From: a phage
Strand: one strand, 5' to 3'
Sequence record: NC_104876.1
Length of the DNA stretch: 40,815 nucleotides
In this document: piece by piece, positions 1 through 40,815 of the stretch
Numbering within the stretch: the first letter of the stretch is position 1
How the letters are laid out: the number at the start of each line of letters is the position of its first letter
Notes under the pieces: model-generated
Database searches by the model: none
Seen by the model: only the letters and a program-made list of their open reading frames with translations
What the model was told of the DNA's origin: nothing
Translations under genes and position numbers: made by a program

Positions 1-261
1 ATCGAACCGGTTATGATCGCCAAGTTCCGCAAAGCGTTCGGCGAGAGTGTTTACAGCTACGCCCATATAGGACACCTGCACCACCAAAAGATTGTAGAAA
101 GCCGTAACATGATTGTTGAGCAACACCGCACTCTCGCGGCTAAAGATGCATATGCCTCCCGCGGTGGGTGGATGTCGGGCCGCAGTGCAAATGTAATTAC
201 TTATAGCGCCGAATATGGTGAGGTCGCACGTTTAACTATTTCACCGGAGATGCTTGGATGA
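1..261 (+). CDS. Metallophosphoesterase (calcineurin-like), C-terminal part; in-frame continuation of the CDS that runs off the window at 40815
   Basis: Frame is open from nt 1 (IEPVMIAKF...). GHxH motif HIGHLH at nt 64-81 completes the DxH/GDxxD/GNHDE/GH motif series found at 39946-40815. Stop at 259-261 overlaps next start (ATGA). Confidence 0.55.
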   Translation: MEPVMIAKFRKAFGESVYSYAHIGHLHHQKIVESRNMIVEQHRTLAAKDAYASRGGWMSGRSANVITYSAEYGEVARLTISPEMLG

Positions 262-743
262 AAGATATTGTGATTTTCGATTTAGACGGGACATTGGCAG
301 ATGGTACTCATCGTTTACACCTGCTGCCGAAAGATAACTACGGCGAAACCTGGGCGTGGAAACCATTTAACATGGCGTGCAAAGACGATGCACCCATTAA
401 AGATAACATCGAACTGTGTAACGCCCTTAATCGTCGCTATGCCGTTATTATCTTAACAGGCCGTAGTGATGACGCGGAAAAAGAAACCAGAATGTGGTTG
501 CAGCGCCACCGCGTCGAATTTTATCAGTTAATCATGCGCAGCAAACACGACAACAGAAAAGACATCGTAATTAAAGAAGAGGTGTTGCGTGCTATTGGGC
601 CGGAGAGAATCTTGTGTGCATTCGACGACTCTCCAGCGGTAATAAAGCATTTCCGCGAACTCGGCATAACCACTCACGCAGTTACTGAATACGACTGTAA
701 CGGGAACTCTACACACTTAAAACCACATGGGAGTGATAAATAA
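258..743 (+). CDS. HAD-superfamily phosphatase (small, cap-less; polynucleotide 3'-phosphatase or 5'-nucleotidase type)
   Basis: HAD motifs I FDLDGTL, II IILTGRS, III conserved K, IV FDDSP. GGAG RBS 9 nt upstream. Start and stop both overlap neighbouring genes. Confidence 0.65.
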   Translation: MKDIVIFDLDGTLADGTHRLHLLPKDNYGETWAWKPFNMACKDDAPIKDNIELCNALNRRYAVIILTGRSDDAEKETRMWLQRHRVEFYQLIMRSKHDNRKDIVIKEEVLRAIGPERILCAFDDSPAVIKHFRELGITTHAVTEYDCNGNSTHLKPHGSDK

Positions 744-1297
744 TGGCTAAGGTAATTATTCTTAATGGTCCTGCGGGCTGCGGGAAAGACACACTTGCTA
801 GGGCGCTGGTAGAAATGGGCTTTGCGAAGGGTGTCGCCAGTTTCAAGAATCCGATGTTCAATATTGCTATGGCTGCGTTAGGCCAGGATGCTTACCGCGA
901 GTTTCTCGACGGCTACGACGACCGGGCGCGGAAAGAAAAGCCAGAGGGTTTCCTTAACGGGTTGTCTCGGCGTCAGTTCATGATTGCCATTTCCGAGCAA
1001 TTCATTAAACCGGTATTCGGTGATGATTATTTCGGTAAGTATCTTGCCGGAAACTTGCCCGACGGCGACGAAGTTTTTGTGGTGTCTGATGGCGGGTTCG
1101 CCAGCGAAGTAGCCCCTATCGTTGCCGCGGGGCATGATGTGAGAATCGTCCGCTTGCACAGAGACGGCCATACGTTTGAAGGGGACAGCCGCGGTTACCT
1201 GTACGATATTGATGGTGTAAAAGATTATGACACCTACATCATACCGGGTTACGTTAAATCGAACGCTATAGGCATTGCTTTAAGATTAGGTTTGTAA
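743..1297 (+). CDS. P-loop nucleotide kinase, dNMP-kinase-like (phage T4 gp1-like)
   Basis: Walker A GPAGCGKDT with the GKDT signature recalled for dNMP kinases; about 184 aa; TAATG overlap with upstream HAD gene; followed by hairpin terminator. Confidence 0.6.
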   Translation: MAKVIILNGPAGCGKDTLARALVEMGFAKGVASFKNPMFNIAMAALGQDAYREFLDGYDDRARKEKPEGFLNGLSRRQFMIAISEQFIKPVFGDDYFGKYLAGNLPDGDEVFVVSDGGFASEVAPIVAAGHDVRIVRLHRDGHTFEGDSRGYLYDIDGVKDYDTYIIPGYVKSNAIGIALRLGL

Positions 1298-1302
1298 GAA
1301 AA

Positions 1303-1320
1303 AGGCCCCAAACGGGGCCT
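1303..1320. terminator. Bidirectional intrinsic terminator (AGGCCCC-AAAC-GGGGCCT) between convergent kinase and tail tube genes
   Basis: 7-bp GC stem, 4-nt loop, T-runs on both strands (TAGTTTTATG on plus; TTTTTCTT on minus). Confidence 0.6.
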
Positions 1321-1325
1321 TAGTT

Positions 1326-2498
1326 TTATGCGTATGTGATACGCTGAATAACAATAGACGACTGGTACTGGTTGCCAGTAGCCTGGCCTTCAATAGACTG
1401 AGTGATTGACTCAGGTCCTCCAATCTCAGGTGTAACCGCGGTAAGTTCTGCACGTTTCAAGCTGAAAGACATAGCCCCGTTTACTCCCGCCAGAATAGAG
1501 TTAATCTCCACCTGCTGCTCGTTGATAAACTTCTGAATCATCGCCATGTCGTACAGCTTACCGGAGATGGAGAAGGTGTTAGCTGCTCGGCTACGCTCCA
1601 CAAACGCTACGTTAGTGTTGCCGAGTTCGAACTGTGCGGACGCGCTGTTGTCGTTGGTGATGGTCAGGCTGTCGCAACGCAACGGCGTAGAACCGTCGAA
1701 CACAGAAACATCGACCGAGGAGAATGGCTCGTCACCAAACGTAACAGAGGAGAAATCAGAACCAGACGGCTGCGTGGTGAGAATCTCCTGACTGCGACCG
1801 ATGAACGGGAAGCTGCCAGTTACCATAGCGTTAACAGCCTGTTCGATGGTAAAACCAGAAACTTCCACGCCTTTGGTTAGTGTGTACGCGTCAGTCCCGC
1901 CGCACTGGCCTTTGTACCAGGTGAGAATAGAGAACGTCTTGCACTGGCTTCCCGTTTCCAGTTTATCCCCTGTCTTAGCGGCGGTAGTTACTGTCTCTGT
2001 GGTCAGGGTATGCTGGATACCCGCCCCGGTCACTACCCGCGCCTCTACTGCAGTTACGATAAACGGTTTTGCGTTGTCACCGGTTAAGCCGGTAAACGCA
2101 ATCAGGTCGCCCACTTCAACGCCGTCAGAAATAAAGCTACCTTCGGCACGGGTAAAGGTCTTGCCTGCAGGCGCGACGGTAATTGATAGCCCGGTCAGAG
2201 AACTACCGGATTGCCATGTAGAGCCTAAAGCACCCGCCAGCCAGTCGTCCTGGCTTTTCGAGCTAAGCTCAATAGCGTATTCTCCGCTAACCTGCTTGTT
2301 ACCGGTGCGGATTGACGTAGTTTCACGGCTGCCGTCCAGTTCGTTGGAGGTCAGCGTGTCGCGGGTAATGGCAGGAACGCCACCTGTGTTACGCAATGGC
2401 GACCAGACCGGGTTAGTCGGTGTTACGCCAGGGGTAGTTTCTGCCACATAGAATTGCGCAGTATTCGCGCCCTTAAAAGGAGTTGTAGCCATATTCAC
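1326..2498 (-). CDS. Major tail (tube) protein, gpV-like
   Basis: N-terminus PFKGANTAQFYVAETTPG resembles the lambda gpV start (PVKGAGTTLWVY) as recalled; 390 aa; last gene of the head-neck operon; start overlaps upstream stop. Confidence 0.5.
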   Translation of the reverse strand: MNMATTPFKGANTAQFYVAETTPGVTPTNPVWSPLRNTGGVPAITRDTLTSNELDGSRETTSIRTGNKQVSGEYAIELSSKSQDDWLAGALGSTWQSGSSLTGLSITVAPAGKTFTRAEGSFISDGVEVGDLIAFTGLTGDNAKPFIVTAVEARVVTGAGIQHTLTTETVTTAAKTGDKLETGSQCKTFSILTWYKGQCGGTDAYTLTKGVEVSGFTIEQAVNAMVTGSFPFIGRSQEILTTQPSGSDFSSVTFGDEPFSSVDVSVFDGSTPLRCDSLTITNDNSASAQFELGNTNVAFVERSRAANTFSISGKLYDMAMIQKFINEQQVEINSILAGVNGAMSFSLKRAELTAVTPEIGGPESITQSIEGQATGNQYQSSIVIQRITYA

Positions 2499-2911
2499 AG
2501 CCTCTTGGTGAATGCAATAAAGTTAATTGACAATGGTCGTTTGGCCCATCCGTTTTCTACAATCAGCGGCCCCAGGCTAACCGATTGAACCTCGGCGCAG
2601 ATGTCGTTACGAGAAAATGACTTACCTGCTTTGAATGCCGTGTTAAGTAAGTCTGCCATTTTATTGATTGGCGCGCTACCTTTCACCGATGCGTAGTTAA
2701 TGTCGACCTGATAAACACCCGCGCGTTGTTCCGTGAAGAACAAATCTGCTTGCTCGGTATCCGCCAGTAACATGTAACTTGCCAGATATGGCGTATCGGT
2801 TGACGTCGGCGCGTCGATGTTTTCAAGCGCGACCTTGATGCCGTTGGCGGTTCCGAAGGCTACCAGCGGAACATCGAACGCTTTTGTTAAGTCCTCAAAG
2901 TAGCCCATCAT
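2495..2911 (-). CDS. Neck / tail completion protein (hypothetical)
   Basis: 138-aa ORF translationally coupled (4-nt overlaps) inside the structural operon between capsid and tail tube genes. Confidence 0.4.
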   Translation of the reverse strand: MMGYFEDLTKAFDVPLVAFGTANGIKVALENIDAPTSTDTPYLASYMLLADTEQADLFFTEQRAGVYQVDINYASVKGSAPINKMADLLNTAFKAGKSFSRNDICAEVQSVSLGPLIVENGWAKRPLSINFIAFTKRL

Positions 2912-3303
2912 TTCACCTTGTTGGCTTCTTCGTTAATGAGTTGCTGGAAGCGAGACACATTAGTCCTGACAACCCCGGCTGGCGCCTGTTGCGACCAACC
3001 ATACTCCAGCCGTTGCGCATACGGCAGATTATTTGTCAGCGTGAACTCATGCCAGTCAGCGGCTTTCAGCACGAAACTCGTAGCGTTTCCGGTTGCTGTG
3101 TTTCCTGATTTATCCGTAGCGTCCGTAATCCCGGAAGCAGGAGTACCGCCAGATGCCATCCAGTTCATACGAAAGCGGCCCGTGTCTACCGGACTCGCCT
3201 TTATAATAGCGGAAAACAGCTTGATAGACACCTGACGCATCACCTTCTCAGGGTTCTTCTTCGCCTTTTCCACGAACTTAGAGACATCGAGCGCGAAACT
3301 CAT
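2908..3303 (-). CDS. Head-tail connector protein (hypothetical)
   Basis: 131-aa ORF, overlapping start/stop with neighbours, in structural operon. Confidence 0.4.
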   Translation of the reverse strand: MSFALDVSKFVEKAKKNPEKVMRQVSIKLFSAIIKASPVDTGRFRMNWMASGGTPASGITDATDKSGNTATGNATSFVLKAADWHEFTLTNNLPYAQRLEYGWSQQAPAGVVRTNVSRFQQLINEEANKVK

Positions 3304-3659
3304 TTTCTCACCTGAATAAAGTACGCCACGACGTCATCGTTAACCATCTTCTTCTCAATAGCTACGATGGACCATTGCTCGCAGCCGAATTGCACCTTGT
3401 CTTCCATCTTCGGAACGACGCTGTAATCGGCTTTAACAATCATGTCGCCAGCCTGAATCGTCGTACCGTTTACCAGTCCCGCGTTTACCGGAACCGGAAC
3501 GGCCTTCAACGGCAACACTTCATCCGCAGACCAGACGTACTCACCGAGAACTTCATCCCATACTTTTGAACCAGCGCGAATCAGAGATACCGTGCTACCG
3601 AATTTGGTTAGCAGGCGCGTACCCACGCCTTGCATACGTTTACTGAAATCGGTGCTCAT
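3300..3659 (-). CDS. Hypothetical virion protein
   Basis: Track ORF 3300..3713; start moved to the internal ATG at 3659 (MSTDFSKR...), which abuts the stop of the upstream gene. Confidence 0.4.
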   Translation of the reverse strand: MSTDFSKRMQGVGTRLLTKFGSTVSLIRAGSKVWDEVLGEYVWSADEVLPLKAVPVPVNAGLVNGTTIQAGDMIVKADYSVVPKMEDKVQFGCEQWSIVAIEKKMVNDDVVAYFIQVRK

Positions 3660-3913
3660 TACGCTGCCTCCAGTCTCGAAATAACCAGTAGCGCGGACGG
3701 TGCTGTGCCCCATGCGGTTACGGTAGCGGCTTGTGCTATGGTCGACGCAGCACGGAGAACTTCAACCTCTTTAACACCAGGAGTGGTGTAAATAGGCGAG
3801 TCGGCCATCTGCGTAAGTACGCCACGCAATTTAGCTGGCGTAATTTGCCCGGTCGTGTTGTCAGGTAGCTCGGACCCGATTAGCGTAAATATCTCTGTTT
3901 TAGTCTTCGCCAT
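3659..3913 (-). CDS. Hypothetical head-tail joining protein
   Basis: 84-aa ORF in structural operon. Confidence 0.35.
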   Translation of the reverse strand: MAKTKTEIFTLIGSELPDNTTGQITPAKLRGVLTQMADSPIYTTPGVKEVEVLRAASTIAQAATVTAWGTAPSALLVISRLEAA

Positions 3914-3915
3914 TT

Positions 3916-4428
3916 TTAACCCCGGTACACATTAAATGAGAAGCCATTGTTAAGACCGCCGCACAGTAACGGGCGTAATGCGTCGTCCGCAGCGGTAATA
4001 GCGGTTGTGGCGCCACTGTTGCCGTTGTTGAAGTATGTCACTGTCACAGCACCCTCAACACGCTCAGTCTGCACGGAACGCCCATCTGAGTTAGCCCGAA
4101 CATCAGTACCCGCACCATACGTAACCGCAGCGATTACTTGTGCCCGGATTAACTGCGACGGGATAACATTATCCGCTACGGTGAAGCCGTTTAGTGTTGT
4201 TCCTGTACGTGGGTACGCCAGAGACTGTTCAGCGGATACGCGACGCCCGCACATCTGAGGTTCTGCAAGCCCGACATAAGTAGCCCCGTTGCGCAAGGCC
4301 ACCTCTGCGGCGGTATCGTCCGCGGGCAACTCCAGTCCGTAATTAGCCGCTAACGCGCGGGCGTCGGCCAGACTAACGTAACTGTCGGCATCAGGTACTA
4401 TCGACCCATCTTCCACGATTAGCGGCAT
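3916..4428 (-). CDS. Hypothetical virion protein (possibly head-tail adaptor or decoration)
   Basis: 170-aa ORF directly downstream of the capsid gene region. Confidence 0.4.
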   Translation of the reverse strand: MPLIVEDGSIVPDADSYVSLADARALAANYGLELPADDTAAEVALRNGATYVGLAEPQMCGRRVSAEQSLAYPRTGTTLNGFTVADNVIPSQLIRAQVIAAVTYGAGTDVRANSDGRSVQTERVEGAVTVTYFNNGNSGATTAITAADDALRPLLCGGLNNGFSFNVYRG

Positions 4429-4620
4429 AAATTATTCCTCTGATTTCGCCCGGCGCTGGCGGCGTGGTGTCTCTTCTTTAGCCGATTCTACCACGGTGCC
4501 TTCTGGTGCGAAACGAGCATCTACCACACGGAACCCCTGACGGTTGTACTCCCGCTTCTGTTCTACGGTAATAGGCATAGGTACGTATTTAATTTCCACT
4601 TTAATTTCTCCTAGTAAAAA

Positions 4621-4634
4621 GGGGCCGTAGCCCC
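4621..4634 (-). terminator. Intrinsic terminator after the major capsid gene (GGGGC-CGTA-GCCCC)
   Basis: GC hairpin followed by a T5 run on the minus strand (plus-strand AAAAA at 4616-4620), immediately 3' of the capsid gene. Confidence 0.5.
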
Positions 4635-4656
4635 TTTGTTTTTACCATCAACCGTA

Positions 4657-5625
4657 TTACAGGTCCGCGTCGGCGATTGCCAGAGTACCGAGAGTGTGCT
4701 TGTTCTCGGCAACAGCTTTGTCCCAGTTGGTCGCGGTGAACAGTTCTGCGTCCAGCGGAGATTTACCGCCGTTGGCGACATCCCAGCTATAGCCTTTCAG
4801 TTTCAGGCCGAAGCTGTAATCTGCCTGCCAGGTGGTCTGGATGCGGGTGTTACCGTTTCTGGTATCAATGTTGCTGATAATGTCAGAAGCATTATCAACG
4901 ATGATGCCGTTTGCAACTACGGACAGGACCTTAGTCTTGTTCGGAGTACCGGCCTCGTACAGCGCAGGAATGTCAGAGATTACGTAACGCTTGCCGAGAA
5001 CATCGACAACCATAACGTTACCAGCAACGAACAGCTGGTTTGCGTTAGTCAGCGCTTTATCTACCAGCGTGTGGTAAGCAGCACCGGTCATGATGTCGGT
5101 AATCAGCAGCTGAGACTGGTCGCCGAATTTAGCGTGGCTGTTGTTCAGCACGTTCAGGGACAGACCCACGGTTGCAGATACGTCGTTAACCAGCGCGGCC
5201 TGACCAGATACCGCCGCAACAGCTGCGCCAACAGCGGTGTTGAGCTGGTCTGCTAACAGCGCATCGGAGAAGCCTTCGGAAATAGCACGAATCGCGCTTG
5301 CCGGGTCTTCGTTAAGCCAGGTCATTTGCGCAGGCTCGAACAGTACCGGTCCGAAGCCGCCAGCGACTTTAACGCCTACATGCTCGCCCTGAGTCAGCGC
5401 GGTAGCTGCCTGAGACGCGATATCGGCGTAACGGTCAACGCGGCGTTTAGCGGAGGCAATCTGGTTAAAGAAAGACTCACGGGAGAAGTCACCGCGCCAT
5501 GAAGCGGTAGACAGTACAATTGCGCCACCGGAGGCTGCGTTAAACTGGTCAGTTTTCTGGCCAAGCAGTTCGATAGTGGTACCGACGATATCGTCGTTAT
5601 AAACCTTCATATCTGACAGAGACAT
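4657..5625 (-). CDS. Major capsid protein
   Basis: 322-aa ORF following the scaffold gene, with its own downstream terminator; position and size typical of a major capsid gene. No family-level motif verified. Confidence 0.55.
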   Translation of the reverse strand: MSLSDMKVYNDDIVGTTIELLGQKTDQFNAASGGAIVLSTASWRGDFSRESFFNQIASAKRRVDRYADIASQAATALTQGEHVGVKVAGGFGPVLFEPAQMTWLNEDPASAIRAISEGFSDALLADQLNTAVGAAVAAVSGQAALVNDVSATVGLSLNVLNNSHAKFGDQSQLLITDIMTGAAYHTLVDKALTNANQLFVAGNVMVVDVLGKRYVISDIPALYEAGTPNKTKVLSVVANGIIVDNASDIISNIDTRNGNTRIQTTWQADYSFGLKLKGYSWDVANGGKSPLDAELFTATNWDKAVAENKHTLGTLAIADADL

Positions 5626-5631
5626 ATTCTG

Positions 5632-6258
5632 TTATCCTCGTTTGCCGTATTTGGCGTTAAGTTTTTGCTGGATTACGTCCGCACCACCGGCCCCGCCAGT
5701 AGAATTTTTGTTACCGGAAGCCCCGCCGCCGGTTGCTGCATCTGCTTTAATCAGATGCGAAAATGCTTTGTGCTCACGCAGATACTTTTTAAATTGCTCT
5801 GCGTCGGTGGTGATGACATTACCGTCTGCACCAGTGAACTTGGTAACAACGTCATCGCCGTCGAACTCGGCCTTGACCATCATAGCGATGATATCCGCTG
5901 CGCTCTCATCAATCAACATGCCAGACAACTGGCTGATAACTGATTTACGTTCTGCGCCGAGGATACGCTCCGCCATTTTGCTAATCTTACCGTCTTTCTC
6001 GGCGAGTACTGGCTCATACTGACTGCGCAACGTTTTCTCGAATGCCTCAAGTTCGCCGTTCTGTTTTGCGCGTTCCTGTTCGGCTTTCAGCTTCGCATCT
6101 GCGGCTTCTTTAGCGGCAGCGGCAGCAGCTTTCTTTTCAGACAAGAGTTTCTCGTTGTTAGCTTTAAGACCTGATACCAGCGCGTCAACTTCTTCTTTGG
6201 TAAACGTGGTCTTAGTCTCTTGTTGTTCGATAGTTTCGTCTTTCACTTCTTCGCTCAT
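5632..6258 (-). CDS. Scaffolding protein
   Basis: Ala/Lys/Glu-rich helical protein (KAAAAAAKEAADAKLKAEQERAK) immediately upstream of the capsid gene. Start set to ATG at 6258 (MSEEVKDE) with a GGGGG RBS; track start 6309 has no RBS. Confidence 0.5.
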   Translation of the reverse strand: MSEEVKDETIEQQETKTTFTKEEVDALVSGLKANNEKLLSEKKAAAAAAKEAADAKLKAEQERAKQNGELEAFEKTLRSQYEPVLAEKDGKISKMAERILGAERKSVISQLSGMLIDESAADIIAMMVKAEFDGDDVVTKFTGADGNVITTDAEQFKKYLREHKAFSHLIKADAATGGGASGNKNSTGGAGGADVIQQKLNAKYGKRG

Positions 6259-6337
6259 CAGTATGCCCCCTGGACGTTGGAATCCGGGCCACCCGGATTT
6301 ACATGTCAAGAATAAATTATTCCAACATACAAGGCAA

Positions 6338-6601
6338 CTATTCCAGAATATTCCTCACGTAATCCTGCAACATGAACACTTTCAGACGCAGTTGCCGCAC
6401 ACATTCGGCGTTCTGAACGTCGATAGCTAAATCCTCGTCAGCGTCGCTACTTGGCAGTGCCAGTTTGCACGGCGGCTGCATCATCGTCGTATCCGGGGAT
6501 GGAATTGGCGTTTGCGACGGCGCGGGACTTGAGCTGCACGCGCTCAGGGTCAAAAGTGCACACGCTGCGGCCAGGCGTTTTAATGTACTTAACGACTTCA
6601 C
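6338..6601 (-). CDS. Outer-membrane spanin (Rz1-like lipoprotein)
   Basis: Signal peptide with lipobox LTLSAC followed by a Pro-rich segment. Starts inside the Rz-like gene in another frame and extends beyond it. Confidence 0.5.
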   Translation of the reverse strand: MKSLSTLKRLAAACALLTLSACSSSPAPSQTPIPSPDTTMMQPPCKLALPSSDADEDLAIDVQNAECVRQLRLKVFMLQDYVRNILE

Positions 6602-6833
6602 GGGTGATTACCTCTGATTTCGTCTTGCCTTCGTTATCAGCGGCTGCGGCCTTCGATTCATCCTGCTGCTGCCGTTGTGTTTTCTTAGCTAACTCAGCCT
6701 GTGCTTTCTGCTGTTGTTGCGAAACGAGATTCGCCCGGCCTCCGTTCCAGCCGCTGCGATACTGGTAGATGCCGTGTGCGTAAGCCAGGATGATGAAACA
6801 TGCTCCCGCTACGACAGTTGCTTTAAGATTCAT
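6447..6833 (-). CDS. Inner-membrane spanin (Rz-like)
   Basis: N-terminal TM helix (VVAGACFIILAYAHGIY), Gln/Lys-rich coiled-coil region, overlapping lipoprotein ORF embedded in alternate frame. Confidence 0.5.
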   Translation of the reverse strand: MNLKATVVAGACFIILAYAHGIYQYRSGWNGGRANLVSQQQQKAQAELAKKTQRQQQDESKAAAADNEGKTKSEVITREVVKYIKTPGRSVCTFDPERVQLKSRAVANANSIPGYDDDAAAVQTGTAK

Positions 6834-7152
6834 GTTTCCCCTTTCTCGATAAGTAAAGCCCCGCCTTAAAGCGGGGCGCTAGTCCTTATCATTTAAACAT
6901 AGAAACGGCGTAATCTCAGTAAACCAGTTACTTTTTACACAAGCAATAGAGTATGGCCCTTCCGAACGCGTCAGCGCAACTACACTCGGACTTAACGTCC
7001 GACTCCGTTACCTGCCGCGCCGCGGTCGCTTGTTCATACTTCACAAGCTCAGGTGGAGCTTAGCACATTTTTGGTGAAAAGTCAACTATTCGAATAGTTT
7101 ATTCCAACATTTACAATTGAGTGGAATAACTGGAATAATCACAGGCACTAAA

Positions 7153-7170
7153 AAGCCCCTTTCGGGGCTT
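7153..7170 (-). terminator. Intrinsic terminator (AGCCCC-TTTC-GGGGCT) after the Ig-like protein gene
   Basis: GC hairpin followed by TTTTT on the minus strand. The same 18-nt hairpin recurs at 8722-8739. Confidence 0.55.
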
Positions 7171-7174
7171 CAGT

Positions 7175-7636
7175 TTATTCTGGCTTAGTAACCTTCGCCG
7201 CTTTACTGACGGCCTCTACCCCATCGGCATCGGTGACTTTAACGAAGTATTCACCGACTGCATTAACCGTCAGAGACAAAGCCTCTTCGGGTGCGTTTAC
7301 CACTTCCTTACCGTCTTTGTACCAGGTCAGAGTATACGGTGCTTTGCCTGCCTTAACTCCGACAGTGATAGTTGCGCTGCCGTCCGCCAGTTCAGTGTCT
7401 TTCGGTTGCACAGAGAAATACACGTCACCGGCGTCCGCCAGATACGGAATCTCATAAAGCATGCCCGCCGCGGGTAGGGAAATACCGGTTTTATCTGCAA
7501 ACGGCATATCGTCTACAGGTGTACCTAGTACACTTTCGTCCCCAATAGACACCACGTTCTCGCCGGAGCCGGACACGCGAGCAAACTGGACAACGCGACG
7601 CGAAGGTACGTCAGTTACTTTGAAAAAGCCCATCAT
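7175..7636 (-). CDS. Ig-like domain virion protein (possible decoration protein)
   Basis: C-terminal Ig-like signature (ATITVGVKAGKAPYTLTWYKDGKEV...GEYFVKVTDADG); 153 aa. Confidence 0.45.
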   Translation of the reverse strand: MMGFFKVTDVPSRRVVQFARVSGSGENVVSIGDESVLGTPVDDMPFADKTGISLPAAGMLYEIPYLADAGDVYFSVQPKDTELADGSATITVGVKAGKAPYTLTWYKDGKEVVNAPEEALSLTVNAVGEYFVKVTDADGVEAVSKAAKVTKPE

Positions 7637-8712
7637 TATTCCCCTTTCAGATAATCAGCAACACGTTTATCGAGTTCCGCCATCTGCTTAAGCGTGAGCG
7701 GATTCCCGAAACCATCTACAGATATTACGCGAAACTCTTCCGGCGATATACCGCTGTTACGGAAAATCTTACCTCGCACCGGGCCGAGGGCCTGGTCCTG
7801 AAACCACGCCGTTTGTTGTTTAAGGAACTCGTAGTAAGTGGTGTCTGCGCTTACCTGGGTTCCACCTTCTGCGCCCTTAGCTGCGCGTTTTGCGCCCTTA
7901 TCGAGGAAGTCGAACTCTGAACTGATTACCGGTGCCGTGGTACTTCTGCACCCAAAATGGGCCGGAGGCATCGGCCCTTTACCGATTTCCCACATCATTC
8001 CGTCTCTGGCCCTGCAAATCGTGCTGGTACGGCTGTCCAGCGTTGATACCCACTCGTACCTATCGATGATGTCGTCGTTCTGGCGGTACGTCTCGTTGCG
8101 GGCTTCGTTGGACACGTGAGACAGCGCAGTACGGATTACTGTAGCTGCATGTTTCTCTGATACGTCAGCCAGCCCGCCTTTACCGACTACTTCTTTAACA
8201 ATCTGCCGTGTTGTCTTGCCCTGAACAAAGCCCATCTTAACGCCGGTGACCAGGCGCGCCACCTCCGTTTCACCCCAACCTGACATCAGTTTAGTGAAAT
8301 CAACTGGCTTGCCACTCAATGATAATGGCTGAAACTCAGCAGCGGCCCACACCTGTTCGGCGGTGGGCGTAACAAATTCCGCATCTACGTTGGCGGTCAG
8401 GGTCTTTACGTTCCACTCAGCTTCATACACCGCCAGTTCCTTGAGGTCTTCTGCCAGCTTTGTTTGCCAGTCACCAGTAAGTCCTGTCAGTGCTTCTTCA
8501 AGGTCACGTAACAGTTTATTCAGTCGCGCAGTGCTACGACCGTCGTCGCCGAATAACAGCACCTGCCGTTTGATTTCATCCCGCATCTCCTGAATGAACG
8601 GTGCGAGGTCTTTCACCTCACCGGATGCGGTGCGTTGCAGCCATATCTGATGGCTGATGAGGGATGTAAGTAAGCTCATAGATAAACCCTGTTGCGCTAA
8701 AGTTAATAGCAT
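7636..8712 (-). CDS. Head morphogenesis protein (minor capsid protein)
   Basis: 358-aa ORF immediately downstream of the portal gene, the usual position of this family; call is by synteny only. Confidence 0.45.
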   Translation of the reverse strand: MLLTLAQQGLSMSLLTSLISHQIWLQRTASGEVKDLAPFIQEMRDEIKRQVLLFGDDGRSTARLNKLLRDLEEALTGLTGDWQTKLAEDLKELAVYEAEWNVKTLTANVDAEFVTPTAEQVWAAAEFQPLSLSGKPVDFTKLMSGWGETEVARLVTGVKMGFVQGKTTRQIVKEVVGKGGLADVSEKHAATVIRTALSHVSNEARNETYRQNDDIIDRYEWVSTLDSRTSTICRARDGMMWEIGKGPMPPAHFGCRSTTAPVISSEFDFLDKGAKRAAKGAEGGTQVSADTTYYEFLKQQTAWFQDQALGPVRGKIFRNSGISPEEFRVISVDGFGNPLTLKQMAELDKRVADYLKGE

Positions 8713-8721
8713 ACTACAAGA

Positions 8722-8739
8722 AAGCCCCTTTCGGGGCTA
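8722..8739 (-). terminator. Intrinsic terminator or attenuator between portal and head morphogenesis genes
   Basis: AGCCCC-TTTC-GGGGCT hairpin followed by TTTCTTGT on the minus strand. Confidence 0.45.
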
Positions 8740-8748
8740 TATGTGAAC

Positions 8749-10242
8749 TTACTGCTGGGTGGGGTCTTTTTGCTGCGCCGACTGCGGAATCTCCCCCGCT
8801 ACCTGAGTAACCGCACCAATCGGCAGAGGTGCGTCCTCGATAGCATTCTGAATGTCCTCGTCCGTCCAGTCAGTTACACCCGCCTTGCGCAATGCAGCAT
8901 AGTAAGCGGTCGCTGGTAACAGGCCTGCGTTTATATCAGCCATCCACTGCGCACGGTCCTGAGCGGTCATCGGTTGCAGGAAGAACTCCATATTCAGCTT
9001 AAACTCAATCTCAGTACCGTCACTAAGCCCAAGCATGCCTGCAACCCATTTCAGCGCATCGGTATACGCCATGCTTACGTTACGTGCGATTGTCGCCATA
9101 ACGGACGTGTCGGCGCCGCGTTGCAGTCGGGCGGATTCAGCGGTAATTTGCTGTGTCGGGGTAATAAGCTGCGCACCAATCTGGATGGCCTGATTCTCTT
9201 TATCCAGCATGTTTTGTTTGGCGAGGTTGTTCTCTCCCGCCTGAACCAGAAACGCATTGCCGCCGTAACCGATGTTATGGCCAGAACGTGACCCCATACG
9301 CACTCCGTGAGGGTTAGCTTCTTTCCACTGCGCCATGCTCATATTCTCACCGGGGGCGATGAACAGAGTAGGCTGGCCCACAACGAAGCTGGACTCTTCA
9401 TTGTCCGCGCTGTTGCGGAAGTGCCCGATATTAAGTTCAGCCAACGGCAGCAAAGGTGCATCGTCAGGGGTTGGGTCGTTATTTCCCGCGCCGATGAACG
9501 TGAACGGAATCACCCCGACCGGAATATTACCGAGTTTCGGGAATATTTCGATATAGCCACCTTCCGTCAGTGCACCTTTCTGGTTAAAGCGGTACAGACG
9601 CTGGCGATACTGGCCTTCGAAAATATCAAGGACGCGGTATTGCTCGCCGTAGTTGGGGCTGAACTCATCCGCGCCATCGGTGTACTCGTATTCCTCACGC
9701 AATACAACCATAACCACACGATTAACAGACCCGACGCGCTGGAGACGCCAGTTGATGATGTTCTCTGCGGTGTAGAAAGCGATTGTTGGGTTTAGTAAAC
9801 CCTCGTTTTGCTCTGCCATGGTAGCTACTTCTACCGCGGGGGCGTCAACCAGCAAACCACCGCGACCAACAGCATCAATCTCATACAGAGTATCCTGTGC
9901 GTGCTGCCACAGGCCAACGCCCGACCCGTCACAGTTAGTGGTCAGGTATTCCATCTGAGACGGAATAATCATCTCGGGGTCTTTGCGCATTACGCTGCCG
10001 ACCATGCCGGAAAGCGTTCGCTTGGTGAAGTTGTAGCAAATTGCCCCCGCTTCATATTCGGCCTGACGCTGGCGACCATACACCGGGTCTGGCTCATTCT
10101 TGCCGACGTCACGTAGATATGATGTCAGGTCACCAGAAAGTGCGTGCCGCACCTTCTGCCACTTAGGGAAATACTCCTCGTACTGGCGGTGGCAGGTTTT
10201 AACGTTCTGCCCTTGCCCTGAGTTAATGTTTGCGGAAACCAT
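8749..10242 (-). CDS. Portal protein
   Basis: 497-aa ORF directly downstream of the large terminase gene; size and position typical of a portal. Confidence 0.6.
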   Translation of the reverse strand: MVSANINSGQGQNVKTCHRQYEEYFPKWQKVRHALSGDLTSYLRDVGKNEPDPVYGRQRQAEYEAGAICYNFTKRTLSGMVGSVMRKDPEMIIPSQMEYLTTNCDGSGVGLWQHAQDTLYEIDAVGRGGLLVDAPAVEVATMAEQNEGLLNPTIAFYTAENIINWRLQRVGSVNRVVMVVLREEYEYTDGADEFSPNYGEQYRVLDIFEGQYRQRLYRFNQKGALTEGGYIEIFPKLGNIPVGVIPFTFIGAGNNDPTPDDAPLLPLAELNIGHFRNSADNEESSFVVGQPTLFIAPGENMSMAQWKEANPHGVRMGSRSGHNIGYGGNAFLVQAGENNLAKQNMLDKENQAIQIGAQLITPTQQITAESARLQRGADTSVMATIARNVSMAYTDALKWVAGMLGLSDGTEIEFKLNMEFFLQPMTAQDRAQWMADINAGLLPATAYYAALRKAGVTDWTDEDIQNAIEDAPLPIGAVTQVAGEIPQSAQQKDPTQQ

Positions 10243-10255
10243 TTGTTGTGTCCTC

Positions 10256-11506
10256 TTAAAGTGCGAAAGTCACCGGGATGTTGATTACTGGTTTAACCAC
10301 CGGCATCTCGTAAACTACAGGATAGCCTAGAGCATCCGCCATATGGTCAATGATGCCGTCTTTAGCTGGCTCTCCGTTATCGTCGTATGCCTGCTGCTCC
10401 AGCGTCTTCGCTATCTCAGGGCATAAGTGGTCGTTAATCCACAGTTTACCTTTTTCCAGTGCGGTATTCACGGCTAAAACACGGTCTTTAACCGGAGGGT
10501 TGGCGGATTTAGCGCGAACATCGAAACCTGCCTGCTGGAGTAACGCAATATCTGAGATTGACGCCGAGTTGGTCTTGCGGTTCTTGCCGCTGGCGTCCGG
10601 GTAAACGACTATGCGGTGGCCCTGCGACTTCCACTTCTCAGTAATTACGCGCACGGTATCCGGCGTATCAAACAGACCTTTCAGTTCTGCCACCGCGTGC
10701 CAGCCGTCTTTACGTTGCACATACACGGCGCTGGCGTTCTTCGTAACGTTGAAGTCCTGCCCGATGTACAACGTGTCGCCCGGTTGAATTACCTCTTTGC
10801 TGCGGTGCTTACGGCGGTCATATGCGTAATACACGCTGCCGGAGGTAAGGTTGACGAACTCACCATTCAGATACGCGTTAATCAACTGCGCCGGATAAGT
10901 CTCGGTCAGCGAACTAATGTAGTCAGGTGGCAGGAATCGCGCGTTCTCGTGTGTAGAAGCCTGCACCATCGAGTAACTCGGCGTCGGGTTCTCTTTGAAC
11001 TTGGCGTAGACGAACTTGAACCCTTCCGGTGTCGTGGTGACAGAGATGTGGTTAATTACGCCAGGAATAACAAGACGCATACGGGCCACAATTTTGTTCC
11101 ACGCCAGTTCAGCTTTCTCGCGGCTCAATACATCCAGCTCATCCACGACTGCCGCAGCGATTTTGAAGCCGACGATAGAGCCTGGGTTATCCATCGAACG
11201 GCAGATAACTGTACCGAGCACCGTCTTACCGCGAGTAACCACGACTTCTTTGTCGCCAGATTTAACCAGCACATCGAGGCCGAGCAGGTTAGCGGCTTCC
11301 TCAAATGTCGGGTAGAAGATGTCACGGATAGCCGGGTATGTCGGGCCGAAGTAACCCAGGCGCGTACCTGGATGCTTGAGCATAAACGTAAGCAGGTCAA
11401 GGCAGCCAACAAATGTCTTTCCGCTGCCGAAGCCGCCGACATATGCCTTATATTTGTTATCACAATTCAGGAACAGCGCCTGCGGTGCGGATAGCTGAAT
11501 ACTCAT
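10256..11506 (-). CDS. terL: Terminase large subunit
   Basis: Walker A GGFGSGKT near the N-terminus, 416 aa, overlaps the upstream small-subunit candidate, precedes the portal gene. Confidence 0.75.
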   Translation of the reverse strand: MSIQLSAPQALFLNCDNKYKAYVGGFGSGKTFVGCLDLLTFMLKHPGTRLGYFGPTYPAIRDIFYPTFEEAANLLGLDVLVKSGDKEVVVTRGKTVLGTVICRSMDNPGSIVGFKIAAAVVDELDVLSREKAELAWNKIVARMRLVIPGVINHISVTTTPEGFKFVYAKFKENPTPSYSMVQASTHENARFLPPDYISSLTETYPAQLINAYLNGEFVNLTSGSVYYAYDRRKHRSKEVIQPGDTLYIGQDFNVTKNASAVYVQRKDGWHAVAELKGLFDTPDTVRVITEKWKSQGHRIVVYPDASGKNRKTNSASISDIALLQQAGFDVRAKSANPPVKDRVLAVNTALEKGKLWINDHLCPEIAKTLEQQAYDDNGEPAKDGIIDHMADALGYPVVYEMPVVKPVINIPVTFAL

Positions 11507-12087
11507 TCCTCTACCTCACCCATATTCGTTGTTACAATTTTACCTACAGGCTCTGCAACACTAAAAATAATCTCAGTCGGTGCCGTTTCTTCGGTGGATT
11601 CGACTGGTTTCTCTTTACCGAGGCCCAGTTTAGCTGCGGCGAACGTAGCAGAGATGCCCGCGGCCCCTGTCTCAGTGAAGTACGCCTCTTCCAGTGCCTG
11701 TGCTGTCTCGTATGCTTCTGCAAATGCGGGAATCTCACGCAGCCATAGCTTAATAATAGGGATAGTGACGCCGATGTGTAAGGCAAAGCGGGCCAGTGAC
11801 GGAGGTTTATCCTGAATCAGCGGGCGTTCGTCACCCTTAGACGTAGGCACGAGTTCCCACGACGTGCGGTCGAAGAACTCGATTAGCGCGTCGCAATAAT
11901 CCGGGTCCCACAGTGCGGCGGAATTACGGGATGATTGATAAAGGCTCTGTTTACCGCGCGGTCGTTTACGTCGGCGGTTTGCGCTAACAGCTTCTTCATG
12001 TGCAGCTTGCACCACCTCTGGCGATGGCTGCTTGAGTTTCAGCTTCATATAATCCCCTTGCATATGCGTCTGACCATCAGAGCGCAC
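11503..12087 (-). CDS. Terminase small subunit (putative)
   Basis: Basic N-terminal region, 4-nt overlap with the large terminase gene. Probable start at internal ATG 12046 (MKLKLKQ). Preceded by a promoter-like TATATAAT. Confidence 0.4.
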   Translation of the reverse strand: MRSDGQTHMQGDYMKLKLKQPSPEVVQAAHEEAVSANRRRKRPRGKQSLYQSSRNSAALWDPDYCDALIEFFDRTSWELVPTSKGDERPLIQDKPPSLARFALHIGVTIPIIKLWLREIPAFAEAYETAQALEEAYFTETGAAGISATFAAAKLGLGKEKPVESTEETAPTEIIFSVAEPVGKIVTTNMGEVEE

Positions 12088-12147
12088 CAGACGCGCCCTA
12101 CGCGTCTAAAGGGATTATATAAGGTGATTGGGCAGGATGTACAGAAA

Positions 12148-12165
12148 AGCCCTCTACCGAGGGCT
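12148..12165 (-). terminator. Putative intrinsic terminator upstream of the terminase genes
   Basis: AGCCCTC-TACC-GAGGGCT hairpin followed by TTTCTGT on the minus strand. Confidence 0.35.
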
Positions 12166-12422
12166 TGTATCAGTTGTATAGGCCGTGGCGTGGTGCTCTT
12201 TTACCGTCGCCGCCGTAATGGTCGTTAGCTACAGCGATAGCCCAGGCGTTAGGAATGATTAGTAGTCTCATTTGAATAAACAATCCTTGGCAAGCTGACG
12301 GTATAGTTTAGCCGCGTAACTCTCGGCCTGACCTTTGCGCCGAAATATTTTCCCATTAACTGAATACTTGTTTAACTCTGGCTCGTAGCAAACTTGGTTG
12401 TCGATGAACTCCAGAATACTAA

Positions 12423-12659
12423 TCATTCCCCACTCTCCTCTTTAGCAATACGTTGCTCTGTTTTAGTGATACCCCGGCGCGTGAATAACACCGGACTTGT
12501 CTTAACGTGCGTCATGAGACGATTGTTATAAATTACGTGACGCTCGCAGTTCACGTCTTTGCTGTACTTGGCAATCGTCATCTCGCAGATACCGGTTTGT
12601 CGGCAAGTCTCCGACATATTTCCGTACTCTTCAATCAGTTTAGGGATGCTGGTAATCAA
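12423..12659 (-). CDS. Hypothetical small protein, possible HTH DNA-binding
   Basis: 78-aa ORF; ATGA overlap with a downstream 52-aa ORF (12271-12426); member of a chain of coupled small ORFs. Confidence 0.35.
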   Translation of the reverse strand: MITSIPKLIEEYGNMSETCRQTGICEMTIAKYSKDVNCERHVIYNNRLMTHVKTSPVLFTRRGITKTEQRIAKEESGE

Positions 12660-12937
12660 TTTGTCTCTCCTTTAGTGACGGTAATATCTTTCTTGTTAAG
12701 GTCTACAAAAATAGTATGTGCACCGCTTGTGTAAATGTGGCACCGCGGGATGAGGCTTTCTGTTGTCCATAAAAACTCGTACGGACGGTCGGCGCGCGCC
12801 CTTCTAACCTCAAACTTGCCGTATTTAACAATAACTCCGTAGTTATGTACCGCGGAGGGGTTGCAAAATCTACAATAAACGGCTTCTTCTATAGCGGATT
12901 CAATATCAGTGAATCTCGCGGAAACAGTACGTGCCAT
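12656..12937 (-). CDS. Hypothetical protein
   Basis: 93-aa ORF, 4-nt overlap with the downstream gene. Confidence 0.35.
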   Translation of the reverse strand: MARTVSARFTDIESAIEEAVYCRFCNPSAVHNYGVIVKYGKFEVRRARADRPYEFLWTTESLIPRCHIYTSGAHTIFVDLNKKDITVTKGETN

Positions 12938-12940
12938 TAT

Positions 12941-13204
12941 TTACAACCCCACATACCCGATGCCCCACATAACTAACATCCCAACCGCCACACCAATCAG
13001 AATCGATACTGTGGTATTAGTCCGCACCCTCTGGCTACGCAAAGTTTCGGCGTTCTCCAGAATGTCACGAACACGCGTTAAGTGTGCAATCTCCAGTTTC
13101 GCGGCGGTTAGTTCCTGAGTTGCTTTTGAATACTTACCATTAATCTTATCAAGCGCCTTCTTAAGGTCTTTGTTGTTCTTCTTGAGTTGTTCAATCTGCT
13201 CCAT
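12941..13204 (-). CDS. Hypothetical coiled-coil protein with C-terminal transmembrane anchor
   Basis: N-terminal coiled coil (EQIEQLKKNNKDLKKALDKI), C-terminal hydrophobic helix (VSILIGVAVGMLVMWGIGYVGL). Confidence 0.4.
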   Translation of the reverse strand: MEQIEQLKKNNKDLKKALDKINGKYSKATQELTAAKLEIAHLTRVRDILENAETLRSQRVRTNTTVSILIGVAVGMLVMWGIGYVGL

Positions 13205-13206
13205 AA

Positions 13207-13401
13207 CTACCCCACTATCTCATCACCGAGCCACGCCGTTTCTCGTATATCGTCAACCACACAAGCGGCGTGCTCACGGCTAATTGCAAAAATGTAGAAG
13301 CTAAACTTCTTCCCGTCGGCGTCGATGTGGTTAACCGAGTATGGTTTCCACAGGACGCCATCGATAACTACGGGTTCAGGCGCTTTCATACCCATCACCA
13401 T
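13207..13401 (-). CDS. Hypothetical protein
   Basis: 64-aa ORF in operon. Confidence 0.3.
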   Translation of the reverse strand: MVMGMKAPEPVVIDGVLWKPYSVNHIDADGKKFSFYIFAISREHAACVVDDIRETAWLGDEIVG

Positions 13402-13573
13402 GGGATTTGTTCAGGTTGAAGCGGTTAATCAGTTCACGGCGTGTCTCATAAAGCGACTCCACCATTTGCTCGGCTACCGCGATTTTAGTATTCAGGACGC
13501 GCATCACGTGGCTGATGTCTACGCCGCCGTTAACGGCCTCTACCATCATCTTTTCGTATTCACGGTCGGTCAT
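13376..13573 (-). CDS. Hypothetical protein
   Basis: 65-aa ORF; ATGA overlap with an upstream 52-aa ORF (13573-13728). Confidence 0.3.
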   Translation of the reverse strand: MTDREYEKMMVEAVNGGVDISHVMRVLNTKIAVAEQMVESLYETRRELINRFNLNKSHGDGYESA

Positions 13574-13907
13574 TCTTTACGTTCTCCCCACATGCGATTG
13601 AGATACTTGTTCTTGTCCGGCCCCGGGAAACTGTTGCGTTTCATCAGTTCCTCGCGTGTCGGGAACGGGGTGTGACTGACTTTACGGCCTACTCGTAACG
13701 GCTGGCTTACTGGGCCTTGTTCGCTCATTTCTTCTCTCCTGCATAAGCTGCTTTAAGTGTCTGCATCGCAGCGAACCAGAACGCGTCCGCTGGAATGCTG
13801 TTGCTCAGGTTACTAACGGCGATGCGTGCCATCAGTTGCGCGTCTTTGAATGCTTCGGTATCTGTGATTTTCATCTTCTCTACTCCGTTCTCGTTGTCGA
13901 TGGAGTA

Positions 13908-13936
13908 AATATAATAGGGTCGATGGTAATAGTCAA
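13908..13936 (-). promoter_or_regulatory. Sigma70-type promoter (TTGACT-N17-TATATT) for the operon ending at the terminase genes
   Basis: On minus strand: -35 TTGACT (13931-13936), 17-nt spacer, -10 TATATT (13908-13913); first ORF ATG at 13873 with GGAG RBS. Confidence 0.5.
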
Positions 13937-13960
13937 CTAGTCATTACAGAAAATAGATAA

Positions 13961-13988
13961 AAAAAATCCCGGCTGGGTCAGGGCCGGG
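13961..13988 (-). terminator. Intrinsic terminator after the lysis cassette
   Basis: CCCGGC-loop-GCCGGG hairpin followed by T8 on the minus strand, 3' of the endolysin gene. Confidence 0.6.
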
Positions 13989-14054
13989 ATAAAACTGGAG
14001 AGCAGAGGGATGGAGCAGGAGGTGATTTAAGTATCGTCGGATTAGTCTTAGGTG

Positions 14055-14543
14055 TCAACCTTTCACCGCGCGCCCAATAGCCTCAGCCTCTTGCCACGGT
14101 TTACCGTCGAACAGCGCCAGACGACCCGCGGTACGGCGACGCAATCCGAGGAGCGGTCTGCCGTTCTGGTTGATGAACAGCGCCAGCTTGGCGCGCAGCG
14201 TTGCAATATCGCCAGAACGCAGTGCCTTGCCTGTGCCCGTAGTAGACGCAATCACGCCAGCACCTGCGTTATACACCAGGTCGCACACTGCATCAAACTG
14301 CGCCTGTGTCAGGGAGTGGTGTGCTGCTGCGTCAACCGCAGCTACAGCCTTAGCCATATCACGATTCAGTAACAGGAGGCCTTGCCCTGGCGTGATGGTC
14401 TTACCTGGTGTTACGTCTGGCCCGTAGTGACCATAACCAATAGTCAGGTACTTCTCGTTCGGCGTAGCGCGATACGCAGTTCCGCGGAATCCCTCGAACG
14501 CGGCACAGAAATGCAATCCATTATCTGAAATATTTCGAGACAC
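14055..14543 (-). CDS. Endolysin, lysozyme (GH24-like muramidase)
   Basis: N-terminal lysozyme-like signature (NISDNGLHFCAAFEGFRGTAYRATPNEKYLTIGYGH) with catalytic E in FEG; 162 aa; adjacent to membrane-protein genes. Confidence 0.65.
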   Translation of the reverse strand: MSRNISDNGLHFCAAFEGFRGTAYRATPNEKYLTIGYGHYGPDVTPGKTITPGQGLLLLNRDMAKAVAAVDAAAHHSLTQAQFDAVCDLVYNAGAGVIASTTGTGKALRSGDIATLRAKLALFINQNGRPLLGLRRRTAGRLALFDGKPWQEAEAIGRAVKG

Positions 14544-14793
14544 GCTTATGTCCTCCGTATGACAGCCACGCCTGGCGAATCTGGCGCAGCGCGACTAATG
14601 TGATTAATGTCTCAGGCAGCGTAGGCGACATGCTGCCCTGTAACAGGTGGATACATCCGGCGGCGCAGACAATAGCAGTCAGGATATAGAGCACCCGACC
14701 GAACAGCCCGTCGTCAACGCTGGGGTGATATACATTAAACAGCGATGTGCCCCCGATTGCCAGCATACCACCGAACCAGAATAACTCATTCAT
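14521..14793 (-). CDS. Small membrane protein (holin or antiholin partner)
   Basis: Start set to ATG at 14793 (MNELFWFGGMLAIGG...), which overlaps the upstream holin stop (ATGAATGA). Two or three hydrophobic helices. The longer track ORF 14521..14973 is out of frame with the holin and lacks an RBS. Confidence 0.4.
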   Translation of the reverse strand: MNELFWFGGMLAIGGTSLFNVYHPSVDDGLFGRVLYILTAIVCAAGCIHLLQGSMSPTLPETLITLVALRQIRQAWLSYGGHKRVSKYFR

Positions 14794-15094
14794 CTGTGCC
14801 TCCTCGACGTGCAATGTATTCTCCGGCGACGATGCCGGAAAGGCGTGAATAGATAGGCATCCAGAGAATAGCGATGATGAAGCCCAGGCCAGCGATTTCA
14901 CGGTCGCCCGTGATACCAAACCATTGAGCTGCGAGAGGTGCACCAAATACGGCGCAAGCGAAGCCGGTTGCAATAAAGCAGAAGCCGTCGAGGGGGCCAG
15001 AAATAGCGGACTTATGTTGTCGTAGTCCGATGACCCCTCCGGCTAGCGCGGCAGCGAGAAGCCAGCCTGTCACTGTTTCAGTAAATTTATCCAA
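14786..15094 (-). CDS. Holin (putative)
   Basis: 102 aa with three hydrophobic segments (WLLAAALAGGVIGL, FCFIATGFACAVFGAPLAAQWF, GLGFIIAILWMPIY) and a charged C-terminus; immediately upstream of the endolysin region. Confidence 0.45.
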   Translation of the reverse strand: MDKFTETVTGWLLAAALAGGVIGLRQHKSAISGPLDGFCFIATGFACAVFGAPLAAQWFGITGDREIAGLGFIIAILWMPIYSRLSGIVAGEYIARRGGTDE

Positions 15095-15284
15095 GATGAA
15101 TCCTCCAGGTGCGTATTAAGTATGCAGTAACTGGAGGATAGCACGGTTAGGAATTATCTTAATAACGGTTTATTTATGGCGCCAGATGTATTGTCGTCTC
15201 TGTGGTTTCGTCGGAATATCATCGTATCCAAGCGATTTCCAGTAATTAAATAGCCGGTTAGCGATTGCTGCGCGTTCCTGTGTT

Positions 15285-15731
15285 TTAAACTCGCCGAGAT
15301 TCAAGTCCGTCCCACTCACGCTTGCCGCATTCGCAGCAAAACCGGCTACCGGGCACGTTGTCCTTGTGGCCTTCGGCAATAAACAATCCTGGAGCGATAA
15401 TCCAATTGTGGTCACATTCCTGCGTATCTTCTTTTCGGCAACCAGATTGCTCCGAACCGTACGCACCTTTGCGGATAAGTTTGTATGCCTCCACGTCACC
15501 AGTAGCCTCGACCAATGCCAGATGCAACTCCTTAACTTGCCCTGTCAGGTGCGATATGTGCTCAGATTTCTTAATGTTGTCTTCCCGCAACTCCTTAATC
15601 TGCGCCGACGCATCACGTAACTGATTCTTAAGTGACTGCACCTCATGCGCCAGGTCTTCGCTCCGGCTGTTATTTACCTGCTGCCGTAGCTGGTCGATCA
15701 GGTACTCGAATATTTCGTTTTTAGTGTTCAT
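15285..15731 (-). CDS. Hypothetical coiled-coil protein with C-terminal Cys-rich (zinc-ribbon-like) region
   Basis: 148-aa ORF; coiled-coil N-terminus; C-x-n-C-C-x-C cluster near C-terminus; first large gene after promoter at 15879-15909. Confidence 0.35.
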   Translation of the reverse strand: MNTKNEIFEYLIDQLRQQVNNSRSEDLAHEVQSLKNQLRDASAQIKELREDNIKKSEHISHLTGQVKELHLALVEATGDVEAYKLIRKGAYGSEQSGCRKEDTQECDHNWIIAPGLFIAEGHKDNVPGSRFCCECGKREWDGLESRRV

Positions 15732-15878
15732 ATTCTTCGCTCACCCCGTTATAGACGCCGTTGTAGTCCCCGTCGCAGATGAACGGGTAGAGCATATCTT
15801 CGTACTCGTCCTGCAACTCACCTAAAGTTACTTCGCTATAATCTTTCATATTCTGTCTCCCCTCTCGTTTGTGTAAAT

Positions 15879-15909
15879 GAATAGTAGCCTATTCTATCTT
15901 AGTGTGCAA
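15879..15909 (-). promoter_or_regulatory. Promoter (TTGCAC-N17-TACTAT) with embedded operator palindrome GAATAGTAGCCTATT
   Basis: -35 at 15904-15909 and -10 at 15881-15886 on minus strand; operator 15879-15893. Near-identical to promoters at 17201-17231 and 39657-39688. Confidence 0.55.
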
Positions 15910-15916
15910 GTAAATT

Positions 15917-16090
15917 TTATTGGTGTGTTATAGAGTCGATGAACGCCAGTAACTCCCTTTCCGCTTCTGCTTCTCTTTCTTCAAGCGACCAGGTAGCGGA
16001 TTCCTCTGTTGCCGTTGCTAAATCGGTTTTTACGTCAATCATCGTGTCGATTAACGTTATTAGTCGTTCAGCCTGTTCTTTAGTAATCAT
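15917..16090 (-). CDS. Hypothetical small acidic protein
   Basis: 57-aa ORF (MITKEQAERLITLIDTMIDVK...) with AGGAG RBS 8 nt upstream; not in track (under 60 aa). Confidence 0.3.
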   Translation of the reverse strand: MITKEQAERLITLIDTMIDVKTDLATATEESATWSLEEREAEAERELLAFIDSITHQ

Positions 16091-16224
16091 TGTTGCATCT
16101 CCTGCAATAGTCGCTTCGATTGTTGCGTTTGATGAAAGTGTCGCCTTTTGACGACACTAAGTTAAAGTTGTACGCTGCTGTGTAGCAGCGTAAGTCACTC
16201 AATAAAATCCCAAACTATTGAACA

Positions 16225-16419
16225 TCACACTTCTGGCGGCTCTGGTAACGGCATCCAGTGCGACGGTTCACATACCCCCTCAACACCATTCATGTAAAAG
16301 AATTGAAATAACCCTTTACCTCTGTGGAACCCCACCATCTGCTCTTTTGTATCTGAGCAATAAACCAAAACATCTTCTTCGTTTGGCATCCGCTCACTAC
16401 ACTTAATCCACTCACCCAT
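16225..16419 (-). CDS. DUF551-like small phage protein
   Basis: C-terminal HWMPLPEPP motif recalled as characteristic of DUF551; 64 aa. Confidence 0.45.
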   Translation of the reverse strand: MGEWIKCSERMPNEEDVLVYCSDTKEQMVGFHRGKGLFQFFYMNGVEGVCEPSHWMPLPEPPEV

Positions 16420-16570
16420 ACCTCACACCTCTTTCAATCAAGGATTGCACACCAGCTTTCCACGCCCGCCACGCGAGACGCGTCTTAACGTTCAGGTACT
16501 CTTTCTTTGAACCCTTGTTAACCGGCAGACCCTCGACTACGGCCCACCGTTCAAATGCTTCTCTCATAAC

Positions 16571-16771
16571 TTAGTCCTCCAGAACTTCGCATTCACTTGC
16601 ATACACAACTACATACCCCGCGTCACATTCAATAATGAACATATCGGGACCGGCGTGTGTAACCTCAAACTCATCTCCTACTGCAACGCCCCAGTAACTA
16701 AGCGGCAAATCATCGCCATCGCGCAGGTCCACATAATCAACGTCTGTTATACGAATCCTCATTAACGGCAA
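16571..16771 (-). CDS. Hypothetical early protein
   Basis: 66-aa ORF, overlapping start/stop with neighbours. Confidence 0.35.
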   Translation of the reverse strand: MPLMRIRITDVDYVDLRDGDDLPLSYWGVAVGDEFEVTHAGPDMFIIECDAGYVVVYASECEVLED

Positions 16772-16980
16772 CCTCCCTCAGAGTCGTCGGCACCGGCATC
16801 ATGATTCGATGCCGGTTCGAGTAAAGTGACCACACCACTTTCCTTCGTCAGAAGGATGTAAACCGTCCGCAAATGTGCGTACTGTTTTAGCCAGGGACCG
16901 ATTTCGGATTTACTGTTGAATTCTTTACTGGCTATGGTTTGTTTTGTCTCTTTCGATTTAATCTCTAGCTTAATCATCAC
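16762..16980 (-). CDS. Hypothetical early protein
   Basis: 72-aa ORF in coupled chain. Confidence 0.35.
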   Translation of the reverse strand: MMIKLEIKSKETKQTIASKEFNSKSEIGPWLKQYAHLRTVYILLTKESGVVTLLEPASNHDAGADDSEGGCR

Positions 16981-17168
16981 TTCGCCCCTTTGAATTTAAA
17001 ATTGTTGCCGATGAGTTTTAAGTTATCCTCTTCTACGTATATTCGTGAATTTACCCCTCTCACCTTTTGCACGGTCACTACGTACTCACCAGGGAATACA
17101 TTAGATTTCAATTCAATTATGCCGTGTTTACCGTCGGCGCATTTAACCAACTGACCATTCTTAAACAT
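16977..17168 (-). CDS. Hypothetical early protein
   Basis: Start set to ATG 17168 (MFKNGQLVK...) with GAGGAG RBS; first gene downstream of promoter 17201-17231. Confidence 0.4.
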   Translation of the reverse strand: MFKNGQLVKCADGKHGIIELKSNVFPGEYVVTVQKVRGVNSRIYVEEDNLKLIGNNFKFKGAK

Positions 17169-17200
17169 AACCCTCACTCCTCTGTCTCGTTTCGATAAGT

Positions 17201-17231
17201 GAATAGTAACCTATTATGTTGGGGTGTGCAA
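17201..17231 (-). promoter_or_regulatory. Promoter (TTGCAC-N17-TACTAT) with embedded operator GAATAGTAACCTATTAT
   Basis: -35 at 17226-17231, -10 at 17203-17208 (minus strand); inverted repeat AATAG-N4-CTATT at 17202-17215. Confidence 0.55.
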
Positions 17232-17602
17232 GAGAATAGTTACGTTGCCGTTGTGATTCTTCAGGTAGGGTTGTGCCTTTATTCTTATTACTTGGTAACT
17301 AAAGGGCGGGCCTTAAGCCTGCCCAATAATCGTTACATTTTTACGGTTGCGAATCTACGGCACTTTAAGAAAATCAGATACTTAAGAGATATGCTGCCGA
17401 TGAGAATAGAGCTTGCCCAGGGCAATCGGAGATACTTAGGAAGGAAAGTTACGATAATTCTCATGTTCAGTAAGCCTGCTGCTTAACCCTTTGCTTAACG
17501 CACGGGTTAAGCATTCTTACAAGGTGAACAGGAATCAAAGTAACTAAGATATAGAAGCACCTTAAACGAAGATTTTCATAATGTCAATAGGTGTGATTAT
17601 GT

Positions 17603-17631
17603 TTGATTTCCCATTATTCGCAATGTATACT
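17603..17631 (+). promoter_or_regulatory. Sigma70-type promoter TTGATT-N17-TATACT for the plus-strand arm
   Basis: -35 17603-17608, -10 17626-17631; first ATG with RBS at 17664. Confidence 0.5.
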
Positions 17632-17663
17632 TGGTTTCGTTAACTGATAATGAGGGTTTGAGA

Positions 17664-17834
17664 ATGACACAGAATGAGGTAGCTGAGCGTATCGGAGTTA
17701 CTCGTCGCACACTAAATAACTGGTTAAAGAGTGGGAAGTTCCCTGATTGCTGTATCCGTATTATGGGCCGCCGACAGCCAGGTACGTTTGACCGAGAGAA
17801 AGTGGAAGCGTGGATTAAGGAGAACGTGAAATGA
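17664..17834 (+). CDS. Small HTH DNA-binding protein (AlpA/excisionase-like regulator)
   Basis: MTQNEVAERIGVTRRTLNNWLKSGKFP looks like a helix-turn-helix. Start set to 17664 (GAGGG RBS) rather than track 17631, which overlaps the promoter -10. Confidence 0.5.
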   Translation: MTQNEVAERIGVTRRTLNNWLKSGKFPDCCIRIMGRRQPGTFDREKVEAWIKENVK

Positions 17835-18064
17835 CCGAGTTCCAGTCGCGCGTATTTACGGCGGTCGTTTCGCTAACACGTAAAAAAGGGTCGTGCAGCG
17901 TTATCGACTTGCGCCGTAGTTATTTTAAGTACTATAGTTCAGCCATTATTGAAGGGTCGTTGAAAGTGCTGGTTAAATCCGGTGTCGTGAAAAATGTTGG
18001 TGGGAAATATAGCGCCGTTGCTGAAGTTCGCGGAATGACCGCTACTTTAGAAGACCTGGAATAA
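17831..18064 (+). CDS. Hypothetical protein with C-terminal LEDLE tail
   Basis: 77-aa ORF, 4-nt overlap with upstream gene, ends ...TATLEDLE. Confidence 0.4.
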   Translation: MTEFQSRVFTAVVSLTRKKGSCSVIDLRRSYFKYYSSAIIEGSLKVLVKSGVVKNVGGKYSAVAEVRGMTATLEDLE

Positions 18065-18121
18065 AAGAAAGCCCCAGCGTTAGAGCGCTGAGGCCAAATT
18101 ACTTGCTGAAGGAAATACAAC

Positions 18122-20362
18122 ATGTCCGATGTAATTTTATCCTACTCGTGGTCTCGTCGCAACGCGCGGGCAGAGAAAAAGGATATAAACGTCAGAACCA
18201 CACACACGGCAACGCTGGACGACCTGAAAGATTTAATCCAGCCGCTTGATGCTGTCCGTGACGGGATTAACCCAAAGACCGCGCCCGGCTATATCACTGC
18301 CGCGTGTGATTCTACACACAGCACCGTGAAAGACCCGGAAACCGGTGACTTTAAGCAAGCGCGTAAGGGTTTCTTCTATCGCTGTGATGCGTCTGTAAGC
18401 AAATCGTCGCTGGCGTATCTGGACTTCGACAGTGCAACGCCGGAAGAGTATCAGGAAGCTGTACGCCTGGTTAAGCGTAGCCGCCAGGCCATGTGCCTCT
18501 ACACTACGGCGTCACATACTGACGAGGCCCCGCGCTTTCGCGTCGTCATGCCGCTGGCCCGCCCGGTCGAAGGAGGCGACATCATCCGTGTTCGTCACGG
18601 ATTGCTTGCGCATTTCTTCAAAGGCATGGGTGCGGACCGCAGCGGGTTCACTTTGTCTCAGCCGATGTACCTGCCGCCGGTTGGCGCTACCGTTATCTGG
18701 TCGCGCCGTAACGACCTGATTGACCCGGACGAATTACTGGAGGGCATCCCGGATTACGAGGTGAGCAGCGCATCGGATTACCAGATACCGGAAGAACTGC
18801 GCACCGCGTTTACAGACGCGTTCGAAGCACTGGCGTTCGAGTATGGCGGTGTTATGACCCCGCGCGGACTGAAAATGCCTGCCACGCCGGAACACGCAGA
18901 AAACTACAGCGACCCGACCCCGCGACCGGATGACTTCCTGCTGTGTTTCCCGCGCGAGGGATATGAAGCGCCTAACGTAACCATGATTCACGATACTGAC
19001 ATCACCGCGACCGAAGGCATGTCGCCGAAAGAGGTGTGGAAGTACGCGTGCGATGCGACCGGGCTACCGTTCAGTGAAGTCGCTGAGGCAATCGGCTGGG
19101 GTGCGCGTGAATCCGTTTCATGCAGCCTCGACGACCTGGAAGACGACGAGGACTCAGAGGAGGACGAGTTACCAGAACCGGTAAAGGCTGATTTCGTCGT
19201 AGAAGGGTACATGCCGTCAGATTGTATCTGGGATATTGTTGGGGAATCCGGCACGTACAAATCGTTTTATACGCTTGGGATGATGTACCTTAGCGCTGCC
19301 GGATACCGGTTTGCGGGGGCGGATACCCAACGTTGTCACCATTTCTATATCGACGGTGAAGGTGGTGCAGCCACGCGCACACGTATTGACGCGCTCGCGG
19401 CTAAATACGGCGAGGAAGGTAAAGATTACGTACATGTCATTGATATGGGCGAAGTCGGCAAACTGAAAAGCCTGATTAAGATAATGCGTGAAATTGCGGG
19501 CGACGAGCCGATTGGCATGGTTGCGTTCGACACCCTCAACCAGACGCTGGCCCTGACGATTGATAAGTTCGACGAGAACAGTTCATCAACGGCAATCGGC
19601 ATGGGTAAAGTTATCGCCATCCTGAAAGAAGTGCGCGATGCCACTAAAGCCGCGGTAGGCGTTGTCCATCATACGCCGAAGGGCGGAAAGAAAGCCCGCG
19701 GCAGTGGGGCATTGTATGCTGGCGTCGACGTGGAACTGACAATCGAACGCGCCACTGACCGTCAGATAAACGTATATCATTCTAAATTTAAGCATGGGCC
19801 TCAACAGAAGACGGTTGGCATGGTGCTGGAGTCTGTGCAGTTCCGTGAAGCCCCGCCGCCGAAAGAATACCGTGCTGTTGAGTTCCTCGGCAGCACCGAG
19901 GAATATGGCACAATCGTAAACCTCGACCTGCCTGAGCCTCACAAGGCGCTTGTGCTGATGCCGTGGGGCTTCGAGCCGTTCAAGACCGACGAGGAGAAAG
20001 AGCGTGAAGAAGGGCTGACAAAGGAAGGTAAAGAAAACGTAAAGAATGCTGTAAAACGCGGGAAGGATGAAGGGCGTAAGGAATCAATACTCGCCGCGCT
20101 GGAAGACCTGCAACAGTCCGACGACACCGGACGAGGTTTTACCCAACGGCAGATAGTAGCTAACTCTGGCGACCACGCCATAACCAGCCATCATCTTGAG
20201 AAGATGCTGAAAGACGGCGAGTTGATGCTCGGGTGTGATGTTAACGGTGAAGTTATACCGGGAACATACCGGATACCGGAAAAGATGGGTGACAGATTAA
20301 GGCCGAAGACAATATACGAACCGAATGAGATGCTGGTGGTGACAGAGGAGGATTTGGAATAG
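18122..20362 (+). CDS. Primase-helicase (prim-pol-like N-terminal region plus RecA-like ATPase)
   Basis: Walker A VGESGTYKS and Walker B GMVAFD in the central region; acidic linker DDLEDDEDSEEDE; 746 aa; ends ...TEEDLE. Confidence 0.6.
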   Translation: MSDVILSYSWSRRNARAEKKDINVRTTHTATLDDLKDLIQPLDAVRDGINPKTAPGYITAACDSTHSTVKDPETGDFKQARKGFFYRCDASVSKSSLAYLDFDSATPEEYQEAVRLVKRSRQAMCLYTTASHTDEAPRFRVVMPLARPVEGGDIIRVRHGLLAHFFKGMGADRSGFTLSQPMYLPPVGATVIWSRRNDLIDPDELLEGIPDYEVSSASDYQIPEELRTAFTDAFEALAFEYGGVMTPRGLKMPATPEHAENYSDPTPRPDDFLLCFPREGYEAPNVTMIHDTDITATEGMSPKEVWKYACDATGLPFSEVAEAIGWGARESVSCSLDDLEDDEDSEEDELPEPVKADFVVEGYMPSDCIWDIVGESGTYKSFYTLGMMYLSAAGYRFAGADTQRCHHFYIDGEGGAATRTRIDALAAKYGEEGKDYVHVIDMGEVGKLKSLIKIMREIAGDEPIGMVAFDTLNQTLALTIDKFDENSSSTAIGMGKVIAILKEVRDATKAAVGVVHHTPKGGKKARGSGALYAGVDVELTIERATDRQINVYHSKFKHGPQQKTVGMVLESVQFREAPPPKEYRAVEFLGSTEEYGTIVNLDLPEPHKALVLMPWGFEPFKTDEEKEREEGLTKEGKENVKNAVKRGKDEGRKESILAALEDLQQSDDTGRGFTQRQIVANSGDHAITSHHLEKMLKDGELMLGCDVNGEVIPGTYRIPEKMGDRLRPKTIYEPNEMLVVTEEDLE

Positions 20363-20381
20363 GTAAAAAAAGAAAGGGGCA

Positions 20382-20597
20382 TTAAGCCCCCTCACCTAAC
20401 GCCAGCCACTTGGCGTCTACTTGCAGCACTTCCGCCAGTTTAAACAGCGTCGCCGGGCGGACGTCCTGAGTTACACCGAGTGCAAGCTGGTTAATTGCGC
20501 CTTGGGAAACACCGGCCAGGACAGCCAGACGGCGCTGGGAGATGCCGAGTTCTTTGCGGCGTTGCTCTACACGGATACCTAGTTCAGATGGTTGCAT
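20382..20597 (-). CDS. XRE-family HTH transcriptional regulator (Cro/CI-like)
   Basis: LGISQRRLAVLAGVSQGAINQLALG is a classic XRE-type HTH; 71 aa; divergent from the operator-bearing promoter region 20627-20690. Confidence 0.65.
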   Translation of the reverse strand: MQPSELGIRVEQRRKELGISQRRLAVLAGVSQGAINQLALGVTQDVRPATLFKLAEVLQVDAKWLALGEGA

Positions 20598-20661
20598 GTC
20601 AATTACTCCTTAGTCAGTTGATATGTGAATAGTACCATATTAATTATTTTAGAAAAGCCCA

Positions 20662-20690
20662 TTGACATGTGAATAGTTCGCTATTATAGT
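20662..20690 (+). promoter_or_regulatory. Promoter TTGACA-N17-TATAGT with embedded operator GAATAGTTCGCTATTAT; second operator-like site at 20627-20643
   Basis: -35 20662-20667, -10 20685-20690; inverted repeat AATAG-N4-CTATT 20672-20685; upstream site GAATAGTACCATATTAA. Confidence 0.6.
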
Positions 20691-20720
20691 TAGCCCATAC
20701 CAAACGAGAGGAGAGATAAA

Positions 20721-20882
20721 ATGAAGTTCAGCGTAGACGTAATACCGACAGAAGAGATGCTAAAAGCGGGTATAGACCAACTGCTCGACGTAATACCAGG
20801 CCTCGAGGATGAAGTCGATGAAGAGCAACTGTCAGACGCCGTTTGTTTTATCTGGCAAGCAATGATTCAAGAGTCAAAATAA
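20721..20882 (+). CDS. Small acidic hypothetical protein
   Basis: 53-aa ORF with GAGGAGAG RBS directly after the promoter; not in track (under 60 aa). Confidence 0.35.
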   Translation: MKFSVDVIPTEEMLKAGIDQLLDVIPGLEDEVDEEQLSDAVCFIWQAMIQESK

Positions 20883-20897
20883 ACAGGAGAACAAATA

Positions 20898-21386
20898 ATG
20901 TTAGACCAATTCTTAAAATTACTGGAACGTTTCGTAGTTGCGCATGAACTGATCGCAGCGAACAGCGTGAAACAACCTGTGTATGAACTTAAGGCAGATG
21001 CAAACATCGCAGATAGTGTTCGTGATGTTGTTGTGAAAGAAGTAACGAAAGAAATCCCGGTAGAAGGTGAAGACACCGTTGACACTAAACCAGCAGAAGA
21101 AGAGAAGCCGAATCGCAAGCCGCGTAAAGCTAAAGTAGAGGAGCCAACGCCAGAGCCGGAAGAAGAGAAAGAAGAAGTCGATTATCAGTCTCTGCGCGAC
21201 CAGATTCAGGCTATCGACGATGCGATTAACGAAGGTCCGAGCGATGCCGCGTGCGATGACTCCGATGAACTGCTGGAAGAGTTCACCGGTAAGAAGATGA
21301 AGATTGCAGCGATTAAAGACGAAGACCTGGCTGAGTACCTGGAGCGCCTGACAGCAATCAAGAACAAGTATTTCGAAGAAGAATAA
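20898..21386 (+). CDS. Highly acidic hypothetical protein
   Basis: 162 aa, Glu/Asp-rich throughout; AGGAGA RBS; followed by weak hairpin 21394-21409. Confidence 0.45.
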   Translation: MLDQFLKLLERFVVAHELIAANSVKQPVYELKADANIADSVRDVVVKEVTKEIPVEGEDTVDTKPAEEEKPNRKPRKAKVEEPTPEPEEEKEEVDYQSLRDQIQAIDDAINEGPSDAACDDSDELLEEFTGKKMKIAAIKDEDLAEYLERLTAIKNKYFEEE

Positions 21387-21429
21387 CTATCCCGCGGCCT
21401 TCGGGCCGCTTTAACTGAGGGTCGGAATT

Positions 21430-21744
21430 ATGAAATACGAAAATTTAACAGACATAGAAATTAACGCACGGGTTAGCCGTGCGCTATGGGGCGATGTTTC
21501 TCGAGGACATCAGATGGAGTTAGCTTCTGGAGCGGTAGACTATTGTAATCGGATAGAGGACGCGTGGCCTATTATTGAAGAAAACAACATCAGCCTGATT
21601 TTAGATAACCCGACAATGCCGTGTGCAACGTCAAACGCTCGGGATTTATTTAACGACGACGATACAGAAGTGGGTGTTGCCTATGACAAGCCACTCCGCG
21701 CGGCCATGATAGTCTTTCTGGAAATGCAGGAGAAGGCGCAATGA
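21430..21744 (+). CDS. Hypothetical protein
   Basis: 104-aa ORF; 4-nt overlap with next gene. Confidence 0.4.
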   Translation: MKYENLTDIEINARVSRALWGDVSRGHQMELASGAVDYCNRIEDAWPIIEENNISLILDNPTMPCATSNARDLFNDDDTEVGVAYDKPLRAAMIVFLEMQEKAQ

Positions 21745-22019
21745 TTTACCAACTCTACCGAGCCGTTGACAGACGGGACAACACAGAGGCTCTATGGCTG
21801 TTGCGTGCGCCGTCTGGTGCGCACCAGATGGAAGAGATGGCGTACTTAGGCAAAGTACCGCGGCCTAAAGATATAGGCCGTCACGTGTCGCAGATTAAGC
21901 GCACGACATTCGCCAAACCTGACTTTTATGTCTTTGAGTCGATGTATGGGTGGGCTATGCACTGCGAGCATAAGACACGACATTTAATTGACCAGTGGGA
22001 GAGCAGAGCATGTTTGTAA
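21741..22019 (+). CDS. Hypothetical protein
   Basis: 92-aa ORF; followed by a coupled 46-aa acidic ORF (22010-22150). Confidence 0.4.
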   Translation: MIYQLYRAVDRRDNTEALWLLRAPSGAHQMEEMAYLGKVPRPKDIGRHVSQIKRTTFAKPDFYVFESMYGWAMHCEHKTRHLIDQWESRACL

Positions 22020-22146
22020 TTATGTATTCAATCGGTGAGGAAGAGTACGAACATAGTAGATACCTTACATCCGCAGAGGCCGAGAATATGATACACGAAC
22101 TTGACGCTGACAGTTTCGGCTACGCATGGATTGAGGAGATTGCGGA

Positions 22147-23388
22147 ATGATTCTTAAAGAACGCGGTGGAAATAACGATGTTCACGCATTACTGTCGCCG
22201 TCTGGGGCTAAAAAGTGGCTAAGCTGTGCCGCATCACTGGCCTGTGAGAAAGATATTCCTAACTCGTCCGGCAAAGCTGCCGTATTAGGTACAGCAATGC
22301 ACACCATAGCAGAGATGCATCTTAACCAGTACATCAAAGGCACTGCGCTGCCGTTAGAGCGCGAAGTCGGGGCTTACGTGCTGGATGAAGGTAAAGGCCA
22401 GATTAAGGCTCTAATCAGCCCGATGAAAGGCGCGGTACTTATTACGGCGGACATGATTGAACAGGTGCGCAAGTACACCGACTATTGTAAGGCGATTATC
22501 GATGTAGCGACTTACGCTAAGCTGGAAATGCGCGTCAATCTTACTGAGGTATTGCATCCGGGTTATGAGGGCGTTGAGACGTTCGGAACCGCTGACATCG
22601 TTGCCGTTCAGGAACTGGCAAACACTGACGAGCACATGCTAATTATCGGCGACCTTAAAACCGGGCGGCGTCGTGTCGAAGCGAAAGAAAACAAGCAGCT
22701 TATGCTTTACGCTCTCGGTGTTTATCGCCGACTCAAGAGACGTTATAACATAACAACCGTTCGTCTGGTCATCTTCCAGCCGTATGCTGGCTGTGCGTCG
22801 GAGTGGGGCATCTCGGTTGAAGGTCTGGAACTGTTCGCTAAGTTTGCACATAAACGCGCGCTGTTAGCCCTTGATGCGTATTTCCGTGGCAAGAAGAACC
22901 TGAAAGCGTCGGATTTCAGGCCGTCGGTCGATGGTTGTCAGTGGTGTCGGTTCTCTGAACAATGTGCCGCGCGTACAAAGACGGTTAATTCTGTACTGGC
23001 GGAAGAACTAGAAGACGACTTTGTGCTGGAACTTACGCCGGAGCAACTCGTAGCTGAGTATGAGAAGTTGCCGTTGTTGCGCCAGCACATCGACAAGGTT
23101 GAAAAAGCGATGGCAGCCGCTTTGCATTCCGGTAAGAAAGTGCCGGGTTACAAGCTGGTTGAAGGTCGCCAGGGTAATCGTGCGTGGAAAGACGCGGAGA
23201 AAGTAACAGAACTCTACGGCGACAAGCTGACTAAAGAAGTGCTCATGACGCCGACCGAAGCTGTTAAAGTAATACCGGAGGAAGAACTGAAAGACTTCAT
23301 CACGCGTAAACCGGGGGCGCCATGTGTCGCAACGGTAGACGACAAACGTCCTGAGTGGAATCAGGTTAGTGAAGAAGATTTAGAATAA
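22147..23388 (+). CDS. PD-(D/E)XK exonuclease, Cas4/RecB-like with probable Fe-S cluster
   Basis: Nuclease motifs GTADIV...IIGDLKTG...QLMLYALG; Cys cluster C...CQWCRFSEQC; 413 aa; ends ...SEEDLE. Confidence 0.55.
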   Translation: MILKERGGNNDVHALLSPSGAKKWLSCAASLACEKDIPNSSGKAAVLGTAMHTIAEMHLNQYIKGTALPLEREVGAYVLDEGKGQIKALISPMKGAVLITADMIEQVRKYTDYCKAIIDVATYAKLEMRVNLTEVLHPGYEGVETFGTADIVAVQELANTDEHMLIIGDLKTGRRRVEAKENKQLMLYALGVYRRLKRRYNITTVRLVIFQPYAGCASEWGISVEGLELFAKFAHKRALLALDAYFRGKKNLKASDFRPSVDGCQWCRFSEQCAARTKTVNSVLAEELEDDFVLELTPEQLVAEYEKLPLLRQHIDKVEKAMAAALHSGKKVPGYKLVEGRQGNRAWKDAEKVTELYGDKLTKEVLMTPTEAVKVIPEEELKDFITRKPGAPCVATVDDKRPEWNQVSEEDLE

Positions 23389-23392
23389 AGTG

Positions 23393-23421
23393 TTGACACC
23401 TGAATAGTTAGCTATTATAGT
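23393..23421 (+). promoter_or_regulatory. Promoter TTGACA-N17-TATAGT with embedded operator GAATAGTTAGCTATTAT
   Basis: -35 23393-23398, -10 23416-23421; inverted repeat 23403-23416. Confidence 0.6.
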
Positions 23422-23487
23422 TCTAATCACTGGCCGGGCAGTTCCCGGAGTAAACTTTGAAATATAAACTGAAAAGCGAGAAATCAA

Positions 23488-24114
23488 ATGGGACTGAAAC
23501 TGAATCTGCGTAAAGTAAACACTGCATGGGTTAACGTATTCGAACGCGAAAAAGACCGTGAAAACGATGATGGCTCAATCACTAAAGGCCAGTACAGCGC
23601 GACTATCATCCTGTCGCCGGACCATGCTCAAATCGACGCGCTCTACGACACTGTTTACGCAGTAGTCGAAGAAGCATTAGGCGCAGCCGCAGCCGAGAAG
23701 TGGATGAAGTCCAACTACGGCGAAGGTAAGCACATGGATAAATGTGCGATTAAAGACATTGCCGAGCGCGACAATCCGTTTGAAGACTTCCCGGAAGGCT
23801 TCTACTTCAAGGCGAAGGCACAGAAACAGCCACTGATTGTAACCTCTAAAAAAGGCGAGACTCAGGTAGAACAGGACTTCAACGTAGACGGCGAACAGAT
23901 TGAAGGTGAACAAGTTTACAGCGGCTGCGTCGCTAACGTAAGCGTCGAAATCTGGTTCAGCCAGAAATATAAAGTTCTCGGGGTTAACCTGCTGGCGATT
24001 AAATACGTAGGCGAAGGTAAAGCGTTCGGTGGTTCTAAAGTCGCCGCAAGCGTCAACGACCTGGAAGACGACGAAGAAGATGAAGCACCGCGCCGCGAGC
24101 GTCGTCGCCGCTAA
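23488..24114 (+). CDS. Putative ssDNA-binding or annealing protein (hypothetical)
   Basis: 208-aa ORF directly upstream of the DNA polymerase gene, with an acidic stretch DLEDDEEDE followed by a basic tail RRERRRR. Function is inferred from position only. Confidence 0.3.
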   Translation: MGLKLNLRKVNTAWVNVFEREKDRENDDGSITKGQYSATIILSPDHAQIDALYDTVYAVVEEALGAAAAEKWMKSNYGEGKHMDKCAIKDIAERDNPFEDFPEGFYFKAKAQKQPLIVTSKKGETQVEQDFNVDGEQIEGEQVYSGCVANVSVEIWFSQKYKVLGVNLLAIKYVGEGKAFGGSKVAASVNDLEDDEEDEAPRRERRRR

Positions 24115-24134
24115 TATCTGAATCAATTTAACTA

Positions 24135-24156
24135 AGGCCCTTCATTGGGTCTTTTT
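24135..24156 (+). terminator. Putative intrinsic terminator or attenuator upstream of the polymerase gene
   Basis: AGGCCC-TTCATT-GGGTCT hairpin (one G-U pair) followed by TTTTT. Confidence 0.4.
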
Positions 24157-24173
24157 ACTAAGGGTCGAAAATA

Positions 24174-26354
24174 ATGAGTTACCTGTTCTTAGACTTTGAA
24201 ACATTCTCCGGAGCCGATTTAAAGAAATTCGGCTCCTATGCTTACGCCGAACACCAGACTACCGAAGTGCTTATCTGTACCTATGCTTTTGACGACGAGC
24301 CTGTACAGGTATGGGATTGCACCAACGGCAGCGACATGCCGGGTGATTTGCACCGCGCGTTACGCCGTCTGGTGAAACCAAACAGTCGCATTAAGATGGT
24401 GTGGCACAACGGCTCAATGTTCGACAGGCTCATAATGAAGCATTGCTGGGACTTTGATATTCCGGTAAGCAACACCATTGATACGATGATTTGGGCGTTT
24501 CGTCACGCGCTGCCGGGTTCTCTTGATGCGCTGTGCGAAGTGCTTGGCGTGTCTGCAGACAACGCGAAAGACAAACGAGGCAAAGCGCTTATTCAGCGTT
24601 TCTCTAAACCGACGCCGAAGAACTACAAAATTCGCCGCTACACTGCTGAAACGCACCCGGATGAGTGGGCGCTGTTCATCAAGTACGCCGTTAGCGACAT
24701 CACCGCGATGCGTGAAGTGTTCCATAAGTTGCCGCGTTGGGGTAACTCCGAGTTCGAAGACCGTGTGCTGGAACTGGACCAGTTAATCAACGACCGCGGG
24801 TTTAAGGTTGACGTTGCACTGGCGGAGGCCGCGATTGAAGCCGTGGAGAAACACAAAGCGCAGTTACAGGAAGAAGCCCAACGTAAATACGGCGGCGCGC
24901 TTACCGGAAAGGACTTCCTTCCTATTCTGCGTGAACTCGCACCGGCGCACCGTATTCACAACGCACAGAAGTCTACGCTTAACGACCTGCTTGCTGACGA
25001 TGATTTACCGGACGACGCCCGCACGATTATAGAAATGCGCCTCGGGGCGGCATCCACTGCGTCAACGAAATATAACCCGCTGCTGTTAGGTCGCTCGTCT
25101 GACGACCGCCGTCGCGGTTGCATCCAGTATGGTGGAGCTAAACGTACGTTACGATTTGCGGGTAAAGGCTTCCAGCCGCAGAACCTGGCGCGTGGGTACT
25201 ATCACGATGATGAACTGGATAAAGGTATTTCAGCATTACTTAAGGGCCGAGCACATCGCCGTTTTGATGTAGCCAAGCTAACGGCATCTACGGTTCGCAG
25301 CTGCATTATCCCGGAAGCCGGGCATAAGTTTGTCGTCGCTGACTACTCGAACGTTGAAGGCCGCGGTTTGGCGTGGCTGGCTGGAGAAGAAACCGCGCTT
25401 GATACGTTCCGTGCCGGGCTGGATATTTACTGCGTAACCGCAGGCAAGATGTTCGGCATGGAGCCGGATTACATTAAGAAAGAACGTAAAGACTTACGCC
25501 AGATTGGTAAGGCATGCGAACTTGGACTTGGCTACGCGGGTGGTGTCGGCGCATTCGTACAGTTCGCCAAGAACCTCGGCCTTGACCTTGTTGATATGGC
25601 AAAAACAATGGACGGGACTTTCCCCGACCACATCTGGGCTGCTACCGCACGTGGATATGAGTGGGCGCGTATTCAGGAAGCCAAGCGACCACCACGTCCA
25701 GGTGAAAATGATGACCGACCATCTTATATTCTTGATAAGAAAGTGTGGCGCACCTGTGACGCTATCAAACGCATGTGGCGCGAGGCTCACCCGAAAACAG
25801 TAGCGTTCTGGCGTGATATTGAAGACGCAGCTATGGCGGCTATCCGCAATCCAGGCAAAGAGTTCACCGCGGGGCCGCGGGGAGTTAAGTTTTCGCGCAA
25901 CGTAGAAACGGACAACAACGGCAACAAAGTCGCCGGTTGGTGGTTGCGGATGACGTTGCCGTCGGGCCGCGTTATGTCTTATCCGGGTGTTGGGCTAAGC
26001 GTGTCGAAAGAGACAGACGAAGACGGGAAGGTGTCTACCAACGTGCACATCAAGTACCAGGGCGAAAACCAGTTAACCCGTCAGTGGGGCTTCCAGTACA
26101 CCTACTCTGGTAAACTGGTGGAAAACTGCACTCAGGCGCTGTGCCGTGATTTGTTGGCTAATGCGCTGCTTAACGTAGAAGCAAACGGCTATCCGATTGT
26201 GCTTCATGTTCACGATGAGATTATCTGCGAGACACCAGATTTACCAGAATACAATGTCGCAGAACTGGAACGATTGATGTGCGAATTACCAGAGTGGGCC
26301 GAGGGGTTCCCTCTTGTAGCAGAAGGCGCGGAGATGAAGCGTTATGCCAAGTAA
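24174..26354 (+). CDS. DNA polymerase, family A, with 3'-5' exonuclease domain
   Basis: Exo motifs LFLDFETFS, HNGSMFDRLI, YAVSDI; polymerase motif A DYSNVEGRGLAWLAGEE, motif B RQIGKACELGLGYAGG, motif C HVHDEI; 726 aa. Confidence 0.8.
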   Translation: MSYLFLDFETFSGADLKKFGSYAYAEHQTTEVLICTYAFDDEPVQVWDCTNGSDMPGDLHRALRRLVKPNSRIKMVWHNGSMFDRLIMKHCWDFDIPVSNTIDTMIWAFRHALPGSLDALCEVLGVSADNAKDKRGKALIQRFSKPTPKNYKIRRYTAETHPDEWALFIKYAVSDITAMREVFHKLPRWGNSEFEDRVLELDQLINDRGFKVDVALAEAAIEAVEKHKAQLQEEAQRKYGGALTGKDFLPILRELAPAHRIHNAQKSTLNDLLADDDLPDDARTIIEMRLGAASTASTKYNPLLLGRSSDDRRRGCIQYGGAKRTLRFAGKGFQPQNLARGYYHDDELDKGISALLKGRAHRRFDVAKLTASTVRSCIIPEAGHKFVVADYSNVEGRGLAWLAGEETALDTFRAGLDIYCVTAGKMFGMEPDYIKKERKDLRQIGKACELGLGYAGGVGAFVQFAKNLGLDLVDMAKTMDGTFPDHIWAATARGYEWARIQEAKRPPRPGENDDRPSYILDKKVWRTCDAIKRMWREAHPKTVAFWRDIEDAAMAAIRNPGKEFTAGPRGVKFSRNVETDNNGNKVAGWWLRMTLPSGRVMSYPGVGLSVSKETDEDGKVSTNVHIKYQGENQLTRQWGFQYTYSGKLVENCTQALCRDLLANALLNVEANGYPIVLHVHDEIICETPDLPEYNVAELERLMCELPEWAEGFPLVAEGAEMKRYAK

Positions 26355-26710
26355 ACTGATTATCGCGGTACTGGCGGGATTTGCTGCCGGTGTCTACTGT
26401 CACGAGGGTCAATACGGCATGATGGTTGCCATATTGGGCATGTTCATCGCAATTTATCTGTGGGTGCTGGAATGAAAATTTACTGGTTTTATGAAGAAGA
26501 CTGTCGAATCTGCCCGCGCTGTGGTATTGAACATACGAAACGTGAGGGGTGCGTATTATGACAATGTTTGTATTTTGGACGATAGTAACCATGCTCGCGC
26601 TGTTACTCGGTGCGGGAATAGCCGCGATGTTCTGTTACGGCCTGTTCTTTAAGTTTGTCGGTGTCGCCGTTCTAGGAGGGGCTTTCCTTACTTGGGTTCT
26701 ACGCTCATGA
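26344..26710 (+). other. Three tiny translationally coupled ORFs: 43-aa membrane peptide (26344-26475), 29-aa Cys-ribbon peptide (26472-26561), 50-aa membrane peptide (26558-26710)
   Basis: Each start overlaps the preceding stop (ATGA). Two are strongly hydrophobic; the middle one has CRICPRCG. None is in the track (under 60 aa). Confidence 0.3.
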
Positions 26711-26991
26711 CTAAAGAGGGCCGCGTACAGAAATACGCAAAAGACCGATTCGAGGCCCTTGGCGGCCTCGTTCGCAAACTCTCCTACGAGGGGCGTTCCG
26801 GCGCCCCAGACCTGCTGGTAATTCTCCCCGGCGGCATAGTCTGGTTCGTCGAGGTTAAGAAAGACGAGAACACGAAGCCAGACCCGCACCAGCTACGGGA
26901 ACATGAGCGGATGCGTAAACGTGGTGCGAATGTTTTTGTCGTTGGTTCGTTTAAACAGGTTGACGACCTAATAGCTAGCTATTATAGTTAG
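26707..26991 (+). CDS. VRR-NUC domain nuclease
   Basis: GAPDLLVILPGGIVWFVEVKK...HQLREH...RGANVFVV matches the VRR-NUC PD-(D/E)XK pattern. Start set to ATG 26707, coupled to the upstream small ORF. Confidence 0.55.
   Translation: MTKEGRVQKYAKDRFEALGGLVRKLSYEGRSGAPDLLVILPGGIVWFVEVKKDENTKPDPHQLREHERMRKRGANVFVVGSFKQVDDLIASYYS
26960..26988 (+). promoter_or_regulatory. Promoter TTGACG-N17-TATAGT with perfect 16-bp palindrome TAATAGCTAGCTATTA, located inside the 3' end of the VRR-NUC gene
   Basis: -35 26960-26965, -10 26983-26988; palindrome 26969-26984. Confidence 0.55.
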
Positions 26992-27021
26992 TCCTACACC
27001 AACAATATAAGGAATTGAGAA

Positions 27022-27213
27022 ATGAAACACGAATATGACCGCAAACCAGCACGTGACATCGTACCGGGTGACATGATTTTCAACGTTAAGACCCGCCACC
27101 CTGTTGCCGTTGATACGGTGTTCGTCGAGTCGAACGGTAAACTGGTTATCGAAGATGTAACAGGAAACGTTACGGCGTTCGGGCGTAAGGAACTGGTTCT
27201 GGTGGCGAAATGA
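27022..27213 (+). CDS. Hypothetical protein
   Basis: 63-aa ORF, ATGA overlap with next gene. Confidence 0.4.
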   Translation: MKHEYDRKPARDIVPGDMIFNVKTRHPVAVDTVFVESNGKLVIEDVTGNVTAFGRKELVLVAK

Positions 27214-28034
27214 ACTATTACAACGAATGGGATAAAGGCGCAGCCGCGTGGCTGCGTGAATTAATAAAACATGGTCACATACCTTTTGGAGTTGTAGATG
27301 AAAGAAGCATTACCGAAGTTAAGCCAGAAGACCTTGACGGGTTCACCCAGTGTCATTTTTTCGCTGGTATCGGCGGCTGGCCTCTCGCGCTCAGACTTGC
27401 GGGAGTTTCGGAGGATACGCCTCTCTGGACGGGAAGCCCGCCTTGCCAACCGTTTAGCACGGCAGGAAAACAACTCGGACAGTTCGACCAGAGACACCTC
27501 GCGCCGGTCTTCCTCGACCTCATCAGCGAGTGCCGCCCTCCAGTCATCTTTGGGGAGCAGGTTGCGGCAGCAATTGCAAAATCGTGGATGTGCGATTTAC
27601 AAGCTCACCTGGAAGGAGAAGACTACGCCGTCGGGTTTGCTGTACTCCCAGCTTGTAGCGTCGGCGCACCGCACAAAAGAGAACGACTCTTCTTTGGCGC
27701 GCACGAACTGGCCTACACCGACAGCGAACGACTTCAGAGGGAGCGGAGAGACAGTGATTCGCACGGACGGGAGAGACAGAACATTCGACAGGCTGGACTA
27801 CTCAACAGAGCAGGGATTGAAAGCGAGTCAACCAACCCGCACCACGGCTTCTGGTCAGATGCTGACTGGCTCGGATGCCGTGATGGAAAGTTCCGGCCGG
27901 TTGAACCCGGCGCATTCCCGCTGGCTAATGGGATACCCGCAAGAGTGGGACGATTGCGCGGTTACGGCAATGCCATCGTCCCGCAAGTAGCCGCCGAATT
28001 TATAAAGGCGTTTATGGGGGCCGTAAATGAGTAA
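27210..28034 (+). CDS. DNA (cytosine-5)-methyltransferase-like protein; reading frame appears interrupted (possible pseudogene or sequence error)
   Basis: Frame of 27210 carries motif [44 protein letters not shown] and [10 protein letters not shown]. Motif IX-like [17 protein letters not shown] lies in the +1 frame (27298..27990). Confidence 0.5.
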
Positions 28035-29451
28035 GTTTCAAAGGCGCGAATACCAGAAGCTCATGACTTCGTTCATGCTGCAACACCATCGCTGTAATAT
28101 TTGGGCGAGCATGGGCGCCGGGAAGACTGGCAGCGTCCTGTGGACTTTAAACCGCCTGTTCCGCAACGGGCAACTTACGGACGACGACCGCGTGTTAATT
28201 CTCGCCCCGTTGCGCGTTGCATCAGGTACATGGCCGGCAGAACAAGAGAAATGGCGATTCCCGTGCCTGCGCGTCGTAGATGCGACCGGGTCAGAGAAGC
28301 GCCGCATCGCGGCACTGGAGTCTGATGCTAACGTGGTGTGCACTAACTACGAAGTTATCGAGTGGCTGATCGACTACTACGGCAAAGATGACTGGCCTTT
28401 TACGGTTATCGTTGCCGATGAGAGCACGAAGCTGAAATCATTCCGCAGCCGTTCAGGTGGTAGCAAGCGGGCAAAGGCGCTCAGTAAGGTGGCGTTTGGA
28501 AAGGTTAAGCGTTTTATAAACCTTACCGGCACGCCATCACCAAACGGCCTCAAGGACTTGTGGGGTCAGAACTGGTTTATCGACGCTGGCGAACGCCTAG
28601 GGTCCTCATATACGGCATTCACCGACCGATGGTTTAACTCGGTACAGAAAGGTAAGTCAGCGATGGCGCGTGAGTATCATGCGCGCCCGGGTGCGGATAA
28701 TGAGATTCATCAGAAGATGAAAGACATCAGTCTCACGATTGACGCCGCCGAGTGGTTCGGATGTGAAGCGCCGATTATTGTACCGGTTGAAATCGACCTG
28801 CCGAAGAAGGCGCGCCAGGCGTACATTGATATGGAGGAGAAGCTATTCGCGGAACTGGAGAGCGGAGAAGTTGAAGCGGCTAATGCGGCAGCGAAGACGT
28901 CGAAGTGCCTACAGATTGCATCCGGTGCCGTGTATGTGTCAGGGCCAGACGGTGAAGCAACGAAAGACTGGGAGAAAGTGCACGACACGAAACTGGATGC
29001 GCTCGAGTCCATTGTTGAGGAGTTACAGGGGGCGCCGTTACTGGTCGCCTATCAGTTCAAGCACGAACTGGAGCGCATCCTCAAGCGCTTCCCGCAGGCG
29101 CAGGCTTTTGCAAAAGGCGCGAAGGGCAATAAGCAGATGGAAGCGTGGAACCGTGGCGAAATCGAAATCCTATGCGTGCACCCCGCGTCAGCCGGCCATG
29201 GTTTGAATTTACAGGACGGCGGACATCATCTGGCGTTTATTTCGCAAGGCTGGAACCTTGAGCACTATTTGCAGGTTGTCGAGCGTATAGGCCCGGTGCG
29301 CCAGAAGCAGGCGGGCCACGAGCGACCAGTGTTCCTCTATCACATCGTTGCTAAAGACACGCTGGACGAGGTTGTTGCCTCGCGTACTGACGAGAAGAAA
29401 TCGGTCCAGGAAGAGTTGCTTAATTACATGAAGAGACGAGGTAAGAAATGA
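28027..29451 (+). CDS. SNF2-family helicase
   Basis: Walker A SMGAGKTG, DExx box VIVADEST, C-terminal helicase domain; 474 aa; overlaps methyltransferase stop. Confidence 0.65.
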   Translation: MSKFQRREYQKLMTSFMLQHHRCNIWASMGAGKTGSVLWTLNRLFRNGQLTDDDRVLILAPLRVASGTWPAEQEKWRFPCLRVVDATGSEKRRIAALESDANVVCTNYEVIEWLIDYYGKDDWPFTVIVADESTKLKSFRSRSGGSKRAKALSKVAFGKVKRFINLTGTPSPNGLKDLWGQNWFIDAGERLGSSYTAFTDRWFNSVQKGKSAMAREYHARPGADNEIHQKMKDISLTIDAAEWFGCEAPIIVPVEIDLPKKARQAYIDMEEKLFAELESGEVEAANAAAKTSKCLQIASGAVYVSGPDGEATKDWEKVHDTKLDALESIVEELQGAPLLVAYQFKHELERILKRFPQAQAFAKGAKGNKQMEAWNRGEIEILCVHPASAGHGLNLQDGGHHLAFISQGWNLEHYLQVVERIGPVRQKQAGHERPVFLYHIVAKDTLDEVVASRTDEKKSVQEELLNYMKRRGKK

Positions 29452-29586
29452 ACATCATAGCCCCGATTCCGGCATTGCAAAAACGTATCAAGGAACTTGA
29501 GGGGGAGGTTCTACGACTACGGCAGCAAAGAGACGCCGCTAATGCGCAACTGGCGTTTGTACTGGAGAAGTTATCAGAAGAGTAGA
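29448..29586 (+). CDS. Small coiled-coil hypothetical protein
   Basis: 45-aa ORF with ATGA overlap with the SNF2 gene; last plus-strand ORF before the terminator. Confidence 0.3.
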
Positions 29587-29590
29587 GAAA

Positions 29591-29608
29591 AGGCCCCGTT
29601 TGGGGCCT
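29591..29608. terminator. Bidirectional intrinsic terminator (AGGCCCC-GTTT-GGGGCCT) between replication arm and tailspike gene
   Basis: Same stem and flanks as the 1303-1320 terminator with inverted loop; T-runs on both strands. Confidence 0.6.
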
Positions 29609-29613
29609 TAGTT

Positions 29614-32568
29614 TTATTTATCTTCTAGTGCTGCCAGCCTCTTCTCGAACTCGCGCATCTTCTTACGCTGATAGGCAATCTCTATGAAGAACATCTGGTC
29701 CGCCCTAACCCCCCATCTGCCGCCGGGAGGGGATACTTGTACAGTCTGGCCATCTTCATCAATATCATACGCAGCTTCAATTGGGTCGTAGCACAAGAAA
29801 GCATATTTACAATCGGTAGAATCTTTCTCCATAAGCCCATGGTTGACCAAGATGTCTCGCACATCTTGGGCTATCACACCGAAGTGTATCCTTGCAGTGT
29901 CACCCTTGATTGCTAGGCTTTCAAGCCACTTAAAAGACATTACATGTATATCTTCCCATGCGGTAAGGAGTTGTCCCTCAATTTCCTCTTTATTCGTCTT
30001 AAGTGTACCATCAGACGTATTTATCGTACCGGTGGTCGCGTACACCGTAGTCCACCTATTACCTGCCGAACCTAAAGACACTCGCGAGTCTAAGTAAGGA
30101 AGAAAATTGTTGTATGAGTAGAAGCCTCCTGACGCATGCATAATAGCCCTGTTAGGCGTTGCATGGTTTGCCCCGTACAGTTGCAGCAACGCACCATCGG
30201 AACTGGATGCACCATCACCACCGCTAACTATCAGTCTTTGACCCGATGGGGTTTTAGTGGGGACTGTTTTTGAAATCAGCCCGTAATCACCATCAAACTG
30301 TGCACGCACGGCGGACTGTTGTGTACCATCGTATTCCAGCCCCGTTACATGCAGTGAGTACACGCTTACATCATTATCAAATGTTAAAGGTGCCCCTACA
30401 TGACGTACACCATCTACCCCCATGGCGACAGGTAGTGTACGGTTAGGAGTTGCTCCGTATTTGAAATCACGGGATACATACGGGTGGTCTTCAATCTTTA
30501 TCCGGTAGCTATATAAGTCAGCCGGATGCCCATCATGTTTGTACCATAACCTCGCACTGTTATCCCCTATGCTCCAGGGAGAGAAGAAGTCTTCCCCACC
30601 AAAGATATAGTACAACCAGCCATCTTTAACACAGACCGAGCCGACGCCGACAGCAGAGTTAACGATATGACCCTGGTATATTTGGTCGGTAATATTAAAC
30701 CACTGAACATCATCTAAAGATGAAGGCCAGGACGACACATTAACTTTGCACATAAAGGTCCTCGGATACGAACCTTCATAGCGGCTGTCCTGCTCACCAC
30801 CTTCCCACTCACCAAAGGCACGTTCTGTACCAAAGATGTAGAGATAGTCACCTACTTTAGCGAACGGAAGATTGGAGTGATGTACATTGTTCGGAAATCG
30901 CAAGTAGCTCCAGTTTTGCCCAGAATCGGTGCTCATCGCCAGTGTAGAGCCGGGGGAAGTAGGTAATGTGCCGCGTGTGGTAAGGTATAACACACCACCA
31001 TAACTTTTCACGCACGGCTCAGAAGCGTTATCAGCGTATGCCTGAGCGACAGTGCGACGAACGAATACGCCAGGATTGTCATACACGTTACTAAAATACA
31101 AGACACCGAGACGCCTAGGGGACACATCGCCGTTGTGATAGCCGACAGCGATAGTGTAGTTAACATCATCTATAACCGCAAAACTATGTGTCTCCGTGAC
31201 ACACAAATCAGCGTTAGTGGAGTATGCTACCCCAGGCAATTCGGTAATTTCCCACGGGCTGTCCCAGAATCGCGTTGCGAAGTTCCAGGTAACACCCGCA
31301 TTGTTTATGGTGGAACTCGCCGGGCTTGAGAGCGTAACAGTGAACGTATTTCGGTTAATTATAGACGCAACCGTCATATTACCCGATACGCCAGTTGCCG
31401 ATGTATTAGAGAAGTTAACCGCATCTCCTGCTTTTAGGCCGTGATTTTCTATAACAATGGTAGCAGTAGTGGAACCAGAACTAATAGTTATTCCGCCGGT
31501 TGGGTGTCTAAAATACGGCATTGGGCGTGACCAAAGTTCTGCCTTCTTCATCCGCATATTAGATAAGTAGCGGGTTTCTATAACTGCATATAATCGGTTG
31601 CCGCACGTACCCATGCTCATGCAGTGGTAGTTAACTCTGTCCGCGGAAACACTAGCATTATAGCCAGCATGGATTGGGGTCAACCACTCAGGCATTGACC
31701 AAGTCTGCCCGTCGTCACCAGAGCGAACCCAAGCTACATGTAAGTTTTGAACGCCATGTCGTTCGCCTGCCATAAAGGGAGCGTAAATAACATTGTCGTA
31801 GACGAAAGTTTTATCCTGCGTCCATGCGTTGTAGAACGGGGTATCCGTCACCTTAGTTAGTGAGCTGTTAAAGAAGCCATCAGCTACATAAGTAAGCGGT
31901 TGCCCAGCTACGCGCTCGTAAACGAATGCAGCATTCTTAAATTTACTAATGTCAGGTAATTGGGAAACTTTATAAGTCAAACCCCTGCCGTCTATAATCC
32001 AATTGTTGTGGGAAGCTGCTAATACATTAAAAATAGATTGAGTATCATCAGTTACGCCGTCGCCCACGGCGCCCCATGCGCGCGGGTCGTATTCGTCCTT
32101 CCATCGCGCCACATGTAAATCTGGGTACAGAATTGCACCGTTTACATCAGATATTTGCTGCCGCAGTATGACCGACCCGACAGGCTGCCACGCCCCATCT
32201 GCCACGCCACCGGTGGACTGCGGAGAAGATGACGCCGGGATAGTTTTTGGCAGAGCGCCCAACCAATGGTACCAATCCCCATCGCCACCAGAGGACGACG
32301 GCCACAAAACTGCGGTGTTTCGGTCGTTAGCGGATAGTGTACCGCCTGACGTGAAATCAAAATCTGCCAGTTTAAAACCAGCGTCACGCAACACGGCAGG
32401 TAGTGTCTTCTGGGTCTGCCCTGTAACCTGGTTTGTCGCGTAATCAATATCTGCACCCCCGGCTACTCCGCCGGATTTACCCGTGATAACCTCGGCTTCA
32501 AAAATCTGGTGCTTCTTGGCGGTCTGTAAATCCGCCAGGCTTAAAACGTCACCACATCCGCTTGACAT
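29614..32568 (-). CDS. Tailspike with sialidase-like beta-propeller (putative endosialidase) and C-terminal intramolecular chaperone (peptidase S74-type) domain
   Basis: Asp-box motifs SGDDGQTW and STDSGQNW; C-terminal about 130 aa (from ...TINTSDGTLKTNKEE) match the self-cleaving chaperone pattern with a Ser-Lys dyad; 984 aa. Confidence 0.6.
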   Translation of the reverse strand: MSSGCGDVLSLADLQTAKKHQIFEAEVITGKSGGVAGGADIDYATNQVTGQTQKTLPAVLRDAGFKLADFDFTSGGTLSANDRNTAVLWPSSSGGDGDWYHWLGALPKTIPASSSPQSTGGVADGAWQPVGSVILRQQISDVNGAILYPDLHVARWKDEYDPRAWGAVGDGVTDDTQSIFNVLAASHNNWIIDGRGLTYKVSQLPDISKFKNAAFVYERVAGQPLTYVADGFFNSSLTKVTDTPFYNAWTQDKTFVYDNVIYAPFMAGERHGVQNLHVAWVRSGDDGQTWSMPEWLTPIHAGYNASVSADRVNYHCMSMGTCGNRLYAVIETRYLSNMRMKKAELWSRPMPYFRHPTGGITISSGSTTATIVIENHGLKAGDAVNFSNTSATGVSGNMTVASIINRNTFTVTLSSPASSTINNAGVTWNFATRFWDSPWEITELPGVAYSTNADLCVTETHSFAVIDDVNYTIAVGYHNGDVSPRRLGVLYFSNVYDNPGVFVRRTVAQAYADNASEPCVKSYGGVLYLTTRGTLPTSPGSTLAMSTDSGQNWSYLRFPNNVHHSNLPFAKVGDYLYIFGTERAFGEWEGGEQDSRYEGSYPRTFMCKVNVSSWPSSLDDVQWFNITDQIYQGHIVNSAVGVGSVCVKDGWLYYIFGGEDFFSPWSIGDNSARLWYKHDGHPADLYSYRIKIEDHPYVSRDFKYGATPNRTLPVAMGVDGVRHVGAPLTFDNDVSVYSLHVTGLEYDGTQQSAVRAQFDGDYGLISKTVPTKTPSGQRLIVSGGDGASSSDGALLQLYGANHATPNRAIMHASGGFYSYNNFLPYLDSRVSLGSAGNRWTTVYATTGTINTSDGTLKTNKEEIEGQLLTAWEDIHVMSFKWLESLAIKGDTARIHFGVIAQDVRDILVNHGLMEKDSTDCKYAFLCYDPIEAAYDIDEDGQTVQVSPPGGRWGVRADQMFFIEIAYQRKKMREFEKRLAALEDK

Positions 32569-32622
32569 ATAGAGTCCTCTTTAATTAAAACCATTGCTGA
32601 ATCCATCGGAGAAACCGCTGCC

Positions 32623-35136
32623 TTATGGCGCGACGCCGTCGTATTTATAGAATCCGTCGTCATAGTTGTAGCCAGTAATCTTGACCGTGCGGTCGTCGCC
32701 CGGGTCGATTGAAGAAACAACTATCTTCTGAGCATTATGCCTTGCTTCGTTGCCGAATGAAAACTCAGTTTTTAGCGCGCTATTCCCCGTGTAGATTGCT
32801 TCTTCCGGCGCGGAGAGCATAATCACCTCGCGGTCGTGGCTTCCTTTGATAACCGAGATACTCTGCACAGAGCCATCGCGCTTCTTGAGGATGATGGAGT
32901 GGTCGTCTCCGGGGGTAAACGTAACTGGCTGAGACAGCGTAAGCGTAAGCCCGTTAACGGCAACAACATAACCATCCTGCGGCGCGATGCGTGAGCCTTT
33001 AACCACGCAGATTACGCCGCCCGGTGTAGCGAGTGCCCCCTCTTCGGTAGCTTCGAACTCTACGACAACTTTACTTAACGCATTGCGCTGGTAGCGACGC
33101 CATGCCAGCCAGTACGCCTGCTGATAGTTGCGCACGCCCTTAGATTCGTACTCCTCAGTGTTTGCACCGAGTTCTTCCGGGATATAAATCGTTTCCTGTA
33201 CGTTCGTATCCGGGTCGATGTACGAGAACGACAGGCTATCGTAGGTCGTAGAATCGTTGAACGTGCGTGTCCATTTCTCCGTACCGGTCGTCTTACTACG
33301 GTGGGTGAACACCATTTCAGGCCCTGCAACCGGACGGTCGAAACGCAGCATAATGTCCGCGCCTTTACGGTACGCAGTACAGAACACGGCTTCAGCTATG
33401 GTCTGAACAATGTCCTGCATCGTCGTGTCGTAGTCGTCGAACGTGTAGCAGAATTGCCCGGCTAATTCGCTGCCAAAATAAGATTCAATCTCTTCCTGCA
33501 CAGCAAGTAACTTGTCCATGTTTGCCGTTGTCAGTTCCAGATTACCAACCGCCGGGTCACGCGCCAGTCTGATTAGCGACTGCACGGCCTGGGTGTTCGG
33601 TGTCATTACGCTATCAAATACGCCGTTACCTAGATATTTGTAGCACATCTCGGTCGCAATCATGCGCAGTTCAGGGTTATCGATACTGGCGGCCCGCGGT
33701 GTCTGTTTACGAGCGCAATGCACCGTTGTCCTGTTGCCGTAGTGCGGGGTTGTGTCCAGCGATTGCCCGTACAGGTTGATAAATGTTATCTCGTCGCTTA
33801 CGGTACCGTCGTAGTCCTTGTCGAAATTAGTTATACGGCGCATACGGGCGCGGAAACGCGATGCAGTAGGCAACTGCCCGTAGATAGAAGTACCGACGTA
33901 ATCCGTATTGTTGCCTGTAATTGTAGCCTGTACCGTGTAAATACCGCTCAACGGGTTACGATGAGAGTCAATCATCTGGTACTGGAGTTCTACGGTTACG
34001 CTGGTGCGGTTATAGCCGCCGTCGTATTTGTAGAGGCCGTTCTGCCCGGCTACGTTAGCGAGCACACGGTCGACTTCCCCACGCACCATGTAATACCAGT
34101 CGGTAAGGGATACGTCGTAGGTGTTGCTCGGGCCCATAAACGTATCTGAACGCTCTGTTAACGTGTACGTCTGCCCGCTGGTCAACGCCGCCCAGTTAGA
34201 CGCACCGTTTACCGCTAATCTTACTTCGAAGTCGTCAACGTATAAAACCTCAAACGAGCCGTTCAGGTTAGTGACATCAGCAACGTCAAAGTTGCTCAGC
34301 ACCGCGACATCACCGACGCTAAGAAACTCAGAAAAAGCAGAATCACCCGACGGGTCATAAATGTAGCCGGTGTTTGAAATACGTTTGGCGGTGCCGTCGG
34401 AGCTTGGGTTAGCTCCGATGTCGTTTGGCGCTTTCAGCACAATACCGTCAACGTCGTCGTTGGAGTATGTCACATAGAGTTTCTGATCAATGACGTCGCC
34501 GATTTGTAGTTGCGGCGATGTGGTGTTGTTCGGGGAGGTATACGGCGCGTATACGGCAACAGAAGAACCTGTGATGTCGCTTATCAGGGTGTCGCCTTCC
34601 GTTACGCCATCAGCCTCAATATGCAGATGCCCACGCCCCGCGTCATAATACGAATACTCCAGCAAAGCACCCGTGGAGTTGAACGCTTTATACGTCTGCA
34701 TCAGGTCGTTAGGGATTGTCTGCACAGTCCCGCAGATGTCATAGGAGCGCTCGTAAGGGCGTGGTTTGTTTGAGCGGTCTGTGAGGCTGTTATTTGGTGA
34801 TGTTGTCTGGTTGTTAGTCGCCGTATAGTTGGCGTTTGCGGACATGTTCAGACCAAACAACTTAGCGATTGGCTTAAGGATAAAACCGAACACCTTACTA
34901 ACGGCACCAAGCGCCCCGCTACCAGCACCCTCTATAATGTGGTACACGGCGTCTTCGTCTTTGAGTGCGTCGAAGTCGTCAGTTACGTCGGTATCATCAC
35001 CAATTTCGCCGAGGTAGACGCGCACCGGCACGCCGTCCGGGATACGGTTAACGACAAACTCCATCGGCATCCCGACGTGTTTTGTACGGTCGAAAGCGCC
35101 ATCAGCGTTTCGCGTGTAGTGCAGGATTATCGCCAA
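32623..35136 (-). CDS. Tail tip / central fibre protein (gpJ-like, possibly with gpI-like N-terminal part)
   Basis: 837-aa ORF downstream of the K-like and L-like genes and upstream of the tailspike. Confidence 0.45.
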   Translation of the reverse strand: MAIILHYTRNADGAFDRTKHVGMPMEFVVNRIPDGVPVRVYLGEIGDDTDVTDDFDALKDEDAVYHIIEGAGSGALGAVSKVFGFILKPIAKLFGLNMSANANYTATNNQTTSPNNSLTDRSNKPRPYERSYDICGTVQTIPNDLMQTYKAFNSTGALLEYSYYDAGRGHLHIEADGVTEGDTLISDITGSSVAVYAPYTSPNNTTSPQLQIGDVIDQKLYVTYSNDDVDGIVLKAPNDIGANPSSDGTAKRISNTGYIYDPSGDSAFSEFLSVGDVAVLSNFDVADVTNLNGSFEVLYVDDFEVRLAVNGASNWAALTSGQTYTLTERSDTFMGPSNTYDVSLTDWYYMVRGEVDRVLANVAGQNGLYKYDGGYNRTSVTVELQYQMIDSHRNPLSGIYTVQATITGNNTDYVGTSIYGQLPTASRFRARMRRITNFDKDYDGTVSDEITFINLYGQSLDTTPHYGNRTTVHCARKQTPRAASIDNPELRMIATEMCYKYLGNGVFDSVMTPNTQAVQSLIRLARDPAVGNLELTTANMDKLLAVQEEIESYFGSELAGQFCYTFDDYDTTMQDIVQTIAEAVFCTAYRKGADIMLRFDRPVAGPEMVFTHRSKTTGTEKWTRTFNDSTTYDSLSFSYIDPDTNVQETIYIPEELGANTEEYESKGVRNYQQAYWLAWRRYQRNALSKVVVEFEATEEGALATPGGVICVVKGSRIAPQDGYVVAVNGLTLTLSQPVTFTPGDDHSIILKKRDGSVQSISVIKGSHDREVIMLSAPEEAIYTGNSALKTEFSFGNEARHNAQKIVVSSIDPGDDRTVKITGYNYDDGFYKYDGVAP

Positions 35137-35492
35137 AATTCAATCTCCGTGTACGTGTCTCTGAGGTCCGCCAGCCTGTCAAGCCGTACCTGACGAGAAG
35201 CAAGCTCGCAATGGCTAACCATCCCGTCGAAGTATACTCCTGCGTGCCACACGATACGACCACCACGGCGATACCCCATAAGCACCGCACAGAAGTTTTC
35301 AGGCTTATCTATTTTCGTAAGCCCCTTCGTGTTGCGATGTCCTTCGTCGAACGCTTCATTAATTGCCGTTGGGCTTGTGACGTCGAACGCCGGGGTTTCT
35401 AACCCGGCATCCGCGCGGACAATGCGCACGTGATGCCAGCAATTGCGCTTGCGAAAGTCGTAAGGTATGCCCGTGTAGTCGTTAATATTCAT
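35127..35492 (-). CDS. Tail assembly protein, gpK-like (NlpC/P60-type Cys-His motif)
   Basis: Cys in NCWHHV and His in WHAGVY spaced as in NlpC/P60; 121 aa; in the M-L-K order. Confidence 0.45.
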   Translation of the reverse strand: MNINDYTGIPYDFRKRNCWHHVRIVRADAGLETPAFDVTSPTAINEAFDEGHRNTKGLTKIDKPENFCAVLMGYRRGGRIVWHAGVYFDGMVSHCELASRQVRLDRLADLRDTYTEIEFWR

Positions 35493-36019
35493 GTGGTCAA
35501 CAGGCCGCGTAATAACGGTATCTCTTTAGGTGTCATCAGTATACCAGTGCTTCGTTGGTTCAGCATAGGTGTACCAACATCTGCGGAGAACTCGCCATTC
35601 TCCTGGTTGATGGCCTGTAACTCGTACACGACCGGGCCGTCAGCCGGGTAAGACAGGTCGGTGCTGACGTAACGGCGAAATACGAACTTCGGCAACTCGG
35701 TGTTACTCATCGGGATTTTATCCATCTCATCATCAAGTTGATTGAGGATATCCGGTAGAGTAAACGTGGTCGTCTGGTCCATGTCACTGTTGTTAGCCGC
35801 GCCCGACGCCTCCATCGGGGTTGGCTCGAATGTTATTGTTTCGCCTGTCTCCAGTGTCGCCGTAAGTTCCTGTAGCCCGCGCACAAGATAATACGTCTTT
35901 GACAGCAACGGGTGGCTGATTTGCAACGTGATGTAGTCCATCTCACCATCTGGGTTCGACGCCAGCTTACGGCGGTAGGCTGCTTCTACTGATTCCTGAC
36001 TCATTGCATCGGGTCCCAA
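35489..36019 (-). CDS. Minor tail protein, gpL-like
   Basis: 176-aa ORF between M-like and K-like genes; overlapping start/stop. Confidence 0.45.
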   Translation of the reverse strand: MGPDAMSQESVEAAYRRKLASNPDGEMDYITLQISHPLLSKTYYLVRGLQELTATLETGETITFEPTPMEASGAANNSDMDQTTTFTLPDILNQLDDEMDKIPMSNTELPKFVFRRYVSTDLSYPADGPVVYELQAINQENGEFSADVGTPMLNQRSTGILMTPKEIPLLRGLLTT

Positions 36020-36501
36020 ATTCGTGGAAACGTTGATTGCGCGGTTCCGTAGGCTTTAAGGAAACACCCCAGCCCGTCACCATAGCAACCAAACAAATCT
36101 GGCAGATTGTTAATCAGGCACTGGTTCTCAAGGTCCTGGAACGGCGATTTCTCGGCAGTTGCCGTGAAGGTGATTGTCCAGTTAATCCCGTCTTCGGTGG
36201 ACTCGGCGATAGTGGACGTAATGGTTACCTGATAATCTTCGATGCCCATGCCGAAGTCGTGCGCCATCCAGAAACTTGACGCACCGCCGTCTACTTTTTC
36301 GAGGAACGACAGAAACGCTTGTCGCCCCATTGCGGATGTAATCAGGGTTACGCTAACAGGGAACACGTCGTAATACGTGTCACGGCCCTGACGCACCCCG
36401 CCACCGGCTAAATCTACACTCCAGACGTTGTTACGTCTGGTCATTGAGTAGCCTTTCGATACAATTGGCTTAAGGCTACGTGGGAAATATAAGTCGCTCA
36501 T
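36001..36501 (-). CDS. Minor tail protein, gpM-like
   Basis: YDVFPVSVTLITS...FLSFLEKVDGGASSFWM resembles the lambda gpM pattern as recalled; directly downstream of the tape measure gene. Confidence 0.5.
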   Translation of the reverse strand: MSDLYFPRSLKPIVSKGYSMTRRNNVWSVDLAGGGVRQGRDTYYDVFPVSVTLITSAMGRQAFLSFLEKVDGGASSFWMAHDFGMGIEDYQVTITSTIAESTEDGINWTITFTATAEKSPFQDLENQCLINNLPDLFGCYGDGLGCFLKAYGTAQSTFPRIWDPMQ

Positions 36502-38774
36502 TATTTGAACCCCGGCGCGTTTCTTGTGGCCTTGCGGGCCTTGCTAATCTTACTGTTGCTGTTCTGCAAAGAGGCCGCCACTTGCTCTTCAATGATGATA
36601 CGCAAACGGCCTTCATCATCTTGTTCAGTGGATACGTTGCCAATCTGAGAACTCGTGTTGTTTACGATAGTAACATTAGACGGGCCGGAAGAAGACCCGT
36701 TTTGCCCCATAATTTCTTTCATCTGCTGTGCTGTGCGAACACGAGATGCGCCAGCCGGCATAATAACTTCTGGTTTACCGCGTTCTGCGATGGTGGAAGC
36801 CTGCCCCGCGGATAACTGTCCACCCTGTTCACGCGCGGACCGGATAGCGGAAACCTGCGCCATACCTGCACCAACGGCAGCGGCAGCGGCTACAGGGGCC
36901 AGGAACGGGCCAACTACAGGTATAGCTGCCGTTGACTTGTACGCCTCAATAGCTGCGGTGTACGTGGCGATAGTGGCCTGTACGATAGCGAATGCCTTGT
37001 ACGCGCCAGAAGCCTCACCCAACGCAGACCCGATGTTTGAGGCCATGTTACCAAAGGCCGTTGCCGTTGCATCGGCACGTTTGGTTGCGTATTGCTCGTT
37101 GATGGCGTTAAGAGCGGCCTGATACTGCTTCTCGCTAATCAAACCCTGCTCGCGGTACTTATCCGCTACCGCCAGTTTCTGCTGTTCCTGGATGTCGAGA
37201 AGCTCAAGCTCAGTAGCGTTCTGACCCATAATCTGAGCCATGAAGTCGTCACCTTTCTGCTGCTTTTCCTGGGCTTCTTTCTGGCGTTTATCCAGTTCAT
37301 CTTGTCGTTTTTGCCCGGCTTCGAGGACGATAGCTGTTTTAGCTTGTTCATATTCTTTCAGGGACAACGCGCCCTGGCTGTAGAACTCTTTTGCCTTAGC
37401 CAGTTTCTGCTGTTCCTGCGCGTCGATAGCCTTTAACTCGTCGTTGTTCTGACGGGCCAAAGTGTCGAGGTAATCTTGCGCCTGATTCCGCAATTGCTCT
37501 GCTTTCTTGGCGGCGGCTTTTGCTGCTTTATCGTCGGTTGTCCCCACCCCACCAGTTCCGCCCTTTTTATTAACAAGGCTGGCTAAGTCAATTTCTTGCT
37601 TCTTACGCTCGTCGTACTGCTTGCGCTGTTCCTCAATTTCTTTCTTACGCTGCTTAGACCTGTCGGTAATGGCTTGGGATTCGGCCTCTGCACGTTTTAT
37701 ACTGGCGTCGTATGCGGCGTCAGCTTCTGCGGTCAGGTTTTTAAATGTGAGTGCTGCCGTTTTGCTCGGATCAAACACGTCTGCGAGGGTCTGACCTAAC
37801 GCTACGGCGTAATCGTCAATGCGCTGGAACCACGCAATAACCTCGTGAAACGTCTGCTGGATGTCAGGCAACCATTCACGGATAGCATCCGGTATAGTAC
37901 CCAGCGAGTCTGACATATCCGCGGATTTGTCCTCGGTATCGTATGCCAGGTCGTTTAAGGCATCAGAAATAAACTTGAATGATTCATTGAACAGTGTCAC
38001 CCAATCCTGGAGCGTGGCGGCTATCTCATTAGACGCAATGGCGTCGGTGAGTGCCGAAATAGCGTCTTCTGCCTTCGCGGCTTGCTCACCTACGGCGTCG
38101 CCGAAACCGGATTGCGCTACCGCAAGTACAAGGCCATCAAAGGAGTCCGCCAGGCTCGACAACTGACCGTCTAACGTCTTAGAGCGCGTCTCCATCGCCC
38201 CGGCGAAATCGGTGTTGCCGATGTTTAGCAGGTATTTCTGAATCTCTTCGGAGTTCTTTTTAACCGTGGTGGTGACGCCGCGGAACGTGAACGAAACGGT
38301 ATCTGCCTGTTGGGAAGACTTGATACCGAACTCTTTCAGTCGCTCAAACTCAAAGGTACTGGCGTCGGCAACCGCCTCAATCATCTGATTAAGGTCTTTA
38401 CCCATAGCCGCCGCGGTGTTGCCGTAGGAGATTAACGCCTCTTTGCTTGGGTTCAGGCCGAGGGCCACCAGCTTAGTAAAGCCTTCCACCGCCTGGTTAA
38501 GACCATATGGGGTTTCTTTTGCGAACTGTTGCAGGACGCTGAAAGCCTTAGCCGCGTTCTCAGCGCTCCCGGTCATTGTGATGAGGCCGGAGTTCAGCTT
38601 ATCGAAGTTGCGCTGGGAGTCCACCAGCGCACTGAACACCTGTTTGGCAGTTTCCAGACTGACAACGGCGGCGGCGGCGGCCCCCGCCGCCTTGGTAAGC
38701 CCGTTCAGTTGTGATGTGGTTTTATCGACGCCGGTCGATGATACTCGTACTATCAAGCTAGCGGTATCAGCCAT
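36501..38774 (-). CDS. Tail tape measure protein
   Basis: 757 aa, long Ala/Gln/Lys-rich coiled coils with internal repeats, C-terminal Gly/Ala-rich hydrophobic segment. Start set to ATG 38774 (MADTAS); track start 38789 is TTG. Confidence 0.7.
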   Translation of the reverse strand: MADTASLIVRVSSTGVDKTTSQLNGLTKAAGAAAAAVVSLETAKQVFSALVDSQRNFDKLNSGLITMTGSAENAAKAFSVLQQFAKETPYGLNQAVEGFTKLVALGLNPSKEALISYGNTAAAMGKDLNQMIEAVADASTFEFERLKEFGIKSSQQADTVSFTFRGVTTTVKKNSEEIQKYLLNIGNTDFAGAMETRSKTLDGQLSSLADSFDGLVLAVAQSGFGDAVGEQAAKAEDAISALTDAIASNEIAATLQDWVTLFNESFKFISDALNDLAYDTEDKSADMSDSLGTIPDAIREWLPDIQQTFHEVIAWFQRIDDYAVALGQTLADVFDPSKTAALTFKNLTAEADAAYDASIKRAEAESQAITDRSKQRKKEIEEQRKQYDERKKQEIDLASLVNKKGGTGGVGTTDDKAAKAAAKKAEQLRNQAQDYLDTLARQNNDELKAIDAQEQQKLAKAKEFYSQGALSLKEYEQAKTAIVLEAGQKRQDELDKRQKEAQEKQQKGDDFMAQIMGQNATELELLDIQEQQKLAVADKYREQGLISEKQYQAALNAINEQYATKRADATATAFGNMASNIGSALGEASGAYKAFAIVQATIATYTAAIEAYKSTAAIPVVGPFLAPVAAAAAVGAGMAQVSAIRSAREQGGQLSAGQASTIAERGKPEVIMPAGASRVRTAQQMKEIMGQNGSSSGPSNVTIVNNTSSQIGNVSTEQDDEGRLRIIIEEQVAASLQNSNSKISKARKATRNAPGFK
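37171..37419 (-). repeat. Internal tandem duplication within the tape measure gene
   Basis: Exact 19-nt repeat CCAGTTTCTGCTGTTCCTG at 37172-37190 and 37401-37419; protein repeat IDAQEQQKLAKAKEFY / LDIQEQQKLAVADKYR. Confidence 0.6.
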
Positions 38775-39099
38775 GATTTCTACCTTCAAAGATTGCTTCT
38801 AAGCCCATGATAATGTCTATCTCGAACAGGCTAAGCTGTTTTTGCGTAACATCGAGATAGGCTTTCAGGTCTTGCCACGTAACAGATTCTCTTGCAAACA
38901 ATACTACAGCGTCCTCGCGCACGTGTCGCGTAAACTTAATGTCGCAATACGTCTCAAAGGTGGATATAAAAAGGGGTGGGCATTCTGGCCCACCCCGTCG
39001 CGCTGCACGTTTTTTCTTATCGATTACACCCATCGCGATAAGCGCCTGTTCGTGTCCGTCGGCGATAGAATCAAACTCTCTGATTTTATGCTTATCCAC
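38767..39099 (-). CDS. Tail assembly chaperone extension (gpT-like), probably made by -1 frameshift from the upstream chaperone ORF
   Basis: No RBS and a GTG as first in-frame start; frame is open back into the last codons of 39132..39548; stop overlaps the tape measure start. Confidence 0.4.
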   Translation of the reverse strand: MDKHKIREFDSIADGHEQALIAMGVIDKKKRAARRGGPECPPLFISTFETYCDIKFTRHVREDAVVLFARESVTWQDLKAYLDVTQKQLSLFEIDIIMGLEAIFEGRNHG

Positions 39100-39131
39100 A
39101 AACTCGTAGGTGGCGAACCTGTACAGCGCGT

Positions 39132-39548
39132 CTACTTTTCCTGTAATGCTTTACGCTCGGCGTTATGGAACGCCGCCACCTGTGTACCTAATGCCTTGAA
39201 TTGGTCGAGCAATTTGCTAAACGCTTCCTTAGAGAAAGGCTCGTCAAAGCTCCAGCCGTTTACTACTTCTGCCGCAAGTTGCCGGTTGAGGTCTTCTGCC
39301 AGTTCGTTAACCGCCAGGTTATATTCAGTATAATCACCAGAGTCTTTGGCAGCTTTTTCCAGTTCTTCAAAACGTGCCAGCCCGCGGCGGTACGCAATAA
39401 TGAAAGCACGCCCCGCTTTAACGGCGGCATCCGCATCTGGATTTACAACGTTAAGCCACTCACCGGAGTCTTCGCCATTCGGCAGGAGAATCGGCATCTT
39501 CTTGCCCGCCAGTGCTTTCTCTTCGAAATAAAAATCAGAAAGTTTCAT
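39132..39548 (-). CDS. Tail assembly chaperone (gpG-like)
   Basis: 138-aa ORF immediately upstream of the tape measure region; ends at slippery-like GGAAAAG plus stop. Confidence 0.45.
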   Translation of the reverse strand: MKLSDFYFEEKALAGKKMPILLPNGEDSGEWLNVVNPDADAAVKAGRAFIIAYRRGLARFEELEKAAKDSGDYTEYNLAVNELAEDLNRQLAAEVVNGWSFDEPFSKEAFSKLLDQFKALGTQVAAFHNAERKALQEK

Positions 39549-39656
39549 TCTTTAATCCTTTGGTTAAGAGGTTACAGGTTAACGATAAATGCGCCAGACG
39601 GGAACCACCCGCTTTTCGTGTGCGACACTAGGCGCAAAATTATTCTATCACATTAC

Positions 39657-39688
39657 TTGCACACCCCAACATAATAGGGTACTATTCA
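39657..39688 (+). promoter_or_regulatory. Promoter (TTGCAC-N17-TACTAT) with operator AATAGGGTACTATT driving the accessory cassette
   Basis: -35 39657-39662, -10 39680-39685; operator 39673-39686. Over about 35 nt it is nearly identical to the reverse complement of the 17201-17235 promoter. Confidence 0.55.
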
Positions 39689-39715
39689 CTTACACCAACA
39701 ATGAAGGGGTTTAAA

Positions 39716-39907
39716 ATGTCCAGTTTACCAGTTTCCTTAATTCTGATTGCACTGCTCGCTTATTTCGCGCCTTTCCTGGTTGCGTACTTCCGTAACCATA
39801 AAGCGAAGTTAGCGATATTCATGGCTAATCTGTTTCTTGGCTGGGCGCTGCTGCCGTGGGTCTTTATTTTAATCTGGGCGTGCAACTCGAATGTTAACGA
39901 GAAGTGA
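39716..39907 (+). CDS. Small membrane protein, Imm-like (superinfection-immunity family)
   Basis: Two hydrophobic helices with AYFAPFLVAYFRNHKAKLAIFMANLFLGWALLPWVFILIWA pattern recalled for T4 Imm-like proteins. Start at 39716 with AAGGGG RBS (track start 39701 lacks RBS). Confidence 0.45.
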   Translation: MSSLPVSLILIALLAYFAPFLVAYFRNHKAKLAIFMANLFLGWALLPWVFILIWACNSNVNEK

Positions 39908-39945
39908 GCTAGTATAGGACAAATCCTAAACACGAGGAAGTAAGT

Positions 39946-40815
39946 ATGGCCAAGAAGAAAATAACCGACGAACAGTTGCAGGAAGAATTGAACGCCGGGA
40001 TGAAGAATATCGATATAGCTCGTAAATACGGCATCTCTGACCGCGTTATCCGTATCCGTAAAGCGAAGCTGGCTAAGAAAGGCGTAGGCCACGGGCGCGA
40101 CGTTAGTCACCTTGTGCCGGACGGCTACAAGATTAAAGGAACGTCGTCGCTGGTGGACGAGTTCGGCAACACTAAGTTGCAATGGGTTAAGACAGACACC
40201 GATGCTGAACGTCAGGTCGAGTTGATGAAAGCCGTAATCGAAGGAATGAAATCAGAGATTACACCAGTCGCCCCTGTTAAAGCAGCACGCGCCAAACGCG
40301 ACGGCAAGCTACTCAATCTTTACACGGTATCTGATTTTCACCTCGGTATGCTGGCATGGGCTGACGAGAGCGGCGACGACTGGGATATGAAAATCGCGGA
40401 AGACCTGTTCTCTCGTTGGTTCGATGCCGCGTTTCAGAAAGCGCCGGATGCAGGAACAGGAGTTATTAATCTGCTCGGCGACCTTGCGCACTTCGATAGC
40501 CTGGACGCCGTTACACCGGCAAGTGGTCATGTTCTCGATGCGGACACGCGCTATCAGAAACTGGTCCGCTACATGATTCGTATGGTCCGCCGTGTCGTTG
40601 ATATGGCCCTTGTTAAGCATAAAAATGTTCGCTTGCTTATTGTGCAAGGTAACCACGACGAAAGCGGAATGATTTGGTTAGCTGAGATGTTTAGTACGCT
40701 GTACGACAATGAGCCGTGTGTGTTCGTCGATACGTCGCCGGATGTTTACAAGATGGTGCAACACGGCAAAACTACGCTGTTCTTTCACCACGGCCATAAA
40801 GCACGCTTCGATGCT
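39946..40815 (+). CDS. Metallophosphoesterase with N-terminal HTH-like region, 5' part; runs off the window end and continues in frame at nt 1
   Basis: GAGGAAG RBS; motifs SDFHLG (DxH), LLGDLAHFD (GDxxD), QGNHDE (GNHD/E), FFHHGH (GH); no stop before 40815. Confidence 0.6.
   Translation, partial: MAKKKITDEQLQEELNAGMKNIDIARKYGISDRVIRIRKAKLAKKGVGHGRDVSHLVPDGYKIKGTSSLVDEFGNTKLQWVKTDTDAERQVELMKAVIEGMKSEITPVAPVKAARAKRDGKLLNLYTVSDFHLGMLAWADESGDDWDMKIAEDLFSRWFDAAFQKAPDAGTGVINLLGDLAHFDSLDAVTPASGHVLDADTRYQKLVRYMIRMVRRVVDMALVKHKNVRLLIVQGNHDESGMIWLAEMFSTLYDNEPCVFVDTSPDVYKMVQHGKTTLFFHHGHKARFDA

What the first reader, a model, noticed from the sequence alone, without database searches (positions are those of the whole stretch)
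258..1297. HAD phosphatase plus P-loop kinase pair: candidate split polynucleotide kinase-phosphatase (end healing) or dNMP kinase/nucleotidase pool switch
T4 Pnk joins a P-loop 5'-kinase to a HAD-type 3'-phosphatase to repair tRNA cut by host anticodon nucleases; bacterial Pnkp uses a metallophosphoesterase for the same role. Here all three enzyme types are encoded as separate coupled genes in the order phosphoesterase, HAD, kinase. The kinase Walker A (GPAGCGKDT) looks more like T4 gp1 dNMP kinase than Pnk, so a competing reading is a nucleotide-pool module. No ligase was seen in the window.
Basis: inference. Interest (0 to 1): 0.6.

Follow-up and report, generated by a model that had tools for sequence, protein, structure and literature searches.

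The report
Phage nuclease, phosphatase, dNMP kinase cassette
The two genes are real and coupled, but the kinase is an ordinary phage deoxynucleotide (dNMP) kinase, not an RNA/DNA end-repair kinase, so the cassette most likely recycles nucleotides from degraded DNA rather than repairing cut tRNA.

Summary
ORFs 258-743 (HAD phosphatase, 161 aa) and 743-1297 (P-loop kinase, 184 aa) are real, overlap by one base, and follow a metallophosphoesterase (MPE) gene that wraps around the ends of this circularly permuted Kagunavirus genome.

The lead interpretation, a split polynucleotide kinase-phosphatase, is not supported.
- **MPE:** it is nuclease-type, closest to PolD DP1, Mre11 and SbcD. It is not the lambda-phosphatase type used by bacterial Pnkp.
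- **Missing partners:** the genome has no ligase and no tRNA gene.

The HAD protein is a genuine stand-alone relative of the T4 Pnk 3'-phosphatase domain with all catalytic residues. Its substrate is unknown.

The MPE-HAD-kinase order recurs in Drexlerviridae and other phages at 40-50% identity. In related cassettes other nucleotide enzymes sit in or beside the HAD position.

Best reading: a nucleotide-salvage module in which a nuclease feeds a dNMP kinase and the phosphatase cleans 3'-phosphates. Only the kinase step is already documented.

The parts
39701..39907 (+). Small membrane protein of the Imm_superinfect family. It is the first sizeable gene of the + strand cassette, which is inserted between tail genes that lie on the - strand.
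   Evidence: Pfam PF14373, E 4.3e-13. Annotated as superinfection immunity protein in MT711525.
39946..40815 (+). Metallophosphoesterase gene, first 290 codons. It encodes an N-terminal helix-turn-helix, a beta-hairpin domain and the start of the MPE domain. The gene continues at window position 1.
   Evidence: A single 376-aa ORF on the circularised window. AF2 model of the 99%-identical homologue P0242, pLDDT 91.5. Weak LuxR/GerE-type HTH matches.
1..261 (+). Metallophosphoesterase gene, last 86 codons plus the stop codon.
258..743 (+). Stand-alone HAD (DxDxT) phosphatase of the Pnkp-phosphatase family, 161 aa. It has no kinase domain.
   Evidence: Pfam HAD_PNKP 72.1 bits. PDB sequence hits are Pnkp1 4xrp (1.7e-6) and the T4 Pnk phosphatase domain 5uj0/1ltq. 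The family HMM scores the T4 Pnk phosphatase domain at 46.6 bits and T5/VPG01 Dmp at 10-15 bits. D8, D10, T12, T67, R69, D102, K106, D123 and D124 align with T4 D165, D167, T169, S211, R213, D254, K258, D277 and D278.
743..1297 (+). Deoxynucleoside monophosphate kinase (DNK), 184 aa, Walker A GPAGCGKDT with catalytic K15.
1302..1321 (.). GC-rich hairpin with T-runs on both strands. It is a likely bidirectional terminator between the kinase gene and the convergent tail tube gene (1326-2498, - strand).
   Evidence: Consensus scan: 8-bp stem with 6 GC pairs, found on both strands. This is pattern evidence only.

Best explanation
This is a three-enzyme nucleotide-salvage cassette. It is carried as one co-directional, translationally coupled unit (Imm, MPE, HAD, DNK) set in opposite orientation inside the tail gene block of a Kagunavirus.

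Proposed mechanism:
1. The MPE is an Mre11/SbcD/DP1-type nuclease carrying an N-terminal DNA-binding helix-turn-helix. It degrades DNA, most plausibly the host chromosome, to 5'-dNMPs. This step is inferred from fold and motifs.
2. The HAD enzyme is a Pnk-type aspartyl-phosphatase. It removes 3'-phosphates from DNA ends, oligonucleotides or 3'-/3',5'-phosphorylated deoxynucleotides that would otherwise block exonucleolysis or be useless to the kinase. The catalytic machinery is shown to be present; the substrate is inferred.
3. The kinase converts the 5'-dNMPs to dNDPs, which host NDP kinase turns into dNTPs for the phage's own DNA polymerase. This step is shown biochemically for the 50%-identical orthologue and inferred here by orthology.

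The cassette is not an RNA or DNA end-healing-and-sealing system.
For: **Kinase**
- Orthology to R1DNK, which as purified protein phosphorylates dAMP, dGMP and dCMP, also dTMP, and barely dIMP. Its K15A mutant is inactive (bioRxiv 10.1101/2024.12.20.629578, read).
- The window protein is 50% identical over 172 aa and K15 is invariant in 61 relatives.
- The DNKs of KarlJaspers and VAC2, 52% and 49% identical, also trigger the dNMP-kinase-dependent Kongming system in that paper.
- The fold is closest to T4 gp1, and hhalign to T4 gp1 spans 172 columns.

**MPE**
- All metal-binding motifs are conserved.
- The nearest folds are the nucleases DP1, Mre11 and SbcD.

**HAD**
- All residues that PMC3592404 names as catalytic in T4 Pnkp (D165, D167, S211, K258, D278) are present.

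**Linkage**
- Rao1 gp56-gp57-gp58 are orthologues of the three proteins at 45%, 50% and 50% identity, in the same order.
- VAC2 has the same triad.
- Of 80 IMG/VR loci with this kinase, 67 have the HAD upstream on the same strand, 39 of them adjacent, and 25 have the full triad.

**Nucleotide context of related cassettes**
- A 74-kb phage has dCMP deaminase, MPE homologue, DUF4406 (nucleoside deoxyribosyltransferase-like) and DNK in that order.
- Dickeya phage BF25/12 has MPE, HNH, HAD and a dATP/dGTP diphosphohydrolase domain.

**Own knowledge**
- In T4, host DNA is reduced to dNMPs with the help of the Mre11/Rad50-type gp46/47 exonuclease, and those dNMPs are rephosphorylated by gp1. The pairing of an Mre11-type nuclease with a dNMP kinase therefore has precedent.
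Against: - No enzyme of this window was assayed.
- The HAD substrate is open. PHROG 415 groups it with T5 Dmp, a 5'-deoxynucleotidase, and motif I plus the following segment resemble Dmp.
- Mre11/DP1-type nucleases normally leave 3'-OH ends, so the need for a 3'-phosphatase in the pathway is not obvious.
- The HAD is truncated in some Rao1-like contigs and absent near the kinase in 13 of 80 loci. It is therefore dispensable, or not strictly tied to the kinase.
- Deleting dnk in Rao1 caused no measurable fitness cost in the laboratory (same preprint), so salvage is not essential.
- Conserved gene order among related siphoviruses may partly reflect shared ancestry and not functional coupling.
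- It is not known whether Kagunavirus phages degrade host DNA.
Confidence: 0.55

Rival explanations
1. Dmp/DNK-type pool switch or signal-clearing pair. In this reading the HAD is a 5'-deoxynucleotidase like T5 Dmp. Together with the kinase it controls how much free dNMP accumulates when DNA is degraded. It would destroy unwanted or modified dNMPs, such as the danger signals m6dAMP or dAMP/dIMP, while the kinase rescues the useful ones.
For: - T5 Dmp is itself a DxDGT HAD enzyme and falls in the same PHROG 415 as the window protein (E 3.6e-57 and 8e-67).
- The two share DLDGT(x6)HR and a local match of E 1e-4.
- The Kongming preprint reports that Dmp homologues co-occur with DNKs and that T5 Dmp blocks Kongming by removing dAMP.
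- Two 2025-26 preprints show that m6dAMP from phage-induced genome degradation triggers the Metis and PUA-Cal-HAD defences, and that a bacterial HAD, MisB, silences the signal by dephosphorylating it.
Against: - The HAD-family profile scores the T4 Pnk phosphatase domain at 46.6 bits but Dmps at only 10-15 bits.
- Pfam HAD_PNKP matches the window protein and Rao1 gp57, but no Pfam family matches T5 Dmp.
- Motif III (DNRKDIVIKEE) is Pnk-like and not Dmp-like.
- Rao1 carries the orthologous HAD next to its DNK, yet it accumulates dAMP, is sensitive to Kongming, and is rescued by T5 Dmp supplied in trans. The resident HAD therefore does not do Dmp's job there.
- A 5'-nucleotidase translationally coupled to a dNMP kinase would run a futile cycle. 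T5 separates the two enzymes in time.
Confidence: 0.2
2. DNA-end processing for phage replication, recombination or repair. In this reading the Mre11-like MPE and a PNKP/Tpp1-like DNA 3'-phosphatase clean damaged or nuclease-cut phage DNA ends. The dNMP kinase is merely a neighbouring early gene.
For: - The MPE fold is closest to DP1, Mre11 and SbcD.
- The HAD belongs to the PNKP phosphatase family.
- MPE and HAD stay together without this kinase in Dickeya phage BF25/12, where they sit beside the exonuclease and endonuclease VII genes.
- Some MPE nucleases leave 3'-PO4 ends: P. putida MPE does so according to the abstract of PMC7826289, listed.
Against: - No Rad50/SbcC-like partner is annotated in the genome.
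- Where the HAD is present it lies upstream of the kinase on the same strand, overlapping or within about 110 nt in 39 loci. In the window the overlap is TAATG.
- In a distant cassette the HAD position is taken by a nucleoside/nucleotide enzyme (DUF4406) and not by a DNA-repair enzyme.
Confidence: 0.15
3. Split polynucleotide kinase-phosphatase. The kinase phosphorylates 5'-OH ends, and the HAD and/or MPE remove 2',3'-cyclic or 3'-phosphates. This would repair tRNA cut by anticodon nucleases, with sealing left to a host ligase.
For: - The HAD is homologous to the end-healing phosphatase of T4 Pnk and of Pnkp1.
- Distant stand-alone HAD_PNKP genes do sit next to Rnl1-like RNA ligases in other phage contigs, so split repair sets probably exist somewhere.
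Against: - The kinase is an orthologue of a characterised dNMP kinase.
- Its only similarity to the Pnk kinase domain is the Walker A loop, and Pnk-type kinases are not among its nearest folds.
- The MPE is not of the Pnkp/lambda-phosphatase type.
- The genome has no ligase and no tRNA gene.
- The HADs that are linked to ligases are only 30-37% identical to this one, whereas the DNK-linked ones are 44% identical or more.
Confidence: 0.05

Closest known systems
Escherichia phage Rao1 gp56-gp57-gp58, where gp58 is R1DNK (Zeng et al., bioRxiv 10.1101/2024.12.20.629578). The equivalent genes of Klebsiella phage vB_KpnS-VAC2 also belong here.
   Same: - Same three genes in the same order.
- Identities are 45% for the MPE, 50% for the HAD and 50% for the kinase.
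- The Walker A lysine is K15 in both.
- R1DNK is a proven dNMP kinase.
   Different: - In Rao1 and VAC2 the triad sits at the end of the replication module, just before the lysis genes.
- Here it is inverted inside the tail gene block and is preceded by an Imm gene.
- Only gp58 has been studied. gp56 and gp57 are uncharacterised, and gp57 is annotated 'polynucleotide kinase' although it has no kinase domain.
T4 gp1 deoxynucleoside monophosphate kinase (PDB 1DEK)
   Same: - Both have a GKDT Walker A.
- The profile alignment is full-length.
   Different: - Only about 20% identical.
- T4 gp1 is 241 aa, with insertions.
- T4 gp1 is specific for dGMP, dTMP and hmdCMP (annotation), whereas the R1DNK-type enzyme accepts dAMP, dGMP, dCMP and dTMP.
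T4 polynucleotide kinase-phosphatase (PseT), C-terminal 3'-phosphatase domain
   Same: - DxDxT acyl-phosphatase with the same nucleophile, general acid, phosphate-binding Ser/Thr and Lys, and Mg-binding Asp residues.
- Same Pfam family, HAD_PNKP.
   Different: - Stand-alone, with no fused 5'-kinase domain.
- The spacing between motifs I and II is about 13 residues longer (59 against 46).
- No RNA ligase partner in the genome, whereas T4 encodes rnlA close to pseT.
T5 Dmp (5'-deoxynucleotidase) together with T5 Dnk
   Same: - A HAD phosphatase and a dNMP kinase encoded in one phage.
- Dmp shares PHROG 415 and motif I with the window HAD.
   Different: - Sequence relation is remote: 10-15 bits to the family profile.
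- The T5 genes are far apart and expressed at different times.
- The T5-type Dnk is a different, distantly related branch (19.5 bits).
Bacterial Pnkp (Clostridium thermocellum Pnkp-Hen1) and Capnocytophaga Pnkp1-Rnl-Hen1 RNA repair systems
   Same: They use the same three enzyme superfamilies: P-loop kinase, MPE or HAD phosphatase. Pnkp1's HAD domain is the best PDB sequence hit of the window HAD.
   Different: - In those systems the kinase is a polynucleotide kinase.
- Their MPE is a lambda-phosphatase-type phosphomonoesterase.
- A ligase and Hen1 are present.
- None of this is true here.

Membership tests
Polynucleotide kinase-phosphatase (T4 Pnkp type end-healing enzyme) | P-loop 5'-OH polynucleotide kinase domain of the Pnk clade | tested here: not met
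   [not shown]
Polynucleotide kinase-phosphatase (T4 Pnkp type end-healing enzyme) | DxDxT HAD 3'-phosphatase module with the catalytic Asp, Asp, Ser/Thr, Lys and Asp-Asp residues | tested here: met
   D8, D10, T67, K106, D123 and D124 align with T4 D165, D167, S211, K258, D277 and D278. The roles of these residues are taken from PMC3592404.
Polynucleotide kinase-phosphatase (T4 Pnkp type end-healing enzyme) | Kinase and phosphatase joined in one polypeptide | tested here: not met
   They are two separate ORFs. All 120 best HAD homologues are 101-237 aa and none has a kinase domain.
Polynucleotide kinase-phosphatase (T4 Pnkp type end-healing enzyme) | A partner ligase that seals the healed ends | tested here: not met
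   No ORF resembles T4 Rnl1 or T4 DNA ligase. None is annotated in the 99.5%-identical genome. T4 Rnl2-type ligases were not searched for explicitly.
Polynucleotide kinase-phosphatase (T4 Pnkp type end-healing enzyme) | Activity on 5'-OH and 3'-phosphate or 2',3'-cyclic phosphate polynucleotide ends | not testable with these tools
   This needs enzyme assays.
Phage dNMP kinase (DNK: R1DNK / T4 gp1 family, PHROG 139) | Full-length homology to a biochemically characterised dNMP kinase | tested here: met
   50% identity to R1DNK, E 2e-60. PHROG 139, E 3.8e-46. The family HMM scores R1DNK at 242 bits.
Phage dNMP kinase (DNK: R1DNK / T4 gp1 family, PHROG 139) | GxxxxGKD(T) Walker A with the catalytic lysine | tested here: met
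   The motif is GPAGCGKDT. G14, K15 and D16 are invariant in 61 relatives. K15A inactivates R1DNK.
Phage dNMP kinase (DNK: R1DNK / T4 gp1 family, PHROG 139) | NMP-kinase fold closest to T4 gp1 | tested here: met
   [not shown]
Phage dNMP kinase (DNK: R1DNK / T4 gp1 family, PHROG 139) | Phosphorylation of free dNMPs by this particular protein | not testable with these tools
   Shown only for the orthologue R1DNK (preprint read).
HAD_PNKP (Pfam PF25109) | Score above the Pfam gathering threshold over the whole domain | tested here: met
   72.1 bits against a cut-off of 27.6, covering profile positions 2-140 of 143.
T5 Dmp-type 5'-deoxynucleotidase | Close sequence relationship to characterised Dmps (T5, Bas26, VPG01) | tested here: inconclusive
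   Same PHROG 415 and shared motif I. However, the family HMM gives only 10-15 bits, against 46.6 for the T4 Pnk phosphatase domain.
T5 Dmp-type 5'-deoxynucleotidase | Depletes dAMP and protects against Kongming | not testable with these tools
   Indirect evidence against this feature: Rao1 carries the orthologue, yet it is Kongming-sensitive and is rescued by T5 Dmp.
Mre11/SbcD/PolD-DP1 type MPE nucleases | Complete binuclear-metal motif set (DxH, GD, GNH, H, GHxH) | tested here: met
   D130, H132, G178, D179, N236, H237, H282, G314 and H317 are invariant in 64 relatives at 30-49% identity.
Mre11/SbcD/PolD-DP1 type MPE nucleases | Catalytic-domain fold nearest to these nucleases and not to phosphomonoesterases | tested here: met
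   [not shown]
Mre11/SbcD/PolD-DP1 type MPE nucleases | Rad50/SbcC ATPase or polymerase partner | tested here: not met
   None is annotated in the near-identical genome. The protein instead carries its own N-terminal HTH.
CthPnkp / lambda-phosphatase type MPE (end-healing 2',3'-phosphatase) | Fold or sequence nearest to the lambda-Pase/PPP clade | tested here: not met
   [not shown]

The most novel reading that the evidence does not exclude
The MPE-HAD-DNK triad may be a coordinated, mobile module for handling the products of DNA degradation, not just three neighbouring housekeeping genes.

In this reading the nuclease liberates nucleotides from host DNA and the kinase rapidly converts the useful 5'-dNMPs. 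The Pnk-type HAD then has one of two uncharacterised roles:
- it heals 3'-phosphate ends or nucleotides made by the nuclease; or
- it destroys the modified or unusable dNMPs, such as m6dAMP, that bacteria are now known to sense as danger signals (Metis, PUA-Cal-HAD, Kongming).

Either role would be a new biochemical job for the very widespread phage 'polynucleotide kinase' genes that have no kinase domain. The second role would be a new counter-defence.
Probability: 0.2. Interest if true: 0.55.

Novelty: new member of a known kind. Interest (0 to 1): 0.3.

Why it matters
**Annotation.** Thousands of phage genomes label this HAD gene 'polynucleotide kinase' or 'kinase-phosphatase', and label its neighbour 'ATPase' or 'hypothetical'. 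The evidence here says the first has no kinase domain and the second is a dNMP kinase. These phages should not be counted as carrying tRNA-repair, anti-anticodon-nuclease capacity.

**Defence biology.** The kinase belongs to the exact family shown to trigger the Kongming defence system. Free dNMPs from host-DNA breakdown are now known to be danger signals. The uncharacterised nuclease and phosphatase that travel with this kinase are therefore reasonable targets for work on how siphoviruses manage nucleotide pools and avoid nucleotide-sensing immunity.

**Limits.** On present evidence the cassette itself is an ordinary, widespread auxiliary module.

Tried and rejected
- **Sequence searches of the kinase against PDB.** Neither the single sequence nor the 61-sequence profile found anything beyond Walker A matches to AAA+ ATPases. 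The classification had to come from the predicted structure and from the literature.
- **Pfam and NCBIfam for the kinase.** Nothing scored above threshold.
- **Profile search of the MPE against PDB sequences.** It found only weak LuxR-type HTH hits. The fold search was needed.
- **T5 A1 as a relative of the MPE.** Only the GNHD motif aligns (hhalign probability 15%). Rejected.
- **Spacing between HAD motifs I and II as a marker.** I tested whether the longer spacing, shared with T5 Dmp, marks nucleotide-acting HADs as opposed to end-healing HADs. It does not. Ligase-linked stand-alone HADs also have 55-65 residues, and only the fused Pnk enzymes have 46.
- **PHROG 415 label.** It is not informative, because the family mixes T5 Dmp with Pnk-like HADs.
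- **PADLOC.** None of the three proteins matches a defence-system model.
- **Scan of bacterial and archaeal genomes for close HAD relatives.** None found. That query finds only close relatives.
- **Homologue search for the MPE.** The best 120 listed were all 97-99% identical sequences. The diverse alignment for the structure prediction came from the representative-library search instead.
- **Structure of the HAD.** Whether the HAD active site is open (macromolecular substrates) or capped (small molecules) was therefore not examined.
Full report
**What is there**

The window is a circularly permuted, essentially complete genome of a K1-type Kagunavirus (Guernseyvirinae). It is 99.5% identical over the region to Escherichia phage vB_EcoS_fKuEco01, a 40,825-bp circular record.

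They overlap by one base (TAATG). The first overlaps the stop of the upstream gene (ATGA).

It is cut by the window ends. On the circularised sequence it is one 376-aa ORF, 39946-40815 joined to 1-261. An Imm_superinfect gene lies before it at 39701-39907.

The whole + strand unit is set against the flanking - strand tail genes: the tail assembly chaperone on one side and the tail tube gene on the other. It ends at a hairpin with T-runs on both strands, 1302-1321.

**The kinase**

Sequence libraries were little help. Nothing scored above threshold in Pfam or NCBIfam, and PDB sequence searches returned only Walker A matches. PHROGs placed it in family 139, dNMP kinase, at E 3.8e-46.

A 61-sequence alignment gave an AlphaFold model with pLDDT 93.3.
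- Profile-profile alignment to T4 gp1 runs the full length, 172 columns. Alignment to the T4 Pnk kinase domain covers 28 columns around the P-loop.

The decisive evidence is in the literature. The Kongming preprint (bioRxiv 10.1101/2024.12.20.629578) purified gp58 of phage Rao1 (R1DNK).
- R1DNK phosphorylates dAMP, dGMP and dCMP, also dTMP, and hardly dIMP. Its K15A mutant is dead.
- The sequence is printed in the paper's supplement. It is 50% identical to the window protein over 172 residues (E 2e-60), with the same K15.
- The DNKs of phages KarlJaspers and VAC2 also trigger Kongming in that paper. They are 52% and 49% identical to the window protein.
- A profile of the window protein's family scores these three proteins at 212-242 bits. 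It scores T5-type DNKs at 15-20 bits and the T4 Pnk kinase domain at 13 bits.

The kinase is therefore a dNMP kinase by orthology.

**The HAD protein**

It is a true member of Pfam HAD_PNKP (72.1 bits against a cut-off of 27.6). Its only significant PDB sequence relatives are the phosphatase domains of Capnocytophaga Pnkp1 and T4 Pnk.

The residues that PMC3592404 identifies as nucleophile (D165), general acid-base (D167), phosphate contacts (S211, K258) and metal ligand (D278) correspond to D8, D10, T67, K106 and D124. R69, R94, D102 and D123 are also shared. R19 sits at the same +11 spacing from the nucleophile as T4 R176.

All 120 best homologues are stand-alone proteins of 101-237 aa without a kinase domain. 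The widespread annotation 'polynucleotide kinase' is therefore a misnomer.

One complication is that PHROG 415, which holds this protein (E 8e-67), also holds T5 Dmp (E 3.6e-57), a characterised 5'-deoxynucleotidase. Dmp shares the DLDGT(x6)HR segment with the window protein.

The window protein's family is nevertheless much closer to the Pnk phosphatase than to Dmp.
- The T4 Pnk phosphatase domain scores 46.6 bits against the family profile, and three Dmps score 10-15 bits.
- Pfam HAD_PNKP does not match T5 Dmp.
- Motif III is Pnk-like.

I tested whether the longer spacing between motifs I and II, which is shared with Dmp, separates nucleotide-acting HADs from end-healing HADs. It does not.

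The T4 Pnk phosphatase itself works on free 3'-dTMP as well as on polynucleotide ends (PMC3592404). Family membership therefore does not decide between those substrates.

**The MPE**

It has every binuclear-metal motif, invariant across 64 relatives at 30-49% identity. The family has 4,613 50%-cluster representatives.

It carries an N-terminal three-helix HTH with weak LuxR-type matches. No Rad50/SbcC partner is annotated.

**Linkage**

- Rao1 gp56-gp57-gp58 are orthologues of the MPE, HAD and kinase at 45%, 50% and 50% identity, in the same order. Klebsiella phage VAC2 has the same triad.
- Of 80 IMG/VR loci holding this kinase, down to 39% identity, 67 have the HAD upstream on the same strand. 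In 39 of these it is adjacent or overlapping. Twenty-five loci have the complete triad.
- Starting from the HAD instead, the HADs that are 44% or more identical to this one mostly have the kinase nearby.
- Distant stand-alone HADs (30-37% identical) mostly do not. Six of them lie within 6 kb of a T4 Rnl1-like RNA ligase, and one is a fused Pnk.
- Related cassettes point to nucleotide metabolism. A 74-kb phage contig has dCMP deaminase, an MPE homologue (hhalign probability 100%), DUF4406 and DNK. Dickeya phage BF25/12 has MPE, HNH, HAD and a dATP/dGTP diphosphohydrolase domain.
- The HAD is not indispensable. It is truncated to 85-88 aa in two Rao1-like contigs.

**Interpretation**

The split-Pnkp reading needs a polynucleotide kinase, an end-healing phosphoesterase and a ligase. 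The kinase is a dNMP kinase. The MPE is a nuclease-type enzyme. There is no ligase and no tRNA gene. Only the HAD fits that reading.

The best-supported picture is a salvage line: a nuclease produces nucleotides, the kinase rephosphorylates 5'-dNMPs, and the HAD removes 3'-phosphates from ends or nucleotides. The last step is the least certain.
- From my own knowledge, T4 offers the precedent. Its Mre11/Rad50-type gp46/47 exonuclease helps reduce host DNA to dNMPs, and gp1 rephosphorylates them.
- The main rival is that the HAD is a Dmp-like 5'-dNMPase. That would make the pair a pool switch or a way to erase dNMP danger signals.
- Recent preprints show such signals are real: dAMP converted to dITP in Kongming, and m6dAMP in Metis and PUA-Cal-HAD.
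- Against this rival, Rao1 carries the orthologous HAD next to its kinase, yet it accumulates dAMP, is Kongming-sensitive, and is rescued by T5 Dmp in trans.
- A translationally coupled nucleotidase and kinase would also run a futile cycle.

**Verdict**

The kinase is a member of an already characterised family. The HAD and the MPE are uncharacterised members of known superfamilies. The conserved triad has not, in the literature I could search, been treated as a unit. Interest is modest: a common auxiliary module, with one open biochemical question about what the kinase-less 'polynucleotide kinase' HAD does.

Noticed in passing
window 39946-40815 joined to 1-261: The window is a circular permutation of a whole phage genome, and its ends cut the metallophosphoesterase gene. 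Read linearly, only an 86-codon C-terminal fragment is seen at the start of the window.
   Followed up: yes
window 39701-39907 (+): A superinfection-immunity (Imm_superinfect) membrane protein gene heads the same + strand unit as the three enzymes. It lies between tail genes on the opposite strand, which suggests a separately transcribed accessory island.
   Followed up: partly
window 27210-28034 and 27298-27990 (+): A 230-aa ORF lies entirely inside the C-5 cytosine methyltransferase gene, on the same strand but in another frame. The reference genome annotates it as a second, 'Mte8-like' methyltransferase. It has no Pfam match, and the outer protein matches only part of the DNA_methylase model (residues 72-169).
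   Followed up: partly
L089 4585-4842; L090 586-852: In two Rao1-like metagenomic contigs the HAD gene between the MPE and the kinase is reduced to an 85-88 aa fragment, while both neighbours are intact. The HAD can therefore decay independently.
   Followed up: no
L088 2787-5594: A 74-kb phage contig has dCMP deaminase, a 397-aa MPE homologue (hhalign probability 100%), DUF4406 (nucleoside deoxyribosyltransferase-like) and the dNMP kinase in that order. A different nucleotide enzyme occupies the HAD's position.
   Followed up: partly
L172 2913-5355 (Dickeya phage BF25/12): In this Autographiviridae phage a 59%-identical HAD sits with an MPE, an HNH gene and a dATP/dGTP diphosphohydrolase domain protein (PF18909, E 9.5e-35). 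This kinase family is not present there.
   Followed up: partly
L128, L131, L140, L141, L143, L149: Distant stand-alone HAD_PNKP genes (30-37% identical) lie within 6 kb of T4 Rnl1-like RNA ligase genes in environmental phage contigs, immediately adjacent in L128. I did not look for a separate kinase in them.
   Followed up: no
PHROG 415 (matched by window 258-743 and by T5 dmp, L083 124-858): The family is labelled 'polynucleotide kinase', but it contains kinase-less HAD proteins and the characterised T5 5'-deoxynucleotidase. Annotations derived from this label are unreliable.
   Followed up: yes
window 39946-1297 (the three genes compared): Within Kagunavirus the MPE is the most conserved of the three. 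Its best 120 90%-identity clusters are all at least 97% identical, whereas the kinase drops to 88-92% within its first 40 clusters and the HAD to about 85% within its first 10.
   Followed up: no
window 29614-32568 (-): The 984-aa ORF corresponds to the tailspike endosialidase of the reference phage, which marks this as a K1-capsule-specific coliphage.
   Followed up: no

What the first reader, a model, noticed from the sequence alone, without database searches (positions are those of the whole stretch)
1..261. Window ends join in frame inside one gene: the window is probably a complete, circularly represented genome
The ORF starting at 39946 has no stop before 40815 and ends on a complete codon. 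Position 1 starts in the same frame as the 13..261 ORF with no stop in nt 1-12. The metallophosphoesterase motif series begun at the window end (DxH, GDxxD, GNHDE, GH) is completed by GHxH (HIGHLH, nt 64-81) at the window start. Gene content is also a complete phage set.
Basis: seen in the sequence. Interest (0 to 1): 0.4.

Follow-up and report, generated by a model that had tools for sequence, protein, structure and literature searches.

The report
Complete phage genome cut mid-gene
The 40.8-kb window is one complete copy of an ordinary E. coli K1-capsule phage genome (genus Kagunavirus) whose circular assembly was opened at an arbitrary point inside a gene, so the split gene is a bookkeeping artefact and not a biological feature.

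Summary
The ORF 39946..40815 (290 whole codons, no stop) and nt 1..261 join in frame into a 1131-nt, 376-codon gene.

The join is genuine. In phage fKuEco01 (MT711525.1) window base 40815 aligns to position 11523 and window base 1 to position 11522, which are adjacent bases. The synthetic junction is contiguous in 146 deposited phage genomes, in an independent metagenome contig and in a circular 44-kb record labelled as a plasmid.

The orthologous genes are also exactly 1131 nt. Sixty-three of 69 fKuEco01 proteins recur in the same circular order. There is no terminal repeat.

The joined protein is an N-terminal helix-turn-helix domain plus a metallophosphoesterase. Its invariant catalytic residues lie on both sides of the break, and a confident structure model matches only metallophosphoesterase folds.

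The window is therefore a complete, arbitrarily linearised genome of a Kagunavirus (Guernseyvirinae) with a K1 endosialidase tailspike.

Physical ends cannot be read from sequence alone. The terminase is 99.8% identical to that of K1G, and the literature points to headful packaging, meaning permuted, terminally redundant virion DNA with no fixed ends.

This is ordinary and of low interest. At most the phage is a new species-level member of a known genus (85-89% similarity to the nearest records).

The parts
39946..40815 (+). 5' part (codons 1-290) of the split gene. It holds an N-terminal helix-turn-helix domain (about aa 8-44), a beta-hairpin/linker region, and metallophosphoesterase motifs I-IV (D130xH132, G178D179xxH182, GN236H237D, H282GH).
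   Evidence: open frame, RBS; weak GerE hit at aa 14-45; invariant residues; HTH families found in relatives; three helices at 8-44 in the model.
1..261 (+). 3' part (codons 291-376 plus the TGA stop) of the same gene, carrying the last metallophosphoesterase motif G314-H315-x-H317 (nt 64-81).
   Evidence: phrog_704 match covers aa 4-375 in one stretch; window 1 aligns to MT711525.1 position 11522, adjacent to 11523 which aligns to window 40815.
39549..39715 (.). Divergent intergenic region between the tail operon (- strand, tail assembly chaperone start at 39548) and the + strand operon that contains the split gene. It carries one copy (39671-39687) of the repeated promoter-associated motif GAATAGTNNNCTATTAT.
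   Evidence: (I1, I2, I7).
39716..39907 (+). Superinfection-immunity-like small membrane protein, the first gene of the operon.
   Evidence: PF14373, E 4e-13; 93.7% to KE1_020.
258..743 (+). HAD-type polynucleotide-kinase-phosphatase-like phosphatase. Its ATG overlaps the stop codon of the split gene (ATGA at 258-261).
   Evidence: overlap; PF25109 HAD_PNKP, E 7e-20; phrog_415; 100% to KE1_018.
743..1297 (+). P-loop (deoxy)nucleotide kinase-like protein, the last gene of the operon.
   Evidence: weak AAA_18 hit; phrog_139, E 4e-46; 100% to KE1_017.
1302..1321 (.). Bidirectional intrinsic terminator hairpin AAGGCCCC-AAAC-GGGGCCTT closing the operon. The transcription unit therefore runs from about 39.65 kb, across the window ends, to 1.3 kb.
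   Evidence: 8-bp stem with 6 GC pairs, found on both strands; D2, I4; a near-identical copy lies at 29590-29616.
10256..12087 (-). Terminase genes: small subunit 11503..12087 and large subunit 10256..11506. These are the determinants of packaging type and the expected neighbourhood of any pac site. They lie about 10 kb from the window ends.
   Evidence: Terminase_6N, 6C and 3; phrog_2, phrog_3064; TerL 99.5% and TerS 98.3% to fKuEco01; TerL 99.8% to K1G.
1..40815 (.). One complete genome unit of a Kagunavirus, in reverse orientation and rotated relative to MT711525.1. Structural and lysis genes are on the - strand (1326-17177 and 29614-39548). Replication genes are on the + strand (17631-29582). 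The K1 endosialidase tailspike is at 29614-32568 (-).

Best explanation
[quoted passage not shown] The sequence closed on itself during assembly, as happens for phages whose virion DNA is circularly permuted and terminally redundant, or when replicating concatemers are sequenced. It was then written out as a linear string from an arbitrary position. That position falls after codon 290 of a 376-codon gene for a helix-turn-helix plus metallophosphoesterase protein. This gene sits in a four-gene operon (immunity protein, metallophosphoesterase, HAD phosphatase, nucleotide kinase) whose promoter region is at the right end of the window and whose terminator is at the left end. The split gene is therefore an artefact of representation. 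Nothing is missing or duplicated at the join. Shown here: the join, the completeness, the taxonomic placement and the fold of the protein. Inferred: the phage packages by a headful (pac) mechanism, so virions carry slightly more than 40.8 kb with permuted ends, and the window ends are not physical ends.
For: Join:
- Window 22144..40815 aligns to MT711525.1 30189..11523, and window 1..3660 aligns to 11522..7863, so the end bases are adjacent.
- Single alignments of 7,660 nt (97.6%, fKuEco01) and 7,735 nt (95.9%, P AB-2017) cross the join.
- Relative to K1G there is only 1 mismatch from -249 to +44 around the join, so no mosaic or chimera boundary coincides with it.
- The synthetic 354-nt junction is contiguous in 146 of 149 matching phage records, at up to 98.6% identity.
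- It is also contiguous in Logan contig SRR29490230_882 and in the circular 44,086-bp record CP088689.1.
- All nine close homologues whose sequences I read (97-99% identical) run straight through the join. Of the 120 best homologues, 115 are 376 aa long and five carry an N-terminal extension.
- In the 50%-identity library, 4,579 cluster representatives match, typically in one stretch covering about aa 25-375.

Completeness:
- 63 of 69 fKuEco01 proteins are found in the same circular order. These include TerS, TerL, portal, MuF-like head protein, major capsid, connectors, tail tube, chaperone, tape measure, J-like protein, tailspike, holins, endolysin, spanin, DNA polymerase, helicases and nuclease. 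The six missing are hypothetical proteins of 32-82 aa.
- The window is 40,815 bp, against 40,825 bp for fKuEco01.
- There is no terminal repeat, exact or approximate.

Protein:
- phrog_704 matches end to end, E 2e-166.
- Invariant metal-ligand motifs lie on both sides of the break.
- The AlphaFold2 model has mean pLDDT 90.1, with 95-98 around residue 290.
- The top 50 Foldseek hits in PDB are all calcineurin-like metallophosphoesterases (Rv0805, Mre11, PolD DP1 and others), and 132 hits reach E<=0.001.

Operon: an ATGA stop/start overlap at 258-261, a terminator at 1302-1321 and a promoter-associated motif at 39671-39687.

Packaging:
- TerL has the Terminase_6N/6C domains and is 99.8% identical to K1G TerL.
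- K1G/K1H and their sibling phages cluster with headful packagers in a TerL phylogeny, and those genomes were closed into circles by read mapping (PMC5582158).
- PhageTerm found no termini in the Kagunavirus fBC-Eco01 (PMC9825357).
- The fKuEco01 TerS, 98.3% identical to the window's, is annotated as similar to P22 gp3 with HHpred probability 99.56.
- The K1G and fKuEco01 records are deposited as circular.
- Deposited relatives start at many different positions and in both orientations.
Against: - No reads are available, so closure of this particular assembly is not directly observed.
- The exact 376-aa protein is absent from the 15-billion-protein collection, and the exact 42-nt junction is absent from IMG/VR. 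Contiguity is therefore shown in relatives up to 98.6% identical, not in an independent copy of this very genome.
- Headful packaging is inferred. TerL and TerS have no detectable sequence match to any solved terminase. One Kagunavirus paper describes packaging generically as cos-type while also reporting that no termini were found.
- Pfam metallophosphoesterase hits are below the curated cut-offs: 20.1 against 27 bits, and 18.2 against 21.5 bits.
Confidence: 0.95

Rival explanations
1. The genome is complete and the join is real, but the phage has fixed physical ends (cos sites or short exact direct terminal repeats) located elsewhere, for example near the terminase genes. The assembler collapsed or bridged these ends. 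In that case the virion DNA is not permuted.
For: Concatemer-derived reads let assemblers close cos and DTR genomes too. PhageTerm fails with tagmentation libraries (PMC9409062), so 'no termini found' is weak negative evidence. One Kagunavirus paper describes the terminase as recognising a cos site (PMC9825357), although only as generic text.
Against: K1G-type TerL, 99.8% identical to the window's, groups with headful packagers (PMC5582158). TerS is annotated as P22 gp3-like. TerL belongs to the T4-type Terminase_6N/6C families. No candidate long direct repeat exists anywhere in the window; the longest family is 55 nt at 73% identity.
Confidence: 0.12
2. The window is a fragment of a larger molecule, such as a prophage in a host chromosome or a longer contig, and the in-frame match of its two ends is a coincidence.
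For: None beyond the fact that windows are usually arbitrary cuts.
Against: The end bases are adjacent in a relative. The joined gene has exactly the ortholog length. The junction does not occur in any of 5,426 complete E. coli genomes. No integrase or host gene lies at either end. The window length equals one genome unit of the genus.
Confidence: 0.01
3. The circle is an assembly chimera of two co-occurring Kagunavirus strains, joined at the window ends through a shared repeat or conserved gene. No single phage would then carry this exact sequence.
For: The window is mosaic. Its first 3.7 kb is 99.5% identical to fKuEco01 while the rest is about 94-96%. The helicase-primase gene matches P AB-2017 (about 90% nt) but is only 31% identical at protein level to fKuEco01. 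Many Kagunaviruses co-occur in sewage-type samples.
Against: The change in mismatch density lies 75-250 nt to the right of the join, not at it, and differs by reference phage. Relative to K1G the stretch from -249 to +44 is nearly identical. The same kind of mosaicism is seen between isolated, plaque-purified Kagunaviruses. A chimera elsewhere in the circle cannot be excluded but would not affect the finding.
Confidence: 0.04

Closest known systems
Escherichia phage vB_EcoS_fKuEco01 (MT711525.1, 40,825 bp, deposited as circular) and Escherichia phage P AB-2017 (KY295898.1, 41,184 bp); genus Kagunavirus, type phage K1G (GU196277.1)
   Same: Gene order around the whole circle is the same. 63 of 69 fKuEco01 proteins are present. 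The tailspike is the same K1 endosialidase (99.1% aa). TerL is 99.5-99.8% identical. The Imm-MPE-HAD-kinase operon is the same, with an MPE gene of exactly 1131 nt.
   Different: Only 85% (fKuEco01) and 89% (P AB-2017) of window bases are identical. This is below the 95% usually used for a phage species, so the window is a distinct mosaic. It has a different helicase-primase allele from fKuEco01 and lacks the HNH endonuclease gene of P AB-2017. The written start point and orientation also differ.
Circular contigs from short-read assemblies of circularly permuted phages, with genes spanning the contig extremities (described for example in PMC9409062 and PMC5582158)
   Same: The genome closes on itself, is opened at an arbitrary position, and a gene is split between the two ends. 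The encapsidated DNA is nevertheless linear.
   Different: Here the k-mer overlap that SPAdes leaves at contig ends has already been removed: no terminal repeat of 5 nt or more remains. The join is exact to the base.
P22-type headful (pac) DNA packaging
   Same: There is a small terminase annotated as gp3-like and a large terminase of the T4/P22-type ATPase-nuclease family. No fixed termini have been detected in a congener. Records of relatives are deposited as circular.
   Different: No pac site has been mapped in any Kagunavirus that I could find. TerL and TerS are too diverged for phmmer to match any solved terminase. Permutation and terminal redundancy are not measured here.
Calcineurin-like metallophosphoesterases of the nuclease branch (Mre11/SbcD, archaeal PolD DP1) and Rv0805-type phosphodiesterases
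   Same: The motif set is the same (DxH, GDxxH, GNHD/E, H, GHxH) and the fold is the same, with Foldseek probability 1.00 and E from 4e-9 to 1e-6.
   Different: Sequence identity is 10-17%. An N-terminal helix-turn-helix domain and a beta-hairpin region are added. No Rad50/SbcC partner gene is present in the genome. Fold alone does not separate the subfamily: Rv0805, Mre11 and DP1 all score alike.

Membership tests
Complete, circularly represented phage genome (arbitrary linearisation) | The two ends join without loss or duplication of bases | tested here: met
   Window 40815 and window 1 align to adjacent bases 11523 and 11522 of MT711525.1. The joined ORF is 1131 nt, the ortholog length. Single alignments of 7.6 kb cross the join.
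Complete, circularly represented phage genome (arbitrary linearisation) | The junction sequence is contiguous in independent genomes | tested here: met
   It is contiguous in 146 phage records, in Logan contig L003 and in CP088689.1. The exact junction of this strain was not found elsewhere.
Complete, circularly represented phage genome (arbitrary linearisation) | All essential modules are present and the circular gene order matches complete relatives | tested here: met
   63 of 69 reference proteins are in the same order, and the missing ones are hypotheticals of 32-82 aa. Pfam and PHROG hits identify terminase, portal, capsid, tail tube and tailspike.
Complete, circularly represented phage genome (arbitrary linearisation) | Reads or read pairs bridge the join in the source data | not testable with these tools
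   No reads are available.
Genus Kagunavirus (Guernseyvirinae) | At least about 70% nucleotide similarity over the genome to members of the genus | tested here: met
   85% and 89% of window bases are identical to fKuEco01 and P AB-2017, both classified as Kagunavirus.
Genus Kagunavirus (Guernseyvirinae) | Siphovirus morphology and a virulent life cycle | not testable with these tools
   No integrase was found among the ORFs or in the annotated relatives. The junction is absent from 5,426 complete E. coli genomes. Morphology cannot be tested.
Headful (pac) packaging phages | Large terminase groups with experimentally characterised headful packagers | not tested
   This rests on the literature: the K1G/K1H clade lies next to headful phages (PMC5582158), and the window TerL is 99.8% identical to K1G. 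No tree was built here. TerL has the Terminase_6N/6C domains.
Headful (pac) packaging phages | Virion DNA is circularly permuted and terminally redundant, with a pac fragment in digests | not testable with these tools
   This needs reads or wet-lab work. A congener gave no termini with PhageTerm (PMC9825357).
Calcineurin-like metallophosphoesterase superfamily (the split gene) | Conserved metal-ligand motifs DxH, GD, GNH(D/E), H and GHxH | tested here: met
   D130, H132, G178, D179, N236, H237, H282, G314 and H317 are invariant in 47 sequences at 31-49% identity. H182, D238, H284 and H315 are at least 90% conserved.
Calcineurin-like metallophosphoesterase superfamily (the split gene) | Metallophosphoesterase fold (as shared with the solved structures matched) | tested here: met
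   The model has pLDDT 90.1. All of the top 50 PDB matches are metallophosphoesterases at probability 1.00.
Calcineurin-like metallophosphoesterase superfamily (the split gene) | Score above the Pfam gathering threshold for PF00149 or PF12850 | tested here: not met
   The scores are 18.2 against 21.5 bits and 20.1 against 27 bits. Only 8 of 47 relatives hit PF00149 at E<=0.001. This is a divergent branch, and membership rests on motifs and fold.
Mre11/SbcD DNA-repair exonucleases (the label 'DNA repair exonuclease' used in PHROGs and RefSeq) | A partner Rad50/SbcC ATPase is encoded alongside | tested here: not met
   No such gene appears among the window ORFs or the annotated genes of fKuEco01 and P AB-2017. 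The neighbours are an immunity protein, a HAD phosphatase and a nucleotide kinase.
Mre11/SbcD DNA-repair exonucleases (the label 'DNA repair exonuclease' used in PHROGs and RefSeq) | Specific similarity to Mre11/SbcD above other metallophosphoesterases | tested here: inconclusive
   Foldseek ranks Rv0805 (4e-9), Mre11 (4e-8) and PolD DP1 (5e-8) almost equally. A profile search of PDB sequences gives only E of about 0.5 to Mre11/SbcD.

The most novel reading that the evidence does not exclude
The representation artefact itself leaves no room for novelty. The most novel reading not excluded concerns the operon that crosses the window ends. In this reading the helix-turn-helix plus metallophosphoesterase protein, the HAD polynucleotide-phosphatase-like protein and the P-loop kinase act together as a nucleic-acid end-processing module. 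It would play a role like that of T4 Pnkp, for example healing RNA or DNA ends broken by host anti-phage nucleases, with the DNA-binding domain targeting or auto-regulating it. This would replace the generic 'DNA repair exonuclease' label. Nothing here tests that idea. The HAD and kinase genes are dispensable in at least one relative (L003).
Probability: 0.12. Interest if true: 0.4.

Novelty: new member of a known kind. Interest (0 to 1): 0.08.

Why it matters
The value is practical only.
- The window can be treated as a complete genome.
- The two partial ORFs at its ends should be merged into one gene when annotating. Left unmerged, a 290-aa and an 82-aa fragment would each look like a truncated or orphan protein, as with PHROGs 20703 and 20762, which match only the N- or C-terminal part.
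- The window ends must not be read as biological termini. [quoted passage not shown]
- The phage itself is one more K1-capsule Kagunavirus, a group of interest for phage therapy and synthetic biology (PMC11990801).

Tried and rejected
- Exact 42-nt junction in IMG/VR viral contigs: no match.
- Exact joined protein in the 15-billion-protein collection: absent. No independent copy of this very strain was therefore found.
- Junction in 5,426 complete E. coli genomes: no match, which argues against a prophage or carried-phage origin.
- phmmer of TerS, TerL and the joined protein against PDB sequences, even at E<=10: only noise.
- Profile of 47 relatives against PDB sequences: only marginal GerE/LuxR and Mre11/SbcD hits, E 0.1-0.7. 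Fold comparison was needed instead.
- Terminal repeats, exact and approximate, between the first and last 3 kb: none.
- Large direct repeats anywhere in the window that could be a collapsed DTR: none.
- tRNA and Rfam scans: nothing.
- Literature searches for direct end-mapping of Kagunavirus or Jersey-like phages gave only indirect statements.
- I did not build a TerL tree against characterised packagers. I relied on the published one for K1G.
- I considered a chimeric join at the window ends and rejected it from the mismatch profile.

Full report
OBSERVATION

The ORF that starts at ATG 39946 is preceded by a GAGGA ribosome-binding site and runs for 290 whole codons to the last base of the window without a stop. 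Read from base 1 in phase 1, the sequence stays open until TGA at 259-261. The other two phases at each end are full of stops. Joined, the two pieces give 1131 nt, which is 376 codons plus the stop. The break lies after codon 290. The window has no terminal direct repeat of 5 nt or more, and no approximate one between its first and last 3 kb.

IS THE JOIN REAL?

A synthetic 354-nt junction (last 177 nt plus first 177 nt) was searched against 50,697 phage records. It matched 149 records, and in 146 of them one place covers at least 80% of the query as uninterrupted DNA, at up to 98.6% identity. All are Kagunavirus-type phages of Escherichia, Salmonella, Shigella, Raoultella and Klebsiella.

The alignment to Escherichia phage vB_EcoS_fKuEco01 (MT711525.1, 40,825 bp, deposited as circular) is decisive. 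Window 22144..40815 aligns to 30189..11523, and window 1..3660 aligns to 11522..7863. The last and first bases of the window are therefore neighbours in that genome.

With the window rotated, one alignment of 7,660 nt (97.6%) in fKuEco01 and one of 7,735 nt (95.9%) in P AB-2017 run straight across the join. The places where mismatch density changes lie 75-250 nt to the right of the join and differ between reference phages. Relative to the type phage K1G there is a single mismatch between -249 and +44. The join is therefore not a mosaic or chimera boundary.

The orthologous genes in fKuEco01 (KE1_019) and P AB-2017 (P_12) are also exactly 1131 nt and are 97.9% and 97.1% identical in protein. 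Contiguity is also seen in two further places. One is an independent metagenome-derived contig (Logan SRR29490230_882). The other is a circular 44,086-bp record from a closed E. coli genome that is labelled a plasmid but carries the same phage operon (CP088689.1).

IS IT COMPLETE?

Of the 69 annotated proteins of fKuEco01, 63 have a counterpart in the window in the same circular order. The junction gene is hit as one full-length 376-aa stretch when the window is extended circularly. The six proteins without a counterpart are hypotheticals of 32-82 aa in the variable early region.

Pfam and PHROG scans identify the following:
- large terminase (Terminase_6N/6C)
- small terminase (phrog_3064)
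- portal (phrog_145, DUF4055)
- MuF-like head protein
- major capsid protein (Gp13-like, E 1e-104)
- tail tube
- a full K1 endosialidase tailspike with its intramolecular chaperone

The window length (40,815 bp) lies at the low end of the genus range seen (40,766 to 45,805 bp). The window is not identical to any record: 85% of its bases are identical to fKuEco01 and 89% to P AB-2017. The helicase-primase allele resembles P AB-2017, while the structural genes resemble fKuEco01 and K1G. By the usual 95% criterion it would be a distinct species within Kagunavirus, relative to a collection dated August 2025.

THE SPLIT GENE

The joined protein matches phrog_704 ('DNA repair exonuclease') over residues 4-375 in one stretch, E 2e-166. 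Two other PHROGs (20703 and 20762) match only its N-terminal 195 or C-terminal 115 residues. Families built from fragments of this protein would look like this, though I did not examine their members.

Pfam metallophosphoesterase models hit below their curated cut-offs. The PF12850 hit does, however, span residues 226-326 and so crosses the break.

The family is large. It has 3,566 close homologues, nearly all 376 aa, and 4,579 representatives of 50%-identity clusters, typically 375-400 aa and matched in a single stretch.

In an alignment of 47 members at 31-49% identity, the invariant residues are D130, H132, G178, D179, T190, N236, H237, G274 and H282 before the break, and G314, H317 and G363 after it. 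This is the classical metal-binding set of calcineurin-like phosphoesterases.

An AlphaFold2 model built on this alignment has mean pLDDT 90.1, with 95-98 around the break. Its 50 best matches among solved structures are all metallophosphoesterases: Rv0805, Mre11, archaeal PolD DP1, purple acid phosphatase, GpdQ, YfcE and Vps29. The catalytic domain therefore needs both ends of the window.

Residues 8-44 form three helices. Relatives hit GerE, HTH_8, sigma-70 region 4 and other helix-turn-helix families there.

The label 'DNA repair exonuclease' is not established. No Rad50/SbcC partner is encoded, and fold scores do not separate Mre11 from phosphodiesterases.

CONTEXT

The gene is the second of four co-oriented genes:
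1. a superinfection-immunity-like protein (39716-39907)
2. the metallophosphoesterase (39946..261)
3. a HAD phosphatase of the polynucleotide kinase-phosphatase type (258-743), whose ATG overlaps the preceding stop as ATGA
4. a P-loop nucleotide kinase (743-1297)

A strong bidirectional terminator follows at 1302-1321. Upstream, the 167-bp gap that separates this operon from the divergent tail operon carries one copy of a motif, GAATAGTNNNCTATTAT. This motif occurs nine times in the window against 0.26 expected. Elsewhere it is embedded in TTGACA-N17-TATAGT promoters. A whole transcription unit therefore straddles the window ends, which is an independent sign that the ends are arbitrary.

PHYSICAL ENDS

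The indirect evidence is as follows:
- TerL is 99.8% identical to that of K1G.
- In a published TerL phylogeny, K1G, K1H and the three Smith-Huggins siphophages form a clade next to phages with headful packaging. Those genomes were closed into circles by read mapping (PMC5582158).
- PhageTerm found no obvious termini in the Kagunavirus fBC-Eco01 (PMC9825357).
- The fKuEco01 small terminase, 98.3% identical to the window's, is annotated as P22 gp3-like by HHpred.
- The K1G and fKuEco01 records are deposited as circular.
- Deposited relatives begin at many different positions and in both orientations.

I therefore infer pac-type headful packaging at about 0.8. Under that mechanism, virions hold a little more than one unit length, with permuted, terminally redundant ends. 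Any packaging start is expected near the terminase genes at about 10-12 kb, not at the window ends. A cos or DTR mechanism with ends elsewhere remains possible at about 0.1.

VERDICT

What is there is a complete, arbitrarily linearised Kagunavirus genome. The 'split gene' is a representation artefact of a well-known kind (compare PMC9409062). It matters for correct annotation and for not mistaking the window ends for termini, but it is not surprising. Interest is low.

Noticed in passing
window 6327, 13926, 15879, 17201, 20627, 20671, 23402, 26969, 39671 (17-nt sites): The partly palindromic motif GAATAGTNNNCTATTAT occurs 9 times (up to 2 mismatches) against 0.26 expected, and 0 of 100 shuffles reach 9. 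Three copies sit inside near-consensus TTGACA-N17-TATAGT promoters ahead of + strand replication genes (20648, 23379, 26946). Others lie in divergent intergenic regions at 15.9, 17.2 and 39.7 kb. This looks like a phage promoter/operator family, possibly bound by the DicA-like repressor (20382-20597) or one of the HTH proteins.
   Followed up: partly
window 39716-40815 plus 1-1321: The metallophosphoesterase gene is translationally coupled (ATGA overlap) to a HAD polynucleotide-phosphatase-like gene and a P-loop nucleotide kinase gene. Together these resemble the enzymatic parts of an end-healing system split into separate proteins. No ligase gene was noticed.
   Followed up: partly
L003 2177-2407 (Logan SRR29490230_882) versus window 258-1297: In this related contig the HAD phosphatase and kinase genes are absent. 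A 76-aa gene lies between the metallophosphoesterase gene and the tail tube gene, so that pair is an accessory cassette.
   Followed up: no
window 24158-24198 versus L002 (KY295898.1) 37493-37997: P AB-2017 carries an HNH endonuclease gene (P_57) between the DUF2815 gene and the DNA polymerase gene. The window and fKuEco01 lack it. This is a presence/absence pattern typical of a mobile homing endonuclease.
   Followed up: no
window 18122-20362: The helicase-primase is only 31% identical in protein to that of fKuEco01, but its DNA is about 90% identical to P AB-2017, while flanking modules show the opposite affinity. This is whole-gene allele replacement (mosaicism) within the genus.
   Followed up: partly
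L004 (CP088689.1, 44,086 bp, circular): A record deposited as E. coli plasmid pC16EC0033-2 (human blood isolate, South Korea) carries the Kagunavirus tail chaperone, immunity, metallophosphoesterase, HAD, kinase and tail tube genes in phage order. It is probably a phage genome carried along with or contaminating the culture, not a plasmid.
   Followed up: partly
window 1300-1329, 7150-7179, 8716-8738, 29588-29617: Near-identical GC-rich hairpin terminators (AAGGCCCC-loop-GGGGCCTT) recur at module boundaries. The copies at 1302-1321 and 29590-29616 are 87-89% alike and lie where convergent transcription units meet.
   Followed up: no
window 27210-28034 and 27298-27990: Two long ORFs overlap on the same strand in different frames. 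One is a C5 cytosine methyltransferase (274 aa). The other is an internal 230-aa ORF that relatives annotate as 'Mte8-like'. Both are annotated in fKuEco01.
   Followed up: no
window 64-81, 40714-40716 and 40303-40305 (residues I313, C257, G120 of the joined protein): The window's protein has I313 in the HIGHLH motif, C257 and G120. All nine close homologues whose sequences I read have V, R and D at these positions. These are private substitutions next to, but not in, the invariant metal ligands.
   Followed up: no
PHROG families 20703 and 20762: These two 'unknown function' PHROGs match only the N-terminal 195 aa or the C-terminal 115 aa of the metallophosphoesterase. They may have been built from gene fragments produced by the same kind of mid-gene linearisation or by frameshifts in other deposited genomes.
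   Followed up: no

What the first reader, a model, noticed from the sequence alone, without database searches (positions are those of the whole stretch)
6317..7110. Repeated 12-mer TTATTCCAACAT and everted GAATAG palindromes in the two intergenic regions upstream of late (spanin, scaffold, capsid) genes
The exact 12-mer occurs at 6317-6328 and 7099-7110. The second copy is adjacent to a perfect 16-bp palindrome AACTATTCGAATAGTT (7084-7099); the first to CTATTCCAGAATA (6338-6350). Both precede good -35 hexamers on the minus strand (TTGACA at 6304-6309, TTGACT at 7080-7085) that lack a good -10, the signature of activator-dependent late promoters. The half-site GAATAG matches the early operator but in the opposite arrangement, which would let one regulator repress early and act differently at late promoters.
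Basis: seen in the sequence. Interest (0 to 1): 0.4.

Follow-up and report, generated by a model that had tools for sequence, protein, structure and literature searches.

The report
Repeated GGAATA sites controlling late genes
Two short stretches inside the structural-gene block of a K1H-like E. coli phage carry conserved clusters of the 6-base unit GGAATA, next to a host-type promoter, a conserved folded leader RNA and RNA hairpins; they look like ordinary but so far undescribed control points for spanin, scaffold and capsid expression.

Summary
The window is a complete Kagunavirus genome, and the coding strand here is minus. The 12-mer and the 16-bp palindrome are not the conserved units. 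Across three lineages (Kaguna-type, Jersey-type, contig L106) the conserved parts are arrays of GGAATA built around GGAATA-N3-TATTC. These are the only such clusters in each of three whole genomes, and array A is constrained even at synonymous sites of the o-spanin 3' end. Site B does have a -10: TTGACT-N17-TGcTAAGCT, an extended -10 promoter kept in Jersey-type phages. It is followed by a ~200-nt leader that is more conserved than second codon positions next door. The leader has a covariation-supported three-tier hairpin (96% paired; 12 of 23 pairs changed on both sides), no Rfam match, and a terminator-like hairpin just before the spanin ribosome-binding site. The shared-regulator idea (XRE acting at early and late sites) is not supported. 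A conserved 67-aa Xis/BldC-like winged-helix protein is the better candidate, but this is untested. Overall these are ordinary, previously undescribed regulatory regions.

The parts
7122..7139 (.). Array B, distal tandem units TGGAATAAc-TGGAATAAt (read on + strand; TTATTCCAgTTATTCCA on the coding strand), 9-bp spacing. The conserved block shared with relatives starts exactly here.
   Evidence: conserved in Kaguna-, Jersey- and L106-type phages
7092..7105 (-). Array B, core inverted repeat GGAATA-AAC-TATTC.
   Evidence: exact match. Arms are conserved and N3 is variable (AAC, AGC, CTT, ATT) across lineages.
7084..7099 (.). Kaguna-type only.
   Evidence: It is replaced by TTATTCAAAAAGTA in Jersey-type phages.
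7057..7085 (-). Promoter P_B: -35 TTGACT (7085-7080), 17-bp spacer, extended -10 TGc-TAAGCT (7065-7057). Predicted start near 7050.
   Evidence: Read. Jersey-type has TAGACT-N17-TGt-TACGCT with the same spacing. A promoter was annotated in silico at the same place in phage PVP-SE2.
6851..7050 (-). About 200-nt non-coding leader RNA (5' hairpin, three-tier central hairpin, 3' terminator-like hairpin).
   Evidence: Nucleotide diversity 0.036 against 0.052-0.179 at spanin codon positions. The small ORF is not frame-conserved. No Rfam family.
6955..7029 (-). Central leader domain P1-P2-P3 (23 base pairs).
   Evidence: Covariance model hit of 82 bits here, 78-106 bits in Kaguna-type and 35-41 bits in Jersey-type. 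96.2% of cells paired against 23-39% when slid; 12 of 23 pairs changed on both sides; conserved G-U pairs specific to this strand.
6858..6877 (-). GC-rich hairpin GCCCCGC-TTTAAG-GCGGGGC followed by TTTACTT, 20 nt before the i-spanin SD/ATG. Terminator-like.
   Evidence: Four pair types at one stem position. The U-tract is short, and shorter still in Jersey-type and L106.
6338..6355 (-). Array A, distal direct repeats AGGAATAttc-TGGAATAg (10-bp spacing), inside the last 6 codons and stop of o-spanin.
   Evidence: Synonymous sites are invariant in 40 distinct sequences while codons -8 to -22 vary freely.
6310..6325 (-). Array A, proximal element TG-GAATAATTTATTC: inverted repeat GGAATA-ATT-TATTC, whose left part reads TGgAATAAT (extended -10-like).
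   Evidence: GGAATAATTTATTCTTG is invariant in 50 loci of three lineages. N3 is invariant here but variable at B.
6304..6309 (-).
   Evidence: It is TTGTTA in Jersey-type and TTGACA in L106.
6281..6299 (-). RNA hairpin AATCCGGG-TGG-CCCGGATT between array A and the scaffold SD.
   Evidence: Compensatory changes (ACACCGGG/CCCGGTGT in Jersey-type, GCCGGG/CCCGGC in L106). U-G wobbles occur only on the coding-sense strand and the loop base is free.
7153..7170 (-). Terminator of the upstream Hoc/Ig-like gene. It bounds region B on the 5' side.
   Evidence: annotated as a terminator in phage Sciku.
4618..4637 (-). Strong terminator hairpin right after the major capsid gene. It closes the scaffold-capsid unit that starts at site A.

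Best explanation
The two elements are operator-like arrays of the unit GGAATA. Each array has one inverted repeat, GGAATA-N3-TATTC, plus a tandem pair 9-10 bp apart. They mark two internal control points of the structural-gene operon of Guernseyvirinae phages.

Most likely a small sequence-specific DNA-binding protein binds them cooperatively and sets when and how strongly transcription is added for the spanins and for scaffold/major capsid. My candidate is the conserved 67-aa Xis/BldC/MerR-like winged-helix protein encoded at 17631-17834, made with the early/middle replication genes.

At B the array lies directly upstream of a genuine sigma-70 extended -10 promoter (TTGACT-N17-TGcTAAGCT, start near 7050). 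Its transcript begins with a ~200-nt conserved structured leader that ends in a terminator-like hairpin 20 nt before the i-spanin ribosome-binding site. That leader probably tunes read-through or translation into the spanin genes.

At A the proximal repeat overlaps an extended -10-like TGGAATAAT, and the distal repeats cover the -35 region. A transcript started there (about 6310) or arriving from B carries a conserved 5' hairpin and ends at the strong terminator after the capsid gene. This gives a stable, abundant scaffold-capsid message.

Shown: the motif arrays, their conservation and constraint, the promoter consensus at B, the RNA structures.
Inferred: that a protein binds, which protein it is, whether it activates or represses, the transcription starts, and the function of the leader.
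For: - Motif clustering: GGAATA occurs 3 + 3 times in two ~40-bp stretches against 0.6 per kb. GGAATA-N3-TATTC gives 6 matches against 0.54 expected, 0 of 100 shuffles.
- In K1H and in Jerseyvirus jersey, the only clusters of 3 or more GGAATA per 60 bp, and the only exact GGAATA-N3-TATTC, are at the two homologous sites.
- Arms are conserved with a variable N3 at B in three lineages, as expected for a dimer-binding palindrome. An RNA stem would show covarying arms instead.
- The tandem pair is inverted relative to the genes in L106, so recognition is orientation-independent and therefore at the DNA level.
- Synonymous sites of the last 6 o-spanin codons are frozen.
- Non-coding diversity is 0.036-0.051, against 0.179 at third codon positions.
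- Promoter B: the hexamers, the TG and the 17-bp spacing are kept between genera while the spacer sequence changes. Another group annotated a promoter there.
- Other sigma-70-like promoters precede terS and the lysis region, so host RNAP is used for late genes.
- Leader RNA. Hairpin at A. Terminator after the capsid gene.
- Candidate protein: HTH_17 and PHROG 'excisionase and transcriptional regulator'. It has a winged-helix model whose nearest solved folds are RacA, BldC, phage Xis, RdfS and gpNu1. It is 82% identical between Kaguna and Jersey, against 49% for XRE. It is present in both genera.
Against: - There is no experimental start site or binding data. The only transcriptome of a relative is at gene level.
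- The distance from the core repeat to the -35 hexamer differs by 6-7 bp between A and B. In L106 the B array is separated from the promoter region by a terminator. A single fixed activation geometry is therefore excluded, and the arrays may act otherwise (repression, roadblock, DNA bending).
- Promoter B looks self-sufficient by sequence.
- Site A has no canonical -35/-10 pair under either reading.
- The structural matches of the candidate protein are weak (E 0.008-0.1, pLDDT 70.5), and it was not detected on the L106 contig, although that search only finds close relatives.
- One Jersey isolate lacks the central leader hairpin, so that domain is dispensable at least in the laboratory.
Confidence: 0.45

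Rival explanations
1. Both sites are activator-dependent late promoters with a good -35 and no -10. The same XRE (or small HTH) regulator that represses the early operators binds the everted GAATAG half-sites.
For: GAATAG half-sites occur in the early operators GAATAG-N4-CTATTC at 15879-15894 and 17201-17216 and, everted, at 7086-7097. TTGACA and TTGACT are present. Site A indeed has no -10 at 16-18 bp.
Against: Site B has a conserved extended -10. The everted palindrome is absent from Jersey-type and L106 phages, which keep the rest. TTGACA at A is TTGTTA in Jersey-type. GAATAG as a hexamer is not enriched (21 copies against about 20 expected). XRE is 49% identical and the early motif has diverged between genera, while GGAATA is unchanged. 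An everted, zero-spaced pair cannot be bound in the same way as an inverted N4 pair by one dimer (inference).
Confidence: 0.12
2. The repeats are core promoter elements and not factor-binding sites. TGGAATAAT is an extended -10 (TGn + AATAAT) that drives a -35-independent promoter at A (coding strand, start about 6310). In the window it also drives an opposite-strand promoter at B (TTTACA-N18-TGgAATAAT, 7110-7139).
For: The scan finds the + strand promoter at B with 10 of 12 matches plus TG. TGGAATAAT on the coding strand at A is invariant, and its N3 (ATT, which supplies the last bases of AATAAT) is frozen at A but free at B. The conserved RNA hairpin at 6299-6281 would then lie near the 5' end of the transcript.
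Against: This explains only 2 of about 10 units. K1H-like phages have TGGAATACG at B, with no T at -7. L106 has AGGAATAAT (no TG) at A and TGGAATAAA at B. No usable -35 accompanies the site A hexamer in any lineage. The + strand promoter at B would transcribe only about 35 nt into a terminator.
Confidence: 0.15
3. The elements act at the RNA level. GGAAUA repeats and the AU-rich stretch in the polycistronic late transcript serve as a processing or binding site (RNase E or III, or a GGA-binding protein such as CsrA). The hairpin at 6299-6281 then protects the new 5' end of the scaffold-capsid mRNA.
For: Array A is transcribed as part of the o-spanin mRNA. The adjacent hairpin is clearly an RNA element (strand-specific wobbles and compensatory changes). 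A strong terminator closes the unit after the capsid gene.
Against: Array B lies between a terminator and a promoter, so it is largely untranscribed. Its tandem pair is on the opposite strand in the window and is inverted in L106. The arms of the inverted repeat are conserved in sequence and do not covary. A 5-bp A-U stem with a 3-nt loop would be unstable.
Confidence: 0.12
4. The conservation reflects recombination junctions between exchangeable modules (linker sequences), or packaging or replication sites. It does not reflect transcription control.
For: The conserved block at B starts exactly where relatives carry different upstream DNA (Hoc-like gene alone, or plus an extra small ORF). Site A precedes two different scaffold/capsid modules. 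Salmonella phages with a divergent spanin carry the Kaguna-type region B.
Against: Junction homology does not explain a repeated 6-mer in phased arrays, frozen synonymous sites, or retention of the units when the flanks have diverged to about 65%. The arrays are 5 kb from terS, and there is no AT-rich or DnaA-type origin signature. GenBank records do not start preferentially here.
Confidence: 0.08
5. A host factor conserved between E. coli and Salmonella binds the arrays (first lead: RcsB, because AGAATATTCCT resembles the RcsAB box).
For: The units are identical in phages of two host genera. The core GGA-N4-TCT is present at 6344-6354.
Against: The published RcsB box TN(G/A)GA-N4-TC(T/C)NA (PMC7913699) has no match in either region. 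There are 3 matches elsewhere against 1.6 expected. The other units have the wrong spacing. By my own comparison from memory, there is no match to the CRP, Fis, IHF, ArgR or Fur consensus.
Confidence: 0.06

Closest known systems
Arrays of short repeats bound by small excisionase-family or MerR-like winged-helix proteins (lambda Xis, P2 Cox, 186 Apl, Streptomyces BldC)
   Same: Several 6-8-bp units at about one-helical-turn spacing, in direct and inverted orientation, lie next to promoters. A single-domain winged-helix protein of about 60-70 aa is encoded in the same genome.
   Different: No binding has been shown. The unit sequence is unrelated. This phage has no integrase, so any such protein would act purely as a transcription or architectural factor. 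Structural similarity is weak (E 0.008-0.1).
Lambda pR'-6S RNA-tR' late leader with Q antitermination
   Same: A sigma-70 promoter, then a leader of about 200 nt ending in a terminator hairpin, placed directly in front of lysis (Rz/Rz1-type spanin) and head genes.
   Different: No Q-family domain was found among 20 small ORFs scanned. There is no conserved -10-like pause element, and the first 30 nt differ between genera. The hairpin's U-tract is short and is lost in Jersey-type and L106. Holin and endolysin are encoded elsewhere.
HK022 put RNA and other cis-acting leader RNAs that modify elongation or translation
   Same: A conserved, covariation-supported stem-loop domain lies in the first 100 nt of a phage operon transcript, upstream of a terminator-like hairpin.
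   Different: It is one three-tier hairpin, not two stem-loops. There is no sequence similarity and no Rfam hit. One natural isolate lacks the domain. No function has been tested.
Lambda CII-dependent promoters (direct repeats TTGC-N6-TTGC straddling the -35 region)
   Same: At site A, two direct repeats 10 bp apart (GGAATA-N4-GGAATA) would straddle the -35 region of a promoter that has only a -10-like element.
   Different: This depends on the unproven reading of TGGAATAAT as the -10. There is no CII homolog, and a third unit overlaps the -10 itself, which would suggest repression.
Kagunavirus 'phage promoter' motif tgAATAGTa-ccTATTat-T (PHIRE; fBC-Eco01, PMC9825357)
   Same: A repeated near-palindromic element in intergenic regions of the same phage genus. 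It shares the GAATA core. It has 6 copies here, at 15878, 17200, 20626, 20670, 23401 and 39673.
   Different: It is a different element. It overlaps the -10 of TTGCAC-N17-TACTAT promoters in the early region. It is not present at sites A or B and has diverged in Jersey-type phages. The source paper attributes it to a phage RNA polymerase, which this genome does not appear to encode.

Membership tests
Sigma-70 extended -10 promoter (site B, minus strand) | -35 hexamer close to TTGACA, 16-18 bp before the -10 | tested here: met
   TTGACT (5 of 6) with a 17-bp spacer. Jersey-type has TAGACT at the same spacing.
Sigma-70 extended -10 promoter (site B, minus strand) | TGn immediately upstream of a -10 that keeps A at -11 and T at -7 | tested here: met
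   TGc-TAAGCT at 7065-7057. Variants are TGa-TAAGCT and TGt-TACGCT. The hexamer matches only 3 of 6, so the simple scan did not list it.
Sigma-70 extended -10 promoter (site B, minus strand) | Transcription start about 7 nt downstream, used by RNAP holoenzyme | not testable with these tools
   The published RNA-seq of a relative is at gene level only.
Activator-dependent (class II-type) late promoter | Defective -35 (or core) element with the activator site abutting or overlapping it at a fixed distance | tested here: not met
   B has a near-consensus -35 plus an extended -10. The distance from repeat to hexamer differs by 6-7 bp between A and B. In L106 the array is about 130 bp away, beyond a terminator. 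Site A alone remains inconclusive.
XRE-type early operator TGAATAGTAnCCTATT | Inverted GAATAG-N4-CTATTC overlapping a -10 | tested here: not met
   Near B the best match has 3 mismatches (7075-7090), and there is none at A. The palindrome at B is everted with zero spacing and is specific to the Kaguna type.
Intrinsic (rho-independent) terminator (6877-6858) | GC-rich stem-loop | tested here: met
   8 pairs, 7 of them G-C. Compensatory changes give 4 pair types.
Intrinsic (rho-independent) terminator (6877-6858) | Uninterrupted U-tract right after the stem | tested here: inconclusive
   UUUACUU here, UUAGCGU in Jersey-type, UGUUACG in L106. It may be a weak attenuator or only a structural hairpin.
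Lambda-type Q antitermination unit | Q-family antiterminator gene in the genome | tested here: not met
   No Q-family Pfam domain in 20 small early or late-proximal ORFs, and none is annotated in K1H. Not every ORF was scanned.
Known RNA family (Rfam 15) | Covariance-model score at or above the gathering threshold | tested here: not met
   No hits in the whole window. The best sub-threshold match is 16 bits against 42 needed (wcaG), E = 3.
Conserved structured cis-regulatory leader RNA (generic) | Base pairs kept through compensatory changes, strand-specific | tested here: met
   96.2% paired against 23-39% when slid. 12 of 23 pairs changed on both sides, 0 of 500 shuffles reach this, and G-U pairs occur in 16 of 18 sequences. 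The alignment was fitted by the model, which favours the structure, but the sliding control is decisive. Folding each sequence independently gives the same architecture.
Small protein-coding gene in the spacer (annotated in Sciku and PVP-SE2) | Reading frame, start and stop conserved; substitutions mostly synonymous | tested here: not met
   The start and N-terminal frame switch through a 1-nt indel. Other frames or stops occur in L004, L015, L019 and L028. Jersey-type shares only the DNA-conserved stretch, and amino-acid changes are frequent.
RcsB / RcsAB box | TN(G/A)GA-N4-TC(T/C)NA | tested here: not met
   No match in 6262-6360 or 7080-7145. There are 3 matches elsewhere against 1.6 expected.
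Excisionase/MerR-like winged-helix DNA-binding protein (candidate binder, 17631-17834) | HTH_17-type sequence and beta-alpha-alpha-beta-beta-alpha fold | tested here: met
   Pfam HTH_17 at 5.8e-8 and phrog_66 at 6.6e-11. The AF2 topology and nearest folds are RacA, BldC, Xis, RdfS and gpNu1 (weak E-values).
Excisionase/MerR-like winged-helix DNA-binding protein (candidate binder, 17631-17834) | Specific binding to the GGAATA arrays | not testable with these tools
   Only indirect support exists: 82% identity across genera, matching the unchanged motif.

The most novel reading that the evidence does not exclude
Guernseyvirinae (Kaguna- and Jersey-type lytic phages, more than 440 sequenced genomes) time or boost their late genes with a so far undescribed two-part switch. 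The first part is an Xis/BldC-like winged-helix protein that polymerises on phased GGAATA arrays. The second is a new ~200-nt structured leader RNA (three-tier hairpin plus terminator-like hairpin) that acts in cis as an attenuator or antiterminator, or as a translational gate for the spanin genes. This would be a late-gene control mechanism different from Q, Ogr/Delta, Mor/C and sigma-replacement systems.
Probability: 0.2. Interest if true: 0.6.

Novelty: new member of a known kind. Interest (0 to 1): 0.35.

Why it matters
Kaguna- and Jersey-type phages are among the most frequently isolated therapeutic and biocontrol phages for E. coli K1/UPEC and Salmonella. Nothing is known about how they schedule structural and lysis genes: the genome papers only list software-predicted promoters.

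This analysis replaces a vague motif with precise, testable parts:
- two GGAATA operator arrays;
- a conserved extended -10 promoter;
- a covariation-supported leader RNA that is absent from Rfam;
- a 5' hairpin and terminator that frame the scaffold-capsid message;
- a named candidate regulator.

If confirmed, these would give handles for engineering lysis timing and capsid yield, and a new phage leader-RNA family. If not, they remain ordinary regulatory spacers.

Tried and rejected
1. The 12-mer as the functional unit. Rejected: it has no further copies and is not conserved in Jersey-type phages.
2. The 16-bp palindrome as significant in itself. Rejected: 3 such palindromes are observed against 0.65 expected, and it is lineage-specific.
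3. A third motif copy at 4425-4438. It is an SD + stop + ATG gene junction, so probably coincidental.
4. A small protein in the spacer. Rejected on frame inconsistency.
5. A known RNA family or a tRNA. No Rfam hit and no ARAGORN hit. The tRNA-Ser annotation in ER21 is on the other strand, over a terminator.
6. RcsB box. No match.
7. Q-type antiterminator. No such domain found.
8. Opposite-strand promoter at B as a conserved feature. Rejected because K1H-like phages have TGGAATACG and instead carry a separate small gene with its own promoter.
9. IMG/VR scans with the 15-16-nt AT-rich strings were swamped by chance hits. They were useful only for finding L106.
10. Genome-collection scan with the leader core gave 76 chance hits in unrelated phyla plus one phage-contaminant scaffold.
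11. Published transcriptome of K1B4. Gene-level classes only, with no expression table in the supplements.
12. Co-occurrence of the HTH_17 gene on the L106 contig. Inconclusive, because the search finds only close relatives.
13. The leader model on L106. The best hit is at the homologous place with the same GUAA loop, but E = 0.27, so it is not counted as evidence.
Full report
**Context.** The window is a complete ~40.8-kb Kagunavirus genome (K1H-like, Guernseyvirinae), 96% identical to several E. coli phages. The genes around the finding are on the minus strand. Their order is: SPP1-gp7-like head morphogenesis gene, Hoc/Ig-like decoration gene (7636-7175), terminator (7170-7153), spacer B (7174-6834), i-spanin (6833-6447), o-spanin (6601-6338), spacer A (6337-6259), scaffold (6258-5632), major capsid (5625-4657), then a strong terminator (4637-4618).

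**Checking the observation.**
- The exact 12-mer occurs only twice, with no relatives at up to 2 mismatches.
- A 12-mer repeat somewhere in the window is expected by chance (172 pairs observed, about 57 in shuffles). The two spacers sharing one has P of about 0.001.
- Perfect 16-bp palindromes are not rare (3 observed, 0.65 expected).
- The significant signal is a shorter unit. TTATTCCA/TGGAATAA occurs 5 times, 4 of them here. GGAATA clusters 3 + 3. GGAATA-N3-TATTC with up to 1 mismatch gives 6 matches against 0.54 expected, 0 of 100 shuffles. The third locus, 4425-4438, is an SD/stop/ATG junction.
- CTATTCCAGAATA is the end of the o-spanin gene, not intergenic DNA.

**What is conserved.** I compared 48 IMG/VR loci, 180 + 269 GenBank phages, full genomes of K1H and Jerseyvirus jersey and a third lineage, L106.
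- At A the invariant part is AGGAATATTC-TGGAATAG-(13 nt)-TGGAATAATTTATTCTTG.
- At B it is TTATTCCAgTTATTCC-(16 nt)-(T/A)GGAATA-N3-TATTC.
- The ATGT part of the 12-mer, the 16-bp palindrome and the TTGACA at A are not kept in Jersey-type phages. TTGACA becomes TTGTTA there.
- In K1H and in Jersey the two homologous sites are the only places in the genome with 3 or more GGAATA per 60 bp, or with an exact GGAATA-N3-TATTC.
- The last six o-spanin codons, which carry two of the units, show essentially no synonymous change in 40 distinct sequences, whereas codons -8 to -22 vary freely.
- Within 37 Kaguna-type sequences, nucleotide diversity is 0.038 for the 12-mer/palindrome segment and 0.051 for spacer A. 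The i-spanin codon positions 1, 2 and 3 show 0.066, 0.052 and 0.179.

So the elements are real and constrained at the DNA level. The arms are conserved with a free N3 at B, and the tandem pair occurs in either orientation relative to the genes (window versus L106). Both features point to recognition of double-stranded DNA by a protein and not to an RNA stem.

**Site B is a promoter with a leader.** On the coding strand, TTGACT (7085-7080) is followed after 17 bp by TGc-TAAGCT (7065-7057). This is an extended -10 that keeps the critical A-11 and T-7. Jersey-type phages have TAGACT-N17-TGt-TACGCT with a different spacer sequence. The annotators of PVP-SE2 placed an in-silico promoter at the same spot.

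Downstream lie about 200 nt without a conserved ORF. The 36-38-aa ORF annotated in some records changes start and frame through a 1-nt indel and is disrupted in several lineages. This stretch is the most conserved DNA of the region (diversity 0.036).
- Its central 75 nt fold into the same three-tier hairpin in every variant when folded alone.
- A covariance model built from six Kaguna-type variants finds the window (82 bits) and the Jersey-type sequences (35-41 bits).
- On the resulting alignment 96.2% of cells pair, against 23-39% when partners are slid. 12 of 23 pairs change on both sides, and two G-U pairs are kept in 16 of 18 distinct sequences. These would be A-C mismatches on the other strand.
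- The leader ends in a GC-rich hairpin (6877-6858) with four pair types at one position and a short U-tract, 20 nt before the i-spanin start.
- Rfam has no match and ARAGORN finds no tRNA.
- The domain is confined to this phage group. The only hit in bacterial genomes is a contaminant scaffold.
- One Jersey isolate lacks the central domain through a deletion between ACCGCG repeats, while 266 of 269 Jersey-type records are full-length.
- L106 has a structured leader (z = -3.9) with a reduced nested hairpin and the same GUAA loop at the homologous place, but the model score is not significant.

**Site A.** No -10 lies 16-18 bp after TTGACA, and that hexamer is not conserved. What is invariant is TGGAATAAT, an extended -10-like string. 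Its last bases come from the N3 of the inverted repeat, and that N3 is frozen at A but free at B.

Downstream, the hairpin at 6299-6281 shows two double compensatory changes in Jersey-type, a third version in L106, U-G wobbles only on the coding-sense strand, and a free loop base. It is therefore an RNA element that must be transcribed from upstream of 6303. This fits a start near 6310 or read-through from B. It does not fit a start about 35 bp after TTGACA. Together with the strong terminator after the capsid gene, this frames a discrete scaffold-capsid message.

**Relation to the early operator.** TGAATAGTAnCCTATT occurs at 15878, 17200, 20626, 20670, 23401 and 39673. It overlaps the -10 of TTGCAC-N17-TACTAT promoters. 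It is the PHIRE motif reported for fBC-Eco01 (PMC9825357). Two copies precede the XRE gene, which suggests autoregulation.

This element has diverged in Jersey, where only 2-mismatch hits remain, in step with an XRE protein only 49% identical. The GGAATA units are unchanged. The everted GAATAG palindrome at B is specific to the Kaguna type. One regulator for both element types is therefore unlikely.

**Who might bind.** Recognisable DNA-binders are XRE (HTH_3), a 67-aa HTH_17 protein at 17631-17834, and a NinH-like protein.
- HTH_17 is 82% identical between the genera, against 59% for NinH-like and 49% for XRE.
- Its best PHROG is 'excisionase and transcriptional regulator'.
- Its AF2 model (pLDDT 70.5) is a beta-alpha-alpha-beta-beta-alpha winged helix. 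Its nearest solved folds are RacA, BldC, a phage Xis, RdfS and lambda gpNu1 (E 0.008-0.1).
- From general knowledge, small proteins of this class bind arrays of short phased repeats.

This makes HTH_17 a reasonable candidate, nothing more. A host factor is not excluded. The RcsB lead failed its consensus test.

**Mechanism.** I commit, at 0.45, to operator arrays for a small DNA-binding protein that modulates two internal sigma-70 promoters of the structural operon. A structured leader tunes entry into the spanin genes, and a hairpin-to-terminator frame stabilises the scaffold-capsid message.

Whether the protein activates or represses is open. The core repeat sits 6-7 bp further from the -35 hexamer at B than at A. 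At A it overlaps the putative -10. In L106 the B array is inverted and separated from the promoter region by a terminator.

Other sigma-70-like promoters precede terS and the lysis region, so there is no sign of a special late promoter consensus. The only transcriptome of a relative is at gene level and places the capsid in a broad 'middle' class.

**Verdict.** These are ordinary regulatory spacers, but they have not been described before. Their anatomy is precise and conserved, and they include a probable new leader-RNA motif.

Noticed in passing
window 7152-7169 and 8721-8738; also 1314-1329 and 29602-29617: The same 18-nt terminator hairpin AAAGCCCCTTTCGGGGCT occurs after the Hoc-like gene and after the portal gene. 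A 16-nt GGGGCCTTAGTTTTAT is shared by the two convergent gene ends (bidirectional terminators).
   Followed up: no
L094 (K1H) 4362-4500, opposite strand; absent from the window between 7140 and 7153: K1H-like Kagunaviruses carry an extra 33-aa hydrophobic ORF (MMVAISFVLLVNLGLFVWAVSGVEDADSGNGEL) with a good SD and its own early-type promoter (TTGCAG-N17-TACTAT with the AATAGGGTACTATT motif). It lies between the Hoc-like gene and region B and is transcribed against the late genes. It looks like a moron-type insertion.
   Followed up: partly
window 4657-6258 versus L106 and L095: The window's major capsid protein is 93% identical to that of the otherwise divergent contig L106 but has no tblastn hit in Jerseyvirus jersey. 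Most Kagunaviruses carry a different scaffold N-terminus. Site A sits at the junction and precedes both head-module types (mosaicism).
   Followed up: partly
L095 (Jerseyvirus jersey UPWr_S1, MT588083) about 38270-38290: This isolate lacks the central three-tier hairpin of the leader, through a ~48-nt deletion between two ACCGCG repeats. This is a natural test case for the function of the domain.
   Followed up: partly
L415 = NZ_JACVEL010000048.1 (738 bp, Taishania pollutisoli assembly): This orphan scaffold is a Jersey-type phage fragment (Hoc-like gene end, region B, spanin start). It is almost certainly contamination of that genome assembly.
   Followed up: yes
L097 (Salmonella phage ER21, MW355463) 266-344, opposite strand: A 'tRNA-Ser' is annotated over the upstream terminator hairpin and the TTATTCC repeats. 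ARAGORN finds no tRNA in the homologous window region, so this is a likely annotation artefact.
   Followed up: partly
window 20598-20720: Two copies of the early operator (20626, 20670) lie directly upstream of the XRE gene (20597-20382, minus strand), between it and the divergent + strand genes. This is the layout of an autoregulated divergent switch.
   Followed up: no
window 27022-27213 (+): A 63-aa ORF of unknown function (phrog_4879) is 95% identical between this Kagunavirus and Jerseyvirus jersey, far more conserved than its neighbours and than any recognisable regulator.
   Followed up: no
window 7110-7139 (+): A strong opposite-strand promoter-like site, TTTACA-N18-TGgAATAAT (10 of 12 matches plus TG), points into the terminator hairpin only about 15 nt away. 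It is present in window-like and Jersey-type phages but not in K1H-like ones (TGGAATACG). It would make at most a ~35-nt RNA.
   Followed up: partly

What the first reader, a model, noticed from the sequence alone, without database searches (positions are those of the whole stretch)
17201..17231. Second promoter class (TTGCAC-N17-TACTAT) carrying the same operator, used three times including in front of the accessory cassette
Near-identical segments of about 35 nt occur at 15879-15909 (minus), 17201-17231 (minus) and 39657-39688 (plus). In each the operator half-site overlaps the -10 element. These head the two early small-gene operons and the accessory cassette, so the cassette is probably expressed with the early genes under the same regulator.
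Basis: seen in the sequence. Interest (0 to 1): 0.5.

Follow-up and report, generated by a model that had tools for sequence, protein, structure and literature searches.

The report
Repressible phage promoters sharing one operator
Three near-identical host-type promoters in this virulent E. coli phage each have their -10 box built into a 14-bp palindrome, most likely the binding site of the phage's own Cro-like protein; this is a tidy but ordinary phage control circuit, and the repeated motif has already been seen in related phages.

Summary
TTGCAC-N17-TACTAT occurs exactly three times, at 15909..15881(-), 17231..17203(-) and 39657..39685(+), against 0 expected. Each copy carries the palindrome AATAG-N4-CTATT, which also sits in three TTGACA-N17-TATAGT promoters. 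The window is a complete, circularly permuted Kagunavirus genome (K1ind/K1G group).

In relatives found without imposing the motif, the -35 (TTGCAC, 54/55) and -10 (TACTAT, 54/55) are nearly invariant. The operator's central four bases always end in TA in this class (55/55) and never in the other class (0/97). Jerseyviruses keep the same layout with TTGACA/TTGACG at -35. The likeliest binder is the 71-aa HTH_3 protein at 20382..20597(-). Its best solved relative is phage 434 Cro, two operators flank its gene, and it co-occurs with the operator.

- "Early" is unproven. The 15909 unit runs without a terminator into the holin and endolysin genes.
- RNA-seq of a relative groups the immunity gene with late-peaking polymerase and methylase genes.
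- The "accessory cassette" is an immunity gene followed by a conserved nucleic-acid end-repair module.

The 20-mer was already reported, mislabelled as "phage RNAP promoters". I rate this a new member of a known kind, of modest interest.

The parts
17203..17231 (-). Class II promoter P17231 (the finding): -35 TTGCAC 17231..17226, 17-nt spacer, -10 TACTAT 17208..17203. Predicted start near A17196; first gene ATG at 17168.
17202..17215 (.). Operator palindrome AATAGTAACCTATT; it covers the whole -10 of P17231.
15881..15909 (-). Class II promoter P15909: TTGCAC-N17-TACTAT. Predicted start near A15874; ATG at 15849.
15880..15893 (.). Operator palindrome AATAGTAGCCTATT.
39657..39685 (+). Class II promoter P39657: TTGCAC-N17-TACTAT. 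Predicted start near A39692; immunity gene ATG at 39716.
39673..39686 (.). Operator palindrome AATAGGGTACTATT.
20662..20690 (+). Class I promoter TTGACA-N17-TATAGT with the operator (20672-20685) in its spacer. It heads the rightward genes from 20721.
23393..23421 (+). Class I promoter TTGACA-N17-TATAGT, operator 23403-23416. It lies upstream of the DUF2815 and DNA polymerase genes.
26960..26988 (+). Class I promoter TTGACG-N17-TATAGT, operator 26970-26983. It lies upstream of the methylase and helicase genes.
20628..20641 (.). Second operator next to the repressor gene (AATAGTACCATATT, 1 mismatch), 44 bp from the operator at 20672. It lies at the predicted start of the leftward repressor transcript.
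20382..20597 (-). 71-aa HTH_3 (Xre/Cro-type) protein, the candidate operator-binding repressor. Its best solved relative is phage 434 Cro.
20646..20673 (-). Predicted promoter of the repressor gene, TTCACA-N16-TAAAAT. Its -35 overlaps the operator at 20672-20685.
17664..17834 (+). 56-aa HTH_17 (excisionase/MerR-like) protein, the alternative DNA-binding candidate. It is the first gene of the rightward helicase-primase operon.
15917..17168 (-). Six small genes of unknown function downstream of P17231.
14055..15849 (-). Unit downstream of P15909: three genes of unknown function, then holin, holin and endolysin, with no intrinsic terminator in between.
13960..13992 (-). Intrinsic terminator (GC hairpin followed by T8) that ends the P15909 unit.
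39716..39907 (+). Superinfection immunity protein (Pfam Imm_superinfect), first gene of the cassette.
39946..40815 (+). Metallophosphoesterase ('DNA repair exonuclease'). It continues at window 1-261: 870 + 261 = 1131 nt, the same length as P_12 of phage P AB-2017, so the window is a circular permutation of a whole genome.
258..1297 (+). PNKP-type HAD phosphatase (258-743) and P-loop kinase (743-1297), the last genes of the cassette.
1300..1329 (.). GC hairpin terminator that closes the cassette, facing the major tail gene.
   Evidence: D3, I5
39642..39650 (-). Divergent extended -10 promoter TGATAGAAT for the tail chaperone / tape-measure operon, back to back with P39657.

Best explanation
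The three segments are sigma-70 (host RNA polymerase) promoters of a second architecture used by Kagunaviruses and Jerseyviruses. They have a -35 of TTGCAC, a 17-bp spacer and a -10 of TACTAT, with predicted starts near 17196, 15874 and 39692, followed by a conserved 24-28-nt leader with a strong RBS.

A 14-bp inverted repeat, AATAG-N4-CTATT, is built into each promoter so that it covers positions -19 to -6, including the whole -10. A dimeric phage repressor bound there would exclude RNA polymerase. The same operator lies in the spacer of the stronger TTGACA-N17-TATAGT promoters of the replication genes, and twice next to the gene of a 71-aa 434-Cro-like HTH_3 protein (20382..20597, minus strand). 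I take that protein to be the binder and to be autoregulated.

One regulator would therefore control three groups of genes: the small-gene operon; the unit that ends in the lysis genes; and the counter-oriented cassette of immunity gene plus end-repair genes inserted in the tail operon.

What is shown: the sequence architecture, its conservation, the co-occurrence of operator and HTH_3 gene, and the need for a cassette promoter. What is inferred: promoter activity, the sign of regulation, the identity of the binder, and the timing.
For: - Exact triplication with 0 expected by chance.
- Conservation: in 37 Kagunavirus loci retrieved by homology to the HTH_3 protein, not by the motif, class II sites (55 unique contexts) have TTGCAC in 54/55 and TACTAT in 54/55.
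- -10 constraint: the operator's central four bases end in TA in 55/55 class II sites and in 0/97 class I sites. This is as expected if those two bases are the -12/-11 positions of a working -10.
- Other genus: Jerseyvirus small-gene promoters keep the same layout with a near-consensus -35 (TTGACA or TTGACG-N18-TACTAT/CACTAT). SETP3 also has one with TTGCAG at -35.
- Independent scan: an IMG/VR scan that did not impose the -35 found 92 unique instances, of which 89 had a TTGC-type -35 (mostly TTGCAC) and 3 appear to be chance hits without it. The surrounding genes vary.
- Footprint: at the focal site the block from about -45 to +35 is better conserved than the flanking coding sequence.
- No read-through: nothing on the + strand lies upstream of 39657 for 10 kb, and the replication operon ends at the terminator 29590-29609.
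- Binder:
  - HTH_3 scores 48 bits in Pfam.
  - The best PDB match is 434 Cro, also 71 aa, over almost the full length (E = 1.8e-6).
  - Two operators lie 44 bp apart between the gene and a divergent class I promoter.
  - All 47 Kagunavirus and Jerseyvirus loci that encode this protein have 2-6 exact operators. All 33 loci with more distant HTH_3 relatives have none.
  - One 20-kb locus (L077) keeps 6 operators and an identical HTH_3 protein but lacks the HTH_17 gene.
- Expression: RNA-seq of Kagunavirus K1B4 shows the immunity gene is expressed and clusters with polymerase and methylases. In that genome all of these sit behind operator-bearing promoters.
Against: - TTGCAC and TACTAT match the consensus at only 7 of 12 positions, and the generic scan did not list these sites.
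- A better -10-like hexamer (TAGAAT, CATAAT or TATAAT) 10 bp upstream is just as conserved. At 39647-39675 it pairs with ATCACA for a 9/12 match.
- The recognition helices of the Kagunavirus and Jerseyvirus HTH_3 proteins differ (SQGAINQ against SQSLITH, 49% identity overall), yet the core operator is the same. The Cornellvirus helix (TQSAISH) resembles the Jerseyvirus one, but that genome lacks the operator.
- HTH_17 is better conserved between genera (80-97%) and, like the operator, is missing from Cornellvirus SP-031.
- Simple early shut-off fits poorly with lysis genes lying behind a class II promoter.
- No transcript 5' ends and no binding data exist.
Confidence: 0.55

Rival explanations
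1. The working -10 is the upstream hexamer (C/T)A(T/G)AAT, at positions 14-19 after the start of TTGCAC. This could be instead of TACTAT, or the two could act as tandem promoters 10 bp apart. TTGCAC would then not be the -35 of that promoter. The operator would sit over the start site rather than over the -10.
For: The hexamer is TAGAAT, CATAAT or TATAAT in 53 of 55 unique class II contexts and always keeps A2 and T6. At the cassette site the generic scan scores ATCACA-N17-CATAAT (39647-39675) at 9/12, higher than TTGCAC-N17-TACTAT.
Against: No conserved -35 or TG motif lies 17 bp upstream of it at the other two sites (AACTAT, TAAAAT). TTGCAC is invariant and exactly 17 bp from TACTAT. Jerseyviruses put TTGACA/TTGACG 18 bp from TACTAT and only 8 bp from CATAAT. 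The NNTA constraint on the operator centre is explained only if TACTAT is used. The hexamer may be conserved simply as the outer flank of the operator's left arm.
Confidence: 0.15
2. The palindrome is bound by something other than the Cro-like protein: the HTH_17 (excisionase/MerR-like) protein at 17664..17834, or another phage or host factor. It might act as an activator or timer rather than a repressor.
For: HTH_17 is the first gene of an operon whose promoter (17603-17631) has no operator. It is 80-97% identical between the two genera that share the operator and is absent from Cornellvirus SP-031, which lacks the operator. An HTH gene is one of only four 'early' genes in K1B4 RNA-seq.
Against: L077 keeps six operators without an HTH_17 gene. 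Spacers are 17 bp, not the 19-20 bp typical of MerR-type activation (established knowledge), and the class I hexamers are near consensus and need no activator. A 14-bp inverted repeat matches the site size of a 434-Cro-type dimer (plus established knowledge). HTH_17 has no solved relative by sequence.
Confidence: 0.2
3. The repeats are promoters for a phage-encoded RNA polymerase, as labelled from PHIRE output for the related phage fBC-Eco01 (consensus tgAATAGTa-ccTATTat-T).
For: Seven copies of the same 20-mer are listed as 'phage RNAP promoters' in PMC9825357, Table S2.
Against: No RNA polymerase gene is present. Every ORF over 400 aa in the window corresponds to an annotated non-RNAP gene in relatives that are 93-99% identical. 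The motif is a palindrome embedded in standard -35/-10 frames in three different registers. PHIRE only reports repeated words.
Confidence: 0.02
4. The conserved promoter-leader blocks are kept mainly as short homology 'linkers' at which genes are swapped by recombination. Regulation would be secondary.
For: About 14-15 unrelated first genes (19 distinct 10-aa N-termini, some of them variants of one gene) and about 15 different upstream flanks adjoin the same block of the 15.9k type. Extra copies accompany inserted, counter-oriented genes in the structural region of K1B4 (6747, 8902) and RP180 (6041).
Against: This does not exclude promoter function. The -35, the -10 and the NNTA constraint are specifically promoter-like, and every block is followed by an RBS and a start codon.
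Confidence: 0.08

Closest known systems
Phage 434 Cro / cI with the 14-bp OR and OL operators (also lambda and P22 PR/PL)
   Same: A small HTH_3 protein of 71 aa. 14-bp inverted-repeat sites overlap the -10/-35 of sigma-70 promoters. Two sites lie between the regulator gene and a divergent promoter. The same operator is used at several promoters.
   Different: The host phage is virulent, with no cI, integrase or immunity region. There are seven to nine sites scattered round the genome rather than two clusters of three. The half-site is AATAG, not ACAA. The operator occurs in three registers relative to the -35 (4, 7 and 10 nt) and in both orientations. Binding has not been tested.
PHIRE-predicted 'phage promoters' of Kagunavirus fBC-Eco01 (PMC9825357) and VB_EcoS-Golestan (PMC7203180)
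   Same: For fBC-Eco01 it is the same 20-mer, tgAATAGTa-ccTATTat-T, seven per genome, including the homologues of all three sites of this finding. Golestan also has seven PHIRE promoters, but I did not read their sequences.
   Different: fBC-Eco01 attributes them to a phage RNA polymerase, which these phages lack. There is no mention of the palindrome, of an operator, of two promoter architectures or of a cognate regulator.
BPROM / consensus promoters annotated in Salmonella phages SETP3 (NC_009232) and Jersey (NC_021777)
   Same: Promoters are annotated at homologous positions: upstream of the immunity gene in SETP3 (15243-15271, TTGCAT-N17-TATTAT), and upstream of the small-gene/lysis unit in Jersey (39893-39920).
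   Different: The Jerseyvirus immunity promoter has the operator 7 nt after the -35, so only the right arm overlaps the -10. The Jersey annotators chose a different -10 (TGTACT). No operator is annotated.
Morons and counter-oriented accessory cassettes in late operons of siphoviruses; promoter-associated repeats that flank shuffled early genes in T4-like phages (recalled from memory, not checked here)
   Same: A self-contained unit with its own promoter and terminator lies opposite to the tail operon. Its first gene is variable. A conserved promoter-leader block sits at mosaic junctions.
   Different: Here the cassette promoter carries the phage's general operator, so the cassette is wired into the phage's own circuit and is not expressed independently. 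Three of its four genes are conserved.

Membership tests
Sigma-70 (housekeeping) bacterial promoter | -35 and -10 hexamers resembling TTGACA/TATAAT, separated by 16-18 bp, with A at -11 and T at -7 | tested here: inconclusive
   TTGCAC (TTG kept, 3/6), a 17-bp spacer, and TACTAT (4/6, with A2 and T6 present): 7/12 in total. This is below the generic scan's threshold, so the sites are not listed. Class I sites score 10-11/12.
Sigma-70 (housekeeping) bacterial promoter | Hexamers conserved among relatives while neighbouring sequence varies | tested here: met
   TTGCAC 54/55 and TACTAT 54/55 in loci anchored on a protein rather than on the motif. Jerseyvirus uses TTGACA/TTGACG at the same distance. 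Flanking genes vary.
Sigma-70 (housekeeping) bacterial promoter | Transcription start about 7 nt downstream of the -10 | not testable with these tools
   No 5'-end data exist. The K1B4 RNA-seq paper gives gene-level classes only.
434-Cro / Xre-type HTH_3 repressor with its operators | Regulator has the HTH_3 (Cro/C1-type) domain | tested here: met
   PF01381 at 48.1 bits against a cut-off of 23. Best PDB match is 434 Cro, residues 6-68 to 4-64, E = 1.8e-6.
434-Cro / Xre-type HTH_3 repressor with its operators | Operators are inverted repeats of about 14-17 bp overlapping promoter elements | tested here: met
   AATAG-N4-CTATT (14 bp), 9 sites against 0.88 expected. Seven of the nine lie within or across a -35/-10 frame, one is a single arm at a -35, and one lies at the predicted start of the repressor transcript.
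434-Cro / Xre-type HTH_3 repressor with its operators | Operators adjacent to the regulator's own gene (autoregulation) | tested here: met
   Sites at 20628-20641 and 20672-20685 lie between the gene (it ends at 20597) and the divergent promoter. The gene's predicted promoter, 20673..20646, overlaps them.
434-Cro / Xre-type HTH_3 repressor with its operators | Regulator and operator co-occur and co-vary across genomes | tested here: inconclusive
   Co-occurrence is perfect: 47/47 Kagunavirus and Jerseyvirus loci have operators and 0/33 others do. However, the recognition helices differ between the two genera that share the operator, and the Cornellvirus helix resembles the Jerseyvirus one without the operator.
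434-Cro / Xre-type HTH_3 repressor with its operators | Protein binds the site and represses | not testable with these tools
   Needs EMSA or footprinting and reporter assays.
Phage-RNA-polymerase promoter (label used in PMC9825357) | Phage encodes its own RNA polymerase | tested here: not met
   There is no RNAP among the window's ORFs or in the annotations of P AB-2017, K1G, Jersey, SETP3 and RP180.
MerR-type activated promoter (considered because of the HTH_17/MerR-like protein) | Over-long 19-20-bp spacer with the palindrome centred in it | tested here: not met
   Spacers are 17 bp in both classes. In class II the palindrome covers the -10 and is not centred in the spacer.
Moron-like accessory cassette | Own promoter and terminator, orientation opposite to the surrounding late operon, variable content | tested here: met
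   P39657 and the terminator at 1300-1329 bracket four + strand genes between the minus-strand major tail gene and tail chaperone gene. The first gene is replaced by a different small gene (MTGITMFF...) in some relatives, and the Jerseyvirus and Cornellvirus cassettes differ in content.
Superinfection immunity protein (Pfam Imm_superinfect) | Match to PF14373 above the gathering score | tested here: met
   49.7 bits against 27.9 for 39716-39907.

The most novel reading that the evidence does not exclude
One asymmetric 20-bp unit, TATAATAG-N4-CTATTCAC, may be used in both orientations to build two promoter classes. In one orientation its flank supplies the -10 (TATAGT). In the other, its centre plus right arm supplies the -10 (TACTAT). 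A single Cro-like protein of a strictly virulent phage would then govern replication genes, small host-takeover genes, lysis genes and counter-oriented accessory cassettes. The same promoter-operator-leader block would also act as a portable linker at which accessory genes are swapped, and with which new cassettes are inserted into the structural operon. At 39673-39686 the bound protein might also influence the back-to-back tail-operon promoter, since its centre lies about 44.5 bp upstream of that start.
Probability: 0.25. Interest if true: 0.5.

Novelty: new member of a known kind. Interest (0 to 1): 0.3.

Why it matters
Kagunaviruses and Jerseyviruses are among the phages most often proposed for therapy against E. 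coli K1, uropathogenic E. coli (UPEC) and Salmonella, yet their transcription programme is essentially undescribed.

If this reading is right, one small Cro-like protein and one 14-bp site account for most promoters in the genome. It also corrects the published label 'phage RNAP promoters'. It explains how the immunity and repair cassette inside the tail operon is expressed. And it supplies compact, repressible promoter parts and defined insertion points for engineering these phages.

It is not a new principle. Operators overlapping sigma-70 promoters and Cro-type regulators are textbook material.

Tried and rejected
- Rfam at gathering thresholds over the whole window found nothing.
- A literature search for MB78, an old Jersey-like phage, found no promoter papers in the library. 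Searches for 'Guernseyvirinae' with 'repressor' or 'transcription' found only annotation-level mentions ('transcriptional repressor DicA') and the K1B4 RNA-seq paper.
- The K1B4 supplements hold host tables only. There is no per-gene phage expression table, so the temporal class of the small genes could not be read.
- I tried to decide between the two HTH proteins by co-variation of the recognition helix. The result was ambiguous.
- Enumerating palindromes in more distant HTH_3-bearing loci gave no clear alternative operators. In Cornellvirus SP-031 a different AT-rich repeat, TATTA-N6-TAATA, is enriched at homologous promoters (9 against 1.19 expected). It is partly direct rather than inverted and could reflect -10-like composition, so I did not build on it.
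- I rejected reading the class II elements on the opposite strand as class I promoters. The opposite strand has no usable -35 (TCGATA, TGTGTA, GGTGTA). At 15.9 kb it has no -10 with A2/T6. And no genes lie in that direction.
- I rejected a sigma-54 reading of TTGCAC because there is no GG element 10-11 nt upstream.
- I did not run structure prediction. The sequence match to 434 Cro made it unnecessary.

Full report
**What the window is.** The window matches Escherichia phages of the genus Kagunavirus (Guernseyvirinae) at 93-99% identity: K1ind1/2/3, K1G and P AB-2017. The metallophosphoesterase gene starts at 39946, runs off the end of the window and resumes at base 1. Its two pieces, 870 + 261 nt, sum to the 1131 nt of its homologue in P AB-2017. 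The window is therefore a complete genome opened inside that gene.

**Checking the observation.** TTGCAC-N17-TACTAT occurs with no mismatch at 15881-15909(-), 17203-17231(-) and 39657-39685(+). It never occurred in 100 shuffles. The copies are alike well beyond the hexamers: 37 nt at 97% and 47 nt at 81%. Each contains the inverted repeat AATAG-N4-CTATT, which has nine sites at <=1 mismatch in the window against 0.88 expected. TTGACA/TTGACG-N17-TATAGT at 20662, 23393 and 26960 (+) carries the same palindrome inside the spacer, and a further copy lies at 20628. The only correction is that the complete -10 hexamer, not just a half-site's worth, lies inside the palindrome.

**Anatomy.**
- In class II the palindrome starts 10 nt after the -35 hexamer and spans about -19 to -6.
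- In class I it starts 4 nt after the -35 and ends on the first base of the -10.
- In the Jerseyvirus immunity-gene promoter (TTGCAT-N17-TATTAT) it starts 7 nt after the -35.
- The conserved unit is really an asymmetric 20-mer, TATAATAG-N4-CTATTCAC. It is read in one orientation in class II and in the other in class I.
- Downstream of each class II -10 lies a conserved leader. At the two minus-strand sites, as at the class I promoter at 20662, it carries ...AAACGAGAGGAG (I15). At 39657 the leader differs (CACCAACAATGAAGGGG). An ATG follows 24-28 nt from the predicted start.

**Evidence that these are real promoters.** No transcript ends are available, so the evidence is comparative.
- An IMG/VR scan for the operator plus downstream flank, with nothing imposed at the -35, returned 92 unique instances. 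In 89 of them a TTGC-type -35 (mostly TTGCAC) appeared exactly 10 nt upstream, and 3 were apparent chance hits without it.
- A second set was retrieved through homology to the HTH_3 protein, independently of the motif. It gave 55 unique class II contexts, with TTGCAC in 54 and TACTAT in 54.
- The most telling detail concerns the four central bases of the palindrome. They are free in class I: none of 97 ends in TA. In class II they always end in TA (55/55). Those two bases are the -12/-11 positions of TACTAT.
- Jerseyvirus small-gene promoters keep the layout with a near-consensus -35: TTGACA or TTGACG, N18, TACTAT or CACTAT. SETP3 also has one with TTGCAG at -35.
- At the focal site the block from about -45 to +35 is better conserved than the coding sequence on either side.
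- The cassette at 39716 has no + strand gene for 10 kb upstream, and the replication operon ends in a terminator at 29590-29609. Read-through is therefore not a credible source of its transcript.

**A caveat on the -10.** By consensus the class II promoter is mediocre (7/12), and the generic scan does not list it. A second hexamer 10 bp upstream (TAGAAT, CATAAT or TATAAT) is equally conserved. At the cassette site it pairs with ATCACA for a 9/12 match. It has no -35 partner at the other two sites and lies only 7-8 bp from the conserved TTG hexamer. I therefore treat it as the outer flank of the operator or as a minor alternative start. Only 5'-end mapping can settle this.

**Which protein binds the palindrome.** Two small DNA-binding proteins are encoded nearby.
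- The 71-aa protein at 20382..20597(-) has an HTH_3 domain (48 bits). Its best solved relative is phage 434 Cro, also 71 aa, aligned over almost its whole length. From established knowledge, 434 Cro binds 14-bp inverted repeats as a dimer.
- Two operators lie 44 bp apart between this gene and the divergent class I promoter. The gene's own predicted promoter overlaps them.
- Of 80 IMG/VR loci encoding relatives of this protein, all 47 Kagunavirus and Jerseyvirus loci have 2-6 exact operators. The 33 others have none.
- The other candidate is a 56-aa HTH_17 protein at 17664..17834. It is absent from one 20-kb locus (L077) that still has six operators and an identical HTH_3 protein.
- Against the HTH_3 assignment: the recognition helices of the Kagunavirus and Jerseyvirus proteins differ although the core operator is shared. 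Cornellvirus SP-031 lacks both the operator and HTH_17, but has an HTH_3 protein whose helix resembles the Jerseyvirus one.
- I therefore hold the HTH_3 assignment at about 0.6.

**What the promoters drive.**
- P17231 heads six small genes of unknown function, 17168..15917.
- P15909 follows directly, with no terminator before it. It heads three more unknown genes and then, again without a terminator, holin, holin and endolysin. The unit ends at the hairpin-T8 terminator near 13992-13960.
- P39657 heads four genes:
  - an Imm_superinfect protein;
  - a metallophosphoesterase with an N-terminal HTH;
  - a PNKP-type phosphatase;
  - a P-loop kinase.

  This unit closes at the terminator 1300-1329. 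It is inserted opposite to the tail operon, between the major tail gene and the tail chaperone gene.
- The calls 'early' and 'accessory' are thus only partly right.

**The one transcriptome available.** It comes from Kagunavirus vB_Eco_K1B4 and has 8 time points up to 120 min, with phage reads at no more than 8.9% of the total. It classes the immunity gene as late-peaking together with DNA polymerase and two methylases. An HTH gene is one of four early genes (PMC12645636). I confirmed that the K1B4 genome has class I or class II promoters directly upstream of exactly those genes. This supports co-regulation and shows the cassette is not silent. It does not support an 'early' label. The design is too coarse to say more.

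**Mechanism proposed.** Host RNA polymerase with sigma-70 initiates at all these promoters from the start of infection. The Cro-like protein is made from its own operator-flanked promoter. As it accumulates it occupies the palindromes, occluding the -10 in class II and the spacer/-10 junction in class I, and limits its own synthesis. Perfect palindromes should fill first. The imperfect site over the -35 of the promoter at 13936..13908, upstream of the small genes, terminase and structural genes, might fill last and so provide a crude temporal order. These steps are inferred. Nothing here shows binding, the sign of regulation or the timing.

**Comparison with what is known.**
- The circuit works like the Cro/operator systems of 434, lambda and P22. 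By sequence the protein belongs to that HTH_3 family.
- It differs in four ways:
  - it sits in a virulent phage;
  - its sites are scattered round the genome;
  - the operator is placed in three registers and two orientations;
  - it reaches a counter-oriented cassette.
- The repeated 20-mer was already reported for fBC-Eco01 as seven 'phage RNAP promoters' (PMC9825357). These phages encode no RNA polymerase, so that label fails. Seven PHIRE promoters are also reported for Golestan (PMC7203180), but I did not read their sequences.
- BPROM or consensus promoters are annotated at homologous positions in SETP3 and Jersey.
- I found no paper that describes the palindrome as an operator, the two architectures, or a cognate regulator.

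**Verdict.** This is a new member of a known kind and of modest interest (0.3). The more interesting reading is also the less certain one. Blocks of the 15.9-kb type adjoin about 14-15 unrelated first genes. Extra copies accompany inserted, counter-oriented genes in the structural region of K1B4 and RP180. The promoter-operator-leader block may therefore act as a portable cassette and recombination linker.

Noticed in passing
window 39642-39650 (-): There is an extended -10 promoter, TGATAGAAT, for the tail chaperone / tape-measure operon, back to back with P39657. In about 20 related sequences TG and TAGAAT are invariant while the base between them takes all four values. The class II operator is centred about 44.5 bp upstream of its predicted start.
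   Followed up: partly
window 13908-13941 (-): The promoter TTGACT-N17-TATATT sits after the endolysin terminator. Its -35 lies in the middle of an imperfect copy of the palindrome (ACTAG-TTGA-CTATT). The site is conserved at the same place in Kagunavirus and Jerseyvirus, and appears as TAATAGTTGCATAATA in Cornellvirus SP-031 (L007 17748).
   Followed up: partly
window 7061-7090 (-): The promoter TTGACT-N17-TAAGCT, upstream of the spanin, scaffold and capsid genes, has a single operator arm abutting the -35 (AATAGTTGACT). It is conserved in Kagunaviruses and is listed as host promoter HP1 in fBC-Eco01.
   Followed up: no
window 15098-15140 (-): A hairpin pairs CCUCCAG with CUGGAGG and sequesters the Shine-Dalgarno sequence of the first holin gene, which has a TTG start at 15094. 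Free energy is -17.4 kcal/mol, z = -3.5, and 0 of 200 shuffles fold as well. It may delay lysis at the level of translation.
   Followed up: partly
window 13960-14058 (-): A good promoter match (TTGACA-N17-GATACT, 14058..14030) lies at the end of the endolysin gene, only about 60 nt before the terminator. It could give a short non-coding transcript.
   Followed up: no
window 17232-17630: This stretch of about 400 bp has no convincing gene and lies between the divergent small-gene operon and helicase-primase operon. It contains a GC hairpin (about 17295-17320) and the operator-less promoter TTGATT-N17-TATACT (17603-17631). It could hold an origin or a non-coding RNA. Rfam found nothing.
   Followed up: no
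L007 (Salmonella phage FSL SP-031, Cornellvirus): This genome has no AATAG-N4-CTATT sites and no HTH_17 gene. A different AT-rich repeat, TATTA-N6-TAATA, is enriched (9 against 1.19 expected) at promoters homologous to those of the window, for example 14681, 17748 and 33280.
   Followed up: partly
L077 12559-13144 (IMGVR_UViG_3300045988_014597): In this Kagunavirus the HTH_17 gene and the 77-aa gene upstream of helicase-primase are replaced by a 149-aa gene and a 47-aa Cys-rich gene. The operators and the Cro-like gene are unchanged.
   Followed up: partly
L155 6747 and 8902 (K1B4); L005 6041 (RP180): Extra class II promoter-leader blocks occur inside the structural-gene region and point against the late operon. 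They apparently drive inserted genes. In RP180 the RefSeq gene at this place (gp06) is annotated on the opposite strand.
   Followed up: no
window 27210-28034 and 27298-27990 (+): Two long ORFs overlap in different frames in the methyltransferase region. Both are annotated as DNA methyltransferases in K1G (ORF30 and ORF31).
   Followed up: no
window 39946-40090 (+): The metallophosphoesterase has an N-terminal extension with a weak HTH (GerE-like) match. A 25-nt stretch of it (40049-40073) repeats a stretch of the immunity gene (39789-39813) at 84% identity.
   Followed up: no

What the first reader, a model, noticed from the sequence alone, without database searches (positions are those of the whole stretch)
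20345..20362. Three replication-arm proteins end in the same C-terminal acidic pentapeptide (L/E)EDLE; two more carry internal DLEDDE stretches
The 77-aa protein (ends ...TATLEDLE, codons 18047-18061), the primase-helicase (ends ...TEEDLE, 20345-20359) and the Cas4-like exonuclease (ends ...SEEDLE, 23371-23385) share an identical terminus. The primase-helicase has internal DDLEDDEDSEEDE and the ssDNA-binding candidate has NDLEDDEEDE. Shared acidic C-terminal tails are how T7 gp4 and gp2.5 and bacterial SSB dock onto partner proteins, so this looks like a common docking motif for a replisome or recombination hub. I do not recall it being described.
Basis: seen in the sequence. Interest (0 to 1): 0.5.

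Follow-up and report, generated by a model that had tools for sequence, protein, structure and literature searches.

The report
Shared acidic tail on replication proteins
Three DNA-replication and recombination proteins of this E. coli phage end in the same short acidic peptide, which also sits in the tail of the phage's single-strand-DNA-binding protein; related phages show the same sharing with their own versions of the peptide, so it is most likely a common docking tag of the kind known from phage T7, here carried by more kinds of protein.

Summary
The window is a Kagunavirus-type phage. Of its ORFs, only the 77-aa protein, the primase-helicase and the DUF2800 nuclease end in EDLE. The three ends use different Leu and stop codons, so selection acts on the protein. 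The internal "DLEDDE" stretches in the gp2.5-like SSB tail and in the primase-helicase linker are further copies of one motif, roughly [AVC][ST]x[DENS]DL[ED].

DL is invariant in homologues down to 39% identity while the flanks vary. In more distant phages, the DUF2800 nuclease and the T7-type SSB share an equivalent motif (DDFEDL). So, often, do an unrelated primase-helicase and a small HTH protein. In two Casjensviridae genomes, seven orthologous proteins switch their terminal residues in concert (..DEV* versus ..DDL*). DNA polymerase and VRR-NUC never carry the tail.

This fits a lineage-private docking peptide that copies the SSB tail. I infer, but have not shown, that the receptor is the SSB's ssDNA-binding groove. 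Published crystal contacts support this, and the motif persists where PolA is replaced by a PolB-like enzyme. A polymerase receptor, as in T7, remains possible.

It is a new variant of a known principle. Binding was not tested.

The parts
17831..18064 (+). p77: a 77-aa winged-helix protein whose flexible C-terminal tail carries the motif
   Evidence: AF2 gave mean pLDDT 87.4, with residues 1-62 above 90 and the tail at 60-68. The topology is H-H-H plus a beta hairpin. Foldseek PDB hits are winged-helix domains: MotA NTD, LexA DBD, PerR, IdeR, RPA32C. No Pfam hit; phrog_5169, function unknown.
18038..18061 (+). Motif copy 1: TATLEDLE at the C-terminus of p77
   Evidence: The tail is retained in all listed homologues..TLEDLE* in most, with ..LEELE* and ..LEDLA* variants, and as ..ATPEDLE* in Jerseyvirus.
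18122..20362 (+). Primase-helicase (N-terminal primase-like region plus AAA_25 helicase core)
   Evidence: Pfam AAA_25, E=2.5e-17. phrog_3228 'replicative helicase-primase', E=5.8e-301.
19121..19168 (+). Motif copy 2: CSLDDLEDDEDSEEDE, in the linker between the primase and helicase parts
   Evidence: The same position reads TCDEEDLDDEE in Jerseyvirus and QCTDEDLDDD in the L020 lineage.
20339..20359 (+). Motif copy 3: VTEEDLE at the C-terminus of the primase-helicase (the finding's coordinates)
   Evidence: Orthologues end ..TEGDLE*..EEDDLEN*..SDEDLNS*..ADEDLE*..TDDDLKD*..DDDLAD*.
22147..23388 (+). DUF2800 / PD-(D/E)XK (Cas4/RecB-like) nuclease
   Evidence: Pfam DUF2800, E=8.3e-68, covering residues 13-402, so the tail lies outside the domain model. 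PDDEXK_1, E=5.6e-9.
23365..23385 (+). Motif copy 4: VSEEDLE at the C-terminus of the nuclease
   Evidence: DL is present in all 120 close cluster representatives. D411 and L412 are invariant in an alignment reaching 39% identity.
23488..24114 (+). T7-type (gp2.5/Enc34-like) ssDNA-binding and annealing protein; its OB-fold groove is the inferred receptor
   Evidence: Pfam Enc34_ssDNA-bd, E=8.9e-15, residues 5-198. phrog_112 'Gp2.5-like', E=7.2e-41. Weak PDB sequence matches to 4jg2 and Enc34 5odj.
24046..24084 (+). Motif copy 5: ASVNDLEDDEEDE, immediately after the SSB fold
   Evidence: D191, L192, E193, D194 and D195 are invariant down to 61% identity. The same place reads ATDSDLDDDDD, ANDDDLDDDD, ATDDDLGDDDD and CSDEDLDNDDEDE in related lineages.
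24085..24114 (+). Basic end of the SSB tail (APRRERRRR*); role unknown
   Evidence: Conserved. Acidic/basic blocks are repeated 2 to 5 times in Cornellvirus, L020 and Dhillonvirus SSBs.
24174..26354 (+). Family A DNA polymerase; it never carries the tail and is the alternative receptor candidate
   Evidence: Pfam DNA_pol_A plus 3'-5' exonuclease. 0 of 73 polymerase ORFs carry the motif.

Best explanation
The C-terminal EDLE ends are copies of one short linear motif, about [AVC][ST]x[DENS]DL[ED], presented on flexible tails or linkers.

The motif is the local (Leu) version of the acidic-hydrophobic tail of T7-type SSBs. By carrying a copy of the SSB's own tail, the winged-helix protein p77, the primase-helicase (two copies per subunit) and the DUF2800 nuclease can occupy the site that the SSB tail occupies.

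I take that site to be, most likely, the basic ssDNA-binding groove of the gp2.5-like SSB/annealase, where the acidic peptide with its Leu mimics ssDNA. This would let each protein hold or recruit free SSB and hand it to the ssDNA it produces. For example, the nuclease would load the annealase on the resected strand, and the helicase would load it on the lagging strand. Alternatively, the tail could prise SSB off DNA that the protein needs to reach. ssDNA and the SSB's own tail would act as competitors.

Shown here:
- the motif, its conservation and its protein-level selection;
- its presence in the SSB tail;
- lineage-specific sharing and concerted change.

Inferred: that it docks, and where.

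My confidence that it is a functional shared docking peptide with a phage-encoded receptor is about 0.75. My confidence that the SSB groove is that receptor is about 0.45 to 0.5.
For: 1. Not chance and not a DNA signal.

2. SLiM signature. DL is invariant in nuclease homologues to 39% identity and in SSBs to 61%, while the linkers vary. The p77 tail has low pLDDT next to a confident fold. The nuclease tail lies outside the DUF2800 model.

3. Specificity. A strict motif in the last 30 residues occurs in 30/42 primase-helicases, 10/10 p77, 34/80 nucleases and 29/71 SSBs. It occurs in only 4/1858 other ORFs and in 0/73 polymerases, 0/54 VRR-NUC and 0/68 SNF2.

4. The DUF2800 family at large carries a DDFEDL-type tail, and the adjacent gp2.5-like SSB carries the same motif. 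Nuclease and SSB tails of the same genome are more alike than those of different genomes: 26.4 versus 22.0, permutation p=5e-5, 25 representatives. For the last 4-6 residues, p=0.002-0.004, 21 representatives.

5. Independent acquisitions. Unrelated D5_N/Prim-Pol primase-helicases end ..DDFENVEDARA*..ADFADLDTPNN*..SDFDEVE*. A 94-aa Xre-HTH protein ends ..DDFEDLTQEENAE*. A Cro-like protein shares the SSB tip ..SLV*.

6. Concerted change. In Chivirus FSL SP-030 versus Maxdohrnvirus SS2019XI, seven orthologous pairs (primase, gp04/gp74, nuclease, SSB, TerS, gp18/gp8, RdgC) end ..[DE][DE]V* versus ..[DE]DL*.

7. Receptor.
- In crystals of Enc34 ORF6, two other DUF2815 proteins and T7 gp2.5, the C-termini lie in the DNA-binding sheet of the neighbouring molecule, burying 842 A2 (PMC5686142).
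- Four loci have a PolB-like polymerase instead of PolA, yet nuclease and SSB still share the motif.
- Phages of the same host use different tails, and phages of different phyla use the same one. This argues for a phage-encoded receptor.
Against: - No binding was measured or modelled.
- In T7, the experimentally established receptor of the gp4 and gp2.5 tails is the polymerase.
- The crystal contacts could be packing effects.
- Some DUF2800 nucleases lack the motif although the neighbouring SSB has it (L090, L091).
- In a Dhillonvirus, nuclease truncations are tolerated (10.64898/2026.07.14.737667), so at least that copy is not essential in the laboratory.
- The permutation tests do not fully remove phylogenetic non-independence.
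- The whole-locus test for other ORFs matching the SSB tip was only marginal, p=0.01-0.06.
- In this lineage the SSB's own copy is followed by a basic extension that the model does not explain.
Confidence: 0.5

Rival explanations
1. Same docking tag, but the receptor is the phage DNA polymerase, exactly as in T7. There the acidic tails of gp4 and gp2.5 bind basic patches of gp5 and compete with each other. The tails would tether the primase-helicase, SSB, nuclease and p77 to the polymerase.
For: - The T7 mechanism is established experimentally (papers read).
- The SSB here is T7-type and the polymerase is family A.
- The polymerase never carries the tail: 0/73, and ..YRYAK*..FYRKD*..FYMKD*. 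That is what one expects of the receptor.
Against: - The motif is unchanged in four loci where PolA is replaced by a PolB-like enzyme.
- In Casjensviridae the tail is also on TerS, RdgC, a ParB-like protein and a small head-region protein. These are odd clients for a polymerase.
- The T7 basic patches lie partly in the thioredoxin-binding insertion, which is specific to T7-like polymerases. That statement rests on my own knowledge and was not tested here.
Confidence: 0.2
2. No shared partner. Each acidic tail folds back on the DNA-binding surface of its own protein as an auto-inhibitory DNA mimic. The similarity reflects a common physicochemical requirement.
For: - All carriers bind or process DNA.
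- The gp2.5 tail competes with ssDNA for its own cleft, and removing the Enc34 tail changes DNA selectivity.
Against: - Four different folds would not need the same [ST]xxDL core.
- Seven orthologues would not need a concerted switch of the last two residues between two genera.
- Same-genome tails would not be more alike than cross-genome tails.
Confidence: 0.12
3. The tail is read by something other than the replication machinery: a protease (a shared degron, perhaps the phage's HslV-like peptidase or a host AAA+ protease) or a host protein that the phage hijacks.
For: - The motif sits at the extreme C-terminus of three proteins.
- Kagunavirus relatives are annotated with an HslV-family peptidase.
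- Chivirus and Maxdohrnvirus have different hosts and different tips.
Against: - Two copies are internal (SSB tail, helicase linker).
- The motif family occurs in phages of Staphylococcus, Pseudomonas, enterobacteria and unnamed metagenomic lineages.
- Phages of E. coli and Salmonella (T7, Chivirus, Kagunavirus, Dhillonvirus) all use different tips.
- There is no resemblance to the ssrA-type (..LAA) or SSB-Ct (..DDDIPF) endings.
Confidence: 0.08
4. Coincidence of acidic low-complexity ends, or a nucleotide-level signal (terminator, ribosome-binding site of the next gene, repeat).
For: The GAGGAGGA in the helicase end looks like a Shine-Dalgarno sequence.
Against: - 0/20,000 shuffles reproduce the sharing.
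- Synonymous codons and stops differ, and the flanks are unrelated.
- The downstream contexts differ: a convergent gene after the helicase, and gaps of 57 nt (18064 to 18122) and 99 nt (23388 to 23488) after the other two.
- The motif is conserved across about 60% protein divergence.
Confidence: 0.01

Closest known systems
Acidic C-terminal tails of phage T7 gp4 (helicase-primase, ..DWSNDTDF*) and gp2.5 (SSB, ..EADEDGDF*)
   Same: - T7-type SSB.
- A disordered acidic tail with a critical hydrophobic residue at or near the end.
- The same kind of tail on the SSB and on the replicative helicase-primase.
- The tails compete for a basic site.
   Different: - Leu followed by Glu instead of a terminal Phe, preceded by a conserved Ser/Thr.
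- Also carried by a PD-(D/E)XK nuclease and a winged-helix protein, and twice per helicase subunit.
- The SSB copy is internal and followed by a basic extension.
- The helicase-primase is not a gp4 homologue: AAA_25 core rather than gp4's DnaB-like core (the gp4 fold is from my own knowledge).
- The receptor is not determined.
Enc34 ORF6 and other DUF2815 (PF10991) SSBs, whose C-termini lie in the neighbour's DNA-binding sheet in crystals
   Same: Same protein family as the window's SSB. The acidic tail has an aromatic residue at the equivalent place: Enc34 ..SDAYDEDEDEW.., 4JG2 ..ADDFTTIEDD.
   Different: The publication treats the tail as an SSB feature only. Sharing with the neighbouring nuclease, primase and other proteins is not mentioned in it, nor in any paper returned by my five searches.
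Bacterial SSB C-terminal tip (..DDDIPF) interaction hub
   Same: An acidic-hydrophobic peptide on a flexible tail organises many genome-maintenance proteins.
   Different: The topology is inverted: one tail with many receptors in bacteria, many proteins with one tail here. The window's sequence does not match (no IPF). One metagenomic relative's SSB does end ..GEDIPF* (L092).
Specific exonuclease-annealase pairs (lambda Exo-Red-beta, RecE-RecT)
   Same: The nuclease and the single-strand annealing protein are encoded side by side. The duf2800-gp2.5-polA module is described in PMC8093625. The nuclease is thought to load the annealase on the strand it exposes (abstract of PMC6393309).
   Different: In lambda, a folded C-terminal domain of the annealase binds the nuclease. 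Here a short tail on the nuclease copies the annealase's own tail.
Acidic C-terminal domain of T4 gp32
   Same: An acidic SSB tail that modulates DNA binding. Its role in partner recruitment rests on my own knowledge.
   Different: Unrelated SSB fold. I know of no report that the tail is copied onto partner proteins.

Membership tests
T7-type shared acidic docking tails (gp4/gp2.5 paradigm) | The SSB is of the gp2.5 structural type | tested here: met
   PF10991, E=8.9e-15. phrog_112 'Gp2.5-like', E=7.2e-41.
T7-type shared acidic docking tails (gp4/gp2.5 paradigm) | The same acidic tail with a conserved hydrophobic residue occurs on the SSB and on the replicative helicase-primase | tested here: met
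   SSB ..SVNDLEDDE.., helicase ..TEEDLE* and ..SLDDLEDDE... Leu is invariant. However, the SSB copy is not C-terminal.
T7-type shared acidic docking tails (gp4/gp2.5 paradigm) | The hydrophobic residue is a C-terminal aromatic (Phe) | tested here: not met
   It is Leu followed by Glu in this lineage. Phe, Trp or Tyr occupy the equivalent place in other lineages.
T7-type shared acidic docking tails (gp4/gp2.5 paradigm) | The tails bind basic patches of the DNA polymerase and/or the SSB cleft | not testable with these tools
   No complex prediction or binding assay was available. Indirect evidence only.
Short linear motif (SLiM) | Short, in a disordered segment, and conserved while the flanks vary | tested here: met
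   p77 tail pLDDT 60-68 against more than 90 for the fold. Variable linkers with an invariant DL. Disorder of the other tails was not modelled.
Short linear motif (SLiM) | Independent appearance on non-homologous proteins | tested here: met
   Found on a winged-helix protein, an AAA_25 helicase, a PD-(D/E)XK nuclease and an OB-fold SSB. In other lineages it is found on D5_N/Prim-Pol primases, Xre and Cro HTH proteins, TerS, RdgC and a ParB-like protein.
Bacterial SSB-Ct motif | The ending is D-D-D-[IL]-P-F | tested here: not met
   No protein in the window has such an ending.
Beta-clamp binding motif | QL[SD]LF or QxxLxxF-type pentapeptide (consensus from my own knowledge) | tested here: not met
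   The tails read ..TEEDLE*, with no Gln and no aromatic residue.
DUF2800 (PF10926) PD-(D/E)XK nuclease | Full-length match to the family model | tested here: met
   E=8.3e-68, model positions 1-368 of 368. 5563 relatives at E<=1e-10.
Winged-helix DNA-binding domain (p77) | Three helices plus a beta-hairpin wing; DNA binding | tested here: inconclusive
   The fold is predicted with high confidence and matches winged-helix domains at TM 0.6-0.7. The Foldseek E-values are weak (at least 0.0085). DNA binding was not tested, and some winged-helix domains (RPA32C) bind proteins instead.

The most novel reading that the evidence does not exclude
Phages that use a T7-type SSB may run a lineage-private 'tail code'. 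In this reading, the SSB's C-terminal peptide is copied onto every phage protein that must work on SSB-covered DNA.

The carriers seen here are the nuclease, primase-helicase, small (w)HTH DNA-binding proteins, SNF2, TerS, RdgC and a ParB-like protein, up to about ten per genome. The code drifts in concert within a lineage (DLE*, DEV*, DDL*, ESLI*, DF*).

Such a code would make the replication-recombination-packaging machinery of each lineage orthogonal to that of co-infecting phages and of the host. In the Guernseyvirinae and Dhillonvirus branch, the alternating acidic/basic SSB tail may add multivalent, condensate-like clustering. The window would then be one clear instance of an undescribed general organising principle.
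Probability: 0.35. Interest if true: 0.75.

Novelty: new variant of a known kind. Interest (0 to 1): 0.6.

Why it matters
T7 is the only phage system I know of in which sharing of an acidic tail between replisome proteins has been worked out, and there it involves two proteins.

This finding shows the principle in an unrelated siphophage group, with a different peptide and new kinds of carrier: a resection nuclease, a winged-helix protein and a non-gp4 primase-helicase. The comparative data suggest it is general for the widespread duf2800-gp2.5-pol module.

What it offers:
- A seven-residue handle for mapping the replisome and recombination hub of phages that have no biochemistry at all. These include BASEL-collection Kagunaviruses that can be engineered.
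- A testable rule for the portability of gp2.5-type annealase/nuclease pairs in recombineering: the tails must match.
- A possible explanation of how these phages keep their DNA machinery separate from the host's SSB network.
- A flag that p77 and similar small HTH proteins are likely adaptors that bring the machinery to specific DNA.

Tried and rejected
- **The search for homologous proteins, nuclease query.** It returned only relatives of at least 95% identity, useless for divergence. The all-against-all representative search was used instead.
- **The search for related loci with a 50-sequence alignment.** It failed for lack of a conserved stretch. An 11-sequence alignment worked.
- **AF2 of the full-length SSB.** The aim was to see whether its own tail docks in cis. 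Mean pLDDT was 36.5 with an 11-sequence alignment, so the model is unusable and was not interpreted.
- **DNA repeat or regulatory-signal reading.** Rejected.
- **Chance.** Rejected.
- **Loci that seemed to lack an SSB (L051, L059, L073).** These were an artefact of my greedy ORF filter. The SSB genes are there.
- **Natural experiment: do nucleases without the motif lack an SSB neighbour?** Inconclusive. One case sits on a 3-kb contig without an SSB. Two cases have an SSB that keeps the motif while the nuclease lacks it, and one case has yet another shared motif, DYPD.
- **Count of other ORFs matching the SSB tip in 20-kb loci.** Only marginal, p=0.01-0.06.
- **The terminase small subunit of the window (..GEVEE*) as a further copy.** Not accepted, because Jerseyvirus and STP-1 orthologues lack it.
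- **Homology of the 162-aa acidic protein with Casjensviridae gp04/gp74.** Suggested only by position and architecture. The two fall in different PHROGs, so homology is not claimed.
- **Literature.** Five searches returned no description of tail sharing outside T7. The library lacks most subscription journals, so this is not proof of novelty.
Full report
**What the window is.** Megablast of 17600-24200 finds 447 phage records. The best are Escherichia phages of the genus Kagunavirus (Guernseyvirinae) at about 90% identity. The rightward arm encodes, in order:

| Coordinates | Product |
|---|---|
| 17631-17834 | HTH_17 protein |
| 17831-18064 | 77-aa protein, here p77 |
| 18122-20362 | primase-helicase (AAA_25; phrog 'replicative helicase-primase') |
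| 20898-21386 | acidic 162-aa protein |
| 22147-23388 | DUF2800/PD-(D/E)XK nuclease |
| 23488-24114 | gp2.5/Enc34-type SSB |
| 24174-26354 | family A polymerase |
| downstream | VRR-NUC, C5 methylase, SNF2 helicase |

This is the known duf2800-gp2.5-polA module (PMC8093625).

**The observation.** Among 284 ORFs of at least 40 aa on both strands, only the three named proteins end in [DE][DE]L[DE], and [DE]DLE occurs nowhere else. EDLE is the terminal tetrapeptide of 3 of 63 non-overlapping ORFs. In 20,000 shuffles that keep the composition of each protein's last 40 residues, this never happened. The three ends use CTG, TTG and TTA for Leu and different stop codons, and their flanks are unrelated. 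The similarity is therefore selected at the protein level and is not a DNA repeat, terminator or ribosome-binding site.

**One motif, five copies.** Relatives were read from annotated records: Bas73, Jerseyvirus SE126_1pH, Cornellvirus Shemara, STP-1 and Dhillonvirus Over9000. A further 79 IMG/VR loci were read as well.

- The nuclease ends ..VTEDDLEA*, ..ATDSDLED*, ..ATDNDLAN*, ..VSDEDLS*, ..ATDEDLSNE*.
- The primase-helicase ends ..TTEGDLE*, ..SEEDDLEN*, ..ASDEDLNS*, ..AADEDLE*, ..ATDDDLKD*.
- p77, found only in Kaguna- and Jerseyvirus, ends ..ATPEDLE* in Jerseyvirus.
- The SSB has ..ASVDDLEDDE, ..ATDSDLDDDDD, ..ANDDDLDDDD, ..CSDEDLDNDDEDE directly after its fold.
- The helicase linker has ..TCDEEDLDDEE and ..QCTDEDLDDD.

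The 'internal DLEDDE stretches' are therefore further copies of one motif, about [AVC][ST]x[DENS]DL[ED].

DL is invariant in an 11-sequence nuclease alignment reaching 39% identity. It is present in all 120 close cluster representatives, and it is invariant in SSBs down to 61% identity. The residues before it vary freely.

The nuclease tail lies outside the DUF2800 model. AF2 gives p77 a confident winged-helix core (pLDDT above 90 for residues 1-62) and a low-confidence tail. Foldseek matches LexA, MotA, PerR, IdeR and RPA32C winged helices. These are the hallmarks of a short linear motif on flexible tails.

**The motif is the local form of something much wider.** I read the 150 best representatives of the DUF2800 family at 50% clustering; the search found 11,638 relatives at E<=0.001. 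Most of these 150 carry, after the conserved ..SDKRPA.. end of the fold, a motif like DDFEDL, DEFDDV or DDFEVV. This is often followed by an acidic run and a hydrophobic end.

In the IMG/VR loci, the gp2.5-like SSB encoded next to the nuclease has the same motif right after its fold, and often the same end:

| Locus | Nuclease tail | SSB tail |
|---|---|---|
| L053 | ..NDFDDVEAAESLI* | ..EDDFDDVSEGADAESLI* |
| L045 | ..SSDFDDLTAEEESLV* | ..DDEFDDLTEGADADALV* |

Further examples are Staphylococcus phage phiSa2wa (..AEDDFDKL* and ..AEDDFDELDTDDEDFL*) and a metagenomic lineage with a third version..SDTDYPDE.. and ..SDSDYPDC... In the Guernseyvirinae/Dhillonvirus branch, Leu simply replaces the aromatic residue.

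Specificity is high. A strict pattern in the last 30 residues occurs in 30/42 primase-helicases, 10/10 p77, 34/80 nucleases and 29/71 SSBs. It occurs in only 4/1858 other ORFs, and in 0/73 polymerases, 0/54 VRR-NUC and 0/68 SNF2.

**Co-variation.**
- Nuclease and SSB tails from the same genome are more alike than those from different genomes. Mean local score is 26.4 versus 22.0, permutation p=5e-5, with 25 representatives below 60% nuclease identity.
- For the last 4-6 residues aligned from the C-terminus, p=0.002-0.004 among 21 representatives of the aromatic type.
- Unrelated primase-helicases of the D5_N/Prim-Pol type end ..VKDDFENVEDARA*..VSADFADLDTPNN*..NTSDFDEVE*.
- Small HTH proteins encoded next to them end ..DDFEDLTQEENAE*, or share the SSB tip ..SLV*. 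They parallel p77.

The clearest case is in Casjensviridae, the family of the crystallised Enc34 SSB.

- In Chivirus FSL SP-030 (70 genes), the primase, gp04, nuclease, SSB, TerS, gp18, a PAPS-reductase-like protein, RdgC and gp62 end in ..[DE][DE]V*, mostly ..DEV*.
- In Maxdohrnvirus SS2019XI, the primase, gp74, nuclease, SSB, TerS, gp8, gp47, RdgC and a ParB-like protein end in ..[DE]DL*.
- Seven of these are BLAST-confirmed orthologous pairs whose last residues switch in concert.

This pattern is what a shared, co-evolving receptor predicts. It is not what independent cis-acting tails or composition would give.

**What the receptor is (inference).** Phages of the same hosts use different tips: T7 ..DF*, Chivirus ..DEV*, Kagunavirus ..DLE*, Dhillonvirus ..DLKD*. 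Phages of unrelated hosts share DDFEDL.

Across all lineages, the constant components are the T7-type SSB and a polymerase. In T7, the tails of gp4 and gp2.5 bind basic patches of the polymerase and compete with each other. The gp2.5 tail also competes with ssDNA for the SSB's own cleft (reference cited).

Three points favour the SSB groove here.
1. In crystals of Enc34 ORF6, two other DUF2815 proteins and gp2.5, the C-termini lie in the neighbour's DNA-binding sheet, burying 842 A2 (PMC5686142). The Enc34 and 4JG2 tails have Tyr or Phe at the place of the window's Leu.
2. Four loci have a PolB-like polymerase instead of PolA. Their polymerase falls in phrog_1252, gives PDB sequence hits to Sulfolobus PolB1 and E. 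coli Pol II, and shows no similarity to the window's polymerase. Nuclease and SSB nevertheless keep the motif.
3. The Casjensviridae clients (TerS, RdgC, ParB-like) fit an SSB-type hub better than a polymerase tether.

I therefore propose that the tails copy the SSB tail and dock, as an ssDNA mimic, in the SSB groove. This would allow the nuclease, the helicase and p77 to carry or recruit the SSB/annealase and hand it to ssDNA, or to displace it. None of this was measured. The polymerase remains a serious alternative, and both may be true, as in T7.

**What does not fit or is open.**
- Some nucleases lack the motif although their SSB has it.
- Nuclease truncations are tolerated in the Dhillonvirus Bas14. 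That preprint also notes the 'C-terminal disordered region' without interpreting it (10.64898/2026.07.14.737667).
- In this lineage the SSB copy is followed by a basic block (APRRERRRR*). Relatives repeat acidic/basic blocks 2 to 5 times, and I cannot explain that.
- The AF2 model of the SSB failed.
- A whole-locus count of ORFs matching the SSB tip was only marginally significant.
- The permutation tests reduce phylogenetic non-independence but do not remove it.

**Comparison and novelty.** The principle is known from T7: acidic, hydrophobic-tipped tails shared by SSB and helicase-primase and used for docking. The following are, as far as five searches of the held library show, not described:
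- the Leu-type motif;
- its presence on a PD-(D/E)XK nuclease, a winged-helix protein and a non-gp4 primase-helicase;
- its generality across the duf2800-gp2.5-pol module;
- the concerted lineage-specific change.

I class it as a new variant of a known kind. Interest is 0.6: an informed specialist would not be astonished by a docking tail, but the breadth and the concerted co-variation are unexpected and directly testable.

Noticed in passing
L086 + L093 (Salmonella phage FSL SP-030, whole genome) and L087 + L094 (Pseudomonas phage vB_Pae-SS2019XI, whole genome): About ten proteins per genome share the SSB's terminal peptide..[DE][DE]V* (mostly ..DEV*) in the Chivirus and ..[DE]DL* in the Maxdohrnvirus. 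Carriers include the terminase small subunit, RdgC, a ParB-like protein, a PAPS-reductase-like enzyme and a small protein encoded after the major capsid gene. Seven orthologous pairs switch in concert.
   Followed up: partly
window 20898-21386 (+): The acidic 162-aa protein (phrog_3127, no Pfam hit) ends in its own conserved aromatic-acidic tail: KYFEEE* here, and KYYEIEE*, TYFELED*, KYYDAE* in relatives. It also contains a DDFEDL-like segment, D[EK]FD[DE]LLE in relatives and DSDELLEE here. The positionally equivalent proteins of Casjensviridae (gp04/gp74, phrog_7721) carry their lineage's shared tail. Homology between the two groups was not shown.
   Followed up: partly
window 24085-24114 (+) and the SSB genes of L003, L020, L025, L026: The SSB tail continues after the motif as a basic block (APRRERRRR*). 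Relatives repeat acidic/basic blocks of the type DDDEDEAPRKRRK 2 to 5 times. This block-polyampholyte tail is unusual for an SSB.
   Followed up: partly
window 16571-16771 (-): A 66-aa early protein ends ..ECEVLED*. This heptapeptide is identical in two homologues (phmmer E about 1e-14) whose preceding residues differ. It may be a related tail.
   Followed up: partly
window 11503-12087 (-): The probable terminase small subunit ends ..NMGEVEE*, which fits a relaxed acidic-hydrophobic-acidic pattern. That pattern has a background of 10/1858 ORFs. The Jerseyvirus and STP-1 orthologues do not have it.
   Followed up: partly
L051, L059, L060, L084: In four IMG/VR loci, the polymerase slot of the nuclease-SSB-polymerase module holds a PolB-like enzyme of about 590-620 aa (phrog_1252, PDB sequence hits to PolB1 and Pol II) instead of PolA.
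   Followed up: partly
L092 1477-2151: A gp2.5-like SSB from a metagenome ends ..DDGEDIPF*, the same tip as bacterial SSBs. It also shares an upstream SDxDYPD motif with its neighbouring nuclease.
   Followed up: no
L002, L009, L016-L018 versus the window (24174-26354; 28027-29451): The polymerase is 726-757 aa in some relatives and about 1032 aa in others. The SNF2 helicase is 474 aa or 821 aa. This suggests inteins or homing-endonuclease insertions in some genomes.
   Followed up: no
window 22147-23388 (+): A DUF2800 nuclease of the Dhillonvirus Bas14 is reported as the trigger of retron type IX (Sen3). That nuclease tolerates truncation (10.64898/2026.07.14.737667). The window's nuclease is a homologue, at about 46% identity to Dhillonvirus nucleases, and might be sensed in the same way.
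   Followed up: no
window 20363-20400: Directly after the primase-helicase stop there is an A-rich run and a GGGGC-ATTAA-GCCCC hairpin. It lies between the primase-helicase and the convergent Xre-like gene 20382-20597 (-), so it is probably a bidirectional terminator. I saw this in the sequence and did not scan for it.
   Followed up: no
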